Of a stretch of DNA of 64,000 nucleotides, positions 1 through 64,000 are shown piece by piece; positions within the stretch are counted from its first letter, which is position 1, and each line of letters begins with the position of its first letter. The notes beneath the pieces are model-generated. The model had not been told where the DNA came from, searched no databases, and saw only the letters and a program-made list of their open reading frames with translations. The DNA comes from Escherichia coli (lineage in GTDB: Bacteria > Pseudomonadota > Gammaproteobacteria > Enterobacterales > Enterobacteriaceae). The stretch lies in assembly GCF_009931435.1 (NCBI RefSeq), contig NZ_CP043414.1; one strand, written 5' to 3'. Position numbers and translations under genes: made by a program.

Positions 1-406
1 GGCGCGCCAGCATTCGCAGTACCAGCATCAGCTGTCGGCGTCGTTGATGCCGCCGCACCGCTTTGATCGCCGCTGGTTGATTGCGCCGCTGCACCACCGC
101 TGCTGAGGCTATCGATCTGCAACAGGATCTGCTTTTGCCGCTCCACGACCTGATTCAGTTGATACTGATTTTCCTGAATCTGACCACGCAGGGAATCAAT
201 ATCGGATTGATTATCAGAGAGTTGTTGCTGGAGTTGGGTTAAAAGCTGGCTGTGAGCATTAGAAATACGCTCAAGTTGAGTGACGCGGTCTTCGACCGAG
301 CCTGAGCCGACACTACTGATTGGTGCCTGAGCAAAAGCGGCCCAGGGGGCCGCTATACCAACCAGTAACGACAGACTCAATAGTTGATGTCTGAAGTTAC
401 TGCTCA
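1..406 (-). CDS. cpoB: CpoB (YbgF) periplasmic cell-division coordinator; 5' part only, truncated by window edge
   Basis: Reverse-strand translation from the ATG at 404-406 gives MSSNFRHQLLSLSLLVGIAAPWAAFAQAP... with a signal peptide and Gln-rich coiled coil; sits directly downstream of pal as in the tol-pal operon. Confidence 0.85.
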
Positions 407-416
407 TGCAATTCTC

Positions 417-962
<546 letters not shown>

Positions 963-972
963 TTAATTATTA

Positions 973-2268
973 TCACAGATACGGCGACCAGGCAGGGAAT
1001 TTGACCTGTCCATCAGTTGCCGGAAGACGCGCTTTGAAACGCCCATCTGTAGAAACCAAATTCAGCACGGATCCCATCCCCTGAGAAGAGCTGTAGATTA
1101 CCATAGTGCCGTTAGGTGCCAGACTTGGCGTTTCATCCAGGAACGTGGACGACAGAACTTGTACGCCTCCCGTTGCCAGATCTTGTTTGGCAATGTGCTG
1201 CTGCCCACCATTGGAGCTGACCATTACCATAAATTTACCGTCGCTGCTGACATCCGCATCCTGGTTCTGCGAACCTTCCCAGGTAATACGTTGTGGCGCA
1301 CCGCCGTTGATATTCACTTTATAAACCTGCGGACGACCGGCCTGGTCAGAAGTAAATGCCAGGTTCTGGCTGTCCGGGAACCAGGTCGGTTCGGTATTGT
1401 TACTGCGACCATCAGTCACCTGGCGGATCTGACCAGAAGCCAAATCCATTACGTACAGGTTCAGGCTACCGGTTTTCGACAAGGCGAATGCCAGTTTGCT
1501 GCCGTCTGGCGAGAATGCTGGTGCACCGTTGTGACGCGGGAATGAAGCCACCTGACGTACAGCACCATTTGCCAGCGTTTGAATAACCAGCGCTGAACGA
1601 CCGCTCTCGAAAGTCACATAGGCCAGTTTAGAACCATCCGGTGACCATGCCGGAGACATCAGCGGCTGCGGAGAACGGTGAACGACAAACTGGTTGTAAC
1701 CGTCATAGTCAGATACGCGCAGTTCATACGGGAACTGACCGCCATTGGTCTGAACAACGTAGGCAATACGGGTACGGAACGCACCTTTAATGCCGGTCAG
1801 TTTTTCAAACACTTCATCACTGGCGGTATGACCAGCATAACGCAGCCACTGCTTGTTCACTTTGTACGAGTTCTGAGCAAGTACAGTACCCGGTGCGCCG
1901 CCAGTGTCAACCAGCTGATAAGCAACATTGTAAGAGCCGTCCGGATTCGGAGTGACCTGGCCGACAACCACAGCGTCAATGCCCAGCGCAGACCATGCTG
2001 CTGGTTGTACTTCCTGTGCACTACCCGGCTGCTGTGGCAGACGAGCGCGATCTAATGGATTAAATTTACCGCTGTTACGCAAGTCAGCAGCAACGATGCC
2101 GCCAATATCTTCAGGTGCTGCACCAGGACCCGCCCACTGGAAAGGAACAACGCCAATAGGACGACCGGAATCTACACCGCTGTCGATCACAATGCGGACT
2201 TCAGCATGCAGAACTGATGCCCACAGTATGAGAAAACCAAATGCTACTCGTAATGCCTGCTTCATCAT
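973..2268 (-). CDS. tolB: Tol-Pal system beta-propeller protein TolB
   Basis: 431-aa [34 protein letters not shown]...; start may be the second Met (2265); upstream of pal. Confidence 0.95.
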
Positions 2269-2397
2269 ATCTCCCTTATCTGGACCGATGGCCCACGATA
2301 ATTTAGCAGAATGTTAACAAACTAAAATACACAAAACTACCAGAACCCCGTGGCAACCGGTGTCTGATGTTGACCGTCGGAACAGTCAGCATCGCGA

Positions 2398-3663
2398 TTA
2401 CGGTTTGAAGTCCAATGGCGCGTTTTTGAACACTTCATATACTGCCTGGCTTGGTGGTTTCGGGATCTTCGCAAGTTTAGCTGCTGCCAACGCAGCCTGA
2501 CAAAGTGCGGGATCGCCACCTTCAGGTTTGATATCCAGTAACATACCATCGGGTGCCAGTTTTATGCGCAGCGTACAGGTCTTGCCTGCATAGGACGATG
2601 CGTCATAGAACTTACTTTCGATAGCAGATTTAATCTGCCCGGCATAGTTATTGATATCGGCCCCTGATGCGCCATTGTTTTTAGTATTACCACTCCCGGC
2701 AGGCGAAGCATTGTTCCCTTTCGCCCCTCCCCCCGTTTTCGGTGCATTCTTACCAGAGCTTAGCTCACCGAAAATATCATCTGCCTCTGCGGCCGCTTTT
2801 GCTGCAGCGGCTTTTTCAGCTGCAGCTTTTGCCGCTGCCGCTTTTTTGTCTGCGGCGGCTTTTTCTGCCGCTGCTTTCTTATCAGCTGCTGCCTTTTCAG
2901 CAGCCGCTTTTTCTGCTGCTTTTTTGTCGGCTGCAGCTTTCTCTGCCGCTGCTTTCTTATCAGCTGCTGCCTTTTCAGCAGCCGCTTTCTTCTCAGCTTC
3001 TGCCTTGGTTTTTTCAGCAGCTTCAGTTGCCGCTTTTTTTCTTGCTTCAGCTGCAGCTGCTTCTGCCGCTTCCGCTTTCTTCTTCAGCGCCGCAGCGGCT
3101 GCTTCGGCTTTTTTCTGCGCTTCGGCTGCGGCTTTGGCTGCTTCTGCTTCTGCTTTTTTCTTCGCGTCTGCAGCCGCTTTCTTCGCTGCTTCTTCCGCAG
3201 CTTTTGCATCCGCTTCAGCCTTCGCTTTAGCATCTGCAGCCGCTTTCGCTGCCGCCTCTTCCGCTTGCTTCTGCTTTAACTCGGCCTGTTTTGCGGCTTC
3301 TTCAGCCTGCTTTTTCTGCTCCTGAGCCGCTAACCGCTCTTTCTCAAGTTGCTTCAGGCGTTCCTGTTCAGCCGCTTGTTTCTCACGCAGTTCTTCCGCA
3401 GCCTGCTGTTCCTTCATCTTGCGCTGCTCATCAGAACGCTTCGCGCTTGATTCCTGGCTTTGCATGCGTTTGTACTGCTCAACTACCGCACCTGAATCAA
3501 CCATTACAGCGTCGATGGACGAACCACCGCCGCCTCCGGCTGAAGCTTCTATATTCTCATCGAACGAACTCCAGATCAGCGCCGCAAATAAGATGACATG
3601 CAGCACTGCTGAAATAATTATCGCCCGCTTGAGCTTGTCGTTTTGTTCGGTTGCCTTTGACAC
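2398..3663 (-). CDS. tolA: Tol-Pal system protein TolA
   Basis: 421-aa ORF with N-terminal TM helix, long Ala/Lys/Glu-rich helical domain (KAAAEKAAADKK repeats) and C-terminal domain; between tolR and tolB. Confidence 0.95.
   Translation of the reverse strand: MSKATEQNDKLKRAIIISAVLHVILFAALIWSSFDENIEASAGGGGGSSIDAVMVDSGAVVEQYKRMQSQESSAKRSDEQRKMKEQQAAEELREKQAAEQERLKQLEKERLAAQEQKKQAEEAAKQAELKQKQAEEAAAKAAADAKAKAEADAKAAEEAAKKAAADAKKKAEAEAAKAAAEAQKKAEAAAAALKKKAEAAEAAAAEARKKAATEAAEKTKAEAEKKAAAEKAAADKKAAAEKAAADKKAAEKAAAEKAAADKKAAAEKAAADKKAAAAKAAAEKAAAAKAAAEADDIFGELSSGKNAPKTGGGAKGNNASPAGSGNTKNNGASGADINNYAGQIKSAIESKFYDASSYAGKTCTLRIKLAPDGMLLDIKPEGGDPALCQAALAAAKLAKIPKPPSQAVYEVFKNAPLDFKP
2760..3300. repeat. 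In-frame tandem repeats encoding the TolA domain II Ala/Lys/Glu-rich helix
   Basis: Reiterated gctgcagc / gcggcttt / ttctgc units visible in the DNA; protein shows repeated AAEKAAADKKAA. Confidence 0.8.
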
Positions 3664-3727
3664 TCTCGGTTTCCAAAAACTGTTCGCCTGTTACCCGCTC
3701 TCTTTCAAGCAAGGGAAACGCAGATGT

Positions 3728-4156
3728 TTAGATAGGCTGCGTCATTAAACCAACCGATTTCACACCCGCACTATGTAACAAGTTCAGTGCTTTAATTATT
3801 TCATCGTAAGGCACATCTTTTGCGCCACCGATCAGAAAGACCGTTTTCGGGTTGGCCTTGAAACGGCTGGACACTTCCGCCACCACCTGCTCTGGTGGTA
3901 AACGCTCCAGGCGATCTTTCTCAACCACCACGGTGTACTGACCAATACCAGACACTTCAACAATCACTGGCGGATTATCGTTACTGCTCACCGCCTGTGA
4001 TTCAGTAGCGTCTGGCAGATCGACCTCCACGCTCTGGGTGATGATGGGCGCTGTCGCCATAAAGATCAGCAACAGCACCAGCAGTACGTCCAGCAACGGT
4101 ACAATGTTGATTTCGGACTTGAGATCGCGACGACCTCGTCCACGCGCTCTGGCCAT
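3728..4156 (-). CDS. tolR: Tol-Pal system protein TolR
   Basis: 142-aa ExbD/TolR-family ORF (MARARGRGRRDLKSEINIVPLLDVLLVLLLIF...). Confidence 0.95.
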   Translation of the reverse strand: MARARGRGRRDLKSEINIVPLLDVLLVLLLIFMATAPIITQSVEVDLPDATESQAVSSNDNPPVIVEVSGIGQYTVVVEKDRLERLPPEQVVAEVSSRFKANPKTVFLIGGAKDVPYDEIIKALNLLHSAGVKSVGLMTQPI

Positions 4157-4159
4157 GGC

Positions 4160-5253
<1,094 letters not shown>

Positions 5254-5356
5254 TTTACATCCCGGTAATGCAACAAAAGTTAGAGCTTTTAAACGCTGCT
5301 ACTATACGCGCGCGATTGAGGTTTGGGAATGAGGGCAAGTTAAGGGAGCGTAAAAA

Positions 5357-5388
5357 TTTATGGGCCTGAAGCGGCCCATAAATTTTTA
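5357..5388 (-). terminator. Rho-independent terminator downstream of ybgE (cydAB-cydX-ybgE operon); bidirectional hairpin
   Basis: tttatgggcc-tgaagc-ggcccataaa stem-loop flanked by an A-run on + and a T-run on the - strand. Confidence 0.6.
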
Positions 5389-5402
5389 AAGAGAATTCTG
5401 AT

Positions 5403-5696
5403 TTAAAAGAAGAAGAAAATCAGCCCGACAATGAGAACAATATCGGCAAGCAAAGGGCAAAAAATCCCTTGCCAGAGAACCTTCTGCGGACGAAAGCCCA
5501 CGCCGTGAATAACACCAGCACAGACGGCCCACATCAGCAATAAACCATGCCAGATTTCCAGTTCACTGGTCTTCGCGGCGAAACGTGACGGGTCCCAAAA
5601 CATACATCCTGCTAACAGAAGCGCCATCACGAAGGAAAGCGCCCGCAGGGGGCGCTTGTCCATTACCGCATACAAGGTTGCGATAATCTTACTCAT
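5403..5696 (-). CDS. ybgE: Small inner-membrane protein YbgE (cyd operon)
   Basis: 97-aa hydrophobic ORF immediately downstream of cydX; its start codon overlaps the cydX stop. Confidence 0.85.
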   Translation of the reverse strand: MSKIIATLYAVMDKRPLRALSFVMALLLAGCMFWDPSRFAAKTSELEIWHGLLLMWAVCAGVIHGVGFRPQKVLWQGIFCPLLADIVLIVGLIFFFF

Positions 5697-5809
5697 CAGA
5701 TGTCTTCTTGACCGGCTTTGCCTGATTCGACGTGCTCAAGCGCCAGCGCGGTGATTACCCCAAACGAACAGGCAAGAAGCGTTCCCAGAATCCATGCGAA
5801 ATACCACAT
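5696..5809 (-). CDS. cydX: Cytochrome bd-I accessory small subunit CydX (37 aa)
   Basis: Manual reverse-strand translation: MWYFAWILGTLLACSFGVITALALEHVESGKAGQEDI*; not in the ORF track because it is shorter than the track cutoff; sits between cydB and ybgE. Confidence 0.85.
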   Translation of the reverse strand: MWYFAWILGTLLACSFGVITALALEHVESGKAGQEDI

Positions 5810-5823
5810 TTTTAGCTCCTTAC

Positions 5824-6963
5824 TTAGTACAGAGAGTGGGTGTTACGTTCAATATCTTCTTTGGTGATACGACCGAACATTTTCCAGTAGCACCAGGCGG
5901 TGTAGAGCAGAATGATCGGTACCAGAACCACCGCAACCCAGGTCATGACGTTAAGCGTCAGCTGGCTGGAAGTTGCATCCCACATTGTCAGACTTGCGTT
6001 CATCATGGTGCTGGACGGCATCACAAACGGGAACATTGCAATACCGGCAGTCAGGATGATGCAGGCCAGCGTCAGGGAGGAGAACACAAACGCCCACGCC
6101 GCTTTATCCATACGTGCAGTCAGAATGGTCAGCAGAGGCAGAACCACACCCAGTACCGGAATAGCCCACAGAATCGGCGTATTGTTGAAGTTCACCAACC
6201 ATGCGCCAGCTTCACGAACCACTTCTTTATTCAGCGGGTTAGATGCCGCGTAATGGTCCATTGTTGATTTCACAACATAACCATCGATACCGTACATCAC
6301 CCATACGCCAGCCAGTGCGAAGCAGACCAGTGTCACCAGTGCCGCCACCTGAGCCGTTGCACGGGTACGCAGGTGCAGTTCGCCCACGGTACGCATCTGC
6401 AGATAGGTTGCGCCCTGAGTAATGATCATCCCTACGCTCACCACGCCAGCCAGCAGGCCGAACGGGTTAAGCAGCTGGAAGAAGTTACCGGTGTAGTACA
6501 GACGCAGATATTCATCCACGTTGAACGGTACGCCCTGCAACAGGTTACCAAACGCCACGCCAATCACCAGCGGCGGAACGAAGCTACCAATGAAGATGCC
6601 CCAGTCCCACATGTTACGCCAGCGGGTTTCTTCAATCTTGGAGCGGTAGTCAAAACCGACCGGACGGAAGAACAGAGACGCCAGCACGAGGATCATCGCC
6701 ACATAGAAGCCGGAGAACGCAGCGGCATAGACCATCGGCCAGGCAGCAAACAGAGCGCCACCCGCAGTGATCAGCCATACCTGGTTACCGTCCCAGTGTG
6801 GTGCGATGGAGTTAATCATAATTCGACGCTCGGTGTCGTTACGACCGAGGAAACGGGTGAGCATGCCCACCCCCATGTCGAAACCGTCAGTGACTGCAAA
6901 ACCAATCAGCAGAACGCCAACCAGCAGCCACCAGATAAAACGCAATACTTCATAATCGATCAT
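5824..6963 (-). CDS. cydB: Cytochrome bd-I ubiquinol oxidase subunit II
   Basis: 379-aa polytopic membrane ORF (MIDYEVLRFIWWLLVGVLLIGFAVTDGFDMGVG...). Confidence 0.95.
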   Translation of the reverse strand: MIDYEVLRFIWWLLVGVLLIGFAVTDGFDMGVGMLTRFLGRNDTERRIMINSIAPHWDGNQVWLITAGGALFAAWPMVYAAAFSGFYVAMILVLASLFFRPVGFDYRSKIEETRWRNMWDWGIFIGSFVPPLVIGVAFGNLLQGVPFNVDEYLRLYYTGNFFQLLNPFGLLAGVVSVGMIITQGATYLQMRTVGELHLRTRATAQVAALVTLVCFALAGVWVMYGIDGYVVKSTMDHYAASNPLNKEVVREAGAWLVNFNNTPILWAIPVLGVVLPLLTILTARMDKAAWAFVFSSLTLACIILTAGIAMFPFVMPSSTMMNASLTMWDATSSQLTLNVMTWVAVVLVPIILLYTAWCYWKMFGRITKEDIERNTHSLY

Positions 6964-6978
6964 TTGACGACTCCTGTC

Positions 6979-8547
6979 TTAGCGTGCCGGCTGAGTAGTC
7001 GTGGAAGACTGCTCAAAGTGATAGCGACCGGTTTTCAGGCTGCTTGGGCCGAGGCGTGCAAACTTGAACATCAAGAACAATTCTGCCACCAGGAACAGGG
7101 TATACAGGCCACAAATCAGCACCATCGAGAAGATGAGGTCGCCTGCGGTCAGTGACGAGTTCGCTACAGCTGTCGGCAGCACTTCACCGATAGCCCAAGG
7201 TTGGCGACCATATTCAGCCACGAACCAGCCCGCTTCTACAGCAATCCACGGCAACGGAATACCGTACAATGCAGCGCGCAGCAGCCATTTTTTCTCGCCA
7301 ATACGGTTGCGGATGACACTCCAGAAAGAGAGCGCGATGATTGCCAGCAGCAGGAAGCCACACGCCACCATGATACGGAACGCGAAGTACAGCGGCGCTA
7401 CACGTGGAATGGAGTCTTTGGTTGCCTGTTGAATCTGCGCTTCAGTCGCATCCGCCACGTTTGGCGTGTAGCGTTTCAGCAACAGACCGTAACCGAGGTC
7501 TTTCTTCATGCTATTGAACTGGTCACGAACCGCCTGGTCAGTAGAACCAGAACGCAGTTGCTCGAGCAGAGAGTACGCCTTCATCCCGTTACGGATGCGT
7601 TCTTCATGCTGCACCATCAGCTCTTTCAGGCCGATAACCGGGGTATCCACGGAACGCGTTGCAATGATGCCCAGCGCGTAAGGGATCTGGATCGCAAATT
7701 TGTTCGTCTCCTCTTCCTGATCAGGAATGCCGAACAGAGTAAAGGCAGCAGGTGCAGGTTGCGTTTCCCACTCGGCTTCAATAGCAGCCAGTTTGGTTTT
7801 CTGCACGTCGCCCATTTCATAACCGGATTCATCACCCAGAACAATAACAGACAGAACGGCAGCCATACCGAAGCTGGCAGCGATAGCAAAGGAGCGTTTA
7901 GCAAAGGCGAAGTCACGACCTTTCAGCATATACCATGCGCTGATACCGAGGATGAACATCGCGCCAGTCACATAACCAGACGCTACCGTGTGAACGAATT
8001 TCACCTGAGCAACCGGGTTAAGCACCAGCTCGGAGAAGCTCACCATCTCCATACGCATAGTTTCAAAGTTGAAATCGGATGCGATTGGGTTTTGCATCCA
8101 GCCGTTCGCAACCAGAATCCACAGTGCGGACAGGTTTGAACCAAGCGCCACCAGCCAGGTGACACACATATGCTGAACTTTACCCAGACGATCCCAACCG
8201 AAGAAGAACAGACCTACAAAGGTGGATTCGAGGAAGAAGGCCATCAGACCTTCGATTGCCAGCGGCGCGCCGAAAATATCCCCTACATAGTGGGAATAGT
8301 AAGACCAGTTAGTCCCGAACTGGAACTCCATGGTCAGACCGGTTGCCACACCCAGAGCGAAGTTGATACCAAACAACTTGCCCCAGAACTTGGTCATATC
8401 TTTATAAATCTGTTTGCCGGAAAGGACGTAGACCGTTTCCATAATGGCCAGCAGGAACGCCATACCGAGCGTCAGTGGCACAAAAAGGAAGTGGTACATC
8501 GCGGTCAAGGCAAACTGTAAGCGCGACAGTTCGACTATATCTAACAT
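6979..8547 (-). CDS. cydA: Cytochrome bd-I ubiquinol oxidase subunit I
   Basis: 522/523-aa ORF (M)[31 protein letters not shown]... with the Q-loop region. Confidence 0.95.
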
Positions 8548-9272
8548 CATGACTCCTTGCTCATCGCATGAAGACTCCGAGAGTGAACCCCGTTAGAAAG
8601 GGTCACACGCATGCCCCAATACAAAATTATTTGCTCGCCTCTATCGCTGCCTTTTCCTCAAAAGTGGAAAAGACAATGATAAAAAGTTACAAATATGTTA
8701 ATGAATAAACCAAATTGATCCCGTAATTATATTACGCCGCAAAATCCTTACAATAAACAGGTTTTTATTGAGCAAATTTGCATTTTTCGACAGTGATCAA
8801 TTTATAGCGAAATTGTCACGACCTCACCAATTTGATCTACGACAATTTATCGTGTTTTGCAGATTTTTTTCAAGAATTAAAAATTGATTTATATCAAAAC
8901 CAATCAAATATGTTAATTATGTATAAACCATAGACCATTGGTAATTTTATTGTTAATTTATTGTGAAATATTTATGTAACACAATTATTACAATAAAAAG
9001 ACATAGATAAAAAACCAGTGTTTTATTTAACAGAATCGCCTTATCAACTTTTTATAATACCAATTGATTAGAGTAGCCAATTTGTTGCTATTTTACATAA
9101 CATATTTTTATCAAAGTTAATTGATTGTTGCCTTTATGAGCATCGCCGTAAGACCGCCATGTTATTGTTTCATTTGTAATAATCACCAATAAGTATCGAT
9201 GAGAGAGATATCGCTTAACAGAGGCGACTGTGTCTGCATGAACACAGGCAACTTTCGCCTGATAAACGAAAA
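8548..9272. promoter_or_regulatory. Long AT-rich cydA upstream control region, shared divergently with the 9273 ORF; includes a perfect FNR-type box TTGATttatATCAA at 8884..8897
   Basis: Match to the TTGAT-N4-ATCAA FNR consensus seen directly; cydAB is known to be Fnr/ArcA controlled through a long multi-promoter region. Confidence 0.5.
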
Positions 9273-10295
9273 ATGAGCGATTTTTGCAAGTTAGTTTTTC
9301 TATTGCCGGGTACGCTGAGCGCCTCGCTTGATTACAATGAGGTTGCTGCCATGGGTCTTGATAATATAGGTTCTGTTGTCAATCGCTTCTCTGGTTGGCC
9401 ATCAAATGATCCTCTAAAAACAGATAACGAATCAATGACATCACCCGTGACTGTGCAGGTAATAAAGTTGATTGCCGCCATCCTTGACCCACATCGGATA
9501 GTCGTTGGTATCGATACACTTTATACAACGCAGCGCAAAACATTTACCTCAGAGGGTCAACAACTCATTGAATCAGCATTGAAAACACTTAATGTGATGA
9601 ATTTAAATAACCTGGAAACAGATCGTGATGAGGAGGGTAACTATCTGGCTTTTGGATATAACGTTGACACTCCTGACAGAATAACCGTTTCTGCTTATAA
9701 TGAAAAAAAACCTTTCTGTTATGGCCAATGTCTTTTAATACAGGATGAAGAACCAGATTTATTTAACCTGGTAAAAATTAAAACCTTTGAAGCCAGGCAT
9801 AATTATGTTTCTAAATTGATGAGCGATCCGGAATTTATGTTTAAATTCAGTTATAGCGCCCAACAAAATAGATTAGAACCTCATCTTCTGGTTCCCACTT
9901 ATTTCCCTCTGAAAACAAACCAACCGGTTACGCTAGAGGATGTACTGATACTTTATCGTTTCTTTAAAATGAATGGCGATTTTAATATATTAACATCAGA
10001 TGAATACATGAGTATCATGACACCTCTGATGAAGTGTGAGCGTAGTATCCACGACCATAACAGGTATGTGACGGGCAAAGATGCTCTTCTTCTGGACAAT
10101 CCTCCGTCTGGTAACCAGATATATTTCCATATTTCCCCTGACGAATCAGCAACACTTGTCCTTTATTTTTCAGACAATAACCTTGAATCCTTCGTCTTTG
10201 AAAATGATATTCCGAGCCAGTATCGACATTTCAAAATGTTTACCAATTTAGCACTAGTTATTGATCAGTTAACCGACGCCAATCAAATACTTTAA
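9273..10295 (+). CDS. Hypothetical protein (340 aa), AT-rich, no recognisable domain
   Basis: Long uninterrupted ORF in a strongly AT-rich stretch unlike the flanking core genes; alternative start at 9351 (MGLDNIG...). Confidence 0.5.
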   Translation: MSDFCKLVFLLPGTLSASLDYNEVAAMGLDNIGSVVNRFSGWPSNDPLKTDNESMTSPVTVQVIKLIAAILDPHRIVVGIDTLYTTQRKTFTSEGQQLIESALKTLNVMNLNNLETDRDEEGNYLAFGYNVDTPDRITVSAYNEKKPFCYGQCLLIQDEEPDLFNLVKIKTFEARHNYVSKLMSDPEFMFKFSYSAQQNRLEPHLLVPTYFPLKTNQPVTLEDVLILYRFFKMNGDFNILTSDEYMSIMTPLMKCERSIHDHNRYVTGKDALLLDNPPSGNQIYFHISPDESATLVLYFSDNNLESFVFENDIPSQYRHFKMFTNLALVIDQLTDANQIL

Positions 10296-10374
10296 TTTTC
10301 TATACAGCCCTGTGTAAAATATTGCTAAACAGTGCCCGGGGTTGATTTTTATTCCTCACGGTGATATTTAAATC

Positions 10375-10797
10375 ATGACACCATCTCAGCTCTCTTTTAA
10401 TACTCTTCCTGTCAATGCAACATGCACTTCAGAGATAACAGTAAACACACAAAAATTCTCTGACATCCTCTACTCAGTGGGGTATTCCCTAAAGGATCTG
10501 GCTTATCTGAGCAGATGTCTGGCATCATTACACCCGACACTCGCCAAAAACATTTATGAAACGGAAAATCTCAGCGATCAAAAATTACTTTATATAGATT
10601 GCCGTAGTACAAATGAAATCAAGATAAATATCTTTTTGGGTCAAAAAAGAGAAGAATTAATCGAAATTAGTTCTGATACAGTCATTTTTTCGATACTGTC
10701 TTCATTGATTGACTCAGTTATTTCTGAACATCGACATCAAATCCCCGTTAACGATTCAAATAATTCTGAACTATTTTATGAGGATTATACTGATTAA
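10375..10797 (+). CDS. Hypothetical protein (140 aa), AT-rich, acidic C-terminus
   Basis: ORF immediately downstream of and co-directional with the 340-aa ORF; no recognisable motif. Confidence 0.45.
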   Translation: MTPSQLSFNTLPVNATCTSEITVNTQKFSDILYSVGYSLKDLAYLSRCLASLHPTLAKNIYETENLSDQKLLYIDCRSTNEIKINIFLGQKREELIEISSDTVIFSILSSLIDSVISEHRHQIPVNDSNNSELFYEDYTD

Positions 10798-11341
10798 ATC
10801 CACTCTGTACGAACCTGTCCTGCATTTATGCCAGAAGTATTAGAATCTTTGCTTAACGTTACTCATACAGTAGCACCTTCATGTGCCTCTCTTTTTTACG
10901 AAAAATCAAAAGAGCTAACAAAAGTCATTCTTCGCATGAATCATTAATTATTTGTTATTTTCAACATTATTTTTACATTAAGCATATATGAATTGCAGTG
11001 AAATTCGACTTAACTTTTATGAAATGCATTTACTCATGGCTAAAGCCACGTCACAAAAATGCAAATTAGAAGTTGATCACAATTATCTCAATCCATCAAA
11101 TCAAGTTAATTTTAAAAATTTAACATCCATGACATTAGTTGACATAACACGCTGAATTAAAATGAGAATTTAAAAAAACACTTTAAACAATCATTTCCCG
11201 AAAGACATTTTGAAAATAGATCAATTGCAACATTACGGTCAGATAAAGACACTCCTCTGATATTAAACCTGTGCCGTTATGAACGGCCATAAATACGACG
11301 TGTGTAACTTAATTTACTCTCTGTCTTACAAAGGATTACCC

Positions 11342-11791
11342 ATGAAGAAAGCAACACTTGTGATTGGCGTTATTGGCGCGGACTGCCATGCAGTAGGCAA
11401 TAAAGTTCTGGACCGCGTTTTTAGCAACCATGACTTCAGAGTCATTAATCTGGGCGTAATGGTCAGCCAGGACGAATATATTGATGCTGCCATTGAAACT
11501 GGCGCTGACGCGATTGTCGTCTCCTCTATCTATGGGCATGGCGATATCGATTGTCTGGGCATGCGCGAACGCTGCATCGAGCGTGGGCTGGGTAACATCC
11601 TGCTCTATGTGGGCGGTAACCTGGTGGTCGGAAAACATGACTTCGCTGACGTGGAAACCAAGTTCAAAGAGATGGGATTTGATCGCGTCTTTTCCCCAAG
11701 TCATGACTTAGAAGATGTTTGTCAGCTGATGGCCCACGATATCAACCAACGTCATGACGTTGATACTCGCATTCTTGAAGAGGCAATCTGA
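11342..11791 (+). CDS. glmS: Glutamate mutase sigma (S) subunit, B12-binding (methylaspartate mutase small subunit)
   Basis: [24 protein letters not shown]... carries the DxHxxG cobalamin-binding motif and aligns by eye with clostridial GlmS/MutS; start at 11342 chosen over the track's 11279 because of the RBS. Confidence 0.85.
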
Positions 11792-13179
11792 TGCAAATCG
11801 TCTCTGTCGATATTGGATCGACGTGGACCAAAGCAGCCCTCTTCACCCGGGAGGGGGACGCGTTAACGTTGGTTAACCACGTTCTGACCCCAACCACCAC
11901 CCATCATCTGGCGAAGGGGTTTTTCTCCAGCCTGGACCAGGTGTTAAACGTAGATGATGCCCTCCCCCTGTTAAACAGTGGTGAGGTTGCATTGAAGTAT
12001 TCCTCCTCTGCCAAAGGTGGGCTGGCGGTTGCCGCAATGGGAATAGTGCCTTCTATCACTCTGGAAACCGCGAAAGTAACCGCTCACTCTGCGGGTGCTA
12101 AAATTGCGCAATATTACGCCTACAAGCTGAACCGCCGTGATATCCAGGCACTGGAAGAAACGCAGCCCGATATTCTCTTGTTCACCGGCGGCACCGACGG
12201 CGGAGAAGAAAGCTACGGACTGAATAACGCCCGTGTGCTGGCAGAATCCAAACTCGACTGCGCCATTATTTATGCCGGAAACCGGGATATTCAGGACAAG
12301 GTGCAGGAGATCCTCGGGCATAAAGACCTGACCATCGTCGACAACGTTCTGCCCGATCTTGACCATCCGAACCCTTTAGCTGCACGCCAGGCTATCTGCG
12401 ACATATTCCTTAAACGCATCGTTAAAGGGAAAGGGCTGGATGTCATTGTTGATAAAACAGGCGAAGAACCAATGCCGACACCATGGACGGTCTTTGAACT
12501 GGTTAAGGCAATCAGTAACGTCGATCACAGCTGGAAAGAGTTCATGCTGATCGACATGGGCGGCGCAACCACCGATGTCTATTCCGCCTGTGCCAACACG
12601 CTCTCGCCCGACACTGTTTTACATGGCGTACCGGAACCCTTCGTAAAACGGACGGTGGAAGGCGATCTGGGAATGCGCGTCTCGGCAATGGTGGTTGGTG
12701 AAAGTGCGAAAGAGTTAGTCAGTGTGAATTTTGCTCAGCAACCCGCACAGTTGGACGCTTTTTATCATTACCTCCGTCATCTAGTCGCTCATCCCGACTA
12801 CTTACCCGCGAATGCAGATGAAAAATATTTCGATACCGTCCTGGCCGGACTGTGTGTGGGTTATGCCACCGAAAGACATGCGGGCACCAAAAAAGAGGTC
12901 TGCACCTGCGTCGGCAATGTCGATTTACAGATGGGACGTGACCTGACAACCGTGCGTAAAGTCGTGGGTTCCGGCGGATGGCTCTCGCGTGCCAGTCAGT
13001 TCGATATGCATCACTGGTTGAAATACCGCGAGTTAAACGACGACGGTAAACGCATTCTCTTACCGACCGAATTTGAATATTACCGCGATTCCCGGGGGCT
13101 ATTACCACTGCTGGCAAACGTCGCCAGAGTCGATCCGCTGGCCGCCGCGCGCACCAGTATTCAATGCTTAACCCTATAA
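11791..13179 (+). CDS. glmL: Glutamate mutase accessory protein GlmL/MutL (putative reactivating chaperone)
   Basis: 462-aa ORF sitting between the S and E subunit genes, as in clostridial mutS-mutL-mutE operons. Confidence 0.7.
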   Translation: MQIVSVDIGSTWTKAALFTREGDALTLVNHVLTPTTTHHLAKGFFSSLDQVLNVDDALPLLNSGEVALKYSSSAKGGLAVAAMGIVPSITLETAKVTAHSAGAKIAQYYAYKLNRRDIQALEETQPDILLFTGGTDGGEESYGLNNARVLAESKLDCAIIYAGNRDIQDKVQEILGHKDLTIVDNVLPDLDHPNPLAARQAICDIFLKRIVKGKGLDVIVDKTGEEPMPTPWTVFELVKAISNVDHSWKEFMLIDMGGATTDVYSACANTLSPDTVLHGVPEPFVKRTVEGDLGMRVSAMVVGESAKELVSVNFAQQPAQLDAFYHYLRHLVAHPDYLPANADEKYFDTVLAGLCVGYATERHAGTKKEVCTCVGNVDLQMGRDLTTVRKVVGSGGWLSRASQFDMHHWLKYRELNDDGKRILLPTEFEYYRDSRGLLPLLANVARVDPLAAARTSIQCLTL

Positions 13180-13197
13180 CAATTAAGGCTGCAATCA

Positions 13198-14643
13198 ATG
13201 GAACTTCGAAATAAGAAATTAACCCATGACGAATTCATGACCGAGCGGCAACAGGTATTGAAAACCTGGGAAACCGGCAAGGATGTTGAAAACTTTGAAG
13301 ATGGCGTTAAATACCAACAAACCATTCCTGAGCATAAACGCTTCTCTCTTGCCCTGCTGAAAGCAGACAAGGAAGGTAAAACCCTTAGCCAACCGCGCGC
13401 AGGCGTGGCGCTGATGGACGAACACATCGAACTACTGAAAACACTACAAGAAGAGTGCGATCTGCTGCCGAGCACTATCGATGCATATACCCGTCTGAAT
13501 CGGTACGAAGAAGCTGCTGTAGGGATTAAAAAATCCATCGAAGCCGGAACCTCTAAACTGAACGGTTTACCGGTAGTTAACCACGGCGTCGCAGCTTGCC
13601 GTCGCCTCACCGAAACTCTGCAAAAACCGCTACAGATCCGCCACGGCACGCCAGATGCGCGTCTGCTGGCTGAAATCTCGATGGCCAGCGGCTTTACCAG
13701 TTATGAAGGCGGCGGCATTTCCTACAATATTCCGTATGCCAAGCGCGTAACGCTGGAAAAATCGATCCGCGACTGGCAGTACTGCGATCGTTTAATGGGG
13801 ATGTACGAAGAACACGGGATCCGCATCAACCGCGAACCGTTTGGCCCACTAACGGGTACGCTGATCCCGCCGTTTATCTCGCACTCTATCGCAATAATCG
13901 AAGGCTTGCTGGCACTGGAACAGGGTGTGAAGTCTATCACCGTTGGTTATGGTCAGGTCGGTAGCCTGACGCAGGATGTTGCGGCGATCCAGTCTCTGCG
14001 GGAACTTGCACACGAATATTTTCAGAGCTATGGCTATACCGACTACGAATTAAGTACCGTGTTTCACCAGTGGATGGGAGGCTTTCCGGAGGACGAATCG
14101 AAAGCGTTCGCCATTATCTCCTGGGGTGCTGCAGTCGCGGGGATGTCTGGTGCTACCAAAGTCATCACCAAAAGTCCGCACGAAGCCTGGGGCATCCCGA
14201 CTGCTGCTGCCAACATTCAGGGGCTAAAAGCCTCCCGCCAGATGCTCAACATGGTCAACGAGCAGAAATTCCCGCCGTGCCCGGCGGTTGAACTAGAAAT
14301 TGAACTGATTAAGAGCGAGGTTCGCGCTGTACTGAACAAAGTGTTCGAACTGGGTAATGGTGATATTGCGCGCGGTACGGTGCTGGCATTTGAAGCGGGC
14401 GTACTGGATGTGCCGTTTGCACCAGCCGCCTGCAACGCGGGCAAAATTCTTCCGGTCCGTGACAACACCGGCGCGATACGCGTACTGGAAGCCGGAGCCG
14501 TTCCATTGCCAAAAGATATTCTCGACCTCCACCACGATTACGTTGCGGAACGCGCGCGCTTTGAAGGACGCCAACCGACATTCCAGATGGTTGTAGATGA
14601 CATCAATGCTGTATCCCACAGTAAATTAATAGGAAGACCATAA
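13198..14643 (+). CDS. glmE: Glutamate mutase epsilon (E) catalytic subunit
   Basis: 481 aa; MELRNKK...QPRAGVALMDEHIELL...PSTIDAYTR...GGGISYNIPYAK matches recalled Clostridium GlmE along its length. Confidence 0.9.
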   Translation: MELRNKKLTHDEFMTERQQVLKTWETGKDVENFEDGVKYQQTIPEHKRFSLALLKADKEGKTLSQPRAGVALMDEHIELLKTLQEECDLLPSTIDAYTRLNRYEEAAVGIKKSIEAGTSKLNGLPVVNHGVAACRRLTETLQKPLQIRHGTPDARLLAEISMASGFTSYEGGGISYNIPYAKRVTLEKSIRDWQYCDRLMGMYEEHGIRINREPFGPLTGTLIPPFISHSIAIIEGLLALEQGVKSITVGYGQVGSLTQDVAAIQSLRELAHEYFQSYGYTDYELSTVFHQWMGGFPEDESKAFAIISWGAAVAGMSGATKVITKSPHEAWGIPTAAANIQGLKASRQMLNMVNEQKFPPCPAVELEIELIKSEVRAVLNKVFELGNGDIARGTVLAFEAGVLDVPFAPAACNAGKILPVRDNTGAIRVLEAGAVPLPKDILDLHHDYVAERARFEGRQPTFQMVVDDINAVSHSKLIGRP

Positions 14644-15884
14644 TGAAAATAAAACAGGCCCTTTTTACCGCTGGCTACTCCTCATTCTATTTCGATGATC
14701 AGCAGGCGATAAAAAACGGAGCGGGTCACGACGGCTTTTTCTACACCGGAGAGCCGGTAACACAGGGGTTTAACGCCGTACGTCAGGCCGGGGAGTGCGT
14801 TTCGGTTCAGTTGATTCTGGAAAACGGTGCGGTCGCCGTAGGTGACTGTGCTGCCGTACAGTATTCCGGGGCAGGCGGTCGCGATCCACTGTTCCTCGCA
14901 GAGCACTTTATTCCGTTCCTCAACGACCATATCAAGCCATTACTGGTAGGCCGCGATGTGGATGCTTTCCTGCCGAATGCCCGTTTCTTCGACAAATTGC
15001 GTATTGACGGCAACTTGCTGCATACCGCCGTACGTTACGGATTATCACAGGCGCTGCTTGATGCTACCGCGCTGGCAACCGGCCGTCTGAAAACTGAAGT
15101 GGTCTGTGATGAATGGCAGTTGCCACGCGTGGCGGAATCCATTCCATTATTTGGTCAGAGCGGCGACGATCGATATATCGCCGTCGATAAGATGATCCTT
15201 AAGGGCATCGACGTGCTGCCCCATGCGCTGATTAATAACGTCGAAGAGAAACTGGGCTTTAAAGGTGAAAAACTGCGCGAATATGTCCGCTGGTTGTCAG
15301 ATCGCATTCTGAGCAAGCGCACCAGCGCACGCTACCACCCTACCCTGCACATCGATGTATACGGCACTATCGGTCTGATCTTCGATATGGATCCGCTTCG
15401 CTGTGCGCAATACATCGCCAGTCTGGAAAAAGAGGCGCAAGGCCTGCCGCTCTACATTGAGGGGCCGGTCGATGCCGGTAACAAGCCCGATCAAATCCGC
15501 CTGCTGACCGCGATTACCAAAGAGCTGACGCGCCTCGGTTCCGGCGTGAAAATCGTGGCCGATGAATGGTGTAACACCTACCAGGATATTGTTGATTTCA
15601 CTGATGCCGCCAGTTGCCACATGGTGCAAATCAAAACCCCGGATCTGGGCAGTATTCACAACATCGTCGATGCAGTTCTTTATTGCAACAGCCACAGCAT
15701 GGAAGCGTACCAGGGCGGCACCTGCAATGAAACTGATGTCAGTGCCCGCACCTGTGTCCACGTCGCCCTTGCTGCTCGCCCCATGCGTATGCTGGTAAAA
15801 CCAGGGATGGGCTTTGACGAAGGCCTCGATATCGTCTTCAACGAAATGAATCGTACTATCGCGCTGTTGCAGGCTAAGGATTAA
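14643..15884 (+). CDS. mal: 3-Methylaspartate ammonia-lyase (methylaspartase)
   Basis: 413-aa enolase-superfamily ORF (MKIKQALFTAGYSSFYFDDQ...), same length as clostridial MAL; start overlaps the glmE stop. Confidence 0.85.
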   Translation: MKIKQALFTAGYSSFYFDDQQAIKNGAGHDGFFYTGEPVTQGFNAVRQAGECVSVQLILENGAVAVGDCAAVQYSGAGGRDPLFLAEHFIPFLNDHIKPLLVGRDVDAFLPNARFFDKLRIDGNLLHTAVRYGLSQALLDATALATGRLKTEVVCDEWQLPRVAESIPLFGQSGDDRYIAVDKMILKGIDVLPHALINNVEEKLGFKGEKLREYVRWLSDRILSKRTSARYHPTLHIDVYGTIGLIFDMDPLRCAQYIASLEKEAQGLPLYIEGPVDAGNKPDQIRLLTAITKELTRLGSGVKIVADEWCNTYQDIVDFTDAASCHMVQIKTPDLGSIHNIVDAVLYCNSHSMEAYQGGTCNETDVSARTCVHVALAARPMRMLVKPGMGFDEGLDIVFNEMNRTIALLQAKD

Positions 15885-15887
15885 CAA

Positions 15888-17258
15888 ATGGCTCGTTCTT
15901 TTAAAGTCTTATCGCCAACGGCAATCCTCGGGTATGGATTCCCGGAAGAGAGCTTCCGCAAAGCGATGGCAGAATCGCCCGATCTGATCGCCGTTGATGC
16001 AGGCTCTTCCGATCCTGGCCCCCACTACCTCGGGGCGGGCAAACCGTTTACCGATCGCGCAGGGGTCAAGCGCGATCTGCGCTATATGATCACCGCAGGC
16101 GTGCAAAATAATATACCGGTGGTGATCGGAACGGCCGGCGGTTCTGGTGCCGCTCCACACCTGGAGTGGTGCCGAGAAATAATTCATGAGATTGCCCGGG
16201 AAGAGCACCTCGCGTTCTCGATGGCGCTGATCCCGGCAGACGTTGACAAAGCCATCGTCCACCAGGCGCTGGATAACGGCAAAATCACAGCGCTGGATTT
16301 TGTCCCGCCGTTAACCCACGACGCGATTGACGAAAGTACGTATATCGTCGCGCAAATGGGCATCGAACCCTTCCAGCAGGCGCTGAAAGAAGGCGCGCAA
16401 GTGGTGCTGGGCGGGCGCGCTTACGACCCGGCCTGCTTTGCTGCGCTACCGATCATGCAAGGCTTTGATGAAGGTCTGGCGCTGCATTGTGGGAAAATCC
16501 TTGAATGCGCGGCAATCGCCGCAACGCCCGGCTCAGGCTCTGACTGTGCGATGGGCATCATTGATGACAACGGCTTTACGCTGAAGACATTTAATCCGAA
16601 GCGTAAATTTACCGAAACGTCAGCGGCTGCACACACACTGTATGAGAAATCCGATCCCTACTTCCTGCCAGGACCTGGCGGCGTGTTGAACCTGAAAGGC
16701 TGCACATTTAAAGCGGTCAATGACGGCGAAGTGTACGTCAGCGGTTCTAAGCATGAAGAAACGCCGTATGCCCTGAAACTGGAAGGTGCGCGGCGGGTGG
16801 GCTTCCGCTGTCTGACCATCGCAGGAACGCGCGACCCGATCATGATCGCCGGGATCGATAAAATCATCGATGAAGTCAAAACCAGCGTTTCGCGTAACCT
16901 GTCGCTCGACGATGACAGCATTCGCATCAATTTCCACCTGTACGGCAAAAACGGGGTGATGGGCGACCATGAACCGATGCAAACTGCCGGGCATGAGCTG
17001 GGGATTGTCCTTGATGTAGTTGCACCGACCCAGGATATTGCCAATAGCGTTTGCTCGCTGGTGCGCTCTACCATGCTGCACTACGGCTATGAAAACCGCA
17101 TCGCTACCGCAGGCAACCTGGCGTTCCCGTTCTCCCCTTCTGATATCCAGGGCGGGCCGGTATACGAATTTTCCATATATCACCTGATTGAAGCCAACGA
17201 CGCTCTGCGTTTTGATTTCCATATTGAACAGGTGACGCCAGAAGGAGTTCAGGCATGA
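15888..17258 (+). CDS. DUF1446 (AtuA-like) family protein, function unknown
   Basis: 456-aa ORF tightly linked downstream of mal; sequence resembles the acyclic-terpene-utilisation AtuA-like family as recalled. Confidence 0.6.
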   Translation: MARSFKVLSPTAILGYGFPEESFRKAMAESPDLIAVDAGSSDPGPHYLGAGKPFTDRAGVKRDLRYMITAGVQNNIPVVIGTAGGSGAAPHLEWCREIIHEIAREEHLAFSMALIPADVDKAIVHQALDNGKITALDFVPPLTHDAIDESTYIVAQMGIEPFQQALKEGAQVVLGGRAYDPACFAALPIMQGFDEGLALHCGKILECAAIAATPGSGSDCAMGIIDDNGFTLKTFNPKRKFTETSAAAHTLYEKSDPYFLPGPGGVLNLKGCTFKAVNDGEVYVSGSKHEETPYALKLEGARRVGFRCLTIAGTRDPIMIAGIDKIIDEVKTSVSRNLSLDDDSIRINFHLYGKNGVMGDHEPMQTAGHELGIVLDVVAPTQDIANSVCSLVRSTMLHYGYENRIATAGNLAFPFSPSDIQGGPVYEFSIYHLIEANDALRFDFHIEQVTPEGVQA

Positions 17259-17572
17259 AACAGTCAATTGTCTCACTGGCGCAAGTCATTCGTTCGAAAA
17301 ATGCCGGACCTTACGAACTGGTTTTAGATATTTTATTTAAAACGAAAGAAAACTATGAGCGAGTAAAATCATCAGGGCAATTAACCCCAGAACTGATTGC
17401 GCGCTTATATCATGTTGAACCTGACTTTATTCATCGTATTGTCTGGTTTGATCCTTCTAACGCAGTAAAAATTGTCATGCCACGAGATATTATCTCCGGG
17501 AATGTAGGTGACAATGATGTCTATGGCGCACAGCAACATGCACCTTTATTAAATATGAGTTTCGATTTGTAA
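17255..17572 (+). CDS. DUF4387-family small protein (partner of DUF1446 proteins)
   Basis: 105-aa ORF overlapping the previous stop by 4 nt (translational coupling). Confidence 0.55.
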   Translation: MKQSIVSLAQVIRSKNAGPYELVLDILFKTKENYERVKSSGQLTPELIARLYHVEPDFIHRIVWFDPSNAVKIVMPRDIISGNVGDNDVYGAQQHAPLLNMSFDL

Positions 17573-17732
17573 AAATCCGAACACTTTTAGCCAACTGACA
17601 TCCCGTCACTTATTGCAGCTCAACACTTCAGCTATTTGTAAGGTTGTTATAGCAGGTAGATGCCTGAATCTCTATTCAGGCATCCACTTCTCCTGATTCT
17701 GATTTATCGCCGTGCACCTGATGGAGGAAAAA

Positions 17733-19013
17733 ATGAAGAAAATAAGTTTAACCACGATGATTCTTTTGGCGCTGGTACTTGGAATGATTATCGGCGTAGT
17801 GCTCAATAACACTGCTTCACCGGAAACAGCAAAACTCTATGCGCAAGAAATATCGATATTCACGACGATTTTCTTACGACTGATAAAAATGATTATCGCT
17901 CCGTTAGTGGTCTCTACCCTGGTGGTAGGTATTGCTAAAATGGGCGATGCCAAAGCCCTTGGTCGTATTTTTTCTAAAACACTCTTTTTATTTATTTGCG
18001 CCTCATTGCTGTCAATTGCCTTAGGCTTGATAACGGTAAATTTCTTCATGCCAGGCACAGGAATTAATTTTGTTGCACACGGTGCCGAAACCACCGGAGT
18101 GGTCGCGTCAGAACCCTTTACACTAAAAGTATTTATTTCGCATGCTTTCCCCACCAGCATTGTCGATGCCATGGCGCACAATGAAATTTTGCAAATCGTG
18201 GTGTTCTCAATTTTCCTCGGCTGTAGCCTGACGGCGATTGGTGAGAAAGGCAGCGCCATCGTTCACGCCTTAGATTCGCTGGCACATGCCATGTTAAAGC
18301 TCACTGGCTACGTCATGCTCTTCGCTCCCCTGACCGTATTCGCCGCTATTTCAGCATTGATTGCTGAACGAGGACTGGCAGTTATGGTGAGCGCCGGGAT
18401 CTTTATGGGTGAATTTTATTTCACCATGTTATTACTTTGGGTGCTGCTTATCGGTCTGGCCATCGTTTATGTCGGCCCCTGCATCAGACGCCTGACCCGC
18501 GCCCTTTCAGAACCCGCCCTGCTGGCATTTACCACATCCAGTTCTGAAGCTGCTTTTCCGGGAACGCTTGAAAAACTGGAGCAATTTGGCGTTTCCCCCA
18601 AAATTGCCAGCTTTGTCTTACCCATTGGCTACTCATTTAATCTCGTTGGATCAATGGCCTACTGCTCCTTCGCCACAGTTTTCATCGCCCAGGCCTGCAA
18701 TATCCATTTATCCATCGGTGAGCAAATCACCATGCTGTTGATCCTGATGTTGACCTCGAAAGGAATGGCTGGCGTACCACGCGCCTCAATGGTGGTTATC
18801 GCCGCCACGCTCAACCAGTTCAATATTCCGGAAGCGGGGCTGATCTTGCTGATGGGCGTTGATCCGTTCCTTGATATGGGGCGTTCCGCGACAAACGTCA
18901 TGAGCAACGCAATGGGCGCTGCGATGGTGAGTCGGTGGGAAGGCGAACATTTCGGCGAGGGCTGTCGGGGTAAAGCATTAAAACCCAATGAATCGAACGT
19001 TGCTCTGCCCTGA
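17733..19013 (+). CDS. Dicarboxylate/amino acid:cation symporter (DAACS, GltP-like); putative glutamate or C4/C5-dicarboxylate uptake
   Basis: About 426-aa polytopic membrane protein with DAACS-like sequence; GGAGG upstream of the ATG at 17733 (track ORF starts at 17712). Confidence 0.75.
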   Translation: MKKISLTTMILLALVLGMIIGVVLNNTASPETAKLYAQEISIFTTIFLRLIKMIIAPLVVSTLVVGIAKMGDAKALGRIFSKTLFLFICASLLSIALGLITVNFFMPGTGINFVAHGAETTGVVASEPFTLKVFISHAFPTSIVDAMAHNEILQIVVFSIFLGCSLTAIGEKGSAIVHALDSLAHAMLKLTGYVMLFAPLTVFAAISALIAERGLAVMVSAGIFMGEFYFTMLLLWVLLIGLAIVYVGPCIRRLTRALSEPALLAFTTSSSEAAFPGTLEKLEQFGVSPKIASFVLPIGYSFNLVGSMAYCSFATVFIAQACNIHLSIGEQITMLLILMLTSKGMAGVPRASMVVIAATLNQFNIPEAGLILLMGVDPFLDMGRSATNVMSNAMGAAMVSRWEGEHFGEGCRGKALKPNESNVALP

Positions 19014-19120
19014 GGGGGATCTTAAGCAATCAGAAGCCAATGACTACGCATTTTTATAAGCCGGATCATGAAGTTAGACGGCAATTAAGTAACACTAACG
19101 TTTAAGGTGAAAAGTGAAAT

Positions 19121-20773
19121 ATGTCCAAACCATTTATCTGGCAAGAACCGTTTCTACAAAATAAAGACGGTACAGAATATACATTAATTAGCGATCAACA
19201 TATTACAGTAACGGAATTAGACGGCGAAGAAGTAATAAAAATCGCTCCTGAAGCATTAACGCTGCTTGCCCGGCAGGCATTTTATGAAGCCTCTTTTTTC
19301 TTACGTTCCGCTCATTTGCAACAGGTCGCCAGCATTCTTAACGATCCGCAGGCCAGCAGTAATGATAAATACGTTGCGTTGCAGTTATTACGTAATGCTG
19401 AAGTCTCAGCAAAAGGGGTATTACCCAACTGTCAGGATACCGGCACCGCAACTATTGTTGCCAGTAAAGGGCAACAGATATGGACGGGAGGTAACGACGC
19501 TGAAGCCTTAAGCAAAGGCATTTACAGTACTTTCCAGGAAAATAATCTGCGCTTTTCACAAAATGCGCCGCTGGATATGTATACCGAAGTCAATACGCAA
19601 ACCAATCTTCCGGCGCAGATTGATATCAGCGCTGTCGCTGGTAATGAGTACCATTTTCTCTGTGTTAATAAAGGGGGCGGCTCCGCCAATAAAGCCGCAC
19701 TTTATCAGGAAACCAAATCCTTATTGCAACCAGAAAAACTGACCGCATTTTTAATCGACAAAATGAAATCGTTGGGCACGGCCGCCTGCCCGCCCTACCA
19801 CATCGCCTTTGTCGTCGGAGGGCTTTCAGCCGATCAAACCTTAAAAGTTGCCAAGCTGGCCTCTACGAAATATTACGACAATTTGCCCACCAGCGGAAAC
19901 GAGCAGGGACAAGCATTCCGTGATATTGAGCTGGAAAAAGCGTTGCTCGAGGCCAGTCAGCAATTTGGTATTGGTGCGCAATTTGGGGGTAAATATTTCG
20001 CTCATGATATTCGCGTCATTCGTCTGCCGCGTCACGGTGGCTCTTGCCCGATAGCTATGGCGCTCTCCTGTTCTGCCGATCGCAATATCAAAGCAAAAAT
20101 TAACAAGCATGGTATCTGGCTGGAAAAACTCGAACACAATCCGGGGCAATATATTCCAGCCTCACTGCGGGAAGAAAATCACGCGCAACATGTACAGCTG
20201 GATCTAAACCGTCCGTTGCGTGACGTGATGCAGGATCTCGCCAGATTACCGGTAGGTACCCGCGTGTCGTTAAGTGGTCCCATCGTAGTGGCGCGCGATA
20301 TCGCCCACGCAAAAATAAAAGCGCGGCTGGATAGCGGCGAATCGATGCCGGATTACCTGAAGCATCATATTGTCTATTACGCTGGCCCGGCGAAAACACC
20401 GGAGAACATGGCCTGCGGTTCACTGGGTCCAACCACGGGCGGTCGAATGGACGGTTATGTCGAAACCTTCCAGGCGGCTGGCGGCAGTCTGGTAATGTTA
20501 TCGAAAGGTAACCGCAGCCAGCAGGTCACCGATGCCTGTCACAAACATGCAGGCTTCAATCTGGGAAGTATTGGCGGTGCAGCTGCGTTACTGGCGCAAG
20601 AATATGTCAAAAGTCTGCGTTGCCTGGAATACCCGGAGCTGGGTATGGAGGCGGTGTGGATGATGGAAGTGGAAAATCTGCCCGCATTCATCCTGGTTGA
20701 TGATAAAGGCAATAATTTCTTTAGCCAGTTTGAGCAGCAACACCGCTGCGCCAGTTGCCCTGCGGGACATTAA
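19121..20773 (+). CDS. fumD: Class I (Fe-S) fumarate hydratase family; probable mesaconase/fumarase
   Basis: 550-aa FumA/FumB-like ORF (..[10 protein letters not shown]..); its position in a glutamate mutase/methylaspartase cluster suggests mesaconate hydratase. Confidence 0.8.
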
Positions 20774-20782
20774 GGAAAATGA

Positions 20783-21385
20783 ATGGAAGCGCGAATTTCA
20801 ACTGAACGGCATGTGCAGCGCCAACAGAAATTGAAGGAACAGGTCGATACGCGCGTCGCGGCGGCGATAGAGAAAAAAGGGATCTTGATTGTTTTCACCG
20901 GCAACGGCAAAGGGAAATCCACTGCCGCGTTTGGTACTGTGACGCGCGCGGTGGGTCATGGCAAAACGGTGGGGGTTGCGCAGTACATCAAGGGGCAATG
21001 GGACAACGGCGAATACAACCTTCTCCAGCCGCTGGGGGTTGAGTTTCATATTATGGGAACCGGTTTTACCTGGGAGACTCAGAACCGGCAAGCGGATATC
21101 GACGCGGCGAAAGAGGTCTGGTCGGAAAGCAAACGGATGCTGGCTGACAAGCGTTACGACTTAGTGGTGCTTGATGAGCTGACCTATATGCTGGCTTACC
21201 ATTATCTGGACACCGAAGAAGTGATCACTTCTCTGCAAAACCGCCCGGCACAACAAAGTGTCATTGTCACCGGACGCAGTTGCCACAGTCAGATATTAAA
21301 AATGGCGGATACGGTCAGCGAAATCCGCCCCGTCAAACATGCTTTTGATAACGGCATTCAGGCGCAGCCGGGTATCGACTGGTAA
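20783..21385 (+). CDS. Cob(I)yrinic acid a,c-diamide / corrinoid adenosyltransferase (CobA/BtuR/CobO family)
   Basis: 200-aa ORF with P-loop GNGKGKSTAAFG; would supply adenosylcobalamin for glutamate mutase. Confidence 0.8.
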   Translation: MEARISTERHVQRQQKLKEQVDTRVAAAIEKKGILIVFTGNGKGKSTAAFGTVTRAVGHGKTVGVAQYIKGQWDNGEYNLLQPLGVEFHIMGTGFTWETQNRQADIDAAKEVWSESKRMLADKRYDLVVLDELTYMLAYHYLDTEEVITSLQNRPAQQSVIVTGRSCHSQILKMADTVSEIRPVKHAFDNGIQAQPGIDW

Positions 21386-21418
21386 TAACTGCGCCTGGCA
21401 TCCAGCCAGGCGCAGGTT

Positions 21419-22324
21419 TTACATCTCCTGCGGTACGACCGATTTCGCCAGCAACCATTCACGAAATTGCTGCAAGTGCGGCGAGTCAGACTTCTCTTCC
21501 TGCCACGTCATAATAAAACGATTACCGGTACGAATAGGCACATCACAGGGAATCACCATATCGCCACTATCCAAATCATGTTGAATAGCGAACCGTGGTA
21601 ACAGCGCCACGCCGAGATTAGAGCGCACGGCGGCAATCAGCATTGAAAGCAAATCGAAACGTGGTCCGTTATTGACCAGCGGACTGCTAACGCCAGATAA
21701 AGCAAACCACTCTTCCCAGCCAGTAATACGGGTGCTTTGATGCAGAAGTGGTAACTCAGTAAGCAGTTCTGCCACTGACAGTTTTTGATCGGACATTGCA
21801 AGCAAACTGCCGCTGCATACCGGCAAAATCTCCTCTTCAAAGAGATATTCTACTTCCGCCCAGGGCGCGCAAAAATTTTCGCGCATAATGACAGCATCGT
21901 ACTCCCGATTAAGAAAATCGCCGTTATTAGCTAAAGAATGAATATTAACAATAATATCGGGATGTAACTTTGTGAATTCATGTAAATTTGGGATTAACCA
22001 GTGGGTACTAAACGTAGGATTAACGGCAAGTTCAATAACCTGAACCGTAGGCTGCCAGGTCATAATCGTATTGGTATCGCGCTCCAATTTATTTAATGTT
22101 TCTTTTACTATCCCCAGGTAATACTTCCCTGCATCATTAAGAAAAATGCGTTTTTTAGAGTGTGAAAATAACGGAGTATGTAAAAATTCCTCCAACGCAC
22201 TTACTTGTCTGAATACTGCACTTTGGGTTAACGCTAACTCCTCTGCCGCTCTGGTATAACTTTCATGACGTGCGACGACCTCAAAAGTCACCAGCAGCTC
22301 CGTTTTAGGTATTTTTCCTCGCAT
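21419..22324 (-). CDS. LysR-family transcriptional regulator
   Basis: 301 aa; N-terminal HTH (LLVTFEVVARHESYTRAAEELALTQSAVFRQVSALE) plus substrate-binding domain. Confidence 0.85.
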   Translation of the reverse strand: MRGKIPKTELLVTFEVVARHESYTRAAEELALTQSAVFRQVSALEEFLHTPLFSHSKKRIFLNDAGKYYLGIVKETLNKLERDTNTIMTWQPTVQVIELAVNPTFSTHWLIPNLHEFTKLHPDIIVNIHSLANNGDFLNREYDAVIMRENFCAPWAEVEYLFEEEILPVCSGSLLAMSDQKLSVAELLTELPLLHQSTRITGWEEWFALSGVSSPLVNNGPRFDLLSMLIAAVRSNLGVALLPRFAIQHDLDSGDMVIPCDVPIRTGNRFIMTWQEEKSDSPHLQQFREWLLAKSVVPQEM

Positions 22325-22471
22325 AATGCCGTCCCTTAAAAATAGTTTAAACCATCAAAAATACATTACTTATTACGAAGTAATGGTAACCAAAGCAGCA
22401 ATAAATAATTTATAAGAATCATGATTAACATTTATAACCCAGTAAGCCTGGCGTGACAATTATCTTAATCA

Positions 22472-22509
22472 GATAATAATAATCCGAAAAGCACAGCACC
22501 TTTCGGATT
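22472..22509 (-). terminator. Hairpin downstream of the hut-like operon (candidate terminator)
   Basis: atccgaaa-N-tttcggat inverted repeat in the AT-rich spacer between the HAL-like gene and the LysR gene. Confidence 0.4.
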
Positions 22510-22594
22510 ATCAGGAATTACATTAAGTGAAAATTATTAAATTGATATCATTTATCATATCTGTGGATATAATGATAAACAATCAACATAGATT

Positions 22595-24265
22595 TTATTT
22601 TTGATTTATAGCATATCCCTCTAAGAATTTTTGCGATGCTTCAATATCCGGGGTAAAGACCCGATCCTGACTGACAAATGGCACGACTTGACGATAAGCG
22701 GTGAACATCGCTTTTGTTGATTTGCCTAACGCCAGCTGTGGATCGGCTTGCAAGCGCAAATCAATCGCCTGGGCAGAATGCATCAGTTCAATGCCATAAA
22801 TGACATTCAAATTATCAACAACCTGTTTCAATCTTCTCGCCGCGTGGTCGTTATTGGCACCCGTATCTTCAATGCCTCCGGCTACCGGTTGAATATCGAA
22901 AGAAACCGGGTTAGCGAGATCGACATTTTCCGCATGCAGCGCAACAAACGGGATATGTAATGAACCGAAGCCATGACCTTTATTACCTGCTGCCGACAGG
23001 AAGCGTGACAAACCGGTAAAGTGATCATCTTCAAGATGCAGCGAGCGGCGCATACTGTTATGTGAAACATGCACTAACGCCACGGTCAGACGCTGGGTGG
23101 CAAGCGCAACCGGTAACGATTCGAAATTCGCCGTCGGGAAGATCCCACCGCTGATTGCCCCATCTTTAACAAAATATTGCGCGACCTGACTGGAGTCCTG
23201 ATACGCTTTGTCTGCATTCAGCACGGTTGCCGGGTTGTCATCGGAACTGTTGATCTGCACGGTAATGGTATCTTCAGCATCGCGCAACGCGCGCATTGCC
23301 TCAGAAATGGTATACACCGTCGTTCTGAACGATAACGGATCCTGCAATGCACGTTTGTCATCCTTATGCCATAAATAAGAACCACTTAACGCATCGCGAA
23401 TCTCTTTAGCGGAATCAGCCAACTGCGGGAAAGGACGCACGGCGATCGACTGCGGCAGTACCGGCGCGACATTGCCATTCAACGCTTCGAGGCTCATGGC
23501 GAAAACCACCGGACTGACATTCAGCACCTGGCGTGCCGACCGTACCGCTTCAATTGCATATGCTGTTCCGACACTGTTGTTCGACAAAATCGCCAGCATA
23601 TCTTTACCCTGCGGGACCAGTGGTTTAAGCCCCACTTTCACCAGCGCATCGCCACCACTCATTTCCACGCCATTAACCCGCGCTTTCCACTCGCCCATCA
23701 TCACCAGACCAACGTGTGAAGCGAGCATAATATCCGCTGCGCCGATACTTCCCCGCGCCGGAATTAACGGCGTAACGCCTCGATTAATAAACTCGGCATA
23801 CAACTCGGCAATATAAGGCTGCGCGCCGGTTTGCCCATGCAACATAGTATTTAAACGTAACACCATTGAGAGACGGGCAAGATAATCCGGCAACATCGGA
23901 CCGACGCCCGCAGAATGGGCGCGCAGCGCGGCAGCATTAAATTTTTTCGATGCGTCAATCACCTCAGGCGTTAAATTTCCTTTGGCATCAAATATGGGCT
24001 GATCTTTATTTAGCCCCACGCCCACGGTTAAGCCATAAACAGGCGTACCTGAATGCGCGGCAGTCATCACCAGATCATAACTTTTTTCCATGCGCTCCAT
24101 GGCGTTCGACGCGATTTTGACGCCGTTATCACCTAATGCAATTGACCAGGCCTGGTCAATAGAGAGATGTTCGCCATCCAGCGTAATGGTTGATTTTGCC
24201 ATCGCGATGGAGCAAACGCTCCAGAGCACAACGGTGACAGTGACTCTGCGTATCAATCCTTTCAT
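22595..24265 (-). CDS. Histidine ammonia-lyase-like protein (aromatic amino acid lyase fold) with N-terminal signal peptide and no Ala-Ser-Gly MIO triad
   Basis: 556 aa; MKGLIRRVTVTVVLWSVCSIAMA|KS signal-like N-terminus; region aligning to the HAL GSxGASGDLAPL motif reads GSIGAADIMLASH. Confidence 0.7.
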   Translation of the reverse strand: MKGLIRRVTVTVVLWSVCSIAMAKSTITLDGEHLSIDQAWSIALGDNGVKIASNAMERMEKSYDLVMTAAHSGTPVYGLTVGVGLNKDQPIFDAKGNLTPEVIDASKKFNAAALRAHSAGVGPMLPDYLARLSMVLRLNTMLHGQTGAQPYIAELYAEFINRGVTPLIPARGSIGAADIMLASHVGLVMMGEWKARVNGVEMSGGDALVKVGLKPLVPQGKDMLAILSNNSVGTAYAIEAVRSARQVLNVSPVVFAMSLEALNGNVAPVLPQSIAVRPFPQLADSAKEIRDALSGSYLWHKDDKRALQDPLSFRTTVYTISEAMRALRDAEDTITVQINSSDDNPATVLNADKAYQDSSQVAQYFVKDGAISGGIFPTANFESLPVALATQRLTVALVHVSHNSMRRSLHLEDDHFTGLSRFLSAAGNKGHGFGSLHIPFVALHAENVDLANPVSFDIQPVAGGIEDTGANNDHAARRLKQVVDNLNVIYGIELMHSAQAIDLRLQADPQLALGKSTKAMFTAYRQVVPFVSQDRVFTPDIEASQKFLEGYAINQK

Positions 24266-24315
24266 TGTGTTTCCTTATTTTGATGAGTTTAACAACGGAT
24301 TACTGCAACAACCTC

Positions 24316-25266
24316 TTAATTTGTTTTATCTGTTTTTCCTCGACGGACAATAGTGGCAGCCAGGCGAGCGGCAACCTTCGCGGTCAAATTATCGCGGTCC
24401 AAATCTGGGTTCAGTTCGGCAATATCCGCAGCAATCAACTTCTCGCTACCGGCAATTAAATTCACAATAGCCTCAGCAATATTTAATGGCACGCCTAACG
24501 GCGAAGGCGCAGAAACGCCAGGAGCCTGATAACCCGGTAAGACATCAAGACAAATCGTTAAATAAATGGCGTCACACGCCTGAATATCTGCCGAGAGCGC
24601 ATTAACAATCTCATGCAAACCACGTTCAAATTGCAGAGATTCATCCAGCCAATAACGCACACCAGGACAATCAGCACGATCAAATAACGCCTGAGTGTTG
24701 GCATAACGGCTTATTCCCAGCACGCGATAATGAAACGGTTTGCCATGCTGCGCATTCCACTCCTGCATCTGCCGAAACGGCGTACCCGAATTGGCCTTTT
24801 CCGCCATCCGCAAATCAAAATGCGCGTCAAGGTTGACTATCAGCAGTCGCCGAATATCCGGACGCGACTGCATAATCCCCTGAAATGTTCCCCATGCCAC
24901 TTCATGACCGCCGCCCAGAACGACCGGCAAACTGCCGCGCGCAATTGCCATAGCCACGTTTTCCGCCAGACGGTTTTGTGCGGGTTCCAGCGCGTGGTCT
25001 TCGCTTTGCACGTCACCCATGTCAAAAATAGCGCCTTCATGGAGCACTGGCATATTGCCCAACATGCTGCGTAATGCGCCCGGTCCGCCTGCTGCGCCCG
25101 CTCGCCCACCGTTACGTTGCACCCCGTCATCGACGGCAAAACCAATCAGCGTACTGCCTCCATGACTTTGTTCGGTAAACGGTTTTACATGCTGATGCCA
25201 GCGGGTGCTGACGCCAGTTTCCTGCGAGTCAACACGTCCACTCCATGCCATAAATGTTTGCTTCAT
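24316..25266 (-). CDS. hutG: Formimidoylglutamase (arginase-family HutG)
   Basis: Arginase/ureohydrolase-like ORF; start placed at MKQTFMAWSG so the ATG overlaps the hutI stop. Confidence 0.75.
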   Translation of the reverse strand: MKQTFMAWSGRVDSQETGVSTRWHQHVKPFTEQSHGGSTLIGFAVDDGVQRNGGRAGAAGGPGALRSMLGNMPVLHEGAIFDMGDVQSEDHALEPAQNRLAENVAMAIARGSLPVVLGGGHEVAWGTFQGIMQSRPDIRRLLIVNLDAHFDLRMAEKANSGTPFRQMQEWNAQHGKPFHYRVLGISRYANTQALFDRADCPGVRYWLDESLQFERGLHEIVNALSADIQACDAIYLTICLDVLPGYQAPGVSAPSPLGVPLNIAEAIVNLIAGSEKLIAADIAELNPDLDRDNLTAKVAARLAATIVRRGKTDKTN

Positions 25267-26477
25267 TACCAACTCCTTTTTCCGCCGACAATCAGCCCCA
25301 GACAAGGCTGATGTCCAAACCAGTAAGCCAGCTCACGCGGATGATTAAGATCCCAAACAGCCATATCCGCCCGTAGTCCCGGCGCAAGTTCACCCCGATC
25401 AACAAGTCCAAGCGCTTTTGCCGCATGACGTGTAACGCCCTGAACGGCTTCCAGCGGGGTCATGTGAAACAGCGTACAGGCCATATTGATCATCAACTGC
25501 AATGACATGTTGGGAGACGTTCCGGGGTTATGATCCGTGGAGATGGCAATCGGCACACCTGCGGCCCGCAGAGCGACAATCGGCGGCAGATGGGTTTCGC
25601 GCAGGAAGTAATAAGCACCGGGAAGCAAAACCGCCACTGTTCCAGCCGCTTTCATGGCGGCGATCCCCGACTCGCTCAGGTACTCCAGATGATCGCAGGA
25701 GAGTGCAGAAAACGCCGCTGCCAGCGCCGCGCCTTGCTGGTCAGAAAGCTGTTCGGCATGCAGTTTTACAGGTAATCCATAGCTTTGCGCTTTACTGAAA
25801 ACGCGCCGTACCTGCTCTGGAGTAAAGGCGATGTTTTCACAAAAAGCATCAACTGCATCAATCAGCCCCTGTTCATGCAACACGCACATCCAGTCGCAAA
25901 GCGCCGTAATGTAATCATCACTGCGCCCGGCAAACTCTGGCGGCAGGCTGTGCGCCCCGAGAAACGTAGACTGAATATGTAACCCGGTAGATTGCTGCAA
26001 GCGGCGGATCACGCGTAAACAACGCGCTTCATCTTCCAGCGTTAAGCCATAACCCGATTTGATTTCAAGCGTACTGACGCCTTCACGTTGCCAGTTTCGC
26101 AGTCGCTGCGCCGCCAGTTCAAACAGCTGTGTTTCGCTGGCTGCCCGCGTGGCATTAACCGTAGATAAGATCCCGCCGCCCGCTCTGGCGATATCTTCAT
26201 AAGCCACGCCTTGCAACCGCATCTCAAACTCGTTCGCCCTCTGGCCGCCATACACCAGATGTGTATGACAATCTACCAGACCGGGTGTCAGCAACTTACC
26301 CTGTAGATCGTGTTCTTCTGTAATATCAGCCGTCAGTTCACGGGGGATCTGCGTGGCCTTCCCAAGCCAGACAATCGAGTCACCGCGGCTGATTAATGCA
26401 CCGTTTTCAATCACCCCCCAATCATTAGCCGAAAGCGTCGTCAGGGTGGTATTTCGCCAGAGCGTAAATGCACTCAT
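25266..26477 (-). CDS. hutI: Imidazolonepropionase
   Basis: Amidohydrolase ORF with DCHTHLVYGG metal-binding motif; start at MSAFTLW overlapping the hutD stop. Confidence 0.85.
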   Translation of the reverse strand: MSAFTLWRNTTLTTLSANDWGVIENGALISRGDSIVWLGKATQIPRELTADITEEHDLQGKLLTPGLVDCHTHLVYGGQRANEFEMRLQGVAYEDIARAGGGILSTVNATRAASETQLFELAAQRLRNWQREGVSTLEIKSGYGLTLEDEARCLRVIRRLQQSTGLHIQSTFLGAHSLPPEFAGRSDDYITALCDWMCVLHEQGLIDAVDAFCENIAFTPEQVRRVFSKAQSYGLPVKLHAEQLSDQQGAALAAAFSALSCDHLEYLSESGIAAMKAAGTVAVLLPGAYYFLRETHLPPIVALRAAGVPIAISTDHNPGTSPNMSLQLMINMACTLFHMTPLEAVQGVTRHAAKALGLVDRGELAPGLRADMAVWDLNHPRELAYWFGHQPCLGLIVGGKRSW

Positions 26478-27064
26478 AAGGATTTTTCCCCTCGTAGATA
26501 ATAAATCCACCAACCCGCCAGCTCGCCGACGGAGACTTTTTGCTGTGGTACGAAACGCCAGGAGTTGCCATCAGGCGCAAACCGCCATAACAACGTATTC
26601 GCCGTTACAAACACCCTGTTCTCGCCGCTTATCCACTCCCCTTCACACAGCGTGAACAGCCCCGCTTGCGCATGCGCCGGAGGGAGCCAGTCAATGACGC
26701 TTTGCACACGACGCATCCCCGCATCGCCTTCCCGCGCCATAATATTCAGATCGCGAACCCCGCCGCCCAGCAGCTGACAATCAGGCATTGCTTCTCCAGG
26801 GAAAATTAAGGCGGGATCGTGACGTTGCAGGTTGATGATCGAATCGGCAAACGTTAGCTTCACCCCTTCCCCGTCGAGGATCGCGAGGCCACGAACCACG
26901 CCAGGCCACGCTGAAAAAGGGCCATCCTGACTGACATTCGCCATACTGATGCGCAACAACCAGTTTTCATCATCGGGCCAGGCAAGCAGCTGTCGGGTAA
27001 ACCCCCCGCCGTTGCGCCACGGTTGCAGCGGCTTATCCATTGCAGAAATCAGCATCGGTTCCAT
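26474..27064 (-). CDS. hutD: HutD-family protein
   Basis: 196-aa ORF (..PWRNGGGFTRQL..) resembling HutD; embedded in the hut cluster. Confidence 0.65.
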   Translation of the reverse strand: MEPMLISAMDKPLQPWRNGGGFTRQLLAWPDDENWLLRISMANVSQDGPFSAWPGVVRGLAILDGEGVKLTFADSIINLQRHDPALIFPGEAMPDCQLLGGGVRDLNIMAREGDAGMRRVQSVIDWLPPAHAQAGLFTLCEGEWISGENRVFVTANTLLWRFAPDGNSWRFVPQQKVSVGELAGWWIYYLRGEKSL

Positions 27065-27065
27065 A

Positions 27066-28475
27066 TTAAGACTCGGGATAAATCGTATAAGCAGGAACGC
27101 AGGTGGTGCGTTTGGCCCACGGGTAATAGATAACGGCGGTAATTAACAAGCCGACAATCCAGGAGATATCCGCCCCATCCATCAGGACAGAAATGGGTCC
27201 CTGATACAGTTTTTGATTCAGGAAGGGGATCTGCACCAACACGCCTACGCCATAGCACGTCAAAGCGGTTTTGTTATACGCGCCATAACGCCCTTCCGGG
27301 GTATAAAGCGCTGGAATATCGGTTTTACCTTGTGAGATGAAGTAATAATCGATGAGATTAATGGCACTCCACGGAACAAATACCGTCAACAGTAGCAGAA
27401 CGAAGTTTTTGAAATTATTCAAAAAATCTGCGCTTGCCGCCAGCGCGACGACCATCGACAACAGCACGAACCCTACAACGTAGGCAGCACGAACACGCTG
27501 TGAAACCTGACTGCGATCATTAAAGGCGCTGACGGTCGCCAGAATCGACATAAAGCCACCGTAGGCATTCAAACAGTTCACCGTCAGTTTGCCGCAAACA
27601 ATCACCATATAAATCAGAATGGCGAAGGTGGGTCCGGCTAACTCGCCCATAAAACCAACCTGATCCTTCAGGAAGTTAGCACCACAGGCCGCAACAAGTA
27701 CGCCAAACGTCATGGCACATTGCGCACCAAGCGTGGTTCCCAGAAAGGTGGCAAAGAAGATTGATTTTGCTGGCGTATCAGAGGGTAAATAGCGGGAATA
27801 ATCAGAGGCGTAAGGGGCAAACGTTAATTGCCATCCGGCAGAGAGAGCAATCGTTAATAAAAAGACCGACAGACTAAATGGCTTTTGACCAAATGCCGCA
27901 GCCACATCGTAGTGACCGCTAAGTTGAGTGGCCAGGTAAATAAACCCCAGAATACTTAATATCCCTGCAACACGGCCAACGACGTGAATTAGTTTATAAC
28001 CGACCAATGCGATCATCGCGGTCAGCATGCCGAAAATAATAATTCCGGTCGATGCCGATTCGAAACCAAATATCCGGTTAATCGCCTGACCGGATAATAC
28101 TGTACCCGTCGCGGCAAATCCAAGGTACATAATAATCACCATCAGTAACGGTAGCGCCGCTCCTTTAACGCCAAAGCGGATACGACTGGAGATCATCTGG
28201 GGTAATCCCAGCTTTGCCCCCTGCGACGAGTGCAATGCCATTACTGCACCACCAATAATATTACCGATTAATAAACCAATTATTGCTGACATAGCTTCGG
28301 AGCCAAAAATAATCGCTAACGCGCCGTCCACCACTGCGGTAATTTGTAAGTTAGCACTTAGCCATAAAGTAAACTGACTAGATGGCGCGCCGTGGCGAGC
28401 AGACTCAGGAACGGCGTTAATCGTATTTGATTCTAATACTGGCTTTTTACTGCGGATAGGGCTGCTTGATTCCAT
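27066..28475 (-). CDS. NCS1-family (cytosine/purine/uracil/allantoin-type) permease; candidate histidine/urocanate/imidazole-compound importer
   Basis: Polytopic membrane ORF; start set at MESSSP with AGGAGA RBS (track ORF starts at 28520). Confidence 0.7.
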   Translation of the reverse strand: MESSSPIRSKKPVLESNTINAVPESARHGAPSSQFTLWLSANLQITAVVDGALAIIFGSEAMSAIIGLLIGNIIGGAVMALHSSQGAKLGLPQMISSRIRFGVKGAALPLLMVIIMYLGFAATGTVLSGQAINRIFGFESASTGIIIFGMLTAMIALVGYKLIHVVGRVAGILSILGFIYLATQLSGHYDVAAAFGQKPFSLSVFLLTIALSAGWQLTFAPYASDYSRYLPSDTPAKSIFFATFLGTTLGAQCAMTFGVLVAACGANFLKDQVGFMGELAGPTFAILIYMVIVCGKLTVNCLNAYGGFMSILATVSAFNDRSQVSQRVRAAYVVGFVLLSMVVALAASADFLNNFKNFVLLLLTVFVPWSAINLIDYYFISQGKTDIPALYTPEGRYGAYNKTALTCYGVGVLVQIPFLNQKLYQGPISVLMDGADISWIVGLLITAVIYYPWAKRTTCVPAYTIYPES

Positions 28476-28638
28476 GAAAAAGTCTCCTGCAAAATGAGAG
28501 GTCATTTTTTGAAACAGCAATAGAGGGTCGGGAGATATTTTTCTCGACGATGTAAAAATATTTTTTGATAATTATTGTTATACAGGCGAATTATTCTCCG
28601 CCTGTATTAGCGCAAATATTAAATGACGGCGTTAATAT

Positions 28639-30336
28639 TTAGCGAATCATCGGTAATTTCAGACCATAGTTTTTGGCACATTCAATTGCCGCTTCATAAC
28701 CCGCATCCGCATGACGCATAACCCCGGACGCACAGTCATTCACCAGCACACGCGCCAGACGTTTTTCGGCTTCTTCGCTACCATCGGCAACAATAACCAT
28801 CCCGGCGTGTTGTGAATACCCCATCCCGACGCCGCCGCCATGATGCAGGGATACCCACGTTGCTCCCCCTGCAGTGTTGAGCAAACCGTTGAGCAACGGC
28901 CAGTCAGAAACCGCATCACTGCCATCAAGCATGCTTTCGGTTTCGCGGTTCGGGCTGGCGACAGAACCGGTATCAAGATGATCGCGCCCAATCACAATCG
29001 GTGCTTTTAGTTCACCGTTGCGCACCATTTCGTTGAATGCCAGCCCCGCCAGGTGACGCTCACCAAGCCCCAGCCAGCAAATACGTGAAGGAAGTCCCTG
29101 GAAGGCAATGCGCTCGCGCGCCATATCCAGCCAGCGATGCGTCAGTACGTTATTGGGGAACAACTCTTTAATTTTGGCATCGGTTTTATAGATATCTTCC
29201 GGGTCGCCAGACAGCGCCACCCAACGGAATGGACCTTTGCCTTCACAAAACATTGGACGAATATAAGCCGGAACAAAGCCCGGGAAATCAAAGGCATTTT
29301 GCAGACCTTCGTTGAAGGCCACCTGGCGGATGTTGTTGCCATAATCGACAACCGGGATCCCCATCGCCTGGAAGTCCAGCATCCCCTGAACATGTGCGAC
29401 GCAGCTCTGTGCCGCTTCTTTTTGCAATCTGGCGTGTTGCTGTGGATCCTGCTGTGCAGCGCGCCATTGTTCTACGCTCCAGCCCATCGGTAGGTAGCCA
29501 TAAACCAGATCGTGAGCGGAAGTCTGGTCGGTTACCAGATCCGGCTTAATCGCCCCCTGATGCGCACGTTTCACCAGCTCAGGAACAATTTCCGCCGCAT
29601 TGCCCAACAGCGCGATTGAAACAGCGTCTTTGCGCTCGGTATGGTATTTAATCAGCGCCAGTGCATCATCAAGATCTTTCGCTTGTTTATCGACATAACG
29701 GGTACGCAGTCGGAAGTCGATGCTACTTTGCTGGCACTCGATATTTAATGAGCACGCCCCCGCCAGAGTCGCCGCCAGCGGTTGTGCGCCACCCATACCA
29801 CCGAGCCCCGCGGTCAGGATCCATTTTCCACTCAGCGAATTGTTGTAGTGCTGACGACCCGCTTCAACAAAGGTTTCGAACGTTCCCTGCACAATGCCCT
29901 GACTACCGATGTAGATCCACGAGCCAGCGGTCATCTGGCCGTACATGAACAGACCTTTACGATCCAGTTCATTGAAATGATCCCAGTTGGCCCATTGCGG
30001 TACCAGGTTAGAGTTGGCAATCAATACGCGCGGCGCATCGGTATGCGTTTTAAACACGCCTACGGGTTTACCGGACTGAACCAGCAGTGACTCATCAGCT
30101 TCCAGATTTTTCAGTGATTCAAGGATCTTGTCAAAACACTCCCAGTTACGTGCCGCACGACCAATACCACCATACACCACCAGATGCTGTGGATTTTCGG
30201 CAACGTCGGGATCAAGGTTGTTCTGCAACATCCGGTAGGCTGCTTCAATTTGCCAGTTTTTGCAGTGCAGCTGCGTACCGTGTGGCGCATGGATTACACG
30301 GCTGGTATCAATACGCGGGTCTGAAGGCTTACTCAT
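28639..30336 (-). CDS. hutU: Urocanate hydratase (urocanase)
   Basis: About 565 aa from [47 protein letters not shown]; AGGAGA RBS upstream; the track ORF extends to 30435. Confidence 0.9.
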
Positions 30337-30454
30337 GAATCTTCTCCTGTTACTTGATAAAATTAAACGCTGTAATCGGTCAGAAAAAACGAACGAATGA
30401 ATATAGAAACGGTTTCTATAATTCCCGTTTATCATTTTGTATTATTAATTCATT

Positions 30455-30487
30455 TAGTGAATATTGTTTGTCTTGGTATATTCACTA
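30455..30487. promoter_or_regulatory. Perfect 10-bp inverted repeat (TAGTGAATAT-N13-ATATTCACTA) in the hutU leader; candidate operator
   Basis: Seen directly, 20-50 bp upstream of the hutU start, in the divergent hutU / rtcB-like intergenic region. Confidence 0.4.
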
Positions 30488-31093
30488 TGAATATAAATTC
30501 AAAACCACCAACGCGTTGTATGCGAATTCAATATGCTTAATTTAACTTGTCGAAAAAGTGATATTGTTGGCAAAATATTTTCTAATTTGAACATATGAAT
30601 ATGATGAGATTGCAAGATGTCAGTAATTTAATTATCTAAGAAATGCGTTAATAACGACCAGATATTAGCGTAACAACAGGTGTTCCGACACCACACAGTG
30701 CGCATAACACAATGATATTTAAAATAAGATCTTCATTATTCGTCATAAAGACATGTTTTATTATCATTAATAATCCATTTGTTTTCATCCCACTTTTGAT
30801 AATTAAAAAACGGCAACAATGGCTAGTTACCCGACGTAAAAATAGGCGTAAAAATAAATCTTAAAATATATCCACTGGAAATTATCATTTTTCATATTTT
30901 ACAATCTGGCGTCGATAACTTACCCCTTTTATAACACCCCCGTTTGTTAATAGTCTTTTTTATCTTGTATTGATCGTCATTGCTGCATACACTACGCGCG
31001 TTTTCTTTCCCTTTTGCTGGCTGCTGACCGGAAAGACAAAATTACCCTCGCAATACAGGGGGTTGATTAACGTCTATATTTCAGGACAGCGTT

Positions 31094-32492
31094 ATGCATC
31101 ATCTTTCAAGGCTTGATAAAGCCTTTCTGCGCAAAGGGATCCAACTTTCCCGCGCCAACAATATTGTTTCATTATGTCGTCCATCAGGAGCCAGTGCCCG
31201 CGTACTGCTGCCGGACGAACTGCCGCTGGAAGAAAAAGCAGTGACACAACTGCTTGATTTTGCAGAAGTGAAGATACCAGGCCATCCAGGTTACGTACGC
31301 CAGACGTGCGCGACGCCAGATTTTCATCCCGGCAATGGCGTCCCCGTTGGCGCGGTGGTGGCCTCAACGCCGGATTTAGTCATTCCCGCCGCCATCGGCA
31401 CCGATATTTCTTGTGGCATGCGGCTGCTGACGACCGGATTAACCCTTGAGCAAGCCGAAGCGAATAAAGAAATAATCACTCAGCGGTTAACACAAGTGTT
31501 ACTGCAGAATGAGCGCGATGTTCCGTTATCCGCACGAGCGTTCACCGCGCTTTTTGATGGCGGACCGGCAGATTGCATGTCGGCCTTGCCATCAGCAGGT
31601 CTCTGGACACGTACAAATATCCCCCGGATGACGCAAGAGATTGACCGCTGCATTGGGCTTAACGAGCATAACAGTCATTCGCGTTATGCCCCCACCTGCC
31701 CTGCTGGCAACGGACCGCGCATTACTCCGCGATCCTTGTCTTGGTACGCCGGGTTCAGGTAATCATTTTATTGAACTTCAGGTCGTTGATAGCGTGGTTG
31801 ATCGCCATGTAGCCTGGCAACAAGGGCTGAAAACAGGCGATATTGTGGTGATGATCCACAGTGGATCGCGAGATGTTGGCTTTTACGTCGGAAGACGCTG
31901 GATGGATCGCGCCCGTGCTGAATGGCCCACCGGACATAAACATCCACAAAGCGGGTTATATGGTCTGGCAGGCGGACTGGCGGAGGAATATCTACAAGCG
32001 ATAGGAATGGCGGCGCGTTACGCGTGGTTAAATCGCGTGACAATTGCCGAAATGGTGCGCGTATGTCTTGCCAATCTCTTTCATCAGGACAATTCGCATC
32101 TGGTGGTGGATGTGCCACATAACATCATCCTTCGCGAGCATGAAATGAATATTCATCGCAAAGGCGCAACACCGGCACGAGTGGGCAATCTGGCGTTAAT
32201 CCCCGGTTCAATGGGCGATTATTCGTGGCTTGCGGTTGGTTGCGGCAACCCGGAGTGGCTGTGGTCATGCAGTCACGGAGCAGGACGCAGCCAGCGTCGG
32301 CAGGCCATGCGCTCACGCGCGACTGAAGAGTCAACGCTGCCGTGGCAATGCGTCACATTGCGCGAAGAACGACGTCTTGAAGAAGCGCCAGCGGCTTATA
32401 AAGATATTGGTCCGGTTATCGAAGCCCAACAAGAAGCCGGATTAATTCAGCCTGTGGTCAGATTTCGACCGTGGTTAACGTTTAAGGCATAA
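31094..32492 (+). pseudogene. RtcB-family RNA ligase-like gene split by a frameshift (or a sequencing error) near 31690
   Basis: Two overlapping ORFs in different frames (31094..31762 and 31641..32492) carry RtcB-like motifs (DISCGMRLL; GSGNHFIELQ; CSHGAGRS); C5 run at 31688-31692. Confidence 0.6.
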
Positions 32493-32493
32493 A

Positions 32494-32590
32494 AAAGGCC
32501 ATCATACGATGGCCAACCATGTCGAAACCGACAGCCCTTCGCCATTCCTGTAGAGGGAAGCGGCGAGGGCTATTTCTTATTACAGATATT
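32494..32590 (-). ncRNA. sdhX: sucD 3' UTR with intrinsic terminator; position corresponds to the 3'UTR-derived sRNA SdhX (RybD)
   Basis: ggccatc-atac-gatggcc hairpin followed by a T-run on the - strand right after the sucD stop; the sRNA identity is by position only. Confidence 0.4.
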
Positions 32591-33459
32591 TATTTCAGAA
32601 CAGTTTTCAGTGCTTCACCGATATCCGCCAGGCTGCGAACGGTTTTCACGCCTGCGGCTTCCAGAGCAGCGAATTTCTCATCCGCAGTCCCTTTCCCACC
32701 GGCAATGATGGCACCCGCGTGGCCCATACGTTTGCCTTTCGGCGCAGTTACACCAGCGATGTAACCTACAACTGGCTTGGTAACGTGCTCTTTGATGTAC
32801 GCAGCCGCTTCTTCTTCAGCGCTACCGCCGATCTCACCGATCATCACGATCGCTTCGGTCTGCGGATCTTTTTCGAACATTTCGAGGATGTCGATAAAGT
32901 TAGAGCCAGGGATCGGGTCGCCGCCGATACCGACACAGGTCGACTGACCGAAACCGTAATCCGTGGTCTGTTTAACCGCTTCATAGGTGAGTGTACCGGA
33001 ACGGGAAACGATACCCACTTTACCCGGTTTGTGAATGTGACCCGGCTGGATACCGATTTTGCATTCACCCGGAGTGATAACGCCCGGGCAGTTCGGGCCG
33101 ATCATACGAACGCCTGCTTCATCCAGTTTCACTTTCACGGTCAGCATATCCAGCGTCGGGATGCCTTCAGTGATGGTGATAATCAGTTTGATACCTGCGT
33201 CGATGGCTTCCAGAATGGAGTCTTTGCAGAACGGAGCCGGTACGTAGATAACAGAAGCGGTAGCGCCAGTGGCAGCAACGGCTTCACGCACGGTGTTGAA
33301 CACCGGCAGACCGAGGTGGGTAGTACCGCCTTTACCTGGGGTTACGCCGCCAACCATTTTAGTGCCGTATGCAATGGCCTGTTCAGAGTGGAAAGTCCCC
33401 TGGCTACCAGTAAAGCCCTGGCAGATAACCTTGGTGTTTTTATCAATTAAAATGGACAT
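32590..33459 (-). CDS. sucD: Succinyl-CoA synthetase alpha subunit
   Basis: 289 aa, [45 protein letters not shown]. Confidence 0.97.
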
Positions 33460-34625
33460 TATTTCCCCTCCACTGCGGCAACAACCTGCTGAGCTGCATC
33501 CGTCAGACCTTTTGCTGCAATAATATTCAGGCCGCTGTCAGCCAGTTTCTTCGCGCCGAGTTCGGCGTTGTTACCTTCCAGACGTACCACGACCGGTACG
33601 TTAACACCCACTTCCGCTACCGCGCCGATGATACCGTCAGCGATCAGGTCGCAACGAACGATACCACCGAAGATGTTAACCAGAACGGCTTTCACTTTGT
33701 CGTCAGAGAGGATGATTTTGAACGCTTCGGTTACACGTTCTTTGGTTGCGCCACCGCCAACGTCCAGGAAGTTAGCTGGTTCGCCACCGTGCAGTTTAAC
33801 GATGTCCATGGTACCCATCGCCAGACCTGCGCCGTTAACCATACAACCGATGTTACCGTCCAGCGCAACGTAGTTCAGTTCCCACTGTGCAGCCTGTGCT
33901 TCACGTGGATCTTCCTGCGACTGGTCGCGCATTTCGCGCAGATCAGGCTGGCGGAACAGTGCGTTGCCATCAGCACCCAGTTTACCGTCGAGGCAGATCA
34001 GATCGCCCTGTTTGGTGATGACCAGCGGGTTGATTTCGATCAACGCCAGGTCGCGCTCCAGGAAAATGGTCGCCAGGCCCATGAAGATTTTGGTGAACTG
34101 CTGAACCAGTTTACCTTCCAGACCCAGTTTGAACGCCAGCTCGCGTCCCTGATACGGCATCGGGCCAGTCAGCGGATCAAGCGCAACTTTGTGGATCAGG
34201 TGCGGAGTTTCTTCCGCCACTTTTTCGATTTCCACGCCGCCTTCGGTGGAGGCCATAAAGACCACGCGACGGGAACTACGGTCTACAACGGCACCAAGAT
34301 ACAGCTCTTTAGCGATATCGGTCGCTGCTTCAACCAGAATCTGGTTAACCGGTTGGCCATTAGCATCTGTTTGATACGTTACCAGACGCTTGCCCAGCCA
34401 GTTTTCTGCAAAAGCACGGATGTCTTCTTTGCTGTTTACAACTTTCACACCGCCCGCTTTACCGCGGCCACCAGCGTGAACCTGACATTTCACTACCCAC
34501 GGACCGGCACCGATTTTTGAAGCGGCTTCTTCTGCTTCGCGCGGAGTAGTACAGGCATAACCCACCGGTGCTGGTAAGCCATAGCGGGCAAACAGTTGTT
34601 TTGCCTGATATTCATGTAAGTTCAT
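33459..34625 (-). CDS. sucC: Succinyl-CoA synthetase beta subunit
   Basis: 388 aa, [39 protein letters not shown]; stop overlaps the sucD start. Confidence 0.97.
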
Positions 34626-34699
34626 GTGTTCTGTCCATCCTTCAGTAATCGTTATCTTTTAAACCGTAGACCGAATATTTCGTATCGCTTCCGGGTATT

Positions 34700-34760
34700 G
34701 TCGGTCACCCGTAGGCCTGATAAGACGCGTCAGCGTCGCATCAGGCTTCAATTGCCGGAG
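34700..34760. repeat. REP (repetitive extragenic palindrome) in the sucB-sucC spacer
   Basis: gcctgataagacgcgtcagcgtcgcatcaggc palindrome. Confidence 0.7.
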
Positions 34761-34809
34761 AAAGCGATAATGCCTCATCCGGTCTACAGTGCAGGTGAAA
34801 CTTAAACTA

Positions 34810-36027
34810 CTACACGTCCAGCAGCAGACGCGTCGGATCTTCCAGCAACTCTTTGATCGTTACCAGGAAACCCACGGACTCGCGACCATCGATCAGACGG
34901 TGATCGTAGGACAGCGCCAGGTACATCATCGGCAGGATCTCAACCTGACCATTCACTGCCATCGGACGATCTTTGATAGCGTGCATACCCAGAATTGCGC
35001 TCTGCGGCGGGTTGATGATAGGCGTAGACATCAGGGAACCGAACACACCACCGTTGGTGATGGTAAAGTTACCACCGGTCAGATCTTCAACCGTCAGCTT
35101 GCCGTCACGGCCTTTAACTGCCAGCTCTTTAATTTTCTTCTCGATGTCTGCCATGCCGAGGGTATCGACATCACGCAGAACCGGCGTCACCAGGCCACGC
35201 GGCGTAGATACCGCCATGCTGACGTCGAAATAGTTGTGGTAAACCACATCATCGCCGTCGATAGAAGCATTCACTTCCGGGTAACGTTTCAGGGCTTCAA
35301 CCACCGCTTTCACGTAGAAGGACATAAAGCCCAGACGGATGCCGTGACGTTTTTCAAACGCTTCACCATACTGCTTACGCAGATCCATAATCGGCTTCAT
35401 GTTGACTTCATTGAACGTGGTCAGCATGGCGGTGGAGTTTTTCGCTTCCAGCAGACGCTCTGCCACACGCTTACGCAGGCGAGTCATCGGAACACGTTTT
35501 TCGCTACGTGCAGCCAGAGCCGGTTGCGCCGCCGTAGCAGCTGCTGCCGGTGCAGACTCTTTCGCCGGGGCTTTCGCCAGATGTTTTTCCACATCTTCAC
35601 GGGTCAGACGACCACCTACACCGGTGCCTTTAATGGCGCTGGCATCAAGATTGTGTTCAGCCAAAAGGCGACGGATCGCAGGGCTTAACGCATCGTTGTT
35701 TTGCTCTTCCAGAGACGCCTGTTGGCGTTGTGCCGGAGTTGACGCTTTCTCTTCAGATTTGGCGCTGGTTTCTTTACCGGCGCTGTTGCCTTCACGCAGG
35801 CGACCAAGGATCTGACGAGACGTTACGGTTGTACCTTCATCTTCCAGAACCGCATCCAGAATGCCGTCTGCTGATGCCGGTACTTCCAGTACCACTTTGT
35901 CAGTTTCGATTTCTACCAGCACTTCATCACGTACGACTGCGTCGCCGGGTTTTTTATGCCAGGTTGCGACGGTGGCATCGGCTACGGATTCAGGCAGGTC
36001 AGGGACCAGAATATCTACGCTACTCAT
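34810..36027 (-). CDS. sucB: 2-Oxoglutarate dehydrogenase E2 (dihydrolipoyl succinyltransferase)
   Basis: 405 aa with lipoyl domain (..[14 protein letters not shown]..) and catalytic domain. Confidence 0.97.
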
Positions 36028-36041
36028 TGTGTATCCTTTAT

Positions 36042-38843
36042 TTATTCGACGTTCAGCGCGTCATTAACCAGATCTTGTTGCTGTTTCTGGTGAACGGACA
36101 TATACCCTACCGCCGGAGAGGCGGAGGCCGGGCGGCCTGCATAACGCAGAGAAGCCCCAAACGGAATCACTTCACGGAAATGATGCTGGCTGCAGTACCA
36201 TGCGCCCTGGTTGAGCGGCTCTTCCTGGCACCAGACAAAATCCTTGACGTGAGCAAACTGCTGCAACACTTCCTGCATCGCTTTATGCGGGAACGGGTAG
36301 AGTTGCTCGATACGCACAATGGCGACATCGTGTTGATTGTTCTTACGGCGTTGTTCCAACAGGTCGTAATAAACCTTACCAGAACACATCACTACGCGCT
36401 TCACACCCTTAGGATCAAGCTCGTCGATTTCACCAATGGCAGGCAGGAAGGTGCCGTTCGCCAGTTCTTCGAGGCTGGAAACCGCCAGCGGATGACGCAG
36501 CAGGGATTTCGGCGACATCACCACCAGCGGACGACGCATCCCGCGCAGCGCCTGACGACGCAGCATATGGTAAACCTGTGCCGGGGTAGACGGTACGCAC
36601 ACCTGCATGTTTTGTTCAGCACAAAGTTGCAGATAACGTTCCAGACGCGCGGAGGAGTGCTCCGGCCCCTGCCCTTCATACCCGTGCGGCAGCAGCATTA
36701 CCAGACCACACATCCGGCCCCATTTCTGTTCGCCAGAGGAGATGAACTGGTCGATAACCACCTGCGCACCGTTAGCGAAGTCACCAAACTGCGCTTCCCA
36801 GATGGTCAGCGTACGCGGCTCTGCGGTGGCATAACCGTATTCAAACGCCAGCACTGCTTCTTCAGACAGTACGGAGTCCCAGACGCGGAACGCGCCCTGG
36901 CCATTATGGATATGTTGCAGCGGCGTGTAAGTGGAACCGTTGGACTGGTTGTGGATCACCGCATGGCGATGGAAGAAGGTACCGCGACCGGAGTCTTCAC
37001 CCGACAGGCGGACCGGAATGCCTTCATCAACCAGCGTGGCGTAAGCGAGGTTTTCCGCGCCGCCCCAGTCGAACAGTTTCTCACCGGCAGCCATTGCCTG
37101 GCGATCGCCATAAATCTTGGCAACGCGAGACTGCATTTCAACCGCTTCCGGCACCGTACTGATACGTTTCGCCAGTTCCTGCAGGCGCTTCATCTCAACT
37201 TTGTTCGGGTACTCTTCGTCCCATTCGTGGTTGAGGTACGGCGACCAGGTGAAAGAGTGCATGTTCATCGGACGCCACTCTGCTACCACGCAATCGCCAG
37301 CATCCAGCGCATCGCGGTACAGGTTAACCATCTCGGTGGCATCTTCCAGCGTCGCGACTTTTTCCTGCTCCAGCTTGTCAGCGTAGATTTTGCGCGGCGT
37401 CGGATGTTTTTTGATTTTCTGATACATCAGCGGCTGAGTTGCACTCGGCTCGTCGGCTTCGTTGTGGCCGTGACGGCGGTAGCACACCAGGTCGATGAAG
37501 ACATCACGTTTAAAGGTGTTACGGAAATCGAGCGCCAGACGGGTCACAAAGGCAACGGCTTCCGGATCATCCGCATTAACGTGGAAAATCGGTGCCTGTA
37601 CCATCTTGCCGATATCAGTACAGTACGGCGTAGAACGGGCATCCAGCGGGTTAGAGGTAGTGAAACCGACCTGGTTGTTGATAACGATACGTACCGTACC
37701 GCCAACTTCATAACCACGCGCTTTCGACATGTTCAGGGTTTCCTGAACCACGCCCTGCCCGGTCACTGCGGCATCACCGTGGATGGTGATTGGCAGCACT
37801 TTGTTGCTGCTCGGCTCATCGAGTCTGTCCAGACGGGCGCGAACAGAACCGATAACTACCGGGCTTACAATCTCAAGGTGAGACGGGTTAAACGCCAGCG
37901 CCAGGTGAACCAGGCCGCCATCGGTCTGGAAGTCAGACGAGAAGCCCATGTGGTATTTCACGTCGCCCGTGCCGAGGTGTTCTTTATGTTTACCGGCAAA
38001 TTCGTCGAACAAATCTTGCGGTTTTTTACCCAGCACGTTAACCAGCACGTTCAGACGACCACGGTGCGCCATCCCAAGAACCACTTCACGGGTGCCGCTG
38101 TTGCCAGCATGGCGGATCATCTCTTTAAGCATCGGGATTAACGCATCACCGCCTTCCAGCGAGAAGCGTTTTGCGCCAGGGAATTTTGCGCCGAGGTAAC
38201 GTTCAAGGCCTTCAGCGGCGGTCAGTTCGCTTAAGAAGCGTTTTTTCTCTTCGCTATTGAAAGTCGCGCGACCAGACTCGATACGCTGTTGGATCCAGCG
38301 TTTTTCTTCGGTGCTGGTAATGTGCATGTACTCGGCACCAATCGGGCCGCAGTAGGTTTGCTTGAGGGCTTCCAGCAGCTCGCCGAGTTTCATGGTTTCT
38401 TTGCCGCTGGCAAATGAACCGACGTTGAAGGTCTCCTGGAAGTCTGCTTCGGTCAGATCGTGGAAAGACGGATCCAGATCGGCCACTTTATCTTGCTGCC
38501 ACAGTCCCAGCGGATCGAGATTCGCATGCTGGTGACCGCGGAAGCGGTATGCGTTAATGAGCTGCAGGACTTTAACCTGCTTCACATTGGTGTCAGGGTC
38601 GGAGATCGTTGAAGAGTAACGTGAAGCGTCTTTCGCCAGGCGGCGGAAATATTCACGCGTTTGAGAGTGGAATTGATCCGGTTTGACTCCCGTACCAGGT
38701 AACTGCTGGAACGTCGAACGCCAGTTAGCGTCAACCGAGTCAGGATCGGTTAAGAAGTCTTCATAGAGCTGTTCTATCCAGCTCTGGTTTGCGCCAGAGA
38801 GGTAAGAAGAGTCCAACCAGGCTTTCAAAGCGCTGTTCTGCAT
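36042..38843 (-). CDS. sucA: 2-Oxoglutarate dehydrogenase E1 component
   Basis: 933 aa, [38 protein letters not shown]. Confidence 0.97.
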
Positions 38844-39002
38844 CGTGATCCCTTAAGCATCTTTTTTATGCTTACTTCGCCGTGGATACTACCACGCACA
38901 GTGATGTGCGTGCCGGGGTTCACTTGCGAGCTCTTGTCTACGTAGTGGCTCGCGAAGGAACCTTTAAAAACTGTCTTAGTGTCAGGGGCAGTTTTTAAAG
39001 AT

Positions 39003-39285
39003 TTCCTGCATTTCTTTTGTAGGCCGGATAACGCATTCACGCTGCATCCGGCGCTGTTTGCCTGATGCGACGCTTGCGCGTCTTATCAGGCCTACGATTC
39101 CTGCATTTCTTTTGTAGGCCGGATAACGCATTCACGCCGCATCCGGCCCTGGTTGCCTGATGCGACGCTTGCGCGTCTTATCAAGCCTACGATTTCTGCA
39201 TTTCTTTTGTAGGCCGGATAAGGCGTTCACGCCGCATCCGGCACTGGTTGCCTGATGCGACGCTTGTGCGTCTTATCAGGCCTGG
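39003..39285. repeat. Cluster of three tandem BIME/REP units in the sdhB-sucA intergenic region
   Basis: Three near-identical ~95-bp units, each with two REP palindromes (taggccggataa...gcatccggc and gcctgatgcgacgcttgcgcgtcttatcaggcctac). Confidence 0.85.
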
Positions 39286-39287
39286 GT

Positions 39288-40004
39288 TTACGCATTACGC
39301 TGCAACAACATCGACTTGATATGGCCGATGGCGCGCGTCGGGTTCAGCCCCTTCGGACATACACTGACGCAGTTCATGATGCTGTGACAGCGGAATACGC
39401 TGAATGCATCGCTCAAACCGTCGAGGCGGCTGTCAGTCTCGGTATCACGGCTATCGATCAGGAAACGATATGCCGCTAACAAGCCTGCCGGGCCGATAAA
39501 CTTATCGGGATTCCACCAGAAAGACGGACAAGAGGTTGAACAACATGCGCAGAGAATACATTCATACAGCCCGTCGATTTTTTCGCGCTGCTCTGGCATC
39601 TGTAAATGCTCACGAGCTGGCGGATTTTGTCCATTATTCAACAGGTAAGGCTTAATTTTCTCATATTGCGCATAGAATTGTCCCATGTCTACCACCAAAT
39701 CGCGGATCACTGGTAAACCTGGCAGCGGGCGAATCACAATCTTCTTGCCCGGCTGGTTGAGTGCCGAAATCGGGGTAATACAGGCCAGACCATTCTTGCC
39801 GTTCATGTTCAGACCGTCGGAACCGCACACACCTTCACGGCAGGAGCGACGGAACGACAGGCTGGGATCTTTCTCTTTCAACTGGATAAGCGCATCCAGC
39901 AGCATCATGTCGCGACCTTCTTCCGCTTCCAGGGTGTAATCCTGCATACGCGGAGCATCATCAACATCCGGGTTATAGCGATAAATTGAAAACTCGAGTC
40001 TCAT
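39288..40004 (-). CDS. sdhB: Succinate dehydrogenase iron-sulfur subunit
   Basis: 238 aa, MRLEFSIYRYNPDVDDAPRMQDYTLEA.., Cys clusters. Confidence 0.97.
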   Translation of the reverse strand: MRLEFSIYRYNPDVDDAPRMQDYTLEAEEGRDMMLLDALIQLKEKDPSLSFRRSCREGVCGSDGLNMNGKNGLACITPISALNQPGKKIVIRPLPGLPVIRDLVVDMGQFYAQYEKIKPYLLNNGQNPPAREHLQMPEQREKIDGLYECILCACCSTSCPSFWWNPDKFIGPAGLLAAYRFLIDSRDTETDSRLDGLSDAFSVFRCHSIMNCVSVCPKGLNPTRAIGHIKSMLLQRNA

Positions 40005-40019
40005 TTTCCTGTCTCCGCA

Positions 40020-41786
40020 TTAGTAAGTACGAATCTTCGGCGGGAATGCCGGGCGCAGTTTCGGTTCCATGTTGACGCTTCGGCGCGTCATGGATTCCGA
40101 CTCTGGCAGATACAGGGAGTGGCACAGCCAGTTTTCATCATCACGATCCGGGAAGTCGAAGCGGCTATGCGCGCCACGGCTTTCGGTACGGAAGTTGGCA
40201 GAAACAGCCGTTGCATACGCCGTTTCCATCAGGTTATCCAGTTCCAGGCATTCAACGCGCTGGGTGTTGAACTCGCTGGAAGTGTCATCCAGACGGGCAT
40301 TTTTCAAACGCTCGCGGATCACTTTCAACTGCTCAAGCCCTTTTGCCATCGCATCACCTTCACGGAAGACCGAGAAGTTATGCTGCATACATTCTTGCAG
40401 TGCTTTACGAATCGCCACTGGATCTTCACCATTACGGTTGTTGTTCCAGCGATTCAGACGATCCAGAGACGCTTCAACATCAGACTCGCTGGCATCGCGC
40501 AGTGCGCCCTGCTCGGCAATAGACTCTTGCAGATGCAGGCCCGCTGCGCGACCAAAGACCACCAGGTCCAGCAGCGAGTTGCCGCCAAGACGGTTAGCGC
40601 CGTGTACCGATACACAAGCGATTTCACCTACCGCGAACAGCCCCGGAACAACCACATCTTCGCCTTTCTCGTTCACCGTCAGCGCCTGACCGGTCACTTT
40701 GGTCGGAATACCGCCCATCATGTAGTGACAGGTTGGGATAACCGGAATCGGCTCTTTCACCGGATCGACGTGTGCGAAGGTACGGGAGAGTTCAAGGATA
40801 CCCGGCAGACGGGATTCGAGAACTTCTTTACCCAGGTGGTCGAGTTTCAGTTTTGCATGTGGCCCCCATGGACCATCACAGCCGCGACCTTCACGGATTT
40901 CGATCATGATGGAACGCGCCACCACGTCACGGCCCGCCAGATCTTTGGCATTCGGCGCATAACGCTCCATAAAGCGTTCGCCATGTTTGTTCAGCAGATA
41001 ACCGCCTTCACCACGGCAACCTTCGGTGACCAGTACGCCCGCACCTGCTATACCGGTCGGGTGGAACTGCCACATTTCCATATCCTGCACCGGTACACCT
41101 GCACGGATAGCCATGCCGACGCCATCTCCGGTGTTAATGTGCGCGTTGGTGGTGGACTGATAAATACGCCCTGCCCCGCCGGTTGCCAGCACAGTCGCAC
41201 GGGCTTTGAAGTAAACCACTTCACCGGTTTCGATGCACAGTGCGGTACAACCAACTACCGCGCCATCCTGGTTCTTCACCAGATCCAGCGCATACCACTC
41301 GGAGAAAATGGTGGTGTGGTTTTTCAGGTTCTGCTGATAAAGCGTGTGCAACAGTGCGTGACCGGTACGGTCAGCTGCCGCCGCAGTACGTGCCGCTTGC
41401 TCGCCACCGAAGTTTTTCGACTGGCCGCCAAACGGACGTTGATAGATACGACCATCATCAAGGCGCGAGAACGGCAGGCCCATGTGTTCCAGTTCCAGAA
41501 TCGCTTCCGGCCCGGTTTTACACATATATTCAATCGCGTCCTGGTCACCGATATAGTCCGACCCTTTTACGGTGTCGTACATATGCCATTCCCAGTTATC
41601 TTCATGGGTATTACCCAGCGCAACGGTAATGCCGCCTTGCGCAGAAACGGTATGGGAACGGGTCGGGAAGACTTTGGAGAGCAGCGCACAGGTTTGGCCG
41701 CTCTGGGAAATTTGCAGCGCCGCGCGCATACCTGCGCCACCGGCACCAATCACAACTGCATCAAATTCTCTGACTGGCAATTTCAT
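40020..41786 (-). CDS. sdhA: Succinate dehydrogenase flavoprotein subunit
   Basis: [24 protein letters not shown] (FAD-binding); track ORF starts 4 codons earlier (to 41798); chosen start overlaps the sdhD stop. Confidence 0.97.
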
Positions 41787-42133
41787 CACACACCCCACAC
41801 CACAACGAATCCATAAATCACGTAAACCACCAGTGCAACGACAATCACCAGTTGCAGCATCAGGCGCAAAGCCAGTGGTTTAACGTAGTCGGTCAACACC
41901 TGCCACATGCCGATCCAGGCATGGATCAAGATAGAAAACAGCGCCAGCAGGGTGAACACTTTGGTGAACGCAGAGGCGAAGAAACCAATCCAGACTTCAT
42001 ATGTCAGCTCGCCAGTGGTAGCGAAAAAACCGACCATATAAATGATGTAAAGCGTCAGGACGATAGCGGTAGCGCGAACGAGGATGAAATCATGTACGCC
42101 ATTGCGTCCTAATGCGGAGGCGTTGCTTACCAT
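41786..42133 (-). CDS. sdhD: Succinate dehydrogenase membrane anchor subunit
   Basis: 115-aa hydrophobic ORF. Confidence 0.95.
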
Positions 42134-42516
42134 ACGAGGACTCCTGCGAGAAGTGAAAGCACGACAGTAATAACAAAGGAGATTTTGGCGGAGCGTTTAC
42201 CCGCTTCGAATGTTTCTTCCAGATAGCCAAAATCCATCATCATGTGGCGAATACCTACGACGACGTGATACGCCAGAGCGGTAAGGATGCCCCACATGAT
42301 AAATTTGACGAAGAAGCTGCCCATAATCGCGGAAGCTTGCTCGAAACCTTCAGGGGAAGAGAGGCTGGTACCCAGAAGCCACAGCAGGATGCCCACTGCA
42401 ACAAAGGTGATCACACCGGAAACGCGATGGAGAATGGACGCTATCGCCGTGACGGGGAACCGGATGGTCTGTAGGTCCAGATTAACAGGTCTTTGTTTTT
42501 TCACATTTCTTATCAT
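42127..42516 (-). CDS. sdhC: Succinate dehydrogenase cytochrome b556 subunit
   Basis: [21 protein letters not shown]...; track ORF starts 5 codons upstream (to 42531). Confidence 0.95.
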
Positions 42517-43224
42517 GAATAACGCCCACATGCTGTTCTTATTATTCCCTGGGGACTACGGGCACAGAGGTTAACTTTCTGTTACCTGGAGACGTCGGGA
42601 TTTCCTTCCTCCGGTCTGCTTGCGGGTCAGACAGCGTCCTTTCTATAACTGCGCGTCATGCAAAACACTGCTTCCAGATGCGAAAACGACACGTTACAAC
42701 GCTGGGTGGCTCGGGATTGCAGGGTGTTCCGGAGACCTGGCGGCAGTATAGGCCGTTCACAAAATCATTACAATTAACCTACATATAGTTTGTCGGGTTT
42801 TATCCCGAACAGTGATCTGGGTCACGATAACAACATTTATTTAATTTTTAATCATCTAATTTGACAATCATTCAACAAAGTTGTTACAAACATCACTAGG
42901 AAAAGCATATAATGCGTAAAAGTTATGAAGTCAGTATTTCACCTAAGATTAACTTATGTAACAGTGTGGAAGTATTGACCAATTCATTCGGGACAGTTAT
43001 TAGTGGTAGACAAGTTTAATAATTCGGATTGCTAAGTACTTGATTCGCCATTTATTCGTCATCAATGGATCCTTTACCTGCAAGCGCCCAGAGCTCTGTA
43101 CCCAGGTTTTCCCCTCTTTCACAGAGCGGCGAGCCAAATAACAAACGGGTAAAGCCAGGTTGATGTGCGAAGGCAAATTTAAGTTCCGGCAGTCTTACGC
43201 AATAAGGCGCTAAGGAGACCTTAA
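42517..43224. promoter_or_regulatory. Divergent gltA / sdhCDAB promoter-control region
   Basis: About 700-bp AT-rich intergenic region between divergently oriented gltA and sdhC. Confidence 0.6.
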
Positions 43225-44508
43225 ATGGCTGATACAAAAGCAAAACTCACCCTCAACGGGGATACAGCTGTTGAACTGGATGTGCTGAAAGGCACGCTGG
43301 GTCAAGATGTTATTGATATCCGTACTCTCGGTTCAAAAGGTGTGTTCACCTTTGACCCAGGCTTCACTTCAACCGCATCCTGCGAATCTAAAATTACTTT
43401 TATTGATGGTGATGAAGGTATTTTGCTGCACCGCGGTTTCCCGATCGATCAGCTGGCGACCGATTCTAACTACCTGGAAGTTTGTTACATCCTGCTGAAT
43501 GGTGAAAAACCAACTCAGGAACAGTATGACGAATTTAAAACGACGGTGACCCGTCATACCATGATCCACGAGCAGATTACCCGTCTGTTCCATGCTTTCC
43601 GTCGCGACTCGCATCCAATGGCAGTCATGTGTGGTATTACCGGCGCGCTGGCGGCGTTCTATCACGACTCGCTGGATGTTAACAATCCTCGTCATCGTGA
43701 AATTGCCGCGTTCCGCCTGCTGTCAAAAATGCCGACCATGGCCGCGATGTGTTACAAGTATTCCATTGGTCAGCCATTCGTTTACCCGCGCAACGATCTC
43801 TCCTATGCCGGTAACTTCCTGAATATGATGTTCTCCACGCCGTGCGAACCGTATGAAGTTAATCCGATTCTGGAACGCGCGATGGACCGTATTCTGATCC
43901 TGCACGCTGACCATGAACAGAACGCCTCTACCTCCACCGTGCGTACCGCTGGCTCTTCGGGGGCGAACCCGTTTGCCTGTATCGCAGCAGGTATTGCTTC
44001 ACTGTGGGGACCAGCGCACGGTGGTGCTAACGAAGCGGCTCTGAAAATGCTGGAAGAAATCAGCTCCGTTAAACACATTCCGGAATTTGTTCGTCGTGCG
44101 AAAGACAAGAATGACTCTTTCCGCCTGATGGGCTTCGGTCACCGCGTGTACAAAAACTACGACCCGCGCGCCACCGTCATGCGTGAAACCTGCCACGAAG
44201 TCCTGAAAGAGCTGGGCACGAAGGATGACCTGCTGGAAGTGGCTATGGAGCTGGAAAACATCGCGCTGAACGACCCGTACTTTATCGAGAAGAAACTGTA
44301 CCCGAACGTCGATTTCTACTCTGGTATCATCCTGAAAGCGATGGGTATTCCGTCTTCCATGTTCACCGTGATCTTCGCTATGGCACGTACAGTTGGCTGG
44401 ATCGCCCACTGGAGCGAAATGCACAGTGACGGCATGAAGATTGCCCGTCCACGTCAGCTGTATACCGGCTATGAAAAACGCGATTTTAAAAGCGACATCA
44501 AACGTTAA
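43225..44508 (+). CDS. gltA: Citrate synthase
   Basis: 427 aa, [78 protein letters not shown]. Confidence 0.97.
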
Positions 44509-44537
44509 CTGCTGATTCCTAAGCAGTAAATTCTGTT

Positions 44538-44568
44538 AACCCGCCTTTAAAAGGCGGGTTAATTTTTA
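44538..44568 (+). terminator. Rho-independent terminator of gltA
   Basis: aacccgcc-tttaaaa-ggcgggtt hairpin followed by aattttta. Confidence 0.75.
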
Positions 44569-44900
44569 TCTACCTAAACACAAAAAAATGTAAAAATAAA
44601 ATTAATTAACCGGCTGACATTAATATTGCAAAATAATAGAATTGTTCATTTTATCGGCAAAATAATAAATTTTAATTAAGGTATCTGCTTTTAGTTACAT
44701 TTATAACCTCATGAAAATGAGGTATATCTCTCTCATTCCCCCCGATAACATTCATTAAATTATTAATTCATCACATCAATTAGTTAACCTTGCATTTAAT
44801 ATAATTAATAATATTTTTAAGTAAAACTAAAAACATTCGACAATCAAATAAGATATTCTGATATCGCTATACTTTTTCTATTTCTGTAAAGGACTCAGTT

Positions 44901-45467
44901 ATGTTTAAAGGACAAAAAACATTGGCCGCATTGGCCGTATCTCTGTTATTCACTGCACCGGTTTATGCAGCTGATGAAGGTTCTGGTGAAATTCACTTTA
45001 AAGGTGAAGTTATAGAAGCACCATGTGAAATACATCATGATGATATTGATAAAGAAATTGAGCTAGGTCAGGTGACCACCAGCCACATTAATCAGTCTCA
45101 TCACAGCGATGCGGTTGCTGTCGACCTGCGTTTAATCAACTGCGACCTGGAAAACTCTAATAACGGTTCCGGTGGTAAGATTTCCAAAGTTGCGGTCACC
45201 TTCGATAGCTCAGCGAAAACTACTGGCGCAGATCCGATACTCAACAATACCAGCACTGGCGAAGCCACCGGTGTCGGCGTGCGTTTAATGAATAAGGATC
45301 AAAGCAATATCATTTTAGGCACTGCTTCTCCGGATATCGACCTCGCACCAACGTCCAGTGAACAAACACTGAACTTCTTTGCCTGGATGGAACAAATTGA
45401 TCAAGCGACACCAGTAACGGCAGGGGCTGTTACAGCGAATGCAACCTACGTACTGGATTATAAATAA
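44901..45467 (+). CDS. ybgD: Fimbrial major subunit-like protein (chaperone-usher fimbriae)
   Basis: 188 aa with signal peptide (..LFTAPVYAADEG) and fimbrial-subunit size and composition. Confidence 0.8.
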   Translation: MFKGQKTLAALAVSLLFTAPVYAADEGSGEIHFKGEVIEAPCEIHHDDIDKEIELGQVTTSHINQSHHSDAVAVDLRLINCDLENSNNGSGGKISKVAVTFDSSAKTTGADPILNNTSTGEATGVGVRLMNKDQSNIILGTASPDIDLAPTSSEQTLNFFAWMEQIDQATPVTAGAVTANATYVLDYK

Positions 45468-45516
45468 GCGTTATTGGGCGGCATCACTGCCGCCTTTCTT
45501 AAAATATTTATCTGGT

Positions 45517-47976
45517 ATGGACACCGTGAATATTTATCGACTCTCTTTTGTATCCTGCCTGGTCATGGCGATGCCTTCCGCCATGGCGGTTGAATTCAAC
45601 CTGAATGTCCTCGACAAATCGATGCGTGAGCGCATTGATATTTCATTATTAAAGGAAAAAGGTGTCATTGCTCCCGGTGAATATTTTGTCAGCATTGCGG
45701 TAAATAATAACCAAATCAGTAATGGGCAAAAAATTAACTGGCAAAAAAAGGGTGACAATACCATTCCGTGCATCAATGATTTATTGGTCGATAAATTTGG
45801 CTTAAAACCTGAAGTCCGTCAGTCGTTACCCCTGATTAATCAGTGCGTCGATTTTAGCTCCCGACCAGAAATGCTCTTCAATTTTGATCAGGCCAGTCAG
45901 CAACTGAATATCACCATCCCACAGGCCTGGCTGGCGTGGCACTCAGATAACTGGACTCCACCCTCCACATGGAAAGAAGGTGTCCCCGGTGTCCTGATGG
46001 ATTACAACTTGTTTGCCAGCAGCTACCGCCCACAGGATGGCAGCAGCAGCACTAATCTTAACGCCTACGGAACAGCCGGAATTAACGCGGGGGCATGGCG
46101 CTTACGCAGTGACTATCAGTTGAATCAAAATGATGGCGATGATAACCATGAGCAGTCAGGCGAAATATCACGTACCTATCTTTTTCGCCCGCTACCGCAA
46201 TTAGGTTCAAAATTAACCCTCGGCGAAACGGATTTTAGTTCCAATATTTTCGACGGTTTTTCTTATACCGGCGCGGCACTGGCGAGTGACGACCGGATGT
46301 TACCGTGGGAACTGCGCGGCTACGCTCCACAAATTAGCGGTATTGCACAAACCAATGCCACCGTCACCGTGAGTCACTCAGGGCGAGTTATTTACCAGAA
46401 AAAAGTCCCGCCAGGCCCGTTTATCATTGATGATCTGAATCAGTCCGTCCAGGGGACGCTGGATGTCAAAGTGACGGAAGAAGATGGTCGGGTGAACAAT
46501 TTCCAGGTTTCGGCAGCATCGACGCCTTTCCTTACGCGCCAGGGGCAGGTTCGCTATAAACTTGCTGCCGGTCAGCCGCGAACATCTATGTCTCATCAAA
46601 CTGAAAATGAAACCTTTTTTAGCAATGAAGTTTCCTGGGGGATGCTGTCAAATACCTCGCTGTACGGCGGCCTGCTGATTTCGGGTGACGACTACCATTC
46701 TGCCGCAATGGGTATCGGGCAAAATATGCTCTGGCTTGGTGCATTGTCGTTTGATGTCACCTGGGCCAGTAGTCAGTTTGATACTCAGCAGGACGAGCGG
46801 GGCTTAAGTTACCGCTTTAATTACAGCAAACAAGTGGATGCCACTAACAGCACGATTTCGCTCGCCGCTTATCGCTTCTCAGATCGTCATTTTCACAGCT
46901 ACGCCAACTATCTGGATCACAAATACAACGACAACGATGCGCAGGACGAAAAACAGACGATCAGCTTATCCGTGGGGCAACCAATTACCCCACTGAACCT
47001 CAATCTGTACGCCAACCTGCTGCATCAAACCTGGTGGAATGCAGACGCCTCCACGACCGCCAACATCACGGCGGGTTTTAATGTTGATATTGGTAACTGG
47101 AGAGATATCTCGATCTCGACGTCATTCAATACAACCCATTACGAAGATAAAGATCGCGACAACCAGATTTACCTGTCGATTTCGCTTCCCTTCGGTAACG
47201 GTGGTCGGGTCGGTTATGACATGCAAAACAGTAGCCACAGCACCACACACCGCATGTCGTGGAACGATACGCTGGATGAACGAAATAGCTGGGGGATGTC
47301 TGCTGGACTACAATCCGACCGTCCGGACAATGGAGCCCAGGTGAGCGGTAACTATCAGCACCTGAGTTCAGCGGGTGAGTGGGATCTTTCTGGTACTTAT
47401 GCTGCCAATGACTACAGTTCTGTTAGCAGCAGCTGGAGTGGTTCTTTCACGGCGACGCAATATGGTGCAGCCTTCCATCGCCGCAGCTCCACCAATGAAC
47501 CACGCCTGATGGTCAGCACCGATGGCGTGGCAGATATTCCGGTTCAGGGCAATCTCGACTACACCAACCATTTTGGCATTGCAGTGGTACCGCTGGTTTC
47601 CAGTTATCAACCTTCCACCGTGGCCGTGAACATGAACGACTTACCCGACGGCGTGACGGTGACAGAAAACGTCATCAAAGAAACGTGGATTGAAGGCGCA
47701 ATAGGTTACAAATCACTGGCATCCCGTTCCGGTAAAGACATTAACGTCATCATTCGCAACGCCAGCGGTCAGTTCCCTCCCCTCGGTGCGGATATCCGTC
47801 AGGATGGCAGCAGCATTAGCGTGGGGATGGTTGGCGAGGAAGGACACGCCTGGTTAAGCGGAGTCGCTGAGAATCAAAAGTTTACCGTGGTCTGGGGTGA
47901 TAGTCAGCGTTGCTCGATCCATCTTCCTGAACATATGGAAGACACCGCAAATCGCCTGATTTTACCTTGTCATTAA
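45517..47976 (+). CDS. ybgQ: Fimbrial outer-membrane usher
   Basis: About 819 aa from MDTVNIYRL with signal peptide; typical usher size; track ORF starts at 45439. Confidence 0.85.
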   Translation: MDTVNIYRLSFVSCLVMAMPSAMAVEFNLNVLDKSMRERIDISLLKEKGVIAPGEYFVSIAVNNNQISNGQKINWQKKGDNTIPCINDLLVDKFGLKPEVRQSLPLINQCVDFSSRPEMLFNFDQASQQLNITIPQAWLAWHSDNWTPPSTWKEGVPGVLMDYNLFASSYRPQDGSSSTNLNAYGTAGINAGAWRLRSDYQLNQNDGDDNHEQSGEISRTYLFRPLPQLGSKLTLGETDFSSNIFDGFSYTGAALASDDRMLPWELRGYAPQISGIAQTNATVTVSHSGRVIYQKKVPPGPFIIDDLNQSVQGTLDVKVTEEDGRVNNFQVSAASTPFLTRQGQVRYKLAAGQPRTSMSHQTENETFFSNEVSWGMLSNTSLYGGLLISGDDYHSAAMGIGQNMLWLGALSFDVTWASSQFDTQQDERGLSYRFNYSKQVDATNSTISLAAYRFSDRHFHSYANYLDHKYNDNDAQDEKQTISLSVGQPITPLNLNLYANLLHQTWWNADASTTANITAGFNVDIGNWRDISISTSFNTTHYEDKDRDNQIYLSISLPFGNGGRVGYDMQNSSHSTTHRMSWNDTLDERNSWGMSAGLQSDRPDNGAQVSGNYQHLSSAGEWDLSGTYAANDYSSVSSSWSGSFTATQYGAAFHRRSSTNEPRLMVSTDGVADIPVQGNLDYTNHFGIAVVPLVSSYQPSTVAVNMNDLPDGVTVTENVIKETWIEGAIGYKSLASRSGKDINVIIRNASGQFPPLGADIRQDGSSISVGMVGEEGHAWLSGVAENQKFTVVWGDSQRCSIHLPEHMEDTANRLILPCH

Positions 47977-47990
47977 TTAAGGAAATGAAA

Positions 47991-48722
47991 ATGACATTTA
48001 TGAAAGGACTTCCCCTTTTGTTGTTGGTTACCAGTCTGTGTAGCCACGCTGCACTACAACCCGATCGCACTCGCATTGTGTTTAACGCTAATGATAAAGC
48101 CACCAGCCTGCGAGTAGATAATCGTAGCGATAAACTCCCCTACCTCGCTTATTCCTGGCTCGAAAATGAAAAAGGGGAGAAAAGCGACGATCTTCTGGTC
48201 GCCCTGCCACCGATACAACGTCTGGAACCGAAAGCAACAACGCAGGTGCGGATAGTCAAGCAAGCCTCGACCGCGAAATTACCGGGCGATCGCGAAACGC
48301 TATTTTTCTACAATATGCGTGAAATTCCTCCCGCCCCGGAAAAAAACAGCGACCATGCCGTTCTGCAAGTCGCCATCCAGAGCCGTATCAAGGTGTTCTG
48401 GCGACCGTCTGCATTACGCAAGAAAGCAGGAGAAAAGGTCGAACTGCAGTTACAGGTCAGCCAGCAGGGCAATCAGCTTAGCTTAAAAAACCCTACTGGC
48501 TATTATCTGACCATCGCGTATCTTGGGCGAAATGAGCAAAGCGTTCTCCCGGGCTTCAAAACTGTGATGATTGCGCCTTTTAGTACAGTAAGCACAACCA
48601 CTGGAAATTATAGTGGCAGCCAGTTTTATCTCGGTTATATGGATGATTATGGCGCATTACGCATGACAACGCTCAACTGTAACGGGCAATGCCGTTTACA
48701 GGCTGTGGAGGCGAAGAAATGA
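47991..48722 (+). CDS. ybgP: Fimbrial periplasmic chaperone (PapD-like)
   Basis: About 243 aa with signal peptide; AAGGA RBS before 47991. Confidence 0.85.
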
Positions 48723-49780
48723 GTGCTGGCAAGGGATTGTTGCTCATCATCTGTCTGTTATTTCTACCGTTAAAATCTGCGCTTGCCCTGAACTGTTACT
48801 TTGGTTCATCCGGTGGTTCGGTAGAAAAATCGGAATCTATTCAACCATTTGCTGTACCAGGGAATGCCAAACCCGGCGATAAGATCTGGGAGTCTGACGA
48901 TATTAAAATTCCCGTCTATTGTGACAACAATACCAACGGCAACTTTGAGAGCGAGCATGTCTACGCCTGGGTAAACCCGTACCCGGGAATTCAGGATCGC
49001 TATTATCAACTCGGCGTAACTTACAATGGTGTTGATTATGATGCTAACCAGGGAAAAAGCCGCATCGACACTAACCAGTGCATCGACAGCAAAAACATTA
49101 ATATTTATACCCCTGAGCAGATCATCGCGATGGGATGGCAGAACAAAATTTGCTCTGGTGATCCCAATAATATTCATATGTCGCGTACGTTTCTCGCTCG
49201 CATGCGGTTATACGTCAAGATACGAGAGATACCGCCGCATGATTATCAAAGCACGCTCAGCGATTACATTGTGGTGCAATTTGATGGCGAAGGAAGCGTT
49301 AATGAGGACCCTACCGCCCAAAACCTGAAATATCATATTACCGGTCTGGAAAACATTCGGGTATTGGATTGCAGCGTCAATTTTTCTATTACCCCAGCCA
49401 ACCAGGTCATTGATTTTGGTAAATTTAATGTACTGGATATCCGGCGACACAACATGACAAAAACATTCGGTATTAAAACGACAAAATCACAAAACGATCA
49501 ATGTACCGACGGATTCAAAGTCAGCTCCTCGTTTTATACCGAAGAAACGTTGGTTGAAGAAGATAAAGCATTGCTGATTGGTAATGGTCTGAAGCTACGT
49601 TTACTGGATGAAAACGCCTCGCCCTATACCTTCAACAAATACAGCGAATATGCCGACTTCACCAGTGACATGCTGATCTACGAAAAAACCTATACGGCTG
49701 AACTTTCGTCTATTCCCGGCACTCCCATTGAGGCTGGCTCCTTCGATACCGTGGTGCTTTTTAAGATTAACTATAACTAA
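48719..49780 (+). CDS. ybgO: Fimbrial adhesin-like protein
   Basis: 353 aa from [23 protein letters not shown]; last gene of the fimbrial operon; start overlaps the chaperone stop. Confidence 0.75.
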
Positions 49781-49788
49781 TTTCCCAT

Positions 49789-49822
49789 GATGCCCTTTGC
49801 AACCGAAAGGGCATCTCTTTCA
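49789..49822 (+). terminator. Hairpin terminator after the fimbrial operon
   Basis: gatgcccttt-gcaaccg-aaagggcatc stem-loop followed by tctttc. Confidence 0.5.
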
Positions 49823-49930
49823 GAAAATTGCTGATTTTCCCCTTTTCCTTGATTGCTGTTATTTTTTCCTGGCCCGGCTTTCTTTATGCTGTATCGATAC
49901 ACCAAAGAGAAAATAATGAGGAAGCGAAGG

Positions 49931-50977
49931 ATGCCAGTTTTGCAGTGGGGAATGTTATGTGTGCTTTCACTTCTCCTTTCTATTGGCTTCCTCGCGGTAC
50001 ATCTTCCGGCGGCACTATTACTTGGGCCAATGATCGCCGGAATCATCTTTAGTATGCGCGGAATTACTCTGCAACTTCCCCGATCCGCTTTTCTCGCCGC
50101 CCAAGCCATTCTTGGTTGCATGATTGCGCAAAACCTCACTGGTTCGATTCTCACCACGCTAGCCGTTAACTGGCCGATTGTGCTAGCCATTTTACTCGTG
50201 ACGCTGCTTTCCAGTGCCATCGTGGGCTGGTTACTGGTGCGCTATAGCTCACTGCCTGGAAATACCGGTGCCTGGGGTTCTTCGCCAGGCGGCGCGGCTG
50301 CGATGGTTGCTATGGCACAGGATTACGGCGCAGATATTCGTCTGGTGGCGTTTATGCAATACCTACGAGTGCTGTTCGTCGCGGGGGCGGCGGTACTGGT
50401 TACGCGGATGATGTTGGGTGATAACGCTGAAGCGGTTAACCAGCAGATCGTCTGGTTCCCGCCAATGAGCATTAATCTCCTGCTTACGATTTTGCTCGCG
50501 GTCGTTGCCGGTACGGCGGGATGCTTGCTACGTCTTCCTTCCGGCACGATGCTCATCCCGATGCTGGCAGGCGCGCTGCTCCAGTCTGGTGAGTACATAA
50601 CCATCGAACTACCGGAATGGCTTCTGGCGATAGCCTATATGGCAATTGGCTGGCGGATTGGTCTTGGTTTCGATAAACAAATATTACTGCGAGCATTGCG
50701 TCCACTGCCACAAATCCTGCTGTCGATTTTTGCTCTGCTGGCTATTTGTGCGGGTATGGCGTGGGGGCTGACCCGGTTTATGCATATTGATTTTATGACT
50801 GCCTACCTCGCCACCAGTCCCGGCGGGCTTGATACCGTGGCGGTCATCGCCGCAGGGAGCAATGCCGATATGGCGCTTATTATGGCGATGCAAACCCTAC
50901 GCCTGTTCAGTATTTTGCTGACGGGGCCAGCCATTGCGCGGTTTATTTCAACCTATGCGCCGAAGCGGTCGGCCTAG
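49931..50977 (+). CDS. abrB: AbrB-family membrane protein (putative regulator of aidB)
   Basis: 348 aa from [14 protein letters not shown], polytopic; track ORF starts at 49853. Confidence 0.8.
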
Positions 50978-51765
50978 TGCTGGCAGCCTGGACACCAGTA
51001 AAACGGGCGCGAGGACAACGTGGTTTTCTCAATGATGCTGCCACAACGTTCGCACGGTTCGCCATCACGATGAAAAACCTTAAAGCGAAACAGCGCCCCA
51101 TGATGTTTATTCTCATCCACCTGCCCCCGCGTAGCGTAAGAAAGTCGAGGAATCTCCAGTAACGCGTGTGCGAGTGCATCCAGTTGCGCCGCATTGAGAT
51201 CTTTCGCTTTATGATTGCCGGTTAACCCCACCTGCCAGAGGATCTCCACCCGCAAATAATTGCCAAGCCCAGCCAGAAACGCCTGATCGAGTAGTAATCC
51301 AGCAAACTGACGGTTACGAAAGCGCGGCGACAATAACCGTTCTTTCACCATTTCCGGCGTCAGATTCGGGTCGAGTACATCGGGGCCAACGCGTTGTAAA
51401 AACGGATGCGTGGTCAGTTGTTCCGGAGTCAACATCTCAATATCCGAGGCGCTATAAAGTAGAATGGTTTTGTCGACAGTTTGCAGTTTTACCCGCAATA
51501 CTCGCGTGGTCTGCGGCTCTTCGCCGGTATCAACCACGCGCCAGACGCCGTAAAGCTGATTATGGCTGTAGAGCGTTAACCCGTTGGAAAAATGAGTTAA
51601 CAACGCCTTACCTCGCGTTTCCACATGGGTAACGTGTTGACCGATAAGTTGTGATTGATAAGGTTTTAACTGCGGGAAGGCAAACCAGACATCAGTTAGA
51701 GGTTTGCCTTTGATCGCCGCCTCCAGGTTATCCGCTGCACGGCGGATCTCCGGGCCTTCAGGCAT
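50974..51765 (-). CDS. nei: Endonuclease VIII (Fpg/Nei DNA glycosylase)
   Basis: 263 aa, [23 protein letters not shown].. (N-terminal PEGPEI) and C-terminal zinc finger [25 protein letters not shown]. Confidence 0.95.
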
Positions 51766-51800
51766 GGTGATATCCTTTTTTCATTCTTTATTAAGCGGGG

Positions 51801-52535
51801 TTATGCTGCGACAACAATCCCCTTTTCGGCAAATGTAGAGCGTAGTCGGCGGGCGAACGCCAGTGCGTGTTCTCCATCGCCATGCAGGCAGACCGTTTGC
51901 GCCGTGACCGTTGCCCATTCGCCGTTGATACTTTTGACTCTGCCGTGTTGCACCATCTCCAGCGTCTGCGCCAGCGCCTGTTCTTCGTTTTCAATCAACG
52001 CGCCAGGCTGACTTCGCGGTACCAGTGAGCCGTCAGCCTGATATCCGCGATCGGCAAATACTTCCTCGCGCGTTGTCAGGCCATATTGCTTGCCTGCACG
52101 AATCAGCTCGCTTCCCGCCAGCCCAACGAGAATCAACGCCGGATCGCAAGCGTAAACTGCTCTGGCAATGGCGTCTGCCAGTTGTGCCTCTTTCGCCGCC
52201 TGGTTGTATAACATGCCGTGCGGTTTGACGTGACGCATCACGCCGCCTTGCGCGCGAGCAATAGCGGCCAGCGCACCAATTTGATACAGCGTTTGGGCGT
52301 AAACGGTTTCCGGCGGCAATTGCATGGCGCTACGGCCAAAATGTTCCCTGTCCGGAAAGCTCGGGTGAGCGCCAATGGCGACACCATTTTGTATGGCGTC
52401 ACGCACACAAGCCTGCATGGTTTGTGCATCGCCTGCATGAAATCCACAGGCAATATTGGCAGAGGAAACCAGCGTTAATAGCTCTGCGTCGCTGGCACAG
52501 CCTTCGCCCAGATCGGCGTTCAGGTCAATTTTCAT
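51801..52535 (-). CDS. pxpA: 5-Oxoprolinase subunit A (LamB/YcsF family)
   Basis: 244 aa, [20 protein letters not shown]. Confidence 0.9.
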
Positions 52536-53457
52536 TGTGCAGCCGCCACGCTAATTGTTCGAAATAACGTTGCTGATCTTGCCGCGCTTTCAGTGCCTCT
52601 TCCAGTGAACACTGGACAAAATGAATCGGCTGACCGAGCGGAATTTGCGCCAGATGGTACATATCAGCCTCAATGATACAGGCAATACGCGGATAACCAC
52701 CGGTGGTCTGTGCGTCGTTCATCAATACAATCGGCTGGCCGTTATGCGGCACCTGCACCACGCCCGGCAACAAACCATGAGATAACAGTTCGCGATCGGT
52801 GGTGCGTTTTAAAATTTGCCCCTGTAAGCGATAGCCCATACGGTTACTTTGCGGACTAAGCTGCCACGGCGAACGCCAGAATGCATCCTGCGAGGCGCGA
52901 TCGAACTCATGATATTCCGGCCCCGGCAAGGCGCGAATGCGGTTGCCCCACAGCAGCTGTTTAACGCCCTGCGCTTCCATAAAATCACGCTTCGATTTAC
53001 CCATCGGGAGTCGGTCACCATCCTTCAGTAAACGGCCTTCCAGCCCACCAATCCCCACTTTGAGATCGGTACTGCATGACCCCATTACCGGCGGAACATC
53101 AATACCACCCGCGACCGCCAGATAACTGCGCATCCCGTGCTGCGGGCGTTTAAGCGTTAAACGCTGGCCTGCTTTCATCGGCAATCGCCAGCCAGTCCAG
53201 ACGGCATTATCATCCAGCCGCGCTTCGCAACCTGCCCCCGTCAGGGCAAACCAACCATCAGTTTCGAACTCTACCGTTAACTGACCGAGCGTTATCTCCA
53301 GCGCGGGGGCATTGGCGTCATTACCCACCAGCAGGTTAGCAATGCGTAACGCAGGCATATCCAGTGCGCCGCAGTGGCTGATACCCGACTGGCGAAAACC
53401 GTGACGACCGCCATCCTGCACAGTGGTATACATGCCCGCACGAATAATCTTCAGCAT
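52525..53457 (-). CDS. pxpC: 5-Oxoprolinase subunit C (allophanate hydrolase subunit 2-like)
   Basis: 310 aa; overlaps the pxpA start. Confidence 0.85.
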
Positions 53458-54107
53458 ACTCCCTCCTTCTGCGGTACAAAGCGCACGCTGTCTCCCGGAC
53501 GTAATAAGATGGGTTCGTCACGCGCCGGATCAAACAGGCTGAGTGAGGTATGACCAATCAACTGCCAGCCGCCCGGCGTTGCCAGCGGATAAACACCGGT
53601 CTGCGGCCCGCCGATCCCGACAGAACCTGCCGGAACGAGCAAGCGCGGTTCAGCGCGCCGTGGCGTGTGTAGTTGTTCCGGCAAACTCCCGAGATACGGG
53701 AAGCCCGGTTGAAAACCTAAAAACCAGACCACGTATTCCACAGAGGAGTGCAATTCAACAACCTGTTTTTCGCTCAATCCACAATGCGCCGCGACCACCG
53801 CCAAATCCGGTCCGCCTGCGCCACCGTAAACTACCGGAATTTCAATAAAACGAGACTCCGGCTCCAGCGCCTCACTCTCCTCCCACCAGCGTTGCAAACG
53901 CTCTATGGCATCCAGCGCCAGCGACTCAGGATTACGCAAAATCACCGTGATATTGTTCATGCCGGGAATGGCTTCAACCACATTCGGCATATCCACCAGA
54001 CGCTGCGCCAGTCGCCAGATCCGTTTCTGGCTAGCCAGCGTCACCGGCGGTTCCAGTTCCAGCACTACCGCCGTTTCACCTATCAGATAACAACGCGCTC
54101 GTTGCAC
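53451..54107 (-). CDS. pxpB: 5-Oxoprolinase subunit B (allophanate hydrolase subunit 1-like)
   Basis: 218 aa; overlaps the pxpC start. Confidence 0.85.
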
Positions 54108-54129
54108 TTTCGATCCCTCTGATTATTCG

Positions 54130-54873
54130 TTATGCAGGATTAGGAATATCAATAAAGGTCACATCAAGATCGGTATTTTCATTCAGCCACTCACTCAATG
54201 CGCGAATACCACCGCGTTCAGTGGCATGGTGACCCGCAGCATAAAAATGCAATCCCTGCTCGCGGGCTGAATGAATGGTCTGTTCAGAAACTTCGCCAGT
54301 AATAAAAGCATCCACGCCAAAACGCGCGGCGCTATCGATAAAACTTTGCCCGCCGCCCGTGCACCAGGCAACGCGCTGAATCACCTCAGGTCCGGTATCT
54401 CCACACCATAACGGCTTACGTCCCAGACGCGCTTCAATCCAGGAGGCTAGTTCCAGTCCCGGCACAGGCATGGTCAGCTCGCCCCACGGCACCAACGGCT
54501 CAATTTCGCCCATGACCGTGATCCCCAGTAACGCCGCCAGCTGTGCGTTATTGCCCAGCTCAGGATGTGCGTCAAGCGGCAAATGCCAGCCATACAGGTT
54601 GATATCATTCGCCAGCAAGGTTTTTAAACGGTTACGCTTCATGCCGCGAATGACCGGAGATTCGCCTTTCCAGAAGTAGCCATGATGCACAATGACCGCA
54701 TCCGCGCCCAGACGCACTGCCTCATCGAGCAAAGCCTGGCTGGCGGTGACACCGGTAACAATTTTTTGCACCGTCTCTTTGCCTTCCACCTGCAAACCAT
54801 TCGGCGCGTAATCACTAATCGCCGCGCTGTTCAGTTTTTCGTTAATCAGTTGTTCCAGTTCGGTGTTTTTCAT
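54130..54873 (-). CDS. ybgI: Nif3/YbgI-family metal-binding protein
   Basis: 247 aa; heads the ybgI-pxpBCA gene string. Confidence 0.85.
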   Translation of the reverse strand: MKNTELEQLINEKLNSAAISDYAPNGLQVEGKETVQKIVTGVTASQALLDEAVRLGADAVIVHHGYFWKGESPVIRGMKRNRLKTLLANDINLYGWHLPLDAHPELGNNAQLAALLGITVMGEIEPLVPWGELTMPVPGLELASWIEARLGRKPLWCGDTGPEVIQRVAWCTGGGQSFIDSAARFGVDAFITGEVSEQTIHSAREQGLHFYAAGHHATERGGIRALSEWLNENTDLDVTFIDIPNPA

Positions 54874-54960
54874 CTTCGCGCCTTCCGTATTCTGATAGCT
54901 ACACCGTTAACATAGCGTTACCTCGCCTGTTCGTCGATAGCCAATCTTTTGACATATTAA

Positions 54961-56625
<1,665 letters not shown>

Positions 56626-56640
56626 CAGGCCAGCACCGAT

Positions 56641-56673
56641 GCCTGATAAGACGCTTAATGCGTTTTATCAGGC
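56641..56673. repeat. REP-like palindrome between convergent dtpD and phr (probable bidirectional terminator)
   Basis: gcctgataagacgc-ttaatg-cgttttatcaggc. Confidence 0.6.
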
Positions 56674-58086
56674 ACCTTTCTTCGCTTCTTCATACGCTGC
56701 CAGCGTTCGCAGCCTTGCCTCTTTGTGGTCAACTATCGGTTGCGGATAATCCAGCTTCACACCTGCTTTCTCTGCCCACTTCCACGGTTCATGCACCGCT
56801 TTCCCTGGTACATCGCGCAACTCTGGTAGCCACCGGCGAATAAACTCGCCCTCGCGGTCAAATTTCTCGCCCTGGGTTGTCGGGTTGAAAATACGAAAAT
56901 ACGGCGCTGCATCAGTACCCGTAGAAGCCGCCCACTGCCAGCCACCGTTATTGGCTGCCAAATCACCATCAATCAGCTGCGACATGAAATACCGCTCGCC
57001 TTCGCGCCAGTCGATCAACAAATCTTTCACCAAAAAGCTTGCTGTAATCATCCGTAGCCGATTATGCATCCAGCCAGTGCTGTTAAGCTGACGCATGGCC
57101 GCATCAACAATCGGGTATCCCGTTTTGCCTTCCTGCCAGGCCTTTAAATGCGCGGGATTACTTTGCCACTGTACGCGATCGGTCCAGGCAATAAAGGGGC
57201 GATGCTTACACAGTGACGGGTGATACGTCATCAAATGACGGTAGAACTCGCGCCAGATCAGCTCATTAAGCCAGACGCTACCAGCCCCGCCATCCAGCGC
57301 ATGCGGCTGTTCCGCCAACAGGCGATGCAGACACTGGCGAGGCGATAACCTACCCGTTGCAAGGCTTGCAGACAAACGGCTGGTGCCTTCCACTGCCGGA
57401 AAATCACGCTGCTGATCGTACTGACTCGCACCGTTCTGGCAAAACTGGCGTAATTGCGCAATCGCCGCTTTTTCTTCCACCGGGAAATGCGCGGTATCGA
57501 ATGACTGACGAGGGTAATTCAGCGTAATAGATGGCGCGGGATCTAATGATCCGCTACTCCGAACTTTTGGCGCAGCGACGCACTCCGGCATCCCTTCCCG
57601 CAGCCGTTTCAGCCAGGCGTTTTTAAATGGCGTAAAGACTTTGTACATCTCATGATTGCCAGTCATCACCGCCCCCGGCGGCAGGATCACGCTGTCATCA
57701 AATCCTTCACACACCACGTTACGCAGCGTTCTCTCAACCTGCACATCCCGCGCCCGCTCATTCACCTCATACTGATAGTTATAAAACAGATGGGTAACAC
57801 GGTTTTCCGCGCACACCTGTTTAACTATTTCGACGCTGGCGGCAAAGTCATCCACTTCATGAAACAGCAAAGGAATGCCTTTTTCCGCCAGCGCGATTTG
57901 TAGCCCGTTCAGTTGTGCATTGATAAATTCAGCCTGACGCGGCGACATATTATGCGCCGCCCACTGGCGTGGTGTAGCGATATACAACGCCAGCACGCGT
58001 GCAGACGAATTGCGGCAGGCGGCAGCAAGCGCGAGATTGTCGTGCAGACGTAAATCCTGGCGAAACCAGACCAGATGGGTAGTCAT
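56668..58086 (-). CDS. phr: Deoxyribodipyrimidine photolyase
   Basis: 472 aa, MTTHLVWFRQDLRLHDNLALAAA.. plus FAD-binding C-terminal domain. Confidence 0.95.
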   Translation of the reverse strand: MTTHLVWFRQDLRLHDNLALAAACRNSSARVLALYIATPRQWAAHNMSPRQAEFINAQLNGLQIALAEKGIPLLFHEVDDFAASVEIVKQVCAENRVTHLFYNYQYEVNERARDVQVERTLRNVVCEGFDDSVILPPGAVMTGNHEMYKVFTPFKNAWLKRLREGMPECVAAPKVRSSGSLDPAPSITLNYPRQSFDTAHFPVEEKAAIAQLRQFCQNGASQYDQQRDFPAVEGTSRLSASLATGRLSPRQCLHRLLAEQPHALDGGAGSVWLNELIWREFYRHLMTYHPSLCKHRPFIAWTDRVQWQSNPAHLKAWQEGKTGYPIVDAAMRQLNSTGWMHNRLRMITASFLVKDLLIDWREGERYFMSQLIDGDLAANNGGWQWAASTGTDAAPYFRIFNPTTQGEKFDREGEFIRRWLPELRDVPGKAVHEPWKWAEKAGVKLDYPQPIVDHKEARLRTLAAYEEAKKGA

Positions 58087-58592
58087 AAAACTCCTGCATG
58101 GCGCAAGTTAATCACCCGCGGCCAAAGTTCGAAATAACGCTGCTCTGAAAGCCAGGCGTCAGGATAAAGCGCCATATAGTGTTTGATACGCATCAGCGGC
58201 GCAAGAAGCGGTTGCTCGCCACGGCGATAACTGTCGATAAGCGCCGCCAGCTGCTGGCGTTCTGTGGAATCAATATGTGGGCGAAAATAACCCTGAACGT
58301 GCATCAAAACGTTGGTGTGATCGCGCGGGTTGGCGGGATGAGAAAGCAAAACAATTACGCGTTGGCGGTACTGGTTGTAATAGTCACCCAGATTTTGCCA
58401 CTGGTGAATATCAGCCACAAACGGGCCAAGTTTGCGGTATTCCGGCTGGGAATGAGCCAGAAAGACGAGTTTATAGCGGCTGTGATAATCGAGAAGCGCC
58501 CCGCGCGTTAAGCCTCGCTCTTTAAGACGGTGTAACTCATGCAAAGCAAAAATGCGGATAAGGGTGCTGTCATCAAAAAGTTGTTGATTCAT
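58083..58592 (-). CDS. ybgA: DUF1722-family protein YbgA (co-transcribed with phr)
   Basis: 169-aa ORF whose stop overlaps the phr start. Confidence 0.85.
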   Translation of the reverse strand: MNQQLFDDSTLIRIFALHELHRLKERGLTRGALLDYHSRYKLVFLAHSQPEYRKLGPFVADIHQWQNLGDYYNQYRQRVIVLLSHPANPRDHTNVLMHVQGYFRPHIDSTERQQLAALIDSYRRGEQPLLAPLMRIKHYMALYPDAWLSEQRYFELWPRVINLRHAGVL

Positions 58593-58676
58593 TACTACTC
58601 CTGGGCGGTTTACAGGAGTAAGTGTAGACGGCGGTACTGAAAAAACGAAACGAATAAATGATAACAGTAAAAAAAT

Positions 58677-59126
58677 TCAATTATTCATAATAAATTTCAT
58701 GGTGGCAAGAAATAGTTTCTTTTCTTCATCACTCATGGCAGCAACGTTTAACATGTTGTCATCAAAATTATTGATGATATTTTTTAATTTCAGTAACTGC
58801 AAAGGAGAAAAATAGTCACTCCCGATGAGATTACTCAATACCAGCAATAGCTCCCCATCATATAAATAGCCCACCATAAGATTAATCTCTATCATCTCAA
58901 TTGCTTTTTGTACAGCAAGCGCCGGTAAGATATTCTGACGAAGCATTTTGGCAATATCATTTTCATCCAGTTCATCGGGTGTTTTATCTAATAAAGAATT
59001 ATACCAGTTTATTAAACCACTTTTGAAAGCGAACGAATCATATTGCAGGTGATAAATCTGTTTTAGGGTTTCTTTATTTTTCAATTTATAGTGCCTTTGT
59101 TTGCTATAATTTTTCTGAAATAACAT
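58677..59126 (-). CDS. Hypothetical protein (149 aa), AT-rich; candidate immunity protein
   Basis: ORF whose start overlaps the stop of the upstream 155-aa ORF (TGATG); low-GC composition. Confidence 0.45.
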   Translation of the reverse strand: MLFQKNYSKQRHYKLKNKETLKQIYHLQYDSFAFKSGLINWYNSLLDKTPDELDENDIAKMLRQNILPALAVQKAIEMIEINLMVGYLYDGELLLVLSNLIGSDYFSPLQLLKLKNIINNFDDNMLNVAAMSDEEKKLFLATMKFIMNN

Positions 59127-59593
59127 CAGCGAGTTTGCTCAGGTGCAGGGATGACCGAAATTGTCATGTATTTTTTCAGTCTGGCTTCTCGTTTCACACC
59201 TTTCGGATCTGAACCAAAAGGAAGCGTCAAGCATGGTGAGTCAACGGTTTGGATTGTCCAGAGAGAATCACCAATGAATCTGAAATTGATGCTATCCGCT
59301 GTAACGGATAATCCCTCAAAACTTCCCGTCGCATACTCATTACCCAAACGTACGGTCTCTTTAACTCCATCATTAACATCGATAAGGACAATTGTCAGTG
59401 ATTCCTCAAAAATAACGTCATCCGTCAGAAAAAGGATATAACGCTGGTCATTAACCTGAATTGCCGCTTCCAGTATTTGCCCTGGTACAATAATACCTGT
59501 GTTATTGCCATTGAGCACAACGTCAGACTGAGCCTGAGATAAATCAGTCGCTTTGTGAACCTTGACCAACGATATCGAATTAACCTGTTGCAT
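59126..59593 (-). CDS. Hypothetical protein (about 155 aa from MQQVNSISLVK)
   Basis: ORF 59126..59686 in the track; start at 59593 preferred because it lies 2 nt after the stop of the Gly-zipper micro-ORF. Confidence 0.4.
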   Translation of the reverse strand: MQQVNSISLVKVHKATDLSQAQSDVVLNGNNTGIIVPGQILEAAIQVNDQRYILFLTDDVIFEESLTIVLIDVNDGVKETVRLGNEYATGSFEGLSVTADSINFRFIGDSLWTIQTVDSPCLTLPFGSDPKGVKREARLKKYMTISVIPAPEQTR

Positions 59594-59595
59594 AA

Positions 59596-59736
59596 TCAAT
59601 TCCACAAGCGCCCCATTTCCCATGCGGCAAGTGCACCGCCGACAAAGCCGCCAATAAGTACGCAAACAGGTGCACCTGGACCACACACCAATCCTGCCAT
59701 CGCGCCGCCTGCGACAGCTCCGGCAATAATATTCAT
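59596..59736 (-). CDS. Possible 46-aa glycine-zipper membrane peptide (MNIIAGAVAGGAMAGLVCGPGAPVCVLIGGFVGGALAAWEMGRLWN)
   Basis: Manual reverse-strand translation; GxxxG-rich hydrophobic peptide; could instead be the remnant C-terminus of a deleted larger gene. Confidence 0.3.
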   Translation of the reverse strand: MNIIAGAVAGGAMAGLVCGPGAPVCVLIGGFVGGALAAWEMGRLWN

Positions 59737-59919
59737 CCGGGTACGACTGCCAGTGGTTTTAACAGATTTGCGCTCACCGTTACGTATCCTGCCACCACTC
59801 AGGTTGCAGACGCGGCAGTCACAGCCTTGACGGTGTTGAAACTAAAGTTCAGGTGATAGTCTGATGTTCATAGTTTGAGCATTATCCCCTGACAGAATCA
59901 AATCAAGCAGTGTCAATGA

Positions 59920-60177
59920 TCACGTGTATATATCATTTAAAGCATTATCAAGCCAATCTTCCATGTTTTTAATTTTAGCCCGCGCATATAAATCATTCAT
60001 AACATCCTCATAACTCTGTCCATCATTGACCATACAATTAGCTGTATGAGGCAGAACATGTATAAAATCAGACAATATAAAACAAGCCTTTGAATTTCCA
60101 GAGTTAGCTGCAATTCTGATATCAATCAATCCTCTGGCAATCAATTTAAGAATAACATCTTGCATTTTAATTTCCAT
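59920..60177 (-). CDS. Hypothetical small protein (85 aa), AT-rich
   Basis: ORF in the same orientation as its neighbours in the AT-rich array. Confidence 0.35.
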   Translation of the reverse strand: MEIKMQDVILKLIARGLIDIRIAANSGNSKACFILSDFIHVLPHTANCMVNDGQSYEDVMNDLYARAKIKNMEDWLDNALNDIYT

Positions 60178-60259
60178 ATCATTCAGTTAAATTTCAGTAG
60201 TAAATCGTCTATCAAAAAAAGATGAAATTAACATTCATAAATTTATTACAATATGAAAA

Positions 60260-60613
60260 TCAAAAATATACATCATCAGCTTCTACCGAAAACTCCATGG
60301 CTCCTAAGGCACCTAAATCAATACTAAATATAGTATCACTTTCCTTAGCACTCCCAACATAGATAAAATAGCCTAAATCTCCGTCTTGACCTATCAAAAA
60401 ATAGTCAGGTTCCACTTGTTGAATATCATATGTTTCATTTCTTTCAATAAGATCAGAATAGTTATATAAATATAATGTTTCGTGCTTCTTATTAGTTATT
60501 TCATAGGTCTCACTATCTTTAATTTCTTCTATCAAAAAACGTTTATACACTGGAGGAAACTTGATTGACATGTCAAATTCAATTTTATTTATATATTCTA
60601 TAATTTTATTCAT
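60260..60613 (-). CDS. SMI1/KNR4 (SUKH)-like protein; putative polymorphic-toxin immunity protein
   Basis: 117 aa; N-terminal FPPVYKRFLIEEI resembles the SUKH hallmark (lP.dYk.FL); AT-rich. Confidence 0.55.
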   Translation of the reverse strand: MNKIIEYINKIEFDMSIKFPPVYKRFLIEEIKDSETYEITNKKHETLYLYNYSDLIERNETYDIQQVEPDYFLIGQDGDLGYFIYVGSAKESDTIFSIDLGALGAMEFSVEADDVYF

Positions 60614-60844
60614 GTTAAGAATACCTGAAAGATTATTTATTGATTATCTTGATGAATATATCTTCACTTTTTATTTTCATTTACTCATCGCGGAAATACA
60701 CATTGCCTTGTAGACAAGCGCTAATAATACGTTATGAACCTGACTTCCGCCAGACAATCAATCAATGAATTCATTACGCCGTAGTGTTTTAGAAAGACAC
60801 TTTCTGACCAGATGGTGAACCATATACTACATCGCGCATTATAA

Positions 60845-60882
60845 AAAAACCGCCAGCGTTTCCACTAGCGGTTTTCAATGTT
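60845..60882 (-). terminator. Bidirectional intrinsic terminator downstream of ybfA
   Basis: aaaaaaaccgccagcg-tttccac-tagcggtttt hairpin with A-run and T-run flanks. Confidence 0.6.
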
Positions 60883-60897
60883 TTCAAAACTCAGCAA

Positions 60898-61104
60898 TCA
60901 GTAAAAATCACCGGTTGCCTTTTCGGCCTGATCCATCCACACCGGTTTATCGCTGGTTTTCGACCAGACGCGGTGCAGGTAGCTGTAAAAGCGGGCGCGG
61001 TCTTTCCAGAAAAGCATGAAAGGCAGCGCCAGAACGCCCGCTGCAACCGCATAAGTACGGCGTAAAAAGATAAGCCATGCAGGATATTCTCTGTAAAGTT
61101 CCAT
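60898..61104 (-). CDS. ybfA: DUF2517 small protein YbfA
   Basis: 68 aa, [47 protein letters not shown].. Confidence 0.85.
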
Positions 61105-61312
61105 ACTTTTCTCCCCCTTTTGTATCTACCCGGTGAATGGCACCGGAAAAATGAATTTGTTTATCTGATGAAAATAGTACCGCCTTTTGTGTAATTTTAC
61201 TACTCATCCGACCACTTATTTTTGCTTATTGATGGTTTATTTACATTCATCCCGTAATTAAGTTACATAAAAGTTAAATTAATACTAAACATTAGTTAAA
61301 TCATGGCTTTTG

Positions 61313-61342
61313 CCATTTTTATACTTTTTTTACACCCCGTCC
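61313..61342 (+). promoter_or_regulatory. KdpE response-regulator binding site in the kdpFABC promoter
   Basis: catttttatactttttttacaccccg matches the recalled KdpE box, upstream of kdpF. Confidence 0.7.
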
Positions 61343-61416
61343 GCAGATTTTTGCGAAATCTTTGCAGCCAGAATTCTACCCTTCCGGTATCACTTTTAGG
61401 CCACTGGAGGTGCACT

Positions 61417-61506
61417 GTGAGTGCAGGCGTGATAACCGGCGTATTGCTGGTGTTTTTATTACTGGGTTATCTGGTTTATGCCCTGATCAATGCGGAGGCG
61501 TTCTGA
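61417..61506 (+). CDS. kdpF: Kdp K+-ATPase small subunit KdpF (29 aa, GTG start)
   Basis: (M)[28 protein letters not shown]; GGAGG RBS; stop overlaps the kdpA ATG. Confidence 0.85.
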
Positions 61507-63179
61507 TGGCTGCGCAAGGGTTCTTACTGATTGCCACGTTTTTACTGGTGTTAATGGTGCTGGCGCGCCCTTTGGGCAGTGGGCTGGCGCGGCTGATTAA
61601 TGATATTCCTCTTCCTGGTACGACGGGCGTTGAGCGCGTACTCTTTCGTGTACTCGGCGTGTCTGACCGTGAGATGAACTGGAAGCAATATCTCTGTGCC
61701 ATTCTCGGCCTGAATATGCTGGGGCTGGCAGTGCTGTTTTTTATGTTACTCGGTCAGCACTATCTGCCGCTTAATCCGCAACAACTGCCGGGGCTGTCGT
61801 GGGATCTGGCGCTGAATACTGCCGTCAGCTTTGTCACCAATACCAACTGGCAATCTTATAGCGGTGAAACCACGTTGAGCTATTTCAGCCAGATGGCGGG
61901 CTTAACGGTACAAAACTTTCTTTCTGCCGCCAGCGGGATTGCGGTGATTTTTGCCCTCATCCGCGCGTTTACCCGCCAGAGCATGAGCACACTCGGCAAT
62001 GCCTGGGTCGATCTGCTACGCATCACGTTATGGGTGCTAGTCCCTGTGGCGTTGTTGATCGCACTGTTTTTTATTCAACAAGGTGCGCTGCAAAACTTTC
62101 TGCCCTATCAGGCGGTGAATACCGTTGAAGGAGCGCAACAGCTGTTACCCATGGGGCCTGTAGCTTCTCAGGAAGCGATCAAGATGCTCGGTACTAACGG
62201 CGGTGGCTTCTTTAATGCCAACTCGTCGCATCCGTTTGAAAACCCAACCGCACTGACCAACTTCGTGCAGATGCTGGCGATCTTCTTGATCCCAACAGCG
62301 CTGTGCTTTGCCTTTGGTGAAGTGGCAGGCGATCGCCGCCAGGGGCGCATGTTGCTGTGGGCGATGTCGGTGATTTTTGTCATCTGCGTAGGCGTGGTGA
62401 TGTGGGCAGAAGTTCAGGGTAATCCTCATCTGCTGACGCTGGGTGCGGACAGCAGCATCAATATGGAAGGTAAAGAAAGCCGTTTCGGCGTGCTGGTCAG
62501 TAGCCTGTTTGCGGTCGTGACTACGGCGGCTTCCTGTGGCGCGGTGATTGCGATGCATGATTCGTTTACCGCTCTCGGTGGCATGGTGCCGATGTGGCTG
62601 ATGCAAATTGGTGAAGTGGTATTCGGCGGTGTCGGTTCTGGTCTTTACGGCATGATGCTGTTTGTTCTGCTGGCGGTATTTATTGCCGGGCTGATGATTG
62701 GTCGTACGCCGGAATATCTGGGTAAAAAAATCGACGTACGCGAGATGAAACTGACCGCACTGGCGATTCTGGTCACCCCAACGCTGGTACTGATGGGCGC
62801 AGCACTGGCGATGATGACCGACGCCGGACGTAGCGCCATGCTCAATCCTGGCCCGCATGGTTTTAGCGAAGTGCTGTACGCCGTGTCGTCCGCCGCTAAC
62901 AACAACGGCAGCGCCTTTGCCGGATTAAGCGCCAACTCTCCGTTCTGGAACTGTTTACTGGCGTTCTGCATGTTTGTCGGTCGCTTCGGGGTGATTATCC
63001 CGGTGATGGCAATTGCCGGTTCGCTGGTGAGTAAAAAGAGCCAACCCGCCAGCTCCGGCACGCTGCCAACGCACGGCCCGCTGTTTGTAGGCCTGTTAAT
63101 CGGCACCGTGTTGCTGGTTGGCGCACTGACCTTTATCCCTGCCCTGGCGCTTGGTCCGGTGGCGGAATATCTCTCCTGA
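61506..63179 (+). CDS. kdpA: Potassium-transporting ATPase subunit A
   Basis: 557 aa from [38 protein letters not shown]; the track ORF is extended upstream in frame. Confidence 0.95.
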
Positions 63180-63201
63180 TGATATTGAGTGAGCACTGAA
63201 T

Positions 63202-64000
63202 ATGAGTCGTAAACAACTGGCGCTATTCGAACCAACACTTGTCGTTCAGGCGCTGAAAGAAGCGGTGAAAAAATTAAACCCGCAGGCGCAATGGCGTAAT
63301 CCAGTGATGTTTATCGTCTGGATCGGCAGTCTGTTAACCACCTTTATTAGCATTGCAATGGCAAGCGGCGCGATGCCTGGCAATGCGCTGTTTGGCGCGG
63401 CAATTAGCGCATGGCTGTGGGTCACCGTACTGTTCGCTAATTTCGCCGAGGCGCTGGCAGAAGGCCGCAGTAAAGCGCAGGCTAATAGTCTGAAAGGAGT
63501 GAAAAAAACCGCCTTTGCCCGCAAACTGCGCGAACCGAAATATGGCGCTGCGACAGACAAAGCTCCTGCCGATCAGCTGCGTAAAGGCGATATCGTGCTG
63601 GTAGAAGCGGGCGATATTATCCCCTGCGATGGCGAAGTCATTGAAGGGGGCGCATCGGTCGATGAAAGCGCCATCACCGGGGAATCGGCACCGGTGATCC
63701 GTGAATCCGGCGGCGATTTTGCCTCCGTCACCGGCGGCACGCGTATTCTTTCTGACTGGCTGGTGATTGAGTGTAGCGTTAACCCCGGCGAGACATTTCT
63801 GGATCGGATGATCGCGATGGTGGAAGGCGCGCAGCGACGTAAAACGCCGAACGAGATTGCCCTGACCATTCTGCTGATTGCCCTGACTATCGTCTTTTTA
63901 CTGGCAACCGCCACGCTGTGGCCGTTTTCCGCGTGGGGCGGTAATGCAGTCAGTGTAACGGTACTGGTGGCGCTGCTGGTCTGTCTGATTCCAACCACCA
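63202..64000 (+). CDS. kdpB: Potassium-transporting P-type ATPase subunit B (N-terminal part; truncated by window end)
   Basis: [47 protein letters not shown]..; open to the end of the window. Confidence 0.9.

Follow-up and report, generated by a model that had tools for sequence, protein, structure and literature searches.

Proteins with the histidine ammonia-lyase (HAL) fold but lacking the Ala-Ser-Gly precursor of the MIO group have been described as trimethylammonia-lyases. Swoo_3913 of Shewanella woodyi is a histidine betaine trimethylammonia-lyase, and like other MIO-less members it is restricted to N-alpha-trimethyl substrates and leaves histidine uncleaved (Bertsova et al., bioRxiv 10.1101/2025.08.13.670108). 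SO_3057 and SO_3299 likewise cleave N-alpha-trimethyl substrates, but not histidine (10.64898/2026.04.22.720169). In these enzymes a Tyr abstracts the beta-proton, Gln, Arg, and Asn bind the carboxylate, and His and Glu bind the imidazole (10.1101/2025.08.13.670108). Ergothionase activity of the Treponema enzyme requires Lys384, the residue that binds the ergothioneine thiolate; the enzymes for sulfur-free substrates carry Asn (Swoo_3913) or Gln (SO_3299) at this position. In Pseudomonas, HutTu is a urocanate-specific carrier whose gene adjoins hutU, and HutD is an accessory "governor" of Hut flux (PMC8034625).

Analysis of a window of Escherichia coli DNA (the whole stretch that was analyzed, 64 kb) revealed six genes on the minus strand in the order hutU, NCS1 permease, hutD, hutI, hutG, HAL-like gene. 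An earlier note, made from the DNA letters alone, had proposed this order and these identities; both were borne out by profile searches, with TIGR01228, TIGR01224, and TIGR01227 above cut-off and matches to PF05962, PF02133, and PF00221. The locus is a new combination of known parts. It probably enables the strains that carry it to use hercynine, a dietary betaine, rather than histidine, because a predicted exported lyase, a putative urocanate importer, and the enzymes leading from urocanate to glutamate are joined in it. The features are as follows.

28639..30336, minus strand: hutU, urocanate hydratase, 565 aa (TIGR01228, 934 bits; cut-off 375)
28580..28607, minus strand: hairpin ATACAGGCG-N10-CGCCTGTAT in the hutU-NCS1 spacer (RNAfold, -16.7 kcal/mol)
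27066..28475, minus strand: NCS1-family permease, 469 aa (PF02133, 172 bits)
26474..27064, minus strand: hutD, HutD/Ves bicupin (PF05962, 109 bits)
25266..26477, minus strand: hutI, imidazolonepropionase, 403 aa from the ATG at 26477 (TIGR01224, 452 bits; cut-off 298)
24316..25266, minus strand: hutG, formimidoylglutamase, 316 aa (TIGR01227, 288 bits; cut-off 229)
24263..24276, minus strand: Shine-Dalgarno AAGGA, 7-nt spacer, and ATG of the long lyase start, conserved in strain CE10
24194..24265, minus strand: predicted signal peptide, codons 1-24, MKGLIRRVTVTVVLWSVCSIAMA followed by K (from aligned leaders in relatives)
22595..24265, minus strand: MIO-less HAL-family lyase, 556-aa precursor (PF00221, 410 bits)
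22473..22509, minus strand: hairpin followed by TTATTATTAT, 86 nt past the lyase stop (RNAfold, -18.0 kcal/mol)
21419..22324, minus strand: LysR-type (GcvA-like) regulator, downstream of the lyase gene (profile matches)

The hutU reading frame is open back to position 30435; RefSeq and this analysis both start the gene at the ATG at 30336.

The six-gene operon is rare in E. coli: the block is intact and syntenic in 143 of 5,426 complete genomes, and the island is absent from E. coli W and K-12-like genomes. Two hutU-like places occur in a single E. coli genome record; otherwise, the cluster-bearing genomes have no second hutU-type locus. Neither a second HAL gene nor a GntR/UTRA (HutC-like) gene was found in the 64-kb window, and within it the statement that canonical HutH and HutC are missing holds. 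No dedicated regulator of the hut-like operon was identified. About 860 genomes without the operon still have the LysR-type regulator, together with remnants of the lyase gene, and a LysR-type regulator was drawn within the glm-mal-fumD cluster by Kronen and Berg (2015). It probably belongs to this neighboring glutamate-fermentation cluster, so that any tie to the hut-like operon is tentative.

Overlapping stop and start codons, from which a single operon had been proposed, were found at hutD/hutI (4 nt, shared ATGA) and hutI/hutG (1 nt, shared TAATG), but NCS1 and hutD are separated by 1 nt, hutG and the lyase gene by 50 nt, and hutU and NCS1 by 163 nt. The two overlaps and the synteny conserved in the 143 genomes favor one transcription unit, whereas the 163-nt gap with its stable hairpin after hutU speaks against it. 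This hairpin may be a site of partial termination or of processing. The hairpin beyond the lyase gene was not flagged by a consensus terminator scan; judged from its predicted structure, it is likely the end of the unit. A single operon, with presumed co-transcription and regulation, is plausible.

HMMER alignment of the lyase with Pseudomonas putida HAL placed GSIGAA-DIMLASH against GSVGASGDLAPLAH. P. putida HAL reads GSVGASGD opposite GSIGAA-D of the lyase, so that Ala-Ser-Gly is replaced by Ala176-Ala177 and a gap, as the earlier note had read by eye. Comamonas HutH, used as a control, has the ASG triad. The view that the protein is unlikely to deaminate histidine by the standard mechanism stands, since the MIO mechanism cannot be used without the triad. 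With the HutH models the lyase reached 277 and 295 bits, short of the cut-offs of 539 and 524, and with these scores and the missing triad a MIO-dependent HutH was ruled out.

The best PDB match of the lyase by sequence was the Treponema ergothionase 6s7j (295 bits, compared with 168 bits for HAL; phmmer, 1.4e-86), and Foldseek likewise ranked this structure first (E 1.8e-34, TM 0.92). By sequence, the lyase is a member of the MIO-less, periplasmic trimethylammonia-lyases characterized from 2019 to 2026, with a predicted activity. The role of the paralog had been left open; in kind it no longer is, the family being a characterized one (6s7j, Swoo_3913, and SO_3057/SO_3299). Six residues, Y77, H117, Q308, R314, N339, and E466, correspond to the published Tyr, carboxylate, and imidazole positions and are invariant across the relatives, including Td_ETL and Swoo_3913, which points to a histidine-derived substrate. 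The position of Td Lys384 is Ile438 in the lyase, within the motif GSLHIP; in an alignment of the query with its 120 closest homologs, 102 of the 121 sequences read GAIQK there. Most relatives have GE(A/G)D in place of the MIO triad, and the lyase has GAAD, with Glu changed to Ala. Comparison of two E. coli lineages gave a dN/dS of 0.07 at a dS of 0.20; the lyase is under purifying selection. One E. coli allele (P0002) has a 9-residue deletion.

RefSeq records are inconsistent for the lyase, giving 556 aa in some genomes and 535 aa, starting at Met22, in others. AAGGA lies 7 nt upstream of the ATG at 24265; Met22 has no similar sequence before it. In the 80-locus scan, a hydrophobic leader of 20 to 35 residues was found in 72 of 73 full-length Gram-negative relatives; the remaining one owes its leaderless form to a start-codon call by the analysis script. 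These leaders end in a small-x-small site directly before a conserved (I/V)xLDG, the motif at which the leaderless Enterococcus relatives begin. Cleavage of the E. coli leader would be expected after Ala-Met-Ala. In the AlphaFold model, residues 1 to 22 have low confidence (pLDDT below 50) and include a helix, residues 4 to 15, that is detached from the rest; the fold starts at residue 25. The leader codons differ from those of CE10, which represents a second E. coli lineage, by three synonymous and no nonsynonymous changes, and in the 85%-identical lyase of locus L004 the frame and hydrophobicity of the leader are kept despite many substitutions. The Shine-Dalgarno sequence, the 72 leaders, the AlphaFold model, and the exclusively synonymous changes support the Sec-type N-terminus that had been proposed. 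As an export signal, it would place the enzyme in the periplasm.

HutU failed both models for thiourocanate and S-methylthiourocanate hydratases (NF058530 and NF058531), with about 670 bits against cut-offs of 930 and 880, and it is 83% identical to HutU of a canonical Comamonas hut locus. No ergothioneine-pathway desulfhydrase, hydantoinase, or thiourocanate reductase was found near the operon. An NCS1 ortholog of 67% identity lies between hutC and hutU-hutD-hutI in Comamonas testosteroni, and another adjoins a GntR/UTRA gene in Nocardia. In L004, an 85%-identical NCS1 copy lies directly beside the lyase gene, with no hutD, hutI, or hutG in between. There was no Pseudomonas protein among the 120 best NCS1 matches, all at least 61% identical. 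By context, the permease is a proposed urocanate importer resembling HutTu. The dN/dS values of hutU, NCS1, hutI, and hutG were 0.02 to 0.07 between the two E. coli lineages; that of hutD was 0.43, relaxed compared with its neighbors.

Membership of the trimethylammonia-lyase family points to an N-alpha-trimethylated histidine outside the cell and to urocanate as the imported product. The suggestion of the earlier note, that urocanate or a related imidazole compound rather than histidine is taken up and degraded, is supported, with urocanate or something converted to it as the compound in question. The proposed pathway, to which a probability of roughly 0.55 is assigned, runs from periplasmic cleavage of hercynine through urocanate uptake by the NCS1 permease to the formation of glutamate by HutU, HutI, and HutG; we infer the substrate, the periplasmic location, and the substrate of the permease. 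The Sec-exported lyase would eliminate trimethylamine from hercynine (N-alpha,N-alpha,N-alpha-trimethylhistidine), with Tyr77 abstracting the beta-proton and trans-urocanate as the product. The quaternary ammonium is a good leaving group, so that no MIO electrophile would be needed. Trimethylamine would be released, and the permease would carry urocanate inward. The cytoplasmic HutU, HutI, and HutG would then yield L-glutamate and formamide, with HutD modulating the flux, and the glutamate could supply nitrogen or be fermented by way of the directly adjoining methylaspartate glutamate-fermentation cluster. Ile438, which leaves the lyase without the thiolate-binding Lys, as in the enzymes for sulfur-free substrates, suggests hercynine. 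HutU scores above cut-off with the urocanase model but with neither of the thiourocanate hydratase models, which suggests urocanate as the product, and urocanate import is suggested by the NCS1 orthologs within canonical hut loci and the adjacency of NCS1 and lyase genes in L004. Against hercynine, the lyase is by sequence not an ortholog of Swoo_3913, the sole proven hercynine lyase, and differs from it at the key position (Ile for Asn); a hercynine function shared by the two would be convergent within the family.

It is possible, though doubtful, that the substrate is another, perhaps undescribed, N-alpha-quaternized imidazole, e.g., a ring-methylated hercynine. The GSLH[IV]P motif of the lyase subclade is unlike all three characterized classes (Lys, Asn, and Gln) at the specificity position, members of the subclade occur in non-hut contexts, and a change at this position in SO_3299 gave an unexpected specificity for N-pi-methyl hercynine (10.64898/2026.04.22.720169). 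If so, the subclade would be a new specificity class, with the hut genes handling part of the product pool. However, the canonical HutU, HutI, and HutG next door, with HutU so close to that of a standard hut locus, fit plain urocanate as the product, and His117 and Glu466, which bind the imidazole nitrogen, are retained. An 'ergothionase from E. coli' was reportedly described by Wolff in 1962, and the lyase could be the gene product in question, converting ergothioneine to thiourocanate and trimethylamine. This is unlikely. Its nearest solved structure is an ergothionase, it is 55 to 64% identical to periplasmic enzymes of the Lys type, including relatives of the proven ergothionase SO_3057, and it is the only gene of the ergothionase family found in E. 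coli, since the Lys-type cluster of E. albertii had no match in any E. coli genome; moreover, Swoo_3913 keeps trace activity on ergothioneine (10.1101/2025.08.13.670108). On the other side stand the replacement of the essential Lys384 by Ile438, the HutU that scores as a urocanase, the lack of a nearby thiourocanate reductase, desulfhydrase, or hydantoinase, and the absence of the island from E. coli W and K-12-like genomes.

It is also improbable that the operon is a plain urocanate-utilization module in which the lyase is an unconnected or decaying passenger from a respiratory cluster. The lyase gene is the last one and follows the 50-nt spacer, its relatives almost always serve reductases and not Hut enzymes, and the P0002 allele is shortened; but its dN/dS is low, the frame is intact and the synteny kept in the 143 genomes, the Shine-Dalgarno sequence and all catalytic residues are conserved, and NCS1 and lyase genes remain adjacent in L004. 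Very little probability attaches to the Met22 start, which would make the enzyme cytoplasmic and NCS1 an importer of the betaine itself. PGAP calls the 535-aa product in many genomes, and the Enterococcus relatives are leaderless, cytoplasmic, and equipped with their own MFS importer. This start is opposed by the good Shine-Dalgarno sequence before Met1, the leaders at the homologous position in relatives, the leader maintained in L004 and changed only synonymously within E. coli, and the NCS1 orthologs in ordinary hut loci.

The genomic context of the closest relatives was compared, using the best 80 lyase loci from 100,044 species. In 73 of the 80, a respiratory flavoprotein (FAD_binding_2) is encoded within 10 kb, and none of these carries hut genes; around the lyase gene of E. 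coli, hut genes are present and flavoprotein and cytochrome genes are lacking. Among these 80 loci, the lyase is coupled to the hydrolytic Hut pathway only in Escherichia, so that the linkage has no independent phylogenetic replicate. Subclade members in Enterococcus lie beside a CoA-transferase, an MFS carrier, and an NMO-type reductase, and the member in locus L001 lies inside a hydroxyproline-type cluster. With such unrelated contexts, the substrate of the GSLH[IV]P subclade is in general not readable from context.

Compared with known systems, the lyase resembles Swoo_3913 in its HAL fold without the MIO triad, its N-terminal leader, the lack of Lys at the thiolate position, and the residues for catalysis (Tyr), carboxylate binding (Gln/Arg/Asn), and imidazole binding (His/Glu). 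Both genes have a urocanate consumer encoded next door, the HutU hydratase here and the UrdA reductase there. The two proteins differ in sequence (39% identity, with the Swoo_3913 sequence taken from an OCR'd supplement) and in the residue at the Lys384 position, Asn there and Ile here. In Shewanella, urocanate does not leave the periplasm, where UrdA uses it as a respiratory electron acceptor, whereas the E. coli operon has no reductase and instead has the putative importer and the hydrolytic route to glutamate. With the ergothionases Td_ETL (Treponema denticola, 6s7j) and SO_3057 (Shewanella oneidensis), the lyase is predicted to share the MIO-independent elimination of trimethylamine, and it is 55 to 56% identical to SO_3057-like Shewanella proteins; it differs in having Ile438 for Lys384 and neighbors for urocanate, not thiourocanate. 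The clusters of a periplasmic lyase and flavocytochrome c in Shewanella, Sutterella, Hafnia, Citrobacter, E. albertii, and others share the family and the export, but have flavoprotein neighbors without hut genes, the reverse of the E. coli locus. HutU, HutI, and HutG correspond to those of the four-step, formamide-releasing route of the enteric hutUH-hutIGC system, and the NCS1 carrier beside hutU and the presence of hutD recall the Pseudomonas and Comamonas hut loci. Pseudomonas hut loci also hold a second HAL paralog, hutH1, which is dispensable. Canonical Hut systems differ from the E. coli window, which lacks a MIO histidase and HutC and in which entry into the pathway would be through a predicted exported betaine lyase.

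The minus-strand cluster at 22595-30336 comprises the following genes:

28639-30336, minus strand: hutU (NCBIfam equivalog model, 934 bits against a cut-off of 375)
27066-28475, minus strand: NCS1 permease gene
26474-27064, minus strand: hutD
25266-26477, minus strand: hutI (NCBIfam equivalog model, 452 bits against a cut-off of 298)
24316-25266, minus strand: hutG (NCBIfam equivalog model, 288 bits against a cut-off of 229)
22595-24265, minus strand: HAL-family lyase gene

The surrounding 8.4 kb (22300-30700) showed 99.8% identity to strain R32_14_1F. Of 5,426 complete E. coli genomes, 143 (~2.6%) contain the whole stretch, in every case on the chromosome. The neonatal-meningitis strain CE10 is one carrier of the cluster, and the lyase is also on record from E. 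marmotae, with at least one protein (P0004). A search of plasmids for the lyase gave chromosomal scraps only. Full-length hutU was detected in 14 E. coli genomes besides the 143 with the whole cluster. In the E. coli collection, 25 records also have a hutU match that reaches just 60-80% identity, and 24 hutU matches fall on plasmid records; conventional hut operons gained separately may account for some of these.

An earlier note on this DNA had proposed one operon on the basis of overlapping stop and start codons. Such overlaps were found at the hutD/hutI junction (4 nt, ATGA) and the hutI/hutG junction (1 nt, TAATG), whereas gaps separate NCS1 from hutD (1 nt), hutG from the lyase gene (50 nt), and hutU from NCS1 (163 nt, with a hairpin of -16.7 kcal/mol inside). 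At 86 nt past the lyase stop codon there is another hairpin (-18 kcal/mol), with a T-rich run behind it. Because of these junctions and the second hairpin, a transcription unit from hutU through the lyase gene is plausible, and co-transcription is predicted. A scan for consensus promoters and terminators gave counts no higher than in shuffled sequence, and an Rfam search gave no match. The 757-nt AT-rich spacer upstream of hutU contains a perfect 10-nt inverted repeat, TAGTGAATAT-N13-ATATTCACTA (30455-30487), ~120 nt from the hutU start. This repeat, the sole perfect one upstream of hutU, is a candidate operator for some regulator and is unlike a HutC box.

HMMER alignment positioned GSIGAA-DIMLASH of the lyase against GSVGASGDLAPLAH of the Pseudomonas putida HAL. 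On this alignment, the Ala-Ser-Gly triad is replaced by Ala176-Ala177 and a one-residue gap, which bears out the initial description of a HAL-like protein without the MIO triad. The scores of the lyase against HutH models reached about half of the cut-offs. Some RefSeq records label the gene hutH (histidine ammonia-lyase), an annotation contradicted by the missing triad.

The N-terminus had likewise been described as a signal peptide, and several results favor this view over a downstream start. The ATG at 24265 is preceded by a Shine-Dalgarno-type AAGGA at a spacing of 7 nt, and no such site precedes Met22, the start chosen in many RefSeq records. The 80-locus scan (see below) includes 73 full-length relatives from Gram-negative bacteria, and hydrophobic leaders of 20 to 35 residues were present in 72 of them, the one leaderless case reflecting the script's choice of start codon. 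These leaders end in a small-x-small site directly before a conserved (I/V)xLDG motif, at which the Enterococcus relatives begin. In P0007, an 85%-identical lyase, the frame and hydrophobicity of the leader are preserved through many substitutions, and the leader codons of the window strain and CE10 differ by three synonymous and no nonsynonymous changes. In the AlphaFold model (mean pLDDT, 88), residues 1 to 22 form a detached low-confidence helix and the fold starts from residue 25. These results indicate that the N-terminal extension is a real leader, with a putative cleavage site after Ala-Met-Ala24; a cytoplasmic enzyme starting at Met22 is therefore very improbable. Despite the Arg-Arg in this short, strongly hydrophobic leader, Tat export was rejected. 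Because Arg-Arg is conserved in no relative, including the 85%-identical one, a Sec signal is more likely. RefSeq alternates between two starts for this gene, 556 aa (WP_170881811 and WP_012602238) and 535 aa (P0003 and P0004). The short start, a recurrent start-codon error, strips the signal peptide and would lead to misleading localization predictions.

The best solved relative of the lyase by sequence is the Treponema denticola ergothionase (PDB 6s7j), with 295 bits versus 168 for HAL. The same structure was the best fold match in Foldseek (E value, 1.8e-34; TM, 0.92), with every HAL ranking below. Ergothionase is the founding member of the MIO-less trimethylammonia-lyases. Periplasmic enzymes from Shewanella have been characterized by the Bogachev laboratory. 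Swoo_3913 from Shewanella woodyi converts histidine betaine (hercynine) to urocanate and trimethylamine, with no activity on histidine and almost none on ergothioneine (10.1101/2025.08.13.670108). SO_3057 from Shewanella oneidensis is an ergothionase, and the substrate of SO_3299, also periplasmic and described by that laboratory, is N-pi-methyl hercynine (10.64898/2026.04.22.720169). The functional residues named in these preprints are all present in the E. coli lyase with nearly equal numbering, Tyr77 at the beta-proton acceptor position, Gln308, Arg314, and Asn339 at the carboxylate-binding positions, and His117 and Glu466 at the imidazole-nitrogen-binding positions. A single position discriminates. 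In T. denticola it is Lys384, a thiolate-binding residue that ergothionase activity requires; Swoo_3913 has Asn and SO_3299 has Gln there (10.1101/2025.08.13.670108; 10.64898/2026.04.22.720169). In the E. coli lyase it is Ile438, within the motif GSLHIP.

Alignment of the lyase with its 120 closest homologs revealed Lys at this position in 102 of the 121 sequences (GA[IV]QK), GS[LI]H[IV]P in 18, and Asp in one. The 18 sequences are the query, six other Escherichia alleles, P0007, the relative P0008, which is located in a hydroxyproline-type cluster, and nine leaderless proteins (five labelled Enterococcus). In a neighbor-joining tree, the Ile/Val sequences group together beside a Lys-type Burkholderiales-like sequence. 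Because they nest within the Lys-type majority, the lysine is most simply read as lost secondarily in this group. GSLH[IV]P marks a separate candidate specificity class in the trimethylammonia-lyase family. Orthology to Swoo_3913, the proven hercynine lyase, was rejected, since that protein, whose sequence was taken from the preprint supplement and may contain OCR errors, is 39% identical and lies on another branch of the tree. Hercynine specificity, if present in the E. coli lyase, would have arisen independently within the family.

A family-alignment scan of one genome per species (100,044 species) yielded 274 relatives. The best 80 loci were examined by searching their 10-kb flanks with two query sets, the Hut proteins of E. 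coli and the flavocytochrome proteins of E. albertii. A FAD_binding_2 flavoprotein stands beside the lyase in 73 of these 80 loci. The respiratory arrangement of E. albertii consists of lyase, flavoprotein, cytochrome c3, and cytochrome b; a search of E. coli for such a Lys-type cluster gave no genome matches. Twelve of the 73 flavoproteins are of a divergent type (~34% identical) and are paired with a paralog class from Sutterellaceae, Turicimonas, and others that carries GATED in place of GAIQK. The GATED lyase adjoins this divergent FAD flavoprotein (33-35% identical) in 12 of 14 loci (L064, L067, L068, L070-L075, L077, L082, L083, L086, and L087), and the class looks like another substrate specificity in gut Sutterellaceae. 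A single one of the best 80 loci has hut genes. It comes from a metagenome bin with a Citrobacter label and, at 97% identity to the query, effectively amounts to the Escherichia cluster itself. Since the flank search gave this one hut locus, coupling of the lyase family to hydrolytic Hut enzymes is confined to Escherichia among the best 80 of the 274 relatives.

In the Enterococcus loci L002 and L003 (5518-12554), leaderless GSLHVP lyases are accompanied by a sigma-54 activator, with an MFS carrier and a CoA-transferase on one side and an NMO/FabK-type flavoenzyme (NMO-type reductase) on the other. These loci appear to be a Gram-positive version of the lyase module, cytoplasmic and probably reductive. 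On an SRR27755633 contig (L004, 1419-5377), an 85%-identical NCS1 gene is followed directly by the P0007 lyase gene. This locus has no hutD, hutI, or hutG, and only a scrap of a HutU C-terminus (37% identical) lies upstream; it may be a decayed or rearranged form of the operon. The pairing of NCS1 and lyase is the sole association seen twice.

Many orthologs of the NCS1 permease, 60-72% identical, were found in Comamonadaceae, Nocardia, Streptomyces, and Rhizobium. The Comamonas testosteroni ortholog (67% identical) is encoded between a GntR/UTRA gene and hutU-hutD-hutI, next to the gene for a canonical HutH whose ASG triad is intact, and the HutU proteins of the two species share 83% identity. 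The Nocardia ortholog also adjoins a GntR/UTRA gene. Pseudomonas HutTu (PA5099), encoded beside hutU, has been described as a urocanate-specific carrier; the comparison with Pseudomonas HutTu/HutH1 draws on the literature and the Comamonas gene context. From gene context, we infer that the NCS1 permease is a urocanate importer. HutU scored below the cut-offs of the curated thiourocanate and S-methylthiourocanate hydratase models, which argues that the product it handles is plain urocanate. The permease context and the HutU, HutI, and HutG equivalogs are thus consistent with the earlier proposal that the cluster may import and degrade urocanate or a related imidazole compound rather than histidine, with the specificity of the carrier assigned by analogy.

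We propose the following mechanism, to which we assign as a whole a probability of about 0.55. Hercynine would enter the periplasm, where the exported lyase would cut off trimethylamine without MIO, which would be dispensable since the quaternary ammonium leaves readily. Trimethylamine would be set free, and urocanate would be imported by the NCS1 carrier and converted to glutamate and formamide by HutU, HutI, and HutG. The chances are about even that this constitutes an unrecognized route, in ~2.6% of complete E. coli genomes and at least the one E. marmotae record, from dietary or fungal hercynine to trimethylamine and urocanate, and on to glutamate fermentable by the adjacent methylaspartate cluster. 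The lyase might act on another quaternized imidazole substrate instead, which is possible but unlikely. That it is an ergothionase, like its best solved relative, is doubtful, given Ile438 at the position of the thiolate-binding lysine and a neighboring HutU of the urocanase type. That the lyase gene is a passenger in an operon for plain urocanate is just as doubtful, because the lyase has a dN/dS of 0.07, synteny is conserved, and the lyase is paired with NCS1.

The operon is part of an island that occupies, between cydA and sucD, the place of mngR-mngAB of K-12 and W. E. coli W was checked for the locus, which is absent; mngR-mngAB follows sucD there, as in K-12. The rest of the island (about 8550-21400) includes a stretch of 39% GC with two hypothetical genes. 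The island genes are glmS-glmL-glmE and those for methylaspartate ammonia-lyase, AtuA/DUF4387, a glutamate-type symporter, FumD (a class I fumarase [mesaconase]), and cobO. These genes correspond to the methylaspartate glutamate-fermentation cluster that Kronen & Berg reported from O157:H7, with a LysR-type regulator shown as part of it (PMC4682846). The end product of the operon, glutamate, is the substrate of this neighboring cluster, which is suggestive of a functional link.

The LysR gene is kept in ~860 further genomes without the operon, including O157:H7, which share a LysR-proximal 433-nt match. In the O157:H7 representative (L006), scraps of the lyase gene (window positions 22595-22732 and 23075-23136) and of rtcB (32219-32275) sit between the LysR gene and sucD. 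Because of these scraps and the LysR-proximal match, the evidence indicates that the hut-like operon is ancestral to the island and was later deleted in genomes such as O157:H7. The LysR gene was rejected as the operon regulator for want of support; it is retained where the operon was lost, so that this role cannot be assumed, and the literature assigns it to the fermentation cluster. Compared with the intact 465-aa RtcB of R32_14_1F, rtcB of the window (31094-32492) has a 1-nt insertion that splits it into two ORFs, representing either a frameshifted pseudogene or a sequencing error. The rtcB segment is 96% identical to R32_14_1F, versus 99.8% for the adjacent hut-like operon.

Comparison with CE10 (L094) revealed dN/dS values of 0.02-0.07, indicating strong purifying selection, for all genes but hutD (0.43), which alone is under relaxed constraint. 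The dS values were 0.20 for the lyase gene, 0.40 for hutG, 0.14 for hutI, and 0.04 for hutU, NCS1, and the LysR gene. Such a spread in dS across the operon (0.04-0.40) suggests recombination between allele lineages.

Trimethylamine made by gut bacteria is the precursor of TMAO. Pathways for choline, carnitine, and betaine are its accepted origins; whether it also comes from ergothioneine or hercynine is debated. All components of the cluster were of known types: the enzyme family, the Hut enzymes, and carriers like HutTu. Full-text literature searches revealed no paper joining a trimethylammonia-lyase with hutU, hutI, and hutG and no description of this E. coli operon. New are a putative exported betaine lyase in the place of histidase as the entry to a catabolic Hut pathway with no HutC encoded in the window, this combination in E. 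coli, and the candidate specificity motif GSLH[IV]P. The locus accounts for an unusual hut cluster that lacks both histidase and HutC. A 2026 paper described E. coli as having no ergothionase homolog and doubted a 1962 report of such activity (PMC13405746). Contrary to that paper, a gene of the ergothionase family is present in E. coli, in a minority of genomes. If the proposed mechanism is true, the operon would add an enterobacterial source of trimethylamine in the gut and would be the first catabolic (nonrespiratory) use of a trimethylammonia-lyase. In every characterized member of the family the lyase is tied to respiration, whereas at the E. coli locus it would be tied to nitrogen and carbon assimilation via Hut.

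Follow-up and report, generated by a model that had tools for sequence, protein, structure and literature searches.

In Escherichia coli operons with a stabilised 5' gene, 26 of 34 stabilised 3' ends are found just after a stable hairpin that has no run of U's, and malE-malF is the model for this arrangement (PMC5927463). Rho-dependent transcripts also end at U-less hairpins, after which the sequence contains more C than G (PMC6061677). Intrinsic termination in E. coli depends strongly on the U-tract, which is established knowledge and is also reported in the same work (PMC6061677).

Two further systems are close enough to be compared. REP and BIME elements are intergenic palindromes without U's that are able to stabilise the mRNA upstream of them. 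In the hut operon of Bacillus subtilis, an RNA hairpin sits between the first hut gene and the rest.

The DNA analysed here is a stretch of 64,000 nucleotides from contig NZ_CP043414.1, which is called the window below. The surroundings of its hut region, with sucABCD, cydAB and tol-pal, are those of E. coli. Strains with the hut island include IAI39, CE10 and ST648; it is positioned behind sucD and occurs in 144 of 5426 complete genomes. All genes of the cluster are on the minus strand, in the order hutU (30336..28639), permease (28475..27066), HutD, hutI, hutG, a HAL-family lyase and then a LysR-family gene. The island has no hutC repressor gene. The names hutU and 'cytosine permease' were taken from the RefSeq annotation of the identical IAI39 locus. 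In many bacteria, members of this permease family are regularly found together with hut genes.

The nearest permeases from outside Escherichia, on metagenome contigs, have 81-85% identity, and the next, from Burkholderiales, about 70%. The nearest HutU proteins are betaproteobacterial enzymes with 85-88% identity. Literature on this E. coli hut island was searched for, without a relevant result.

The HAL/PAL-family ammonia-lyase at the end of the cluster (22595-24265, minus strand) has an N-terminus, MKGLIRRVTVTVVLWSVCSIAMAKS, that resembles a Sec signal peptide, and the island is without an ordinary cytoplasmic hutH. In the metagenome contig L069, a lyase of 556 amino acids adjoins a related permease. 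Together these features hint at a route in which histidine would be deaminated in the periplasm and the urocanate then taken up.

Between sucD and hutU there is an RtcB-family gene (31094-32492, plus strand), which here consists of two overlapping ORFs with a frameshift near 31640-31760. It is intact in IAI39 (1398 nt) and missing in E. marmotae, where hutU comes directly after sucD. About 120 nt upstream of the hutU start, at 30456-30486, there is a dyad GTGAATAT-N15-ATATTCAC whose arms are conserved and whose centre is variable in three Escherichia lineages; the upstream region, 750 nt long, is very A+T-rich. This dyad is a candidate operator of the hutU promoter. At the other end, after the lyase gene, an 11-bp perfect inverted repeat ATAATCCGAAA-N11-TTTCGGATTAT (22479-22511, minus strand) is followed by the tail UAUUAUCUGAUU, without a clean U-run. 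It is probably the hairpin that ends the hut transcript.

When the island (21350-33500) is compared with loci L001/L002, divergence from IAI39 is 7-15% per 250 nt in the blocks 22250-23000, 24000-25250 and 26250-26750. The hutU-permease junction differs from IAI39 by less than 1%. This mosaic divergence points to recombination between diverged Escherichia alleles.

Elsewhere in the window, a plus-strand gene block (9273-21385) that extends from cydA to the hut cluster includes a class I fumarate hydratase and a cobO-like gene. In E. coli K-12 this position is presumably held by mngR-mngAB. Rfam also finds a CpoB/ybgF thermometer (378-516, minus strand) and three consecutive naRNA4 (REP/BIME) units (39022-39282, plus strand).

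The original prediction concerned a 163-bp spacer between hutU and the permease gene, and the IAI39 RefSeq annotation agrees with it. The spacer is 163 nt long (28476-28638) and starts directly after the hutU stop codon (28639-28641). It is the only long gap of the hut cluster, since the later junctions overlap or are at most 50 nt apart. Its elements are collected in Table 1.

Table 1. Genes and sequence elements at the hutU-permease junction, in window coordinates.
Feature	Position	Strand	Basis or remark
hutU (urocanate hydratase), cistron upstream of the hairpin	28639..30336	-	
Weak all-A/U hairpin, AAAUAUUAA-N9-UUAAUAUUU	28614..28640	-	about -3.9 kcal/mol
GC hairpin	28580..28607	-	direct reading, folding, shuffles, three Escherichia haplotypes
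Untranslated AU-rich stretch with more C than G, 3' of the hairpin	28490..28579	-	base counts
Permease ribosome-binding region	28476..28489	-	Shine-Dalgarno AGGAG 28488-28484, ATG 28475
NCS1-family permease, annotated 'cytosine permease'	27066..28475	-	first of the tightly packed permease-hutD-hutI-hutG-lyase

Read directly, the plus strand at 28580-28607 is ATACAGGCG-aattattctc-CGCCTGTAT. At the DNA level this is a perfect dyad of 9 bp with a 10-bp centre, where ATACAGGCG (28580-28588) is set against CGCCTGTAT (28599-28607). A stem of tacaggcg (28581-28588) and cgcctgta (28599-28606) around a 10-nt loop had been described earlier. That description holds, and one more pair (A28580/T28607) belongs to the perfect dyad.

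The RNA of the sense (minus) strand forms the hairpin AUACAGGCGGA-GAAUAA-UUCGCCUGUAU, with 11 bp and a 6-nt loop. This helix has two pairs beyond the DNA dyad, a G.U and an A-U, and 5 of its 11 pairs are G-C. The folding energy calculation that had been proposed as a check gives -17.0 kcal/mol for the sense hairpin, with a z of -4.9 to -5.4; none of 200 shuffles was equally stable. The antisense (plus-strand) RNA comes to -15.1 kcal/mol. The 25-nt extended arms around the hairpin are 72% complementary, and this is not used in the minimum free energy fold.

The hairpin begins 31 nt past the hutU stop, and 104 nt lie between it and the permease ATG. The distance of 31 nt puts it beyond the footprint of a ribosome terminating at the hutU stop, which leaves it free to fold during hutU translation. 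The weak A/U hairpin covers the last two bases of the hutU stop codon, and a terminating ribosome would melt its stem. In strain EC19 (L145, 634-1410), an IS1 is found inside the loop of the A/U hairpin, at what is window position 28624-28632. Its target duplication is 9 bp long (ATGACGGCG), and the insertion, which arose naturally, parts hutU from the GC hairpin and the downstream genes.

How special is such a structure? When the spacer is shuffled with its dinucleotides preserved, 1.5% of the shuffles contain a perfect inverted repeat of 9 bp or more, and 5.5% contain one of 8 bp or more. The 64-kb window has eight such perfect inverted repeats, two of them within the hutU-permease spacer. 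Over the whole window, hairpins with a dG of -16 or lower number about 1 for every 2 kb of each strand, and most of them belong to G+C-rich coding sequence, terminators or REPs. The hairpin is therefore unusual in a spacer of 33% G+C, yet it is not exceptional genome-wide.

On the sense strand the hairpin is followed by AACAAUAAUUAUC, and on the opposite strand by UAGCGCAAAUAU; neither tail has a run of U or T. Of the two parts of an intrinsic terminator, the G+C-rich stem-loop is present, and the U run (about 4-5 or more U's among the first 8 nt past the stem) is absent.

The hairpin is single-copy and not a REP-like repeat. By blastn, its 44-nt region is found in one place each in 144 of 5426 complete E. 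coli genomes, and in none of the other 5282. Identity is 99% or higher in all 144 matches. Scanning metagenomes for the two arms around an unconstrained loop gave 59 loci, and 3 of these are the hutU-permease spacer. The other 56 were discarded, since they are unrelated hairpins in other flanking sequence; many are ordinary terminators.

Further versions of the island, all linked to sucD, were found through HutU searches. These are of the E. marmotae type (L075, L076, L079, L082-L085) and of the Escherichia sp. E2586 type (L080/L081). The spacer alignment contains six distinct sequences, which make up three hairpin haplotypes. In the E. coli haplotype the 5' arm ends in ...GGCGGA, the loop is GAAUAA and the 3' arm starts with UUCGCC.... 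The E. marmotae type has ...GGCGGA, AAGUAA and UCCGCC... in these places, and the E2586 type ...GGCGGG, AAGUUA and UCCGCC....

Stem pairing is kept in 100% of cells over the six sequences. The nine outer pairs are invariant; the two inner pairs vary on one side only (G.U to or from G-C, and A-U to or from G.U), and 3 of the 6 loop bases vary. No compensatory double substitution occurs in the three haplotypes. Both of the one-sided changes still pair on the sense RNA, and would be A.C mismatches in antisense RNA. This favours a role as RNA, with the proviso that these are two events, for which the odds by chance are about 1 in 4. All three haplotypes have the same fold, with a dG of -17 to -19 kcal/mol and a z of -4.7 to -6.2. 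The A/U hairpin has invariant arms in all haplotypes, and 2 of its 9 loop bases vary.

Outside Escherichia no alignable orthologous spacer was found; the nearest permease/HutU contigs are high-GC or unrelated. The L069 spacer for example shares only about 20 nt before the permease ATG. Two distant metagenome contigs with the same hutU-permease order (L070, L072) also have a strong, U-less G+C hairpin after the hutU stop, with no sequence similarity. This analogy is weak because such hairpins are common in high-GC genomes, and some of these are REP-type-like.

One further candidate, an apparent hairpin beside a 90% identical HutU (L077, ENA k141_25499), was rejected as a chimeric assembly. Its identity to E. 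coli hutU is about 70% across the first ~900 aligned nt, rises to 90-92% and then reaches 100%. The contig stops directly past the hairpin, and the palindrome probably broke the assembly.

The closest likeness is to malE-malF and the set of Dar & Sorek 2018 (PMC5927463). There too, a stable hairpin without U's lies between the 5' cistron and the rest of the operon, and the structure is conserved among relatives. As in malE-malF, the gene upstream codes for a soluble protein that is presumably abundant, and the one downstream for a membrane transporter. Two features that mark a protective hairpin in that set are found here, namely a U-less hairpin between the cistrons of a putative operon, and a structure that relatives conserve.

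There are differences as well. The malE-malF hairpins are REP repeats, which exist in hundreds of copies, whereas the hutU hairpin is unrelated to them in sequence. More generally, REP/BIME elements have a shared consensus and are highly repeated; the hutU hairpin occupies one place per genome and is unlike the REP/naRNA4 units of the window. Most hairpins of the genome-wide set (PMC5927463) are inside the downstream ORF, while this one is intergenic.

The hairpins at Rho-dependent 3' ends are similar in that they have a terminator-like size and energy, few U's after the stem, and an excess of C over G directly downstream. At this locus the 103 nt after the hairpin (28477-28579) have 21 C against 11 G, and 40-nt windows reach up to 12 C against 4 G. 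Rho-dependent 3'-end hairpins differ in marking the ends of transcription units, whereas same-orientation genes without an evident promoter follow the hutU hairpin. The hut genes need to be expressed past the hairpin, which means that any action of Rho would have to be partial.

The likeness to the Bacillus subtilis hut operon stops at the position of the hairpin. The HutP element is a full terminator, flanked by UAG repeats to which HutP binds. Of these HutP-type features, the annotated island has no hutP gene, and the spacer has zero UAG triplets and no U-tract.

Taken together, the U-less stable stem, its position after the stop codon, the maintained pairing, the excess of C over G downstream and the likeness to mapped E. 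coli hairpins argue for a protective role. The main reading is that the hairpin blocks 3' exonucleases and so stabilises the hutU segment of a polycistronic mRNA, with the 3' end made by endonucleolytic cleavage or partial Rho termination. We give this a probability of roughly one half. That the hairpin exists, is stable, has no U-tract, is single-copy and has been maintained in evolution is directly established.

In this reading, one transcript would run over hutU, permease, hutD, hutI, hutG and the lyase gene, and the palindrome would work as RNA of the sense strand. An endonuclease of the RNase E type would cut the message in the 104-nt untranslated AU-rich stretch with its excess of C over G, or Rho would stop some of the transcription there. 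Going by PMC6061677 and PMC5927463, the stretch listed in Table 1 is a candidate zone for RNase E cleavage and/or Rho loading. From this new end, 3'-to-5' exonucleases (PNPase, RNase II) would degrade back and halt at the base of the hairpin. A stable and translatable hutU message would remain, and there would be more mRNA for the HutU enzyme than for the permease and the later genes. We infer the co-transcription, the source of the 3' end, the stalling of exonucleases and the effect on stoichiometry.

The operon status follows from the orientation of the genes, their packing and the lack of a sense-strand promoter. The promoter scan lists nothing sigma-70-like on the spacer's sense strand. 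A -10 element found by hand (TATTTT, 28560-28555, the sole TAnnnT candidate) was dropped, as it is destroyed in the E. marmotae and E2586 haplotypes. Promoter-like matches on the plus strand (28544-28594) were also set aside, as their -10 falls in the variable loop and is not conserved. With no conserved sense-strand promoter in the spacer, read-through from hutU is the simplest route to permease expression, and the permease and the hut genes after it are probably dependent on transcription that continues from the hutU promoter.

Three roles had originally been offered for the stem-loop. The mRNA stability element is the best supported of them, through its position, the maintained stem, the sense-compatible changes and the likeness to the hairpins of PMC5927463 and PMC6061677. 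The processing site survives indirectly, in that cleavage is possible in the AU-rich flank.

An RNase III site needs about two helical turns, or roughly 20 bp of double-stranded RNA. The helix here is 11 bp only, and RNase III processing at it is unlikely. The third role, a protein-binding palindrome, found no positive support and is discussed below.

Of the other explanations, the first is that the hairpin is a relic without present function, such as a terminator once used by a donor hutU unit. Low divergence of the block, combined with correction by template switching (a quasipalindrome), would then account for its preservation. This fits a mosaic and foreign island, whose nearest HutU and permease relatives outside Escherichia are as distant as given above. 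It also fits the fact that there are only three haplotypes, with no double compensatory change. Furthermore, one of the changes (U to C) perfects the palindrome, as expected of template switching.

The amount of divergence argues against this. Compared with the E. marmotae type, the spacer differs at 10 of 162 positions (6%), while the flanking 150 nt of hutU and permease differ at 24 of 100 third codon positions, which is about four-fold more. None of the 36 stem positions of the two hairpins varies, while 15 of the 126 other spacer positions do (Fisher p=0.025, in a post hoc test that counts the two inner pairs of the GC hairpin as loop). Judging by this alignment, the stem is constrained, while the loop drifts at about the neutral rate. 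In addition, the hairpin is 100% identical among the matches listed from the 144 genomes. A relic is therefore considered unlikely.

Two points call for care with the preferred, protective reading. Constraint spans the whole spacer, so that conservation of the stem is not specific to the stem. Invariant arms with a free centre are moreover equally expected of a site for a dimeric DNA-binding protein.

This leads to the possibility of a DNA operator. Here, ATACAGGCG and CGCCTGTAT would be half-sites for a dimeric or tetrameric regulator (such as the LysR-type regulator of the island), acting on an internal promoter for permease-hutDIG-lyase or as a roadblock. The perfect dyad has arms that are invariant and a centre that is free to vary in three lineages, the island does have a LysR-family gene and lacks hutC, and spacer conservation goes well beyond the neutral expectation.

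Against an operator, the island has no second half-site dyad, and the window's 18 matches with one mismatch accord with chance (13.4 expected). A possible second copy near hutU/RtcB, ATACAGGGG at 31053, was rejected as a lone half-site at chance frequency, so that no half-site copy is left near the hutU promoter. The region upstream of hutU has a different conserved dyad, the one with arms GTGAATAT and ATATTCAC.

The geometry does not help an operator either. The arms are 19 bp apart from centre to centre, and the 9+10+9 bp dyad has no T-N11-A LysR box. There is no conserved -10/-35 nearby on the sense strand. G+C-rich inner arms over A/T foot pairs resemble an RNA hairpin, and in other lineages the dyad extends inward to 11 bp, which is more like a helix than like fixed half-sites. 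A resemblance of the palindrome to LexA-like CTGT/ACAG was set aside for its wrong orientation and spacing, and one to the NAC motif ATA-N9-TAT because so short a motif is not informative. An operator is thus rather improbable.

Equally doubtful is a leaky, non-canonical stop, in which the hairpin would pause or weakly terminate RNA polymerase, perhaps with NusA/NusG, and so attenuate read-through into the permease gene. Like an intrinsic terminator, this is a stable G+C-rich hairpin soon after a stop codon. If its three A-U foot pairs open, there is an A/U-rich tail UAUAACAAUAAUUAU, which would form a weak RNA:DNA hybrid. The presumed cluster-end hairpin at 22479-22511 is likewise poor in U's in its tail.

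It differs from an intrinsic terminator in being U-less, in its score and in its place inside an operon. The approximate d'Aubenton-Carafa score is -59 for the full stem and -38 for a trimmed stem, far under the threshold, where the trp terminator reaches +30. The site is also absent from the list produced by the terminator consensus scan, and the dependence on a U-tract mentioned at the start (PMC6061677) counts against a stop of this kind. The original statement that this is not an intrinsic terminator, for want of a U-run on either strand, is upheld by all of this.

The hairpin could also be one module of a larger cis-regulatory leader RNA, which would govern translation or stability of the permease message through a protein (e.g. 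CsrA), an sRNA or a metabolite. Constraint does extend over all of the spacer, and the last ~60 nt before the permease ATG (28476-28535, minus strand) are invariant in three lineages, except for a 1-nt change in the length of an A-run in 2 contigs. The spacer as a whole folds better than its shuffles (z -2.8), and its minimum free energy fold pairs GUUUC (28515-28511) with GAGAC (28486-28482), a predicted helix that would hide part of the permease Shine-Dalgarno. A GGA, the CsrA-type motif, is kept at the stem apex in all haplotypes.

Against such a module, the spacer has no match in Rfam 15 even at E<=10, and a search of the whole window at gathering score has none at this site. With the hairpin 104 nt away from the start codon, no contact with the ribosome-binding site is predicted. 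In general, dual CsrA sites are spaced more closely than the distance to the GGA of the Shine-Dalgarno. The leader is also not alignable outside Escherichia. All told, this is very unlikely. Slimmer still is the chance that the whole 163-nt spacer, which changes about 4 times more slowly than adjacent synonymous sites, is an undescribed leader RNA through which a protein, an sRNA or a metabolite such as urocanate would set expression of the permease and the downstream hut genes, with the hairpin as one structural module of it and not a passive block to exonucleases.

With a protective hairpin as the favoured reading, this is an ordinary instance of a well-known type of element, and it matters little beyond annotation. 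There it does have a consequence, which is that U-less hairpins of this kind are not to be annotated as terminators. The hut island itself is horizontally acquired and limited to a minority of E. coli (phylogroup D/F-type, e.g. IAI39, CE10 and ST648) and E. marmotae. If the protective role is confirmed, the island would provide a further case in which the stoichiometry of an operon, here of enzyme over transporter mRNA, is set by a protective hairpin.

Follow-up and report, generated by a model that had tools for sequence, protein, structure and literature searches.

A conserved array of TGAAT half-sites upstream of hutU in Escherichia coli as a candidate operator for an unlinked regulator, tentatively ArgR

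Introduction

Several classes of bacterial operator invite comparison with an interrupted inverted repeat placed in front of a catabolic operon. A LysR-type transcriptional regulator (LTTR) recognises a T-N11-A dyad upstream of a target that is usually transcribed divergently from the regulator gene, and a similar site is found at the promoter of the regulator itself. Long-spacer palindromic operators are exemplified by those of NikR (GTATGA-N16-TCATAC) and MlrA (11-N12-11). The arginine repressor ArgR is a hexamer in which each DNA-binding domain reads a TGAAT half-site, and its E. coli binding unit, the ARG box, has a consensus that we take, as established knowledge, to be WNTGAATWWWWATTCANW. 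The numbering of this consensus agrees with that in PMC6640053, and the canonical ArgR operator comprises two ARG boxes 2–3 bp apart within a 39-bp site (PMC4381063). ArgR controls histidine transport (hisJQMP) as well as arginine catabolism (PMC4381063, PMC5343134). The hut clusters of Proteobacteria are almost always under the control of HutC (PMC5343134), and in Klebsiella, Salmonella and Pseudomonas hut expression is governed by HutC, Nac, CRP, or NtrC together with sigma-54 (PMC5343134 and established knowledge).

The hut module described here lacks HutC, and identifying any protein that binds the TGAAT array upstream of hutU would reveal how an acquired catabolic operon becomes connected to the regulatory network of its host. 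The significance of the locus is modest, in that it represents a strain-specific candidate operator and not a new kind of system, unless its capture by ArgR is confirmed.

Genomic context and distribution of the hut module

The 64-kb window, which is the whole stretch of E. coli DNA analyzed, carries hutU on the minus strand at positions 28639–30336. Its product, a urocanate hydratase of 565 aa, matches TIGR01228 at 934 bits against a cutoff of 375, and RefSeq annotates the gene in the same way in a genome that is 99.9% identical. As first in a minus-strand operon, hutU precedes genes for an NCS1 permease, hutD, hutI, hutG and a HAL-family lyase, an order supported by both NCBIfam and RefSeq. 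The gene is divergent, as noted in the first-pass annotation, from an RtcB-family gene on the plus strand (31094–32492), after which comes sucDCBA on the same strand. The RtcB-family gene is split in the window into two overlapping open reading frames (ORFs) by a frameshift, caused by an additional C at 31689; in a 99.9% identical genome (L001) the gene is intact and encodes 465 aa. The window copy is either a pseudogene or the product of a sequencing error. Downstream of the HAL gene and on the same strand lies a gene for a GcvA-like LysR-family regulator (21419–22324). The hutU–rtcB spacer and its flanks match E. coli chromosomes, with 2020CK-00188 the best at 99.9% and IAI39 and CE10 at 99.1%.

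The limits of the module were obtained by BLAST of the hut-less strain 7/2 against the window. In strain 7/2 the LysR gene and rtcB are direct divergent neighbours, and 463 bp lying between them are replaced in the window by an unrelated 8.6-kb segment, 22343–30985, which includes 649 bp of AT-rich DNA upstream of hutU. The inverted repeat discussed below consequently belongs to the hut module, inside which no regulator gene is found. The first-pass annotation had reported that no HutC-type regulator is encoded in the cluster; this is correct and extends to the whole 64-kb window, and GntR-family genes are likewise absent from both the module and the window.

Among 5426 complete E. coli genomes, 144 (~2.7%) contain the hutU control region, in every case as a single, unannotated copy at least 98.6% identical, and a further 151 carry rtcB with only 108 bp of upstream sequence and no hutU control region. 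Carriers of the module include strains from host lineages such as IAI39, CE10 and ST648, and also E. marmotae. HutU is 98–99% identical in E. marmotae and Escherichia sp. E2586, and the next relatives stand at 85–90%; the named ones outside Escherichia (85–86%) are nearly all from Betaproteobacteria, such as Vogesella. The betaproteobacterial affinity of these relatives (85–90% identity outside Escherichia) suggests that the module was acquired horizontally.

Start codon of hutU and extent of the control region

The start codon of hutU is assigned to the ATG at 30336, which is preceded by an AGGAG Shine–Dalgarno sequence and yields the same 565-aa product as in RefSeq. The homologues listed for hutU, mostly 561–580 aa in length, are in line with this start, and other Escherichia lineages carry indels of 1–2 nt inside 30337–30435. 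The inverted repeat accordingly lies 119–151 bp upstream of the start codon rather than 20–50 bp, a figure that had been counted from the longest ORF, beginning with an ATG at 30435, and that would have placed the repeat over the core promoter. The spacer between the divergent genes is AT-rich as first described (32% G+C), and its length is 757 bp (30337–31093), not 660 bp.

The inverted repeat and its variation

The perfect 10-bp inverted repeat TAGTGAATAT-N13-ATATTCACTA reported earlier is present at 30455–30487, with arms that are 100% complementary. Its left arm TAGTGAATAT occupies 30455–30464, its right arm ATATTCACTA occupies 30478–30487, and the apparently unconstrained 13-nt spacer TGTTTGTCTTGGT lies between them at 30465–30477. 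Taken alone, the palindrome is only weakly significant: an equal inverted repeat (perfect arms ≥10 nt, loop ≤20 nt) arose in 101 of 2000 dinucleotide-preserving shuffles of the hutU–rtcB spacer (~5%), and its half-site is not enriched in the window, where five copies with at most one mismatch were found against 2.8 expected.

Variation was analyzed in an alignment of ~330 bp upstream of hutU from 16 loci, which collapse to 10 distinct sequences from three Escherichia lineages. The left-arm core GTGAAT(AT), with its hutU-sense copy GTGAATAT, does not vary among E. coli, E. marmotae and Escherichia sp. E2586, nor does ATTCAC in the right arm. Outside E. coli there are differences at positions 30463, 30486 and 30487, so that only E. 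coli has the perfect 10-bp symmetry. Read in the hutU sense, the element is TA-GTGAATAT-(13 nt)-ATATTCAC-TA in E. coli, CG-GTGAATAT-(12 nt)-AAATTCAC-TA in E. marmotae, and GG-GTGAATAT-(13 nt)-AAATTCAC-CA in E2586. Position 30456 varies (T/C in the hutU sense) and is paired with an A/G change at 30486; one arm position changes on both sides (A:T, G:T, G:C) with the dyad symmetry kept. Across the three lineages, 4 of the 20 arm columns are variable, equal to the background rate of 20%. Within E. coli, no haplotype differs in the arms, and variation affects 3 of the 13 spacer positions; the haplotypes differ by five SNPs in the first 300 alignment columns, three of them within the 13-nt spacer and none in the arms.

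A conserved array of TGAAT half-sites

The invariant arm cores form part of a larger arrangement, in which five TGAAT/ATTCA pentamers, here designated H0 to H4, fall within ~55 bp. H0 (ATTCA, 30448–30452) lies 5 bp from H1 and is invariant in all lineages; H1 (TGAAT, 30458–30462) and H2 (ATTCA, 30480–30484) reside in the left and right arms of the palindrome, respectively; H3 and H4 follow at 30488–30492 and 30497–30501. The array (30448–30501) is situated 112–165 bp upstream of the true hutU ATG. None of the 25 pentamer columns is variable, compared with 58 of the 298 remaining upstream columns (Fisher p=0.012), an invariance that covers E. coli (five haplotypes), E. marmotae and Escherichia sp. 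E2586. In the 13-nt spacer, by comparison with the same remainder, 8 of 13 columns are variable (Fisher p=0.0015). The length of the H1–H2 spacer is 12 nt in E. marmotae and 13 nt in E. coli and E2586, so the H1–H2 distance shifts by 1 bp between lineages. Distances within the outer pairs are fixed.

Because the half-sites are invariant and the spacer drifts, a protein-binding function is the best reading of this region, and the array is most likely an ordinary operator bound by a protein. The functional unit is probably the five-half-site array rather than the 10-bp palindrome itself. The suggestion that the palindrome could be the operator of an unlinked regulator fits these data as far as the invariant arm cores, the drifting spacer and the lack of a regulator gene in the hut module are concerned. 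In the proposed arrangement, the palindrome would be the central pair (H1, H2) of an array bound by an oligomeric regulator encoded outside the module.

An unlikely alternative is that the palindrome arose by chance in AT-rich acquired DNA that H-NS-type nucleoid proteins bind non-specifically, and that the local conservation reflects other overlapping promoter signals and not symmetry. The shuffling result, the background rate of variation in the arms and the restriction of perfect symmetry to E. coli all agree with this explanation, as do the low G+C content of the spacer, the betaproteobacterial affinity of the module's HutU outside Escherichia, and a second E. coli palindrome, described below, which is likewise degraded in the sister lineages. 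It accounts less readily for the contrast between invariant pentamers and a variable spacer, for a perfect ARG box directly abutting the palindrome, and for the slow evolution of the whole proximal 300 bp, in which ~20% of columns vary across the three lineages and which changes more slowly than the coding average (hut DNA is 90% identical between two of them).

Nesting of the half-sites is apparent in predicted folds, where H0 and H3 form the outer pair of a nested, imperfect palindrome of roughly 57 bp around H1–H2. The inverted repeat might act as RNA, in a hutU 5′ leader of at least 170 nt whose AU-rich nested hairpin (H0–H3, H1–H2) would affect elongation, stability or processing. Predicted folding energies for this segment in E. 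coli are −10.9 kcal/mol for 61 nt (z=−3.9) and −17 kcal/mol for 80 nt (z=−3.5), the consensus fold has the same topology with one pair kept as A-U, G-U or G-C, and the sole sigma-70-like site with weak conservation, TTCATA-16-TATTTT, is located further upstream, at −263 to −236. This stability is not conserved, z being −1.1 for E. marmotae and 0.0 for E2586; two stem positions have lost their pairing with no compensating change; and the stem, with only two G:C pairs in ten and no U-tract, does not resemble a terminator. An RNA role is rated as quite unlikely. An intrinsic terminator or attenuator was considered separately and rejected on the G:C content of the stem (2 of 10 pairs) and on a terminator scan that reported none at the palindrome. 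An Rfam scan of 28000–34000 at E-values up to 1 gave no match, and neither a combined sigma-70 and terminator scan nor a position weight matrix scan in the three lineages revealed a strong or conserved promoter.

ArgR as a candidate regulator

Abutting the right arm of the palindrome, and overlapping it by 2 bp, is the 18-mer TATGAATATAAATTCAAA (30486–30503), which holds H3 and H4 and matches the ARG-box consensus at 18 of 18 positions. It is the sole ARG-box match with at most one mismatch in the 64-kb window, and a perfect match occurred in 1 of 2000 shuffles of the spacer, a frequency that calls for a ~20–30-fold multiple-testing discount since many transcription factor consensus sequences were compared. 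Counted from the alignment, the box has one mismatch in E. marmotae and two in E2586.

The scan was calibrated on ten K-12 control regions (argECBH, argA, argF, argI, argG, argR, carAB, artJ, artP and argD), where it recovered what are presumably the recognised ARG operators, with individual boxes at 0–5 mismatches and pair totals of 2–7. Only argF and argI possess a box with no mismatch, and the hutU box is equally good. A second ARG box beside 30486–30503 was sought as well; the best partner has 8 mismatches, compared with at most 5 in the ten K-12 operators, and a pair total of at most 8 mismatches is reached in ~10% of shuffles. The canonical two-box ArgR operator is rejected on this ground.

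Compared with E. coli ArgR operators such as those of argF, argI, artJ and carAB P2, the hutU array uses the same TGAAT half-site with an A/T flank, includes one 18-bp box that matches the consensus 18/18, and precedes an operon for amino-acid catabolism. Each palindrome arm (A-G-TGAAT-A-T) resembles the left half of an ARG box, AGTGAAT-AT being similar to those of the artJ and carAB boxes, at a non-canonical spacing. The differences lie in architecture: the second box 2–3 bp away is missing, and the extra half-sites are spaced 8, 22 and 10 bp centre to centre, as opposed to 9-12-9 in ArgR operators. H1 and H2 are at non-canonical distances from the perfect box, H2 being 3–4 bp too close to form part of a second one, and the 1-bp change in the H1–H2 distance in E. 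marmotae is awkward for a rigid dimer. The heptamer TGAATAT is also common in this genome, with 34 copies found against 8.9 expected. To our knowledge, hut is not among the known targets of ArgR, and literature searches on E. coli hut regulation, on ArgR together with hut, and on the literal motif strings returned nothing relevant to the locus.

We regard ArgR, the resident arginine repressor, as the leading candidate for the protein that binds the half-site array, and hold this assignment tentatively. From the features set out above, their conservation and the consensus match, we infer both that a protein binds here and that it may be ArgR, and any direction of effect would likewise be inferred. 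Arginine-loaded ArgR could nucleate on the perfect H3/H4 box, the flanking half-sites could provide additional contacts or DNA wrapping, and the resulting complex would modulate transcription of the hut operon. In this way, a host regulator would take control of a horizontally acquired, HutC-less hut module. A specific version of this history, in which the operon lost or never had HutC and was captured by ArgR through a non-canonical operator of one perfect box and three isolated half-sites, two of which make up the palindrome, is conceivable but somewhat unlikely. Were it true, histidine or urocanate catabolism would be tied to arginine status, and ArgR would be seen to use single-box-plus-half-site architectures.

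Elsewhere in the window, an ARG-box-like 18-mer with two mismatches, AATGTATATTTATGCAAT, is present at 55015–55032, just upstream of the dipeptide permease gene dtpD; it could be a chance occurrence.

Classical hut regulators and the adjacent LysR protein

Motif comparison with the operators of the classical hut regulators had been proposed as a check on the palindrome. The consensus sites scanned included TGTGA-N6-TCACA for CRP, ATA-N9-TAT for Nac, TGCACC-N5-GGTGCA for NtrC, and TGGCAC-N5-TTGCW for sigma-54. The comparison with HutC, Nac, NtrC and CRP operators gave no match at the palindrome. Within the control region, CRP has no match with two or fewer mismatches and NtrC has none at all; a low-information Nac-type ATA-N9-TAT is kept in all lineages at 30418–30432, nearby but outside the palindrome; and the sole sigma-54 match, with two mismatches, is on the opposite strand and points away from hutU. 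For HutC, no match to GTNTANAC was found in the control region.

Comparison with the HutC operators of the Klebsiella, Salmonella and Pseudomonas hut promoters reveals the same setting upstream of hutU and a HutD protein encoded in the cluster. The hutU region nevertheless differs from them in having neither TGTATATACA, to which there are only partial, non-conserved resemblances of 8/10, nor a GTnTAnAC core; its palindrome has long arms and a long spacer; and hutC is found in neither module nor window. That HutC, Nac, CRP, or NtrC with sigma-54 acts at the palindrome, as their control of hut in other genera might lead one to expect, is thus largely refuted at the sequence level, and we consider it extremely unlikely.

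The first-pass annotation had also named the nearby LysR protein as a possible regulator. Under this explanation, the palindrome would be the operator through which the adjacent GcvA-like LysR protein controls hut. The LysR gene is the only regulator gene near the cluster, and it comes after the HAL gene in E. marmotae too. Moreover, hut-less strains share no more than the 18 bp immediately preceding its start codon, which places its upstream region within the hut module. The hutU palindrome shares with LTTR sites (T-N11-A) the form of an AT-rich interrupted dyad in a promoter region close to a LysR gene. Against this, the LysR gene is retained in E. coli strains without hut, beside rtcB and the methylaspartate genes, as part of a methylaspartate/glutamate-mutase island. 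It is located 8 kb downstream of hutU, on the same strand and not divergent, behind a terminator-like hairpin, and its own upstream region (22325–22594) has no TGAAT/ATTCA motif. Furthermore, the 10-N13-10 geometry and ARG-like half-sites are unlike the LTTR T-N11-A box. The proposal is unsupported by these findings, and regulation of hut by this protein through the palindrome is very unlikely.

Possible unlinked regulators other than ArgR

A regulator encoded elsewhere and other than ArgR might also use the half-site array as its operator, with an Lrp/AsnC-type protein, another oligomeric factor, or a co-acquired regulator located elsewhere in the genome as candidates; we judge this possible, though on the less likely side. 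A regulator of this kind might recognise the H1/H2 pair alone, as NikR and MlrA do with their long-spacer palindromes, or engage all five sites. The conservation pattern of the array fits this explanation as well as it fits ArgR, and the failure of the canonical two-box ArgR architecture and the arm position that changes on both sides while keeping dyad symmetry are in its favor. Like the NikR and MlrA operators, the hutU palindrome pairs inverted half-sites across a sequence-neutral spacer, at a separation of about two helical turns; it differs from them in its unrelated half-site sequences, in a spacer length that varies by 1 bp among lineages, and in the three further half-sites flanking the pair.

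Against such a regulator stands the lack of fit of CRP, Nac, NtrC, HutC, Lrp, IHF, Fur, FNR, ArcA, TyrR, PurR, Cra, DnaA and NikR-like sites. Scans with consensus sequences, including those for CRP, HutC, Lrp, GcvA, TyrR, PurR and NikR-like proteins, yielded only the ARG box, the Nac-like site and the wrong-strand sigma-54-like site. The perfect ARG box would, moreover, have to be a coincidence of about 1 in 2000 before correction, and the motif was found at no non-orthologous locus in the collections scanned.

Searches for additional copies of the element covered genome and metagenome collections. A scan of genome contigs with TGAATTTATATTCANNGTGAATAT recovered one metagenome-assembled genome (MAG) contig, labelled Citrobacter and identical to an E. 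coli haplotype, along with one chance coding match. A 22-mer of the conserved block upstream of the array, searched against metagenome contigs, returned known E. coli haplotypes and a chance match only. In the collections scanned, the composite site was found at no other locus and in no further lineage, and the upstream regions of the nearest non-Escherichia HutU relatives (88–90% identity) have nothing in common with the spacer. The MAG contig, L012 (DXKH01000067.1), comes from a gut genome designated 'Citrobacter sp.'; its hutU control region matches E. coli strain 1428 exactly, its genes run in the E. coli order (NCS1 permease to hutU, then rtcB, sucDC and sucA), and it is probably a mis-binned E. 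coli contig.

Additional features of the module and the spacer

The HAL-family lyase gene (22595–24265, minus strand) scores 277 bits against an hutH equivalog cutoff of 539, and the RefSeq name for the cluster's 'hutH' is HAL/PAL/TAL-family lyase, with nothing narrower; the true substrate may not be plain histidine. Its long ORF begins with the signal-peptide-like MKGLIRRVTVTVVLWSVCSIAMA, which the 535-aa form given in some records would remove. Relatives of this protein were traced to contigs without hutU, and one of 85% identity adjoins an NCS1 permease gene on a contig devoid of other hut genes (L022). Between the HAL gene and the LysR gene, at 22480–22510, is the terminator-like hairpin CCGAAAGG...CTTTTCGG with a T-rich run after it, and another hairpin, CAGGCG...CGCCTG, separates hutU from the permease gene (28575–28610, minus strand). 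In E. marmotae, hutU abuts sucD, and rtcB is absent (L008, L024).

Beside the hut module, at ~7400–21400, is a methylaspartate-pathway island whose genes, annotated from L020, comprise glmS, glmL, glmE, methylaspartate ammonia-lyase, AtuA, DUF4387, a dicarboxylate symporter, class I fumarase and cobO. The hut pathway yields glutamate and the methylaspartate pathway ferments it, and the two may be functionally coupled, in which case histidine or urocanate could be routed via glutamate to mesaconate.

Within the spacer, a near-invariant non-coding block of 129 bp (30508–30636, minus strand) lies 172–300 bp upstream of the hutU ATG. In this block, the most conserved stretch of the control region, E. 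coli and E. marmotae share ~97% identity, compared with 90% for the hut genes, and only 5 of ~106 columns between −285 and −181 vary among the three lineages; it is a candidate location for a promoter or upstream activating sites. The block contains the palindromes AAAATATTTT, GAATTC and ACGCGT and the TTCATA-16-TATTTT sequence, together with the sigma-54-like TGGCAA-N5-TTTCT on the opposite strand (30568–30583). Small ORFs in the spacer were considered as coding and rejected. They include a His-rich ORF of 38 aa (30499–30615), which has no Shine–Dalgarno sequence and, as read from the alignment, is interrupted by a stop codon in E. marmotae, and a neighbouring ORF of 21 aa, in which the three substitutions within the block all read as non-synonymous.

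A second perfect palindrome, TATAGAAAC-G-GTTTCTATA, occurs closer to hutU (30402–30420, 66–84 bp upstream of the ATG). It is perfect in most E. coli haplotypes, carries one change in IAI39, and is degraded in E. marmotae and E2586; in form it loosely resembles a LacI-family or KdgR-type GAAAC/GTTTC dyad with an odd centre. On the rtcB side of the spacer, the 12-bp unit CGTAAAAATAGG is repeated in tandem at 30835–30858, with two copies in the window and in most strains and three in strain 1428 and in L012.

Follow-up and report, generated by a model that had tools for sequence, protein, structure and literature searches.

The locus and its two reading frames

The window analysed here, a stretch of 64,000 nt of Escherichia coli DNA, carries a gene of the RtcB family whose coding sequence is spread over two open reading frames on the plus strand (Table 1). 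It is flanked upstream by hutU (28639-30435, minus strand) and downstream by sucD (32590-33459, minus strand), in agreement with a sequence-only reading of this DNA, which had placed it between a hut-like cluster and sucD. The same reading had proposed that RtcB-type motifs are split over two overlapping frames, and this proved to be so: the two ORFs lie in different frames, overlap by 122 nt, and match consecutive parts of the 379-position profile NF007153, ORF1 at positions 6-108 (E = 5.6e-14) and ORF2 at positions 128-372 (E = 6e-47). As consecutive stretches of one RtcB profile are matched, ORF1 and ORF2 are co-linear halves of a single gene and not a chance pairing. The comparison of both ORFs with RtcB that had been suggested at that stage has led to one and the same profile, and the shift itself was placed by alignment with intact genes.

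Table 1. Coordinates of the RtcB-family locus and of the features discussed in the text
Feature	Position	Strand	Description
Whole RtcB-family pseudogene	31094..32492	+	1399 nt here vs 1398 nt (465 codons + stop) in intact alleles
ORF1, N-terminal fragment, 222 aa	31094..31762	+	native residues 1-200, then 22-aa out-of-frame tail (TCPAGNGPRITPRSLSWYAGFR), TAA stop
ORF2	31641..32492	+	283 aa from TTG 31641; 268 aa from ATG 31686
C-terminal coding part, now in +1 frame	31695..32492	+	native residues 201-465; open frame reaches upstream to 31641 (TTG) / 31686 (ATG)
C5 homopolymer (C4 in intact alleles)	31689..31693	+	one extra C, frameshift at codon Pro200
Window-private SNP	32455..32455	+	T in the window; the remaining C5 alleles and the C4 alleles have C; GCG to GTG, A454V

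Between the convergent RtcB and sucD genes, a GC-rich hairpin (GGCCATCGTATGATGGCC, 32497-32514) is followed by a T-run on the minus strand. It is probably the terminator of sucD and possibly acts in both directions. A promoter and terminator scan of 30400-32650 gave counts at the level of shuffled sequence.

Gene neighbourhood

Between cydAB and sucD there is a variable island, and the RtcB gene, a stand-alone accessory gene, lies at the end of this island that is nearer to sucD. It is preceded there by methylaspartate/mesaconate-pathway genes and a gene for a LysR-type regulator. In the window, this regulator gene is separated from the RtcB gene by an insertion of ~8.6 kb, a hut cluster (ammonia-lyase, hutG, hutI, hutD, permease, hutU; 22343-30985). 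In strain N96 (L013), hut genes are missing and the order is LysR-RtcB-sucD. The order LysR-RtcB-mngB is found in L002, L009 and L012, continuing in L002 as mngB-mngA-mngR-sucD, while L007 and L011 have hutU-RtcB-mngB; the window is without mngRAB. Because the gene order differs between N96, these two groups and the window, we consider the sucD-cydA interval a hotspot of structural variation, in which no fewer than four arrangements occur.

The accessory island at 11279-21385 carries genes for methylaspartate (mesaconate) glutamate catabolism (glmS, glmL, mutase E and methylaspartate ammonia-lyase), accompanied by AtuA-family and DUF4387 genes, a dicarboxylate symporter, a class I fumarate hydratase and cobO. 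Its genes were named by size and by comparison with the annotated strain N96, to which the DNA is 98.6% identical.

With a GC content of 0.52-0.55 the RtcB gene is ordinary for E. coli. Base composition gives no signal of horizontal transfer, as the gene itself is ordinary and only the spacer upstream of it is AT-rich. This hutU-RtcB spacer is 650 nt long, with a middle part of ~30% GC, and contains a small hydrophobic ORF on the minus strand (30648-30788), 46 aa long, or 39 aa if an internal Met is the start. The gene calls of L003, L004 and L011 include this ORF, and it has no NCBIfam match.

Three further features of the window may be recorded. Compared with the genome L014, there are two clusters of nine SNPs each (35491-35740 and 36318-36441), inside sucB (odhB) and sucA; the flanking 9.4 kb beside them is almost identical to L014, and the clusters look like short recombination patches. 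The sdhB-sucA spacer has three tandem matches to Rfam naRNA4 (REP/BIME-type; 39022-39282, plus strand). At the left end of the window there is a match to the CpoB/ybgF RNA thermometer (378-516, minus strand).

A single extra base in a short C-run

A megablast search of 5,426 complete RefSeq E. coli genomes identified the window as E. coli-like chromosome. The stand-alone paralog, annotated as “RtcB family protein”, is present in 289 of these 5426 genomes (~5%). Among the matches listed, each one that covers the whole query is 1398 nt long, one base less than in the window; a look at orthologs in related genomes, advised in the sequence-only reading, has thus returned homologs that are without the window's extra base.

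Global DNA alignment with the intact 1398-nt genes of E. coli 2020CK-00188 (L001) and WP7-S18-ESBL-09 (L002) revealed exactly one indel, the extra C, along with 30 and 45 substitutions, respectively. The extra C is also the sole indel relative to the intact allele of L014, and no other lesion was found in comparison with these three intact alleles. At the shift, the frame-0 codons read GCC CCC ACC in the window and GCC CCA CCT in the intact genes; past Pro200, ORF1 continues for 22 out-of-frame codons to its TAA stop. The frame switch had been suspected near a run of five C residues at 31688-31692. The run was correctly recognised as the site, but its coordinates need to be moved one base to the right.

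In our reading, an intact 465-codon allele, common in E. coli, gained one C in its C4 tract, most likely by replication slippage, a mechanism that we infer from the lesion. Translation from the native start now leaves the frame at codon 200 and ends 22 codons further on.

RtcB family identity and active site

When the frame is conceptually repaired, the resulting 465-aa protein is a full-length match to the Pfam RtcB family (PF01139; residues 63-464 against model positions 7-425 of 426, E = 2.6e-95). In a PDB search it aligns end to end with RtcB structures (query 40-460 against chain 30-476), among them Pyrococcus horikoshii PH1602 (1uc2/4dwq, E = 1.2e-41), Thermus thermophilus TTHA1785 (2epg, E = 1.3e-43) and human RTCB (7p3b, E about 1e-34).

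The motifs PDxH, GxDIxCG, GSGNHF, HSGSR, HN and HGAGR are all kept in the repaired protein, as PDFH (D76, H78), GTDISCG (D104, C107), GSGNHF (N223, H224), HSGSR (H255), PHN (H342) and SHGAGR (H394, R398). Residues equivalent to those of P. horikoshii (P. horikoshii/here) are D65/D76, H67/H78, D95/D104 and C98/C107 in ORF1, and N202/N223, H203/H224, H234/H255, H329/H342, H404/H394 and R408/R398 in the C-terminal part. In the P. horikoshii enzyme, D65, H67, D95, C98, N202, H203, H234 and H329 are essential residues of the metal-binding and GTP sites, and H404 of the HGAGR motif is the nucleophilic histidine that forms the His-GMP adduct. At the sequence level, the metal- and GTP-site residues and the HGAGR histidine are thus present, and an intact gene would be predicted to encode a 3'-phosphate/5'-OH RNA ligase.

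What the locus does not have is a single uninterrupted catalytic ORF, owing to the +1C frameshift at codon 200. Since the frame is lost there and a stop follows 22 codons later, we classify the locus as a pseudogene of an RtcB-family gene and not as a functional member of the family. The frameshift sits between the Cys motif and the GSGNHF motif and therefore splits the active site over two polypeptides, with D76, H78, D104 and C107 in the first fragment and N223, H224, H255, H342 and H394 in the second. From the active-site architecture of RtcB, RNA ligase activity is expected to be lost.

It might be argued that both fragments are made and assemble into an active split RtcB, as each catalytic residue is intact in one or the other fragment and both ORFs are predicted by gene callers. 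However, each RtcB homolog matched in the PDB search consists of a single chain, the alignment of which runs through the break point, and none of the searches made here brought up a precedent for a split RtcB. Sequence inspection revealed no convincing ribosome-binding site ahead of either TTG 31641 or ATG 31686. Also, the split is days to decades old in evolutionary terms and does not occur in the other alleles compared (289 complete genomes and L014). We consider a split enzyme extremely unlikely, the least probable of the explanations weighed here, and continue with the locus as a pseudogene.

Inheritance of the lesion

According to the sequence-only reading, the locus could be a genuine pseudogene, or else a homopolymer error might hide an intact gene in the strain. 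An error of sequencing or assembly deserves attention, as a one-base change in homopolymer length is a classic error type on some platforms, and as one genome (L008, a 4.56-Mb contig) shows three scattered one-base indels in the gene that resemble long-read errors. In addition, the intact parent allele is far commoner than the C5 allele (178 vs 9 contigs). Against this stands the occurrence of the identical C5 run in at least four further assemblies, which differ in project and read set: L003 (GCA_002965045.1), L004 (ERR6140658), L005 (GCA_036246705.1) and L006 (SRR25824453). L004 and L006 are Logan assemblies, each built directly from a separate read set. A run of five bases is, moreover, short for a systematic error.

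Over 4-8.7 kb, these four assemblies show 99.96-99.98% identity with the window. Inside the gene, position 32455 is the sole difference, from which we conclude that the window represents an isolate of its own within this lineage. Although the isolate is set apart by private SNPs at 28541 and 32455, its run is likewise C5. The A454V exchange is the only substitution within the gene that was acquired after the frameshift.

The frameshifted products have also been sampled elsewhere. The exact 222-aa product, including its out-of-frame tail, is the protein WP_241956677.1 (“MULTISPECIES: RtcB family protein [Escherichia]”), found for example in Escherichia sp. MOD1-EC6300; a contig look-up located it on 9 contigs from NCBI and Logan samples. 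The 268-aa product that starts at ATG 31686 is represented by WP_250696194.1 (V454, the window allele) and WP_241956676.1 (A454). For the V454 C-terminal fragment the contig look-up gave no record, although it is listed in protein cluster tables.

The repaired protein with Ala454 (P0016) occurs naturally, on 178 contigs. One of its carriers, L014 (GCA_015328125.1), differs from the window between 26094 and 35490 at just three places, namely 28541, the extra C and 32455, and their genes are distinguished by the extra C and one SNP, with nothing else. Nine variants at 35491-35740 are common to the window, L003 and L005 and are not found in L014, the one intact-allele genome against which the flanking markers were compared. 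Because these flanking variants are shared and are missing from L014, the carriers of C5 look like a related sub-lineage rather than a set of scattered errors. Their monophyly is indicated by the shared markers. The lesion is inherited, being fixed in a small sub-lineage of E. coli or Escherichia sp. isolates rather than private to the window assembly.

Outside this sub-lineage the C5 run was not encountered in the sets searched. In the 289 gene-carrying complete RefSeq E. coli genomes, an 81-mer containing it has no exact match; the best 15 of the 289 matches each span 80 bases, as expected for C4. Similarly, a 36-mer spanning the C5 run has no exact match in GTDB species representatives.

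Of the two alternatives, the genuine pseudogene has stood up, as the same C5 run is found in four other assemblies that are nearly identical to the window and flanking variants are shared. The homopolymer error has not, since independent assemblies combine the run with common flanking markers, and a sequencing artefact private to the window assembly is very unlikely. We estimate at roughly 92% the probability that the locus is a genuine pseudogene, formed very recently from an accessory, stand-alone gene of the RtcB family.

Possible recoding at the shift site

Programmed or tolerated +1 frameshifting at CCC-A would restore full-length RtcB: a slip of the P-site tRNA-Pro from CCC to CCA on GCC CCC ACC would regenerate the native ...A-P-P-A..., and the resulting protein would not differ from the intact one. 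Low-level +1 slippage is a known tendency of CCC-N sites. Nevertheless, the homologs examined are all in frame with C4 and do not have the shift site, so that recoding is not conserved among them. Sequence inspection found no Shine-Dalgarno-like stimulator upstream, and the next codon is neither a stop nor rare, ACC being a common Thr codon. The allele is also recently derived from an in-frame gene. Of the two hallmarks of programmed frameshifting, a conserved shift site and a stimulatory element, the locus has neither, and we regard recoding as highly improbable. Low-level spontaneous +1 slippage at CCC-A could still yield traces of full-length protein from what we otherwise take to be a pseudogene.

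Recent inactivation and lesions in other lineages

Pairwise dN/dS among five alleles (the frameshifted ones after repair) is 0.09-0.20, pairs with the window allele included, which indicates that the gene was under purifying selection until recently and that its inactivation is recent. The window copy shows no accumulated decay. As the intact parent allele, one base away, has also been sampled, the locus is a clean case of very recent gene loss.

The same run is altered in L007 (GCA_024354095.1), an unrelated E. coli lineage in which the gene lies between hutU and mngB. Here C4 has become C3 (positions 2488-2500 of L007, corresponding to 31686-31699 of the window), accompanied by a nearby T-to-C change. 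This may be an independent -1 frameshift at the identical site, although a sequencing error may also be at work there. Judged from the two sequences, the short C-tract seems to be a local indel hotspot.

Lesions elsewhere in the gene are of different kinds. The allele of L011 (2327-3724) has a premature stop, Q52* (TAA), which is present on 5 contigs; in L012 (2300-3697) the start codon is changed from ATG to ATA; and L009 (2401-3799) has an additional G at nt 122. The three one-base indels of L008 (1827-3223) may be long-read errors. The independent lesions found in other lineages suggest that the gene is dispensable and has been lost repeatedly.

A change of tract length in two lineages and in opposite directions, to C5 in that of the window and to C3 in L007, is what might be seen if the C-tract were a contingency switch that turns the RNA ligase on and off reversibly. 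Contingency tracts typically comprise 7 bases or more. The tract of 4-5 bases is far shorter than those known, and its length is the same in all five C5 genomes, with no mixture of on and off states inside the lineage. The complete genomes point the same way, with exact C5 matches in 0 of 289 and a span of 80 bases, that of C4, in the best 15 of the 289. Unrelated lesions in other lineages (Q52*, loss of the start codon) fit plain decay. The locus thus has neither the long tract nor the on/off variation within a lineage that mark phase-variable loci, C3 having been seen once, in an unrelated lineage, and we think it highly unlikely that the tract is a phase-variation switch.

A weaker proposal, that the C-tract at codons 199-200 is a recurrent mutational switch or that slippage at CCC-A provides a low level of full-length RtcB, is slightly less improbable than the sequencing error and the other explanations discussed above, but still improbable. 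If it were true, the gene would be attenuated rather than dead. We retain a recent, heritable loss of the gene as the preferred interpretation.

Database annotation

The proteins WP_241956677.1 and WP_241956676.1 / WP_250696194.1 are each named as an independent “RtcB family protein”, with no mark of a pseudogene in their names. The separate records for the fragments are an annotation artefact, and the locus should be counted as one pseudogene. The importance of the case is mostly in annotation, with little beyond that. It does add to the evidence that the stand-alone RtcB paralog is dispensable and has been repeatedly inactivated. The role of the intact paralog is the more interesting question, and one to which the frameshift contributes nothing.

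Comparison with known RtcB systems

Archaeal and Thermus-type RtcB proteins, which are 3'-phosphate RNA ligases, align with the repaired protein over nearly its whole length and have the motifs in common with it; unlike them, the window gene has its frame broken at codon 200. The canonical RtcB of E. coli, encoded in the rtcBA/rtcR operon (b3421), shares family and catalytic motifs with the repaired protein (BLASTP E = 2e-43). The K-12 protein and the window paralog share 30% identity with 18% gaps, and they differ in length (408 aa vs 465 aa). Neither rtcA nor rtcR was found in the annotated neighbourhoods of E. coli 2020CK-00188, WP7-S18-ESBL-09 and N96. On the grounds of the 30% identity to b3421 and of the lack of an adjoining rtcA or rtcR, we rejected an assignment to the canonical system.

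The best-scoring NCBIfam models for the repaired protein are those of RtcB2 (NF007153, E = 5.9e-62, and TIGR03073, E = 1.4e-50), with scores well below the curated cut-offs (209.8 vs 407 and 172.3 vs 271.8). RtcB2-PrfH is a ribosome-repair module (PMC9223846, PMC9304027). No prfH gene neighbours the RtcB pseudogene, the adjoining genes being hutU and sucD, and given the scores below the cut-offs and the missing prfH neighbour, an RtcB2-PrfH-type gene was likewise rejected. No PADLOC model matched the repaired protein, so that a role in anti-phage defence is unsupported as far as known defence systems are concerned. In the literature on E. coli RtcB paralogs we found only rtcBA and RtcB2-PrfH, and no description of the 465-aa paralog.

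The closest parallel to the lesion is found in the homopolymer-indel pseudogenes among accessory genes of E. coli and Shigella. There, too, a change by one base in a short mononucleotide run leads to a premature stop, while the remainder of the gene is pristine, as here, and the lesion is clonally inherited; we see no material difference between them and the present case. A homopolymer indel has, very recently, turned a gene of a known enzyme family into an ordinary pseudogene, the fragments of which are already in public databases.

Follow-up and report, generated by a model that had tools for sequence, protein, structure and literature searches.

Sequence and predicted structure of the sucD 3'UTR of an Escherichia coli genome point to an intact sdhX small RNA gene with a one-directional terminator at the edge of variable DNA

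The 64,000-nucleotide stretch of Escherichia coli DNA analysed here (the window) very probably carries an intact sdhX gene, as judged from its sequence, that is, the gene for the 3'UTR-derived, Hfq-dependent small RNA (sRNA) of the sdhCDAB-sucABCD operon, ending in a terminator that works in one direction only and that stands at the boundary between core DNA and a variable island. The evidence comes from the identity of the 3'UTR, its predicted structure, its position, its conservation in the population and the location of the boundary, all of which were determined directly. The sdhX of this genome is an ordinary, conserved feature that has already been characterised, and nothing in it departs from what is known. 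Its significance goes little beyond correct annotation: the genome keeps an unaltered regulator through which the TCA-cycle operon is connected with acetate metabolism.

The sucD coding sequence (succinyl-CoA synthetase alpha subunit) occupies positions 32590-33459 of the minus strand as a 289-aa open reading frame, in agreement with the RefSeq calls of sucD in matching E. coli DNA, and its TAA stop codon lies at 32592-32590. This is the final gene of the sdhCDAB-sucABCD operon, and sucC and a sucB/odhB homologue were found upstream of it on the same strand. The sequence-only reading had placed the sucD 3'UTR in the position of the SdhX sRNA and had proposed an alignment with the K-12 gene as the check, and this alignment confirmed the proposal. 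The 101 nt that follow the sucD stop codon (32589-32489, minus strand), corresponding to the full-length form of sdhX, were identical at 100 of 101 positions, in a gapless alignment, to positions 765050-765150 of NC_000913.3, where the RefSeq annotation of K-12 MG1655 places the ncRNA sdhX (b4764) right after sucD, with the convergent mngR gene ending at 765153. The sole mismatch, at nt 100 (G in K-12, A here), lies past both the U-run and the mapped 3' end of the K-12 RNA, and the seed, G62, C34, the 38-nt core, the terminator hairpin and the run of six U (U6) were all unchanged with respect to K-12. An SdhX-type sRNA is retained here at the sequence level. Rfam searches of the whole window at gathering thresholds, and of positions 32300-32800 at E <= 10, found no SdhX-like family, a null result that is uninformative and offers no covariance-model confirmation, as Rfam apparently has no SdhX model; the lone Rfam match near sdhX was a sub-threshold isrD hit on the terminator (17.3 bits for a cutoff of 37). 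An 81-aa open reading frame on the plus strand (32519-32764) was rejected as a real gene, since it runs antisense to sdhX and sucD and nothing supports it.

On the minus strand, the 3'UTR opens with an A/U-rich leader, followed by the long and imperfect 5' stem-loop of the long form of SdhX (nt 19-57; 32571-32533), as predicted by folding, whose apical part is the katG-pairing region with C34 (32556) inside it. A mostly single-stranded stretch in the predicted fold (32532-32515) comes after the stem-loop and bears the seed UUCGACAUGGU (nt 64-74; 32526-32516), an exact match to the published string; the 38-nt stretch that matches the short form of the sRNA likewise begins at nt 64. G62 is at 32528; this residue and C34 were read from the window sequence using the positions defined in PMC6393394. 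The UUU at 32527-32525 is the counterpart, by alignment, of the UUU that was mutated to CCC at the Salmonella RNase E processing site, and the sequence surrounding it here is that of K-12. Immediately downstream of the seed is the terminator hairpin GGCCAUC-GUAU-GAUGGCC (32514-32497), with 7 bp, five of them G-C pairs, and a 4-nt loop, which was recovered by the scan and by the fold and is identical to that of K-12; the U6 run (32496-32491) follows it directly. The strong hairpin with a T-run that had been noticed after the sucD stop codon was thus confirmed as a GC-rich terminator of the minus strand. The U6 of such sRNAs is the Hfq-binding 3' tail.

The 101-nt UTR had a predicted folding energy of -41.3 kcal/mol, compared with -25.0 +/- 3.5 kcal/mol for 200 dinucleotide-shuffled sequences (z = -4.7), not one of which was as good, and the z-scores obtained for this fold ranged from -4.4 to -4.7. 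The 38-nt form folded at -12.7 kcal/mol and left the seed stretch unpaired. A weak 4-bp helix between nt 58-61 and nt 66-69, which covers part of the seed, was also predicted; K-12, whose sRNA is active, has the identical helix.

SdhX has been described as an Hfq-dependent sRNA cut by RNase E from the sdhCDAB-sucABCD mRNA, with UUCGACAUGGU, located just before the terminator stem, as the seed candidate; a 38-nt form suffices for the repression of ackA, which is the conserved target, whereas the regulation of fdoG and katG is E. coli-specific and requires G62 and C34, respectively (Miyakoshi et al. 2019, PMC6393394). In Salmonella enterica, forms of 87 nt (SdhX1) and 38 nt (SdhX2) were found, and fumB and yfbV were reported as Salmonella-specific targets (PMC6393394). 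A review (PMC9438474) gives forms of about 101 and 38 nt together with a list of targets. When the seed stretch was paired with the start region of K-12 ackA (UUCCAUGUCGAGU), the predicted duplex had an energy of -16.7 kcal/mol, against -8.8 +/- 2.2 kcal/mol for shuffled seeds, only one in 1000 of which was as good. Nearly all complete E. coli genomes (5424 of 5426) keep this start region with an identity of 99% or more, and the same target site is to be expected in this genome, ackA, fdoG and katG being located outside the window.

Transcription, processing, Hfq binding and target repression would be expected here by analogy with published work on identical or near-identical sequences. By comparison with K-12 and Salmonella, the operon transcript would end at the intrinsic terminator formed by the hairpin at 32514-32497 and the U6 run at 32496-32491, and cleavage by RNase E would release forms of about 101 and 38 nt. 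Through its single-stranded seed UUCGACAUGGU, the sRNA would then pair across the ackA start codon and repress the synthesis of acetate kinase, and the E. coli-specific residues G62 and C34 would add fdoG and katG to the set of putative targets.

The consensus terminator scan called the hairpin at 32514-32497 on the minus strand only. Two terminator-like sites were found in the surrounding 3 kb, where 3.2 were expected, a number that is not above chance, and therefore the case for a terminator is based on its position and on its identity to a mapped one. In K-12, Adams et al. (2021, eLife) placed the dominant Term-seq 3' end, with very high scores, at 765148, which is the final U of a U6 run identical to the one here, and the 3' end of the RNA is accordingly to be expected at about 32491 in the window, the position equivalent to 765148. 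The same study listed a bicyclomycin-sensitive region at K-12 position 765604 (plus strand, that of sdhX, antisense to mngR) in its table of Rho-dependence, a sign that some transcription may pass the sdhX terminator in K-12; the counterpart of this region differs in the window, where it would be antisense to the RtcB-family gene that converges on sdhX.

The sequence-only reading had described the terminator as bidirectional, and this part of it was not supported: the terminator works in one direction only, that of the sucD strand. On the plus strand the sequence reads AAAAAA, the hairpin and then AACCAUGU, which lacks a U-run and has two U in the eight positions after the stem, against seven in eight on the minus strand. 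It is true that the hairpin is a near-perfect palindrome that folds equally well on both strands (-12.7 and -13.0 kcal/mol), that convergent genes abut it both here and in K-12, and that bidirectional terminators between convergent E. coli genes are on record. Nevertheless, given this U-poor tail and the calling of the hairpin on one strand only by the scan, we consider it unlikely that the hairpin at 32497-32514 is a true bidirectional intrinsic terminator, ending the transcripts of sdh-suc/SdhX as well as those of the convergent RtcB-family gene. At the identical K-12 hairpin, Adams et al. (2021) tabulated a strong Term-seq 3' end on the sdhX strand and none on the mngR strand; this absence counts for little, since expression of mngR may be too low for a 3' end to be recorded. 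Our literature searches found no published evidence of a bidirectional terminator between sucD and mngR.

Transcripts from the plus strand could also be terminated elsewhere. The complement of the SdhX 5' stem-loop, at 32533-32571 on the plus strand, folds with -23.4 kcal/mol and is followed by UAUUUCUU, and this arrangement resembles a terminator, with a putative role on the plus strand. It is possible, although we regard it as doubtful, that the region holds two hairpins, one per direction, with 32514-32497 plus U6 serving the sucD strand and the complement of the 5' stem-loop followed by UAUUUCUUAUUA serving the plus strand; the convergent transcripts would then run through the hairpin at 32514-32497 and carry a perfect antisense of the SdhX seed. 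The stability of this stem, the six U in the eight positions of its tail and the identity of both stem and tail in K-12 are consistent with such a model, but the model is a purely structural inference, the 5' stem-loop is not conserved outside Escherichia, and no equivalent plus-strand 3' end is listed for K-12. The simple scan missed this site because its stem is bulged. Moreover, the RtcB-family gene is frameshifted here, so Rho-dependent polarity could end its transcript earlier. A further step, in which the transcripts of the neighbouring gene (the RtcB-family gene here, mngR in K-12) would pass the sdhX hairpin, end at the complement of the 5' stem-loop and, carrying antisense of the seed and core, titrate or destabilise SdhX, seems highly improbable; if true, it would link strain-specific accessory DNA to the control of acetate metabolism. 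We retain the reading in which the hairpin and U6 run at 32514-32491 terminate transcription of the sucD strand only.

The first gene of the variable island on the other side of the terminator is a convergent, frameshifted member of the RtcB family (31094-32492, plus strand). It is split into two plus-strand open reading frames (31094-31762 and 31641-32492), both matched by Pfam PF01139. The gene had been thought to end 2 nt before the hairpin, but the gap measured 4 nt, as the gene ends at 32492 and the stem begins at 32497; its TAA stop codon (32490-32492) shares two bases with the end of the U/A-run. The split is explained by a +1 frameshift, caused by an additional C within the C-run at about 31685-31689, with respect to the intact 465-aa homologues of the closest E. 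coli genomes, with which DNA identity was 98.5%. Alignment to the intact 1398-nt gene of 2020CK-00188 showed a single 1-nt indel. An artefact of open reading frame calling was considered and rejected, this being a genuine 1-nt length difference in a homopolymer, and the gene is either a pseudogene or the product of a homopolymer sequencing error. The RtcB gene is intact in 2020CK-00188, R32_14_1F and Z0117EC0005, and in the first two the gene order is the same as in the window.

Other elements of the window were recorded along with this gene. A histidine-utilisation module lies between a LysR-family gene and the RtcB gene (22330-31090), all on the minus strand, and comprises hutU (28639-30435), a permease, HutD, hutI, hutG and an ammonia-lyase of the HAL/PAL type (22595-24265). 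At least 80% of this module is present in only 143 of 5426 complete E. coli genomes, and O157:H7 and Z0117EC0005 are without it. At about 13198-21385, in the gap between sucD and cydA, a methylaspartate-pathway island replaces the mngR-mngA-mngB genes of K-12, with the gene order of Z0117EC0005 and O157; its genes encode methylaspartate mutase and ammonia-lyase, AtuA-family and DUF4387 proteins, a dicarboxylate symporter, a class I fumarate hydratase and cobO. At gathering threshold, Rfam also gave three tandem naRNA4/REP-type elements (39022-39092, 39117-39187 and 39212-39282, plus strand) and a CpoB/ybgF thermometer (378-516, minus strand).

The suggestion that variable DNA had been joined right at the sucD terminator was borne out: identity with K-12 is complete through the U6 run and becomes random within about 4 nt. 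The joining is genuine but typical of the site. Of the 5426 complete E. coli genomes, 3883 have the mngR-type junction and about 1133 have RtcB-type sequence, whatever its length, at the site; the RtcB gene is largely complete in 144-156. The RtcB-type junction also occurs in a cryptic Escherichia clade, the gene being reduced to a short 3' remnant in O157:H7 and in cryptic-clade Escherichia. In strain NC101 a third, unrelated sequence comes right after the U-run and is followed by a gene for a TPR protein, so that at least three unrelated segments (mngR, the RtcB-family gene or its remnant, and the TPR-protein gene) lie against the same terminator. Conservation ended within a few bases of the U-run in all the genomes examined. 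Although mngR next to sdhX is the majority state in E. coli, it is uncertain whether the RtcB side, rather than mngR, should be called the accessory neighbour; in an Enterobacter genome, too, sdhX faces a convergent gene for an MngR homologue (72% amino-acid identity), and therefore the mngR arrangement is not peculiar to E. coli. The sdhX terminator is thus a hard boundary of the gene-replacement hotspot that extends from sucD to cydA, a modestly useful point for comparative work.

This boundary bears on the idea that the sRNA is kept in sequence but impaired, with the replaced downstream DNA or convergent transcription altering its termination or stability. The DNA immediately 3' of the U-run does differ from that of K-12, which could change termination efficiency or read-through, and the stop codon of the RtcB-family gene reaches into the U-run. 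However, the main determinants of intrinsic termination, the hairpin and the U-run, are both unchanged in the window. Furthermore, sdhX is conserved in the approximately 1133 genomes with RtcB-type sequence at the site, and the seed, terminator and U6 run are unchanged next to each of at least three different downstream sequences. Impairment of this kind is extremely unlikely, and an intact sdhX remains the preferred reading.

Conservation of the gene in the population was nearly complete. With the 101-nt query and at least 80% coverage, sdhX was recovered from 5424 of 5426 complete E. coli genomes, with at least 99% identity in 4225 records. A class with 97% identity is exemplified by the B2 strain NC101, which differs by two bases in the 5' stem-loop and one in the terminator loop and has an intact seed; in NC101 (locus L015, 151-310) the stem-loop change is AU to GG at nt 45-46. 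In FDAARGOS_944 (NZ_CP065613.1; locus L005, about 4073-4880) an IS1 element interrupts sdhX after nt 73, between the seed and the terminator, and this strain is a natural candidate for an sdhX-disrupted one. Species-representative genomes were scanned with an exact 20-mer (the seed and the start of the stem), a biased sample and not a census, which gave six loci, in Enterobacter, Silvania, Pseudocitrobacter, Intestinirhabdus, Leclercia and cryptic Escherichia. No E. coli representative appeared among these loci, likely because the G-to-T change in the terminator loop of B2-type strains such as NC101 breaks the 20-mer. The block formed by the seed, the terminator and the U-run is kept in seven genera, and the sequence upstream of the seed and past the U-run is variable. 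In an alignment of eight genomes (the six loci, the window and K-12) the seed was invariant, although the loci had been chosen by a 20-mer that contains it. SdhX was variable outside the seed in this alignment, in keeping with the unusual variability outside the short seed reported by Miyakoshi et al. 2019 (PMC6393394).

Compared with known systems, the hairpin shares with bidirectional intrinsic terminators a palindromic, GC-rich sequence between convergent genes, but those carry a U-run on the second strand, whereas here there is none, nor is there a second-strand 3' end in the K-12 data. The sdhX of the window is like that of K-12 (SdhX, also RybD; b4764) in its strand and in its position after the sucD stop codon, and differs in its neighbour, which in K-12 is mngR, with its stop codon 4 nt past the U-run, and here is the frameshifted RtcB-family gene, with its stop codon overlapping the U-run. 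It resembles SdhX of Salmonella enterica in having the core seed CGACAU ahead of a Rho-independent terminator, but it is the E. coli version, with G62, where Salmonella has U, and with a katG-pairing region that is absent from Salmonella (PMC6393394). Finally, CpxQ, SroC, NarS and MalH are built in the same way, with an operon terminator that provides the 3' end and the Hfq site and RNase E cleavage that produces the 5' end (PMC9438474), and they differ from SdhX in their parent operons, seeds and targets.

Follow-up and report, generated by a model that had tools for sequence, protein, structure and literature searches.

Two inverted repeats in the sucA leader of Escherichia coli are probably stem-loops of the messenger RNA

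Introduction

The sucA gene belongs to the 2-oxoglutarate node, where carbon and nitrogen metabolism branch. In the leader of this gene, RNase III processing and regulation by a nitrogen-responsive small RNA, GlnZ, are known to converge. Previous work on this leader described three RNase III sites, a GlnZ target and Nac binding (PMC9731577; PMC5371410; bioRxiv 10.1101/2022.04.01.486790). The RNase III sites lie somewhere upstream of the GlnZ site in the sdhB-sucA intergenic region (PMC9731577). Through its seed, UUGCCGUGGAAA, GlnZ base-pairs with the mRNA ahead of the sucA ribosome-binding site and represses translation together with Hfq; this regulation needs a purine-rich segment of 15 nt near the ribosome-binding site (PMC9731577). 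The level of SucA drops in an rnc mutant (PMC9731577), deletion of rnc abolishes the repression of SucA by GlnZ (bioRxiv 10.1101/2022.04.01.486790), and an RNase III-dependent coverage peak was found at position 758515 (PMC5371410).

The leaders of pnp, rnc and adhE are described cases in which cleavage of a structured 5' leader alters the downstream gene. Upstream of sucA itself, Rfam lists the sucA and sucA-II motifs, which are orphan cis-regulatory candidates of Burkholderiales and Pseudomonas. Two families of intergenic repeats, REP/BIME and ERIC/IRU, also need to be compared with the locus studied here. We analysed the sdhB-sucA junction in a stretch of 64,000 nt of E. coli DNA (hereafter the window), where a first-pass annotation made from the sequence alone had pointed to two perfect inverted repeats in the sucA leader. 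We refer to the repeat nearest to sucA as IR1 and to the more distant one as IR2.

Comparison with Described Systems

The leader in the window is the same locus as the characterised sucA 5' UTR of E. coli and Salmonella. The 185 nt closest to sucA are identical in a K-12-like strain, which differs solely in BIME copy number, with fewer units. Between the 3' end of IR1 and the published GlnZ target there are about 6 nt. The published accounts that we compared do not mention IR1 or IR2 as such, nor covariation across the family, a variable insert between the IR2 arms or a predicted helix formed with the Shine-Dalgarno region; Cunningham and Guest (1998) may already show the hairpins. The novelty of the present work is the comparative structure, which refines a known regulatory region and is incremental, without a new mechanism. 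It renders testable the drop of SucA in the rnc mutant, the need for RNase III in GlnZ repression and the need for the purine-rich segment. IR1 and IR2 are conserved hairpins of a bacterial mRNA leader that has no Rfam family, and the structure of the leader is a candidate for a family of that type.

With the pnp, rnc and adhE leaders, the sucA leader shares a structured 5' leader whose cleavage alters the downstream gene, as SucA depends on rnc (PMC9731577). It differs from them in that IR2 is a helix of only 17 bp with one bulge, that the literature compared describes no cleavage within IR2 and that the adjacent BIME hairpins are longer. The likeness to the sucA and sucA-II motifs is that of a multi-hairpin 5' leader of sucA in which the ribosome-binding site is predicted to be drawn into a helix. 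Sequence and architecture are nevertheless unrelated, an Rfam match is lacking and the known regulator here is a trans-acting sRNA. REP/BIME elements are palindromic and intergenic like IR1 and IR2, adjoin them and likewise fold into hairpins of the same RNA. In contrast to REP elements, IR1 and IR2 are single-copy, IR2 is AU-rich and neither is matched by the REP-derived Rfam model; moreover, the number of REP elements varies between strains whereas IR1 and IR2 are constant. As for ERIC/IRU, about 25 other genera or species have an ERIC-like element within the loop of IR2, whereas the window is without ERIC, and IR2 is the host hairpin rather than the mobile element.

Layout of the sdhB-sucA Junction

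According to the ORF table and the translations, both genes are encoded on the minus strand, sucA at 36042-38843 and sdhB at 39288-40004. From 5' to 3' the transcript runs from the sdhB stop codon through three BIME units, IR2 and IR1 to the sucA AUG, which leaves a leader of about 165 nt before sucA on the polycistronic sdhCDAB-sucABCD mRNA. The spacer between sdhB and sucA measures 444 nt here and 300 nt in K-12. Three tandem BIME units of 95 nt (REP pairs; 39003-39287, minus strand), recognised as repeat family D1 and by naRNA4/REP matches, occupy the part between the sdhB stop codon and IR2 and are 89-100% identical to each other. Every unit terminates in AAAGAAATGCAGGAA, so that the point of duplication falls exactly on the 5' flank of IR2. 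On the plus strand, antisense to the operon, each REP pair scores above the gathering threshold of the naRNA4 (CssrE) model (39022-39282). These are generic REP matches and give no evidence of a specific sRNA gene at this place. A mechanical ORF of 71 codons over the leader (38825-39040, minus strand) was rejected because the leader alignment is rich in indels whose lengths are no multiple of three.

Both repeats that the first-pass annotation had claimed are present in the sequence, at most 160 nt away from the sucA start codon (ATG; minus strand, 38843-38841). They are indeed distinct from the REP units, since Rfam naRNA4/REP matches are restricted to the stretch given above. The position of the repeats upstream of the BIME cluster, in contrast, is true in plus-strand coordinates only; on the transcript they are located downstream, between the BIME units and sucA. 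IR1 consists of 8-bp arms, CACGCACA (38893-38900) and TGTGCGTG (38905-38912), with a spacer of 4 nt, and its start, which had been set at 38894, needs to be moved by one nucleotide to 38893. IR2 has the 12-bp arms described earlier, CTTTAAAAACTG (38962-38973) and CAGTTTTTAAAG (38989-39000), but these are separated by 15 nt instead of 16.

In a first-order Markov model, perfect 12-bp arms with loops of 3-20 nt are expected 0.05 times per 64 kb, or 1.25e-4 times per 160 nt. The window contains three such loci, and chance origin is excluded for IR2. Perfect 8-bp arms with loops of 3-8 nt were found at 14 loci in 64 kb versus 6.3 +/- 2.6 expected (0.016 expected per 160 nt), and IR1 by itself is only mildly unusual as a palindrome. 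Conservation removes the residual doubt over either repeat being a product of chance.

Conservation in Escherichia coli and Other Genera

Among 5426 complete E. coli genomes, 5425 have the 167-nt leader and 5423 have a match to a 57-nt query for IR2, at a median of one place per genome. The leader is at least 99% identical to that of the window in 4260 genomes and 80-90% identical in 1114 genomes. The minority allele, present for example in E. coli strain 131, resembles the leader of E. albertii and has a different sequence in hairpin P2 (see section "Predicted Structure of the Leader RNA") that still folds. IR1 is retained in this second allele as 9-bp arms around a loop of 10 nt. The allele thus combines a P2 of the E. 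albertii/Citrobacter type with a longer IR1 loop. E. coli thus carries two leader alleles, and the features of the minority allele suggest that it arose by recombination as an allelic replacement.

A scan for the SucA N-terminus with one genome per species provided 80 Enterobacteriaceae loci, in which the sdhB-sucA spacer ranges from 198 to 660 nt. Both repeats are present in about 76 of these 80 other loci. The two arms of IR2, TYTAAAAACYG and CRGTTTYTAAAGGTTCC, were both found in 76/80 loci (77/81 leaders examined). The check for conservation across enterobacterial sucA leaders that the first-pass annotation had proposed therefore has a clear outcome: the repeats are kept in related species, and a refutation by lack of conservation fails clearly. 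Few gaps are needed to align the leaders between the 3' arm of IR2 and the AUG. The distance between the IR2 arms, on the other hand, varies from loops of 9 nt to loops of 169 nt, and in about 25 loci the IR2 loop carries an insert of 136-145 nt that matches the core of the ERIC repeat. Insertion within a loop leaves an RNA stem undisturbed, and the variable loop of IR2 thus fits an RNA hairpin. ERIC/IRU-like inserts of about 130-145 nt were seen at two fixed points of the leader, which are the IR2 loop and the position just after the GlnZ site. The second of these, between the GlnZ site and hairpin P4, is found in some Citrobacter, and because of such a second ERIC-like insert the GlnZ site of Salmonella Typhimurium is far from the start codon.

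Five outgroup leaders were compared as well: two Erwinia-like leaders, that of Ewingella and two from loci with SucA N-termini that are 74% and 71% identical. All five have a hairpin before AGGUUCC, which in four of them is closed by GGAA/UUCC, and the inner stems differ. One of the five shows a change from U-A to C-G at an IR2 position where some Enterobacteriaceae show C·A. In Ewingella and in the 74% locus, a hairpin with a sequence unlike IR1 precedes a GlnZ-type site, CYACGGCG. The Erwinia-like leaders are without the CYACGGCG site and have a different hairpin at that position.

Predicted Structure of the Leader RNA

A segment of 181 nt ahead of and across the start codon folds with a z-score of -3.8 relative to shuffled sequences, into IR2, P2, IR1, P4 and a helix of the Shine-Dalgarno region with an upstream strand (anti-SD helix). 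For pair counts we aligned 73 distinct Enterobacteriaceae leaders, trimmed the interiors of long loops and excluded three Citrobacter loci in which ERIC is inserted a second time. Over the whole structure 96% of the cells are paired, versus 26-46% in controls in which the pairing partners were shifted by 1-3 columns. Covariation scored 0.139 versus 0.095 +/- 0.003 in shuffles, and none of 500 shuffles attained the score of the real alignment. RNAalifold independently recovered the same helices, including the anti-SD helix, and the mean pair probability in the partition function of 76-77 native leaders is 1.00 for IR2, 0.90 for IR1, 0.98 for P4 and 0.94 for the anti-SD helix.

IR1 forms the hairpin CACGCACA-UCAC-UGUGCGUG (38893-38912, minus strand; -69 to -50 from the sucA AUG), which is seen in the sequence and in covariation. 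Taken alone it is thermodynamically ordinary (z = -0.8). In the 73 leaders none of its 8 pairs is invariant, 6 of the 8 have changed on both sides, and 92.5% of the cells are paired. G·U pairs on the sucA-sense strand amount to about 95 cells versus about 11 cells of the C·A type. This bias on the sense strand, together with the covariation, indicates that IR1 is a hairpin of the sense mRNA and not a DNA operator. IR1 is kept as a structured RNA by compensatory change beyond that of the controls.

IR2 is longer than its perfect arms. On the mRNA its 5' strand is GGAAAUCUUUAAAAACUG (38989-39006, minus strand; -163 to -146), which includes the 12-nt arm at 38989-39000 and is conserved as GGAAAYCTYTAAAAACYG in 77 loci. 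The 3' strand is CAGUUUUUAAAGGUUCC (38957-38973, minus strand; -130 to -114), which includes the arm at 38962-38973 and within which AAAGGTTCC is invariant in the 73-sequence alignment. Between the two strands lies the 15-nt loop CCCCUGACACUAAGA (38974-38988, minus strand), a stretch whose length in other genera ranges between 9 and 169 nt. GGAA/UUCC lengthens IR2 to an AU-rich helix of 17 bp with one bulged A, and one further pair is found past a 1x1 mismatch. This extension, P2, P4 and the predicted long-range helix between GUGAACCC and the Shine-Dalgarno region were absent from the first-pass annotation.

In contrast to IR1, where none of the pairs is invariant, 10 of the 17 IR2 pairs are invariant in the 73 leaders; three vary on one side, one has changed on both sides (in one sequence) and three depart from pairing as C·A mismatch only. 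Near-absent covariation of IR2 within the Enterobacteriaceae would also fit a constraint on sequence instead of one on pairing. Since distant leaders keep the hairpin with different inner stems, we read IR2 as a maintained hairpin, the outer part of which appears to be constrained in sequence too. Three mismatches recur in the core of IR2 and never co-occur in the 77 loci: 20 loci have none of them, 23, 20 and 14 loci have exactly one, and none has two. Mutually exclusive mismatches suggest a limit on the weakening that the IR2 helix can tolerate. All recurrent departures (alignment columns 15/70, 18/67 and 23/62) are C·A or A·C and have arisen via U-to-C transitions. On the opposite strand such cells would be G·U, but neither assignment to one strand nor an A+·C wobble accounts for the pattern.

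These C·A departures would pair as G·U in an antisense RNA, and one could read IR2 as a hairpin of the antisense strand, as there are 53 cells of this kind versus 29 sense G·U cells. The consensus scan nevertheless found no plus-strand promoter that could produce such an RNA, and the neighbouring IR1 clearly reads on the sense strand. The antisense reading of IR2 was set aside.

P2 is the hairpin GCGAGC...GCUCGC (38926-38953, minus strand), which exists in two alternative sequence forms that both fold. Its pair counts understate pairing, because MAFFT misaligns the 3' arm of the alternative form. P4 is the hairpin AAGCAU-loop-AUGCUU (38855-38873, minus strand) with an invariant stem, immediately 5' of the Shine-Dalgarno sequence AAGGGA (38849-38854). 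The 5' strand of the anti-SD helix, GUGAACCC (38916-38923, minus strand), is predicted from the fold, 99.4% paired and nearly invariant. Its partner GGGAUCAC (38845-38852, minus strand) overlaps the Shine-Dalgarno sequence and precedes the start codon (38841-38843); these elements are invariant in 73 leaders. In the 73 leaders the 7 pairs of the anti-SD helix and the 6 pairs of P4 are essentially invariant, and being invariant, both are without covariation support. The GUGAACCC/GGGAUCAC helix may act as a translational gate on sucA, which the published accounts compared do not mention.

Rfam release 15 gave no match to any family within 38844-39006 at E <= 10; the cmscan covered 38300-39800 and gave REP-derived matches and two chance-level matches elsewhere, and nothing else. 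A scan of 38600-39500 found no intrinsic terminator on either strand; the stem of IR2 is AU-rich and lacks a trailing U run, and IR1 is followed by GUAGUAUCC.

Relation to GlnZ and RNase III

The GlnZ target UCCACGGCG (38878-38886, minus strand; -43 to -35) is complementary to the seed of GlnZ and conserved in the alignment. It adjoins IR1 but lies outside it, and neither IR1 nor IR2 is the target. Pairing of CGUGG in the IR1 3' arm with CCACG in the GlnZ site was rejected as a conserved feature, as many genera have CGUUG or CGUCG instead.

By calibration on neighbouring entries of the same table, the RNase III-dependent peak at 758515 was placed at -191. In K-12 this position falls in a truncated REP hairpin that lies outside IR2, 28 nt farther upstream. 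A classical RNase III substrate has about two helical turns, about 20-22 bp, and 17 bp is within the range of minimal substrates. With 17 bp and one bulge the IR2 helix is shorter than the classical two-turn substrate. The BIME hairpins are longer than IR2 and would be at least as good candidates for RNase III.

Proposed Organisation of the Leader

We consider it likely that both repeats are structural RNA stem-loops of the known sucA 5' UTR, two of its four or five hairpins. Conservation, covariation and predicted folds rest on computation here; from these we infer the roles of the individual hairpins, the helix that RNase III may cut and the sequestration of the Shine-Dalgarno sequence. From 5' to 3' the leader would comprise IR2, P2 and a junction domain closed by the GUGAACCC/GGGAUCAC helix, and this domain would hold IR1, the GlnZ target UCCACGGCG in single-stranded form, and P4 beside the ribosome-binding site. 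IR1 may be a scaffold that keeps the GlnZ/Hfq site exposed and that shapes a domain which limits the access of ribosomes to sucA. IR1, P4 and the anti-SD helix would then come together at a junction in which the GlnZ/Hfq site stays unpaired while a weak helix holds the ribosome-binding site. Three observations lead us to propose such a junction domain: the predicted fold, the compensatory changes in IR1, and a closing helix that is invariant and has a high predicted probability.

IR2 would most likely be a helix for processing or stability, either as one of the RNase III substrates described for this region or as a 5' protective stem for the processed sucABCD mRNA. We suggest this role because IR2 is the sole long helix in the conserved core, because it tolerates large structured inserts in its loop and because RNase III acts upstream of the GlnZ site.

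Alternative Interpretations

The first-pass annotation left open whether the repeats form regulatory RNA structure or binding sites. RNA structure is supported by conservation at the structural level, but a binding site is not, as the sequence of IR1 and the spacing of IR2 vary. Action at the DNA level could mean that IR1 is an operator or spacer of a weak internal suc promoter and that IR2 is a palindromic protein site, such as one for IHF or Nac. An internal promoter between sdhB and sucA has been reported (PMC6393394), and Nac binds the sucA promoter (PMC9731577). By eye, an extended -10-like element, TGgTAGTAT (38886-38894, minus strand), can be seen directly after IR1, where it abuts the 3' arm. 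This candidate for part of the internal suc promoter contains TAGTWT, which the leader alignment shows to be conserved. IHF is said to repress the internal suc promoter, a finding attributed to work of Cunningham and Guest from 1998. In addition, IR2 is kept by sequence rather than by covariation, as would be expected of a protein site. Nevertheless, IR1 is free in sequence and keeps its pairing, and the sense G·U cells counted above, about 95, are mismatches in the symmetry of duplex DNA. The half-sites of IR2 are 9-169 nt apart among genera, which is unfit for one dimer that binds both. The IHF consensus WATCAANNNNTTR had no match with two or fewer mismatches at IR1 or IR2, and the sole intergenic matches lie in a BIME unit. 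The consensus scan of 38600-39500 for sigma-70 promoters found no site, and the -10-like hexamer decays to TAGTTA in many genera. The link to an internal suc promoter that had been suggested earlier consists of the element seen by eye, which the scan did not recover. All in all we regard action of the repeats at the DNA level as unlikely, although the DNA-level and RNA readings are mutually compatible and not exclusive. If TGgTAGTAT is used, transcripts would start inside the GlnZ site, without IR1 and without the anti-SD strand. A sigma-54 promoter, CGGCAC-N5-TCAC, was also noticed by eye and rejected, as its -12 element is poor and not conserved.

Other proteobacteria have structured orphan motifs, the sucA motifs, ahead of their sucA genes. 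The leader of about 165 nt could be their enterobacterial counterpart, an unannotated, family-wide cis-regulatory RNA that senses a metabolite of the 2-oxoglutarate node or a protein beyond GlnZ, but we hold this to be quite improbable. In such an RNA the covarying stems (IR1, P2 and the inner part of IR2) would hold invariant junctions, and a helix would sequester the Shine-Dalgarno sequence. Similarly improbable is a riboswitch-like RNA, in which the whole leader senses a ligand or protein, variable stems hold invariant effector-binding junctions and these control the helix that sequesters the Shine-Dalgarno sequence. Covarying stems do occur together with invariant unpaired or junction segments (GUGAACCCYGG, UAGUWUCCACGGCG and AAAGGUUCCUU), the predicted anti-SD helix has a high probability in 76 leaders, and the orphan motifs of other proteobacteria offer a parallel. 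GlnZ pairing, the ribosome-binding site and the purine-rich segment related to Hfq, however, already account for much of the invariant sequence (PMC9731577). Furthermore, the leader matches no Rfam family at E <= 10 and tolerates insertions of about 130-140 nt at two places, and there is no experimental hint of a ligand.

Lastly, that IR2 is a functionless relic, made of the leftover ends or the preferred target of a mobile repeat, and IR1 a chance palindrome, is very improbable: about 25 loci do carry an ERIC-like insert of 136-145 nt exactly in the IR2 loop and perfect 8-bp repeats are not rare (14 in the window), but the IR2 arms are equally conserved in genera with loops of 9-15 nt and no insert, IR2 is single-copy per genome with mutually exclusive mismatches, and in distant genera the hairpin persists by compensatory change, while IR1 covaries. 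A rare natural variant of the locus exists in E. coli strain B2.3, in which the IR2 5' arm is deleted and REP directly abuts CTAAGACAGTTTTTAAAGG.
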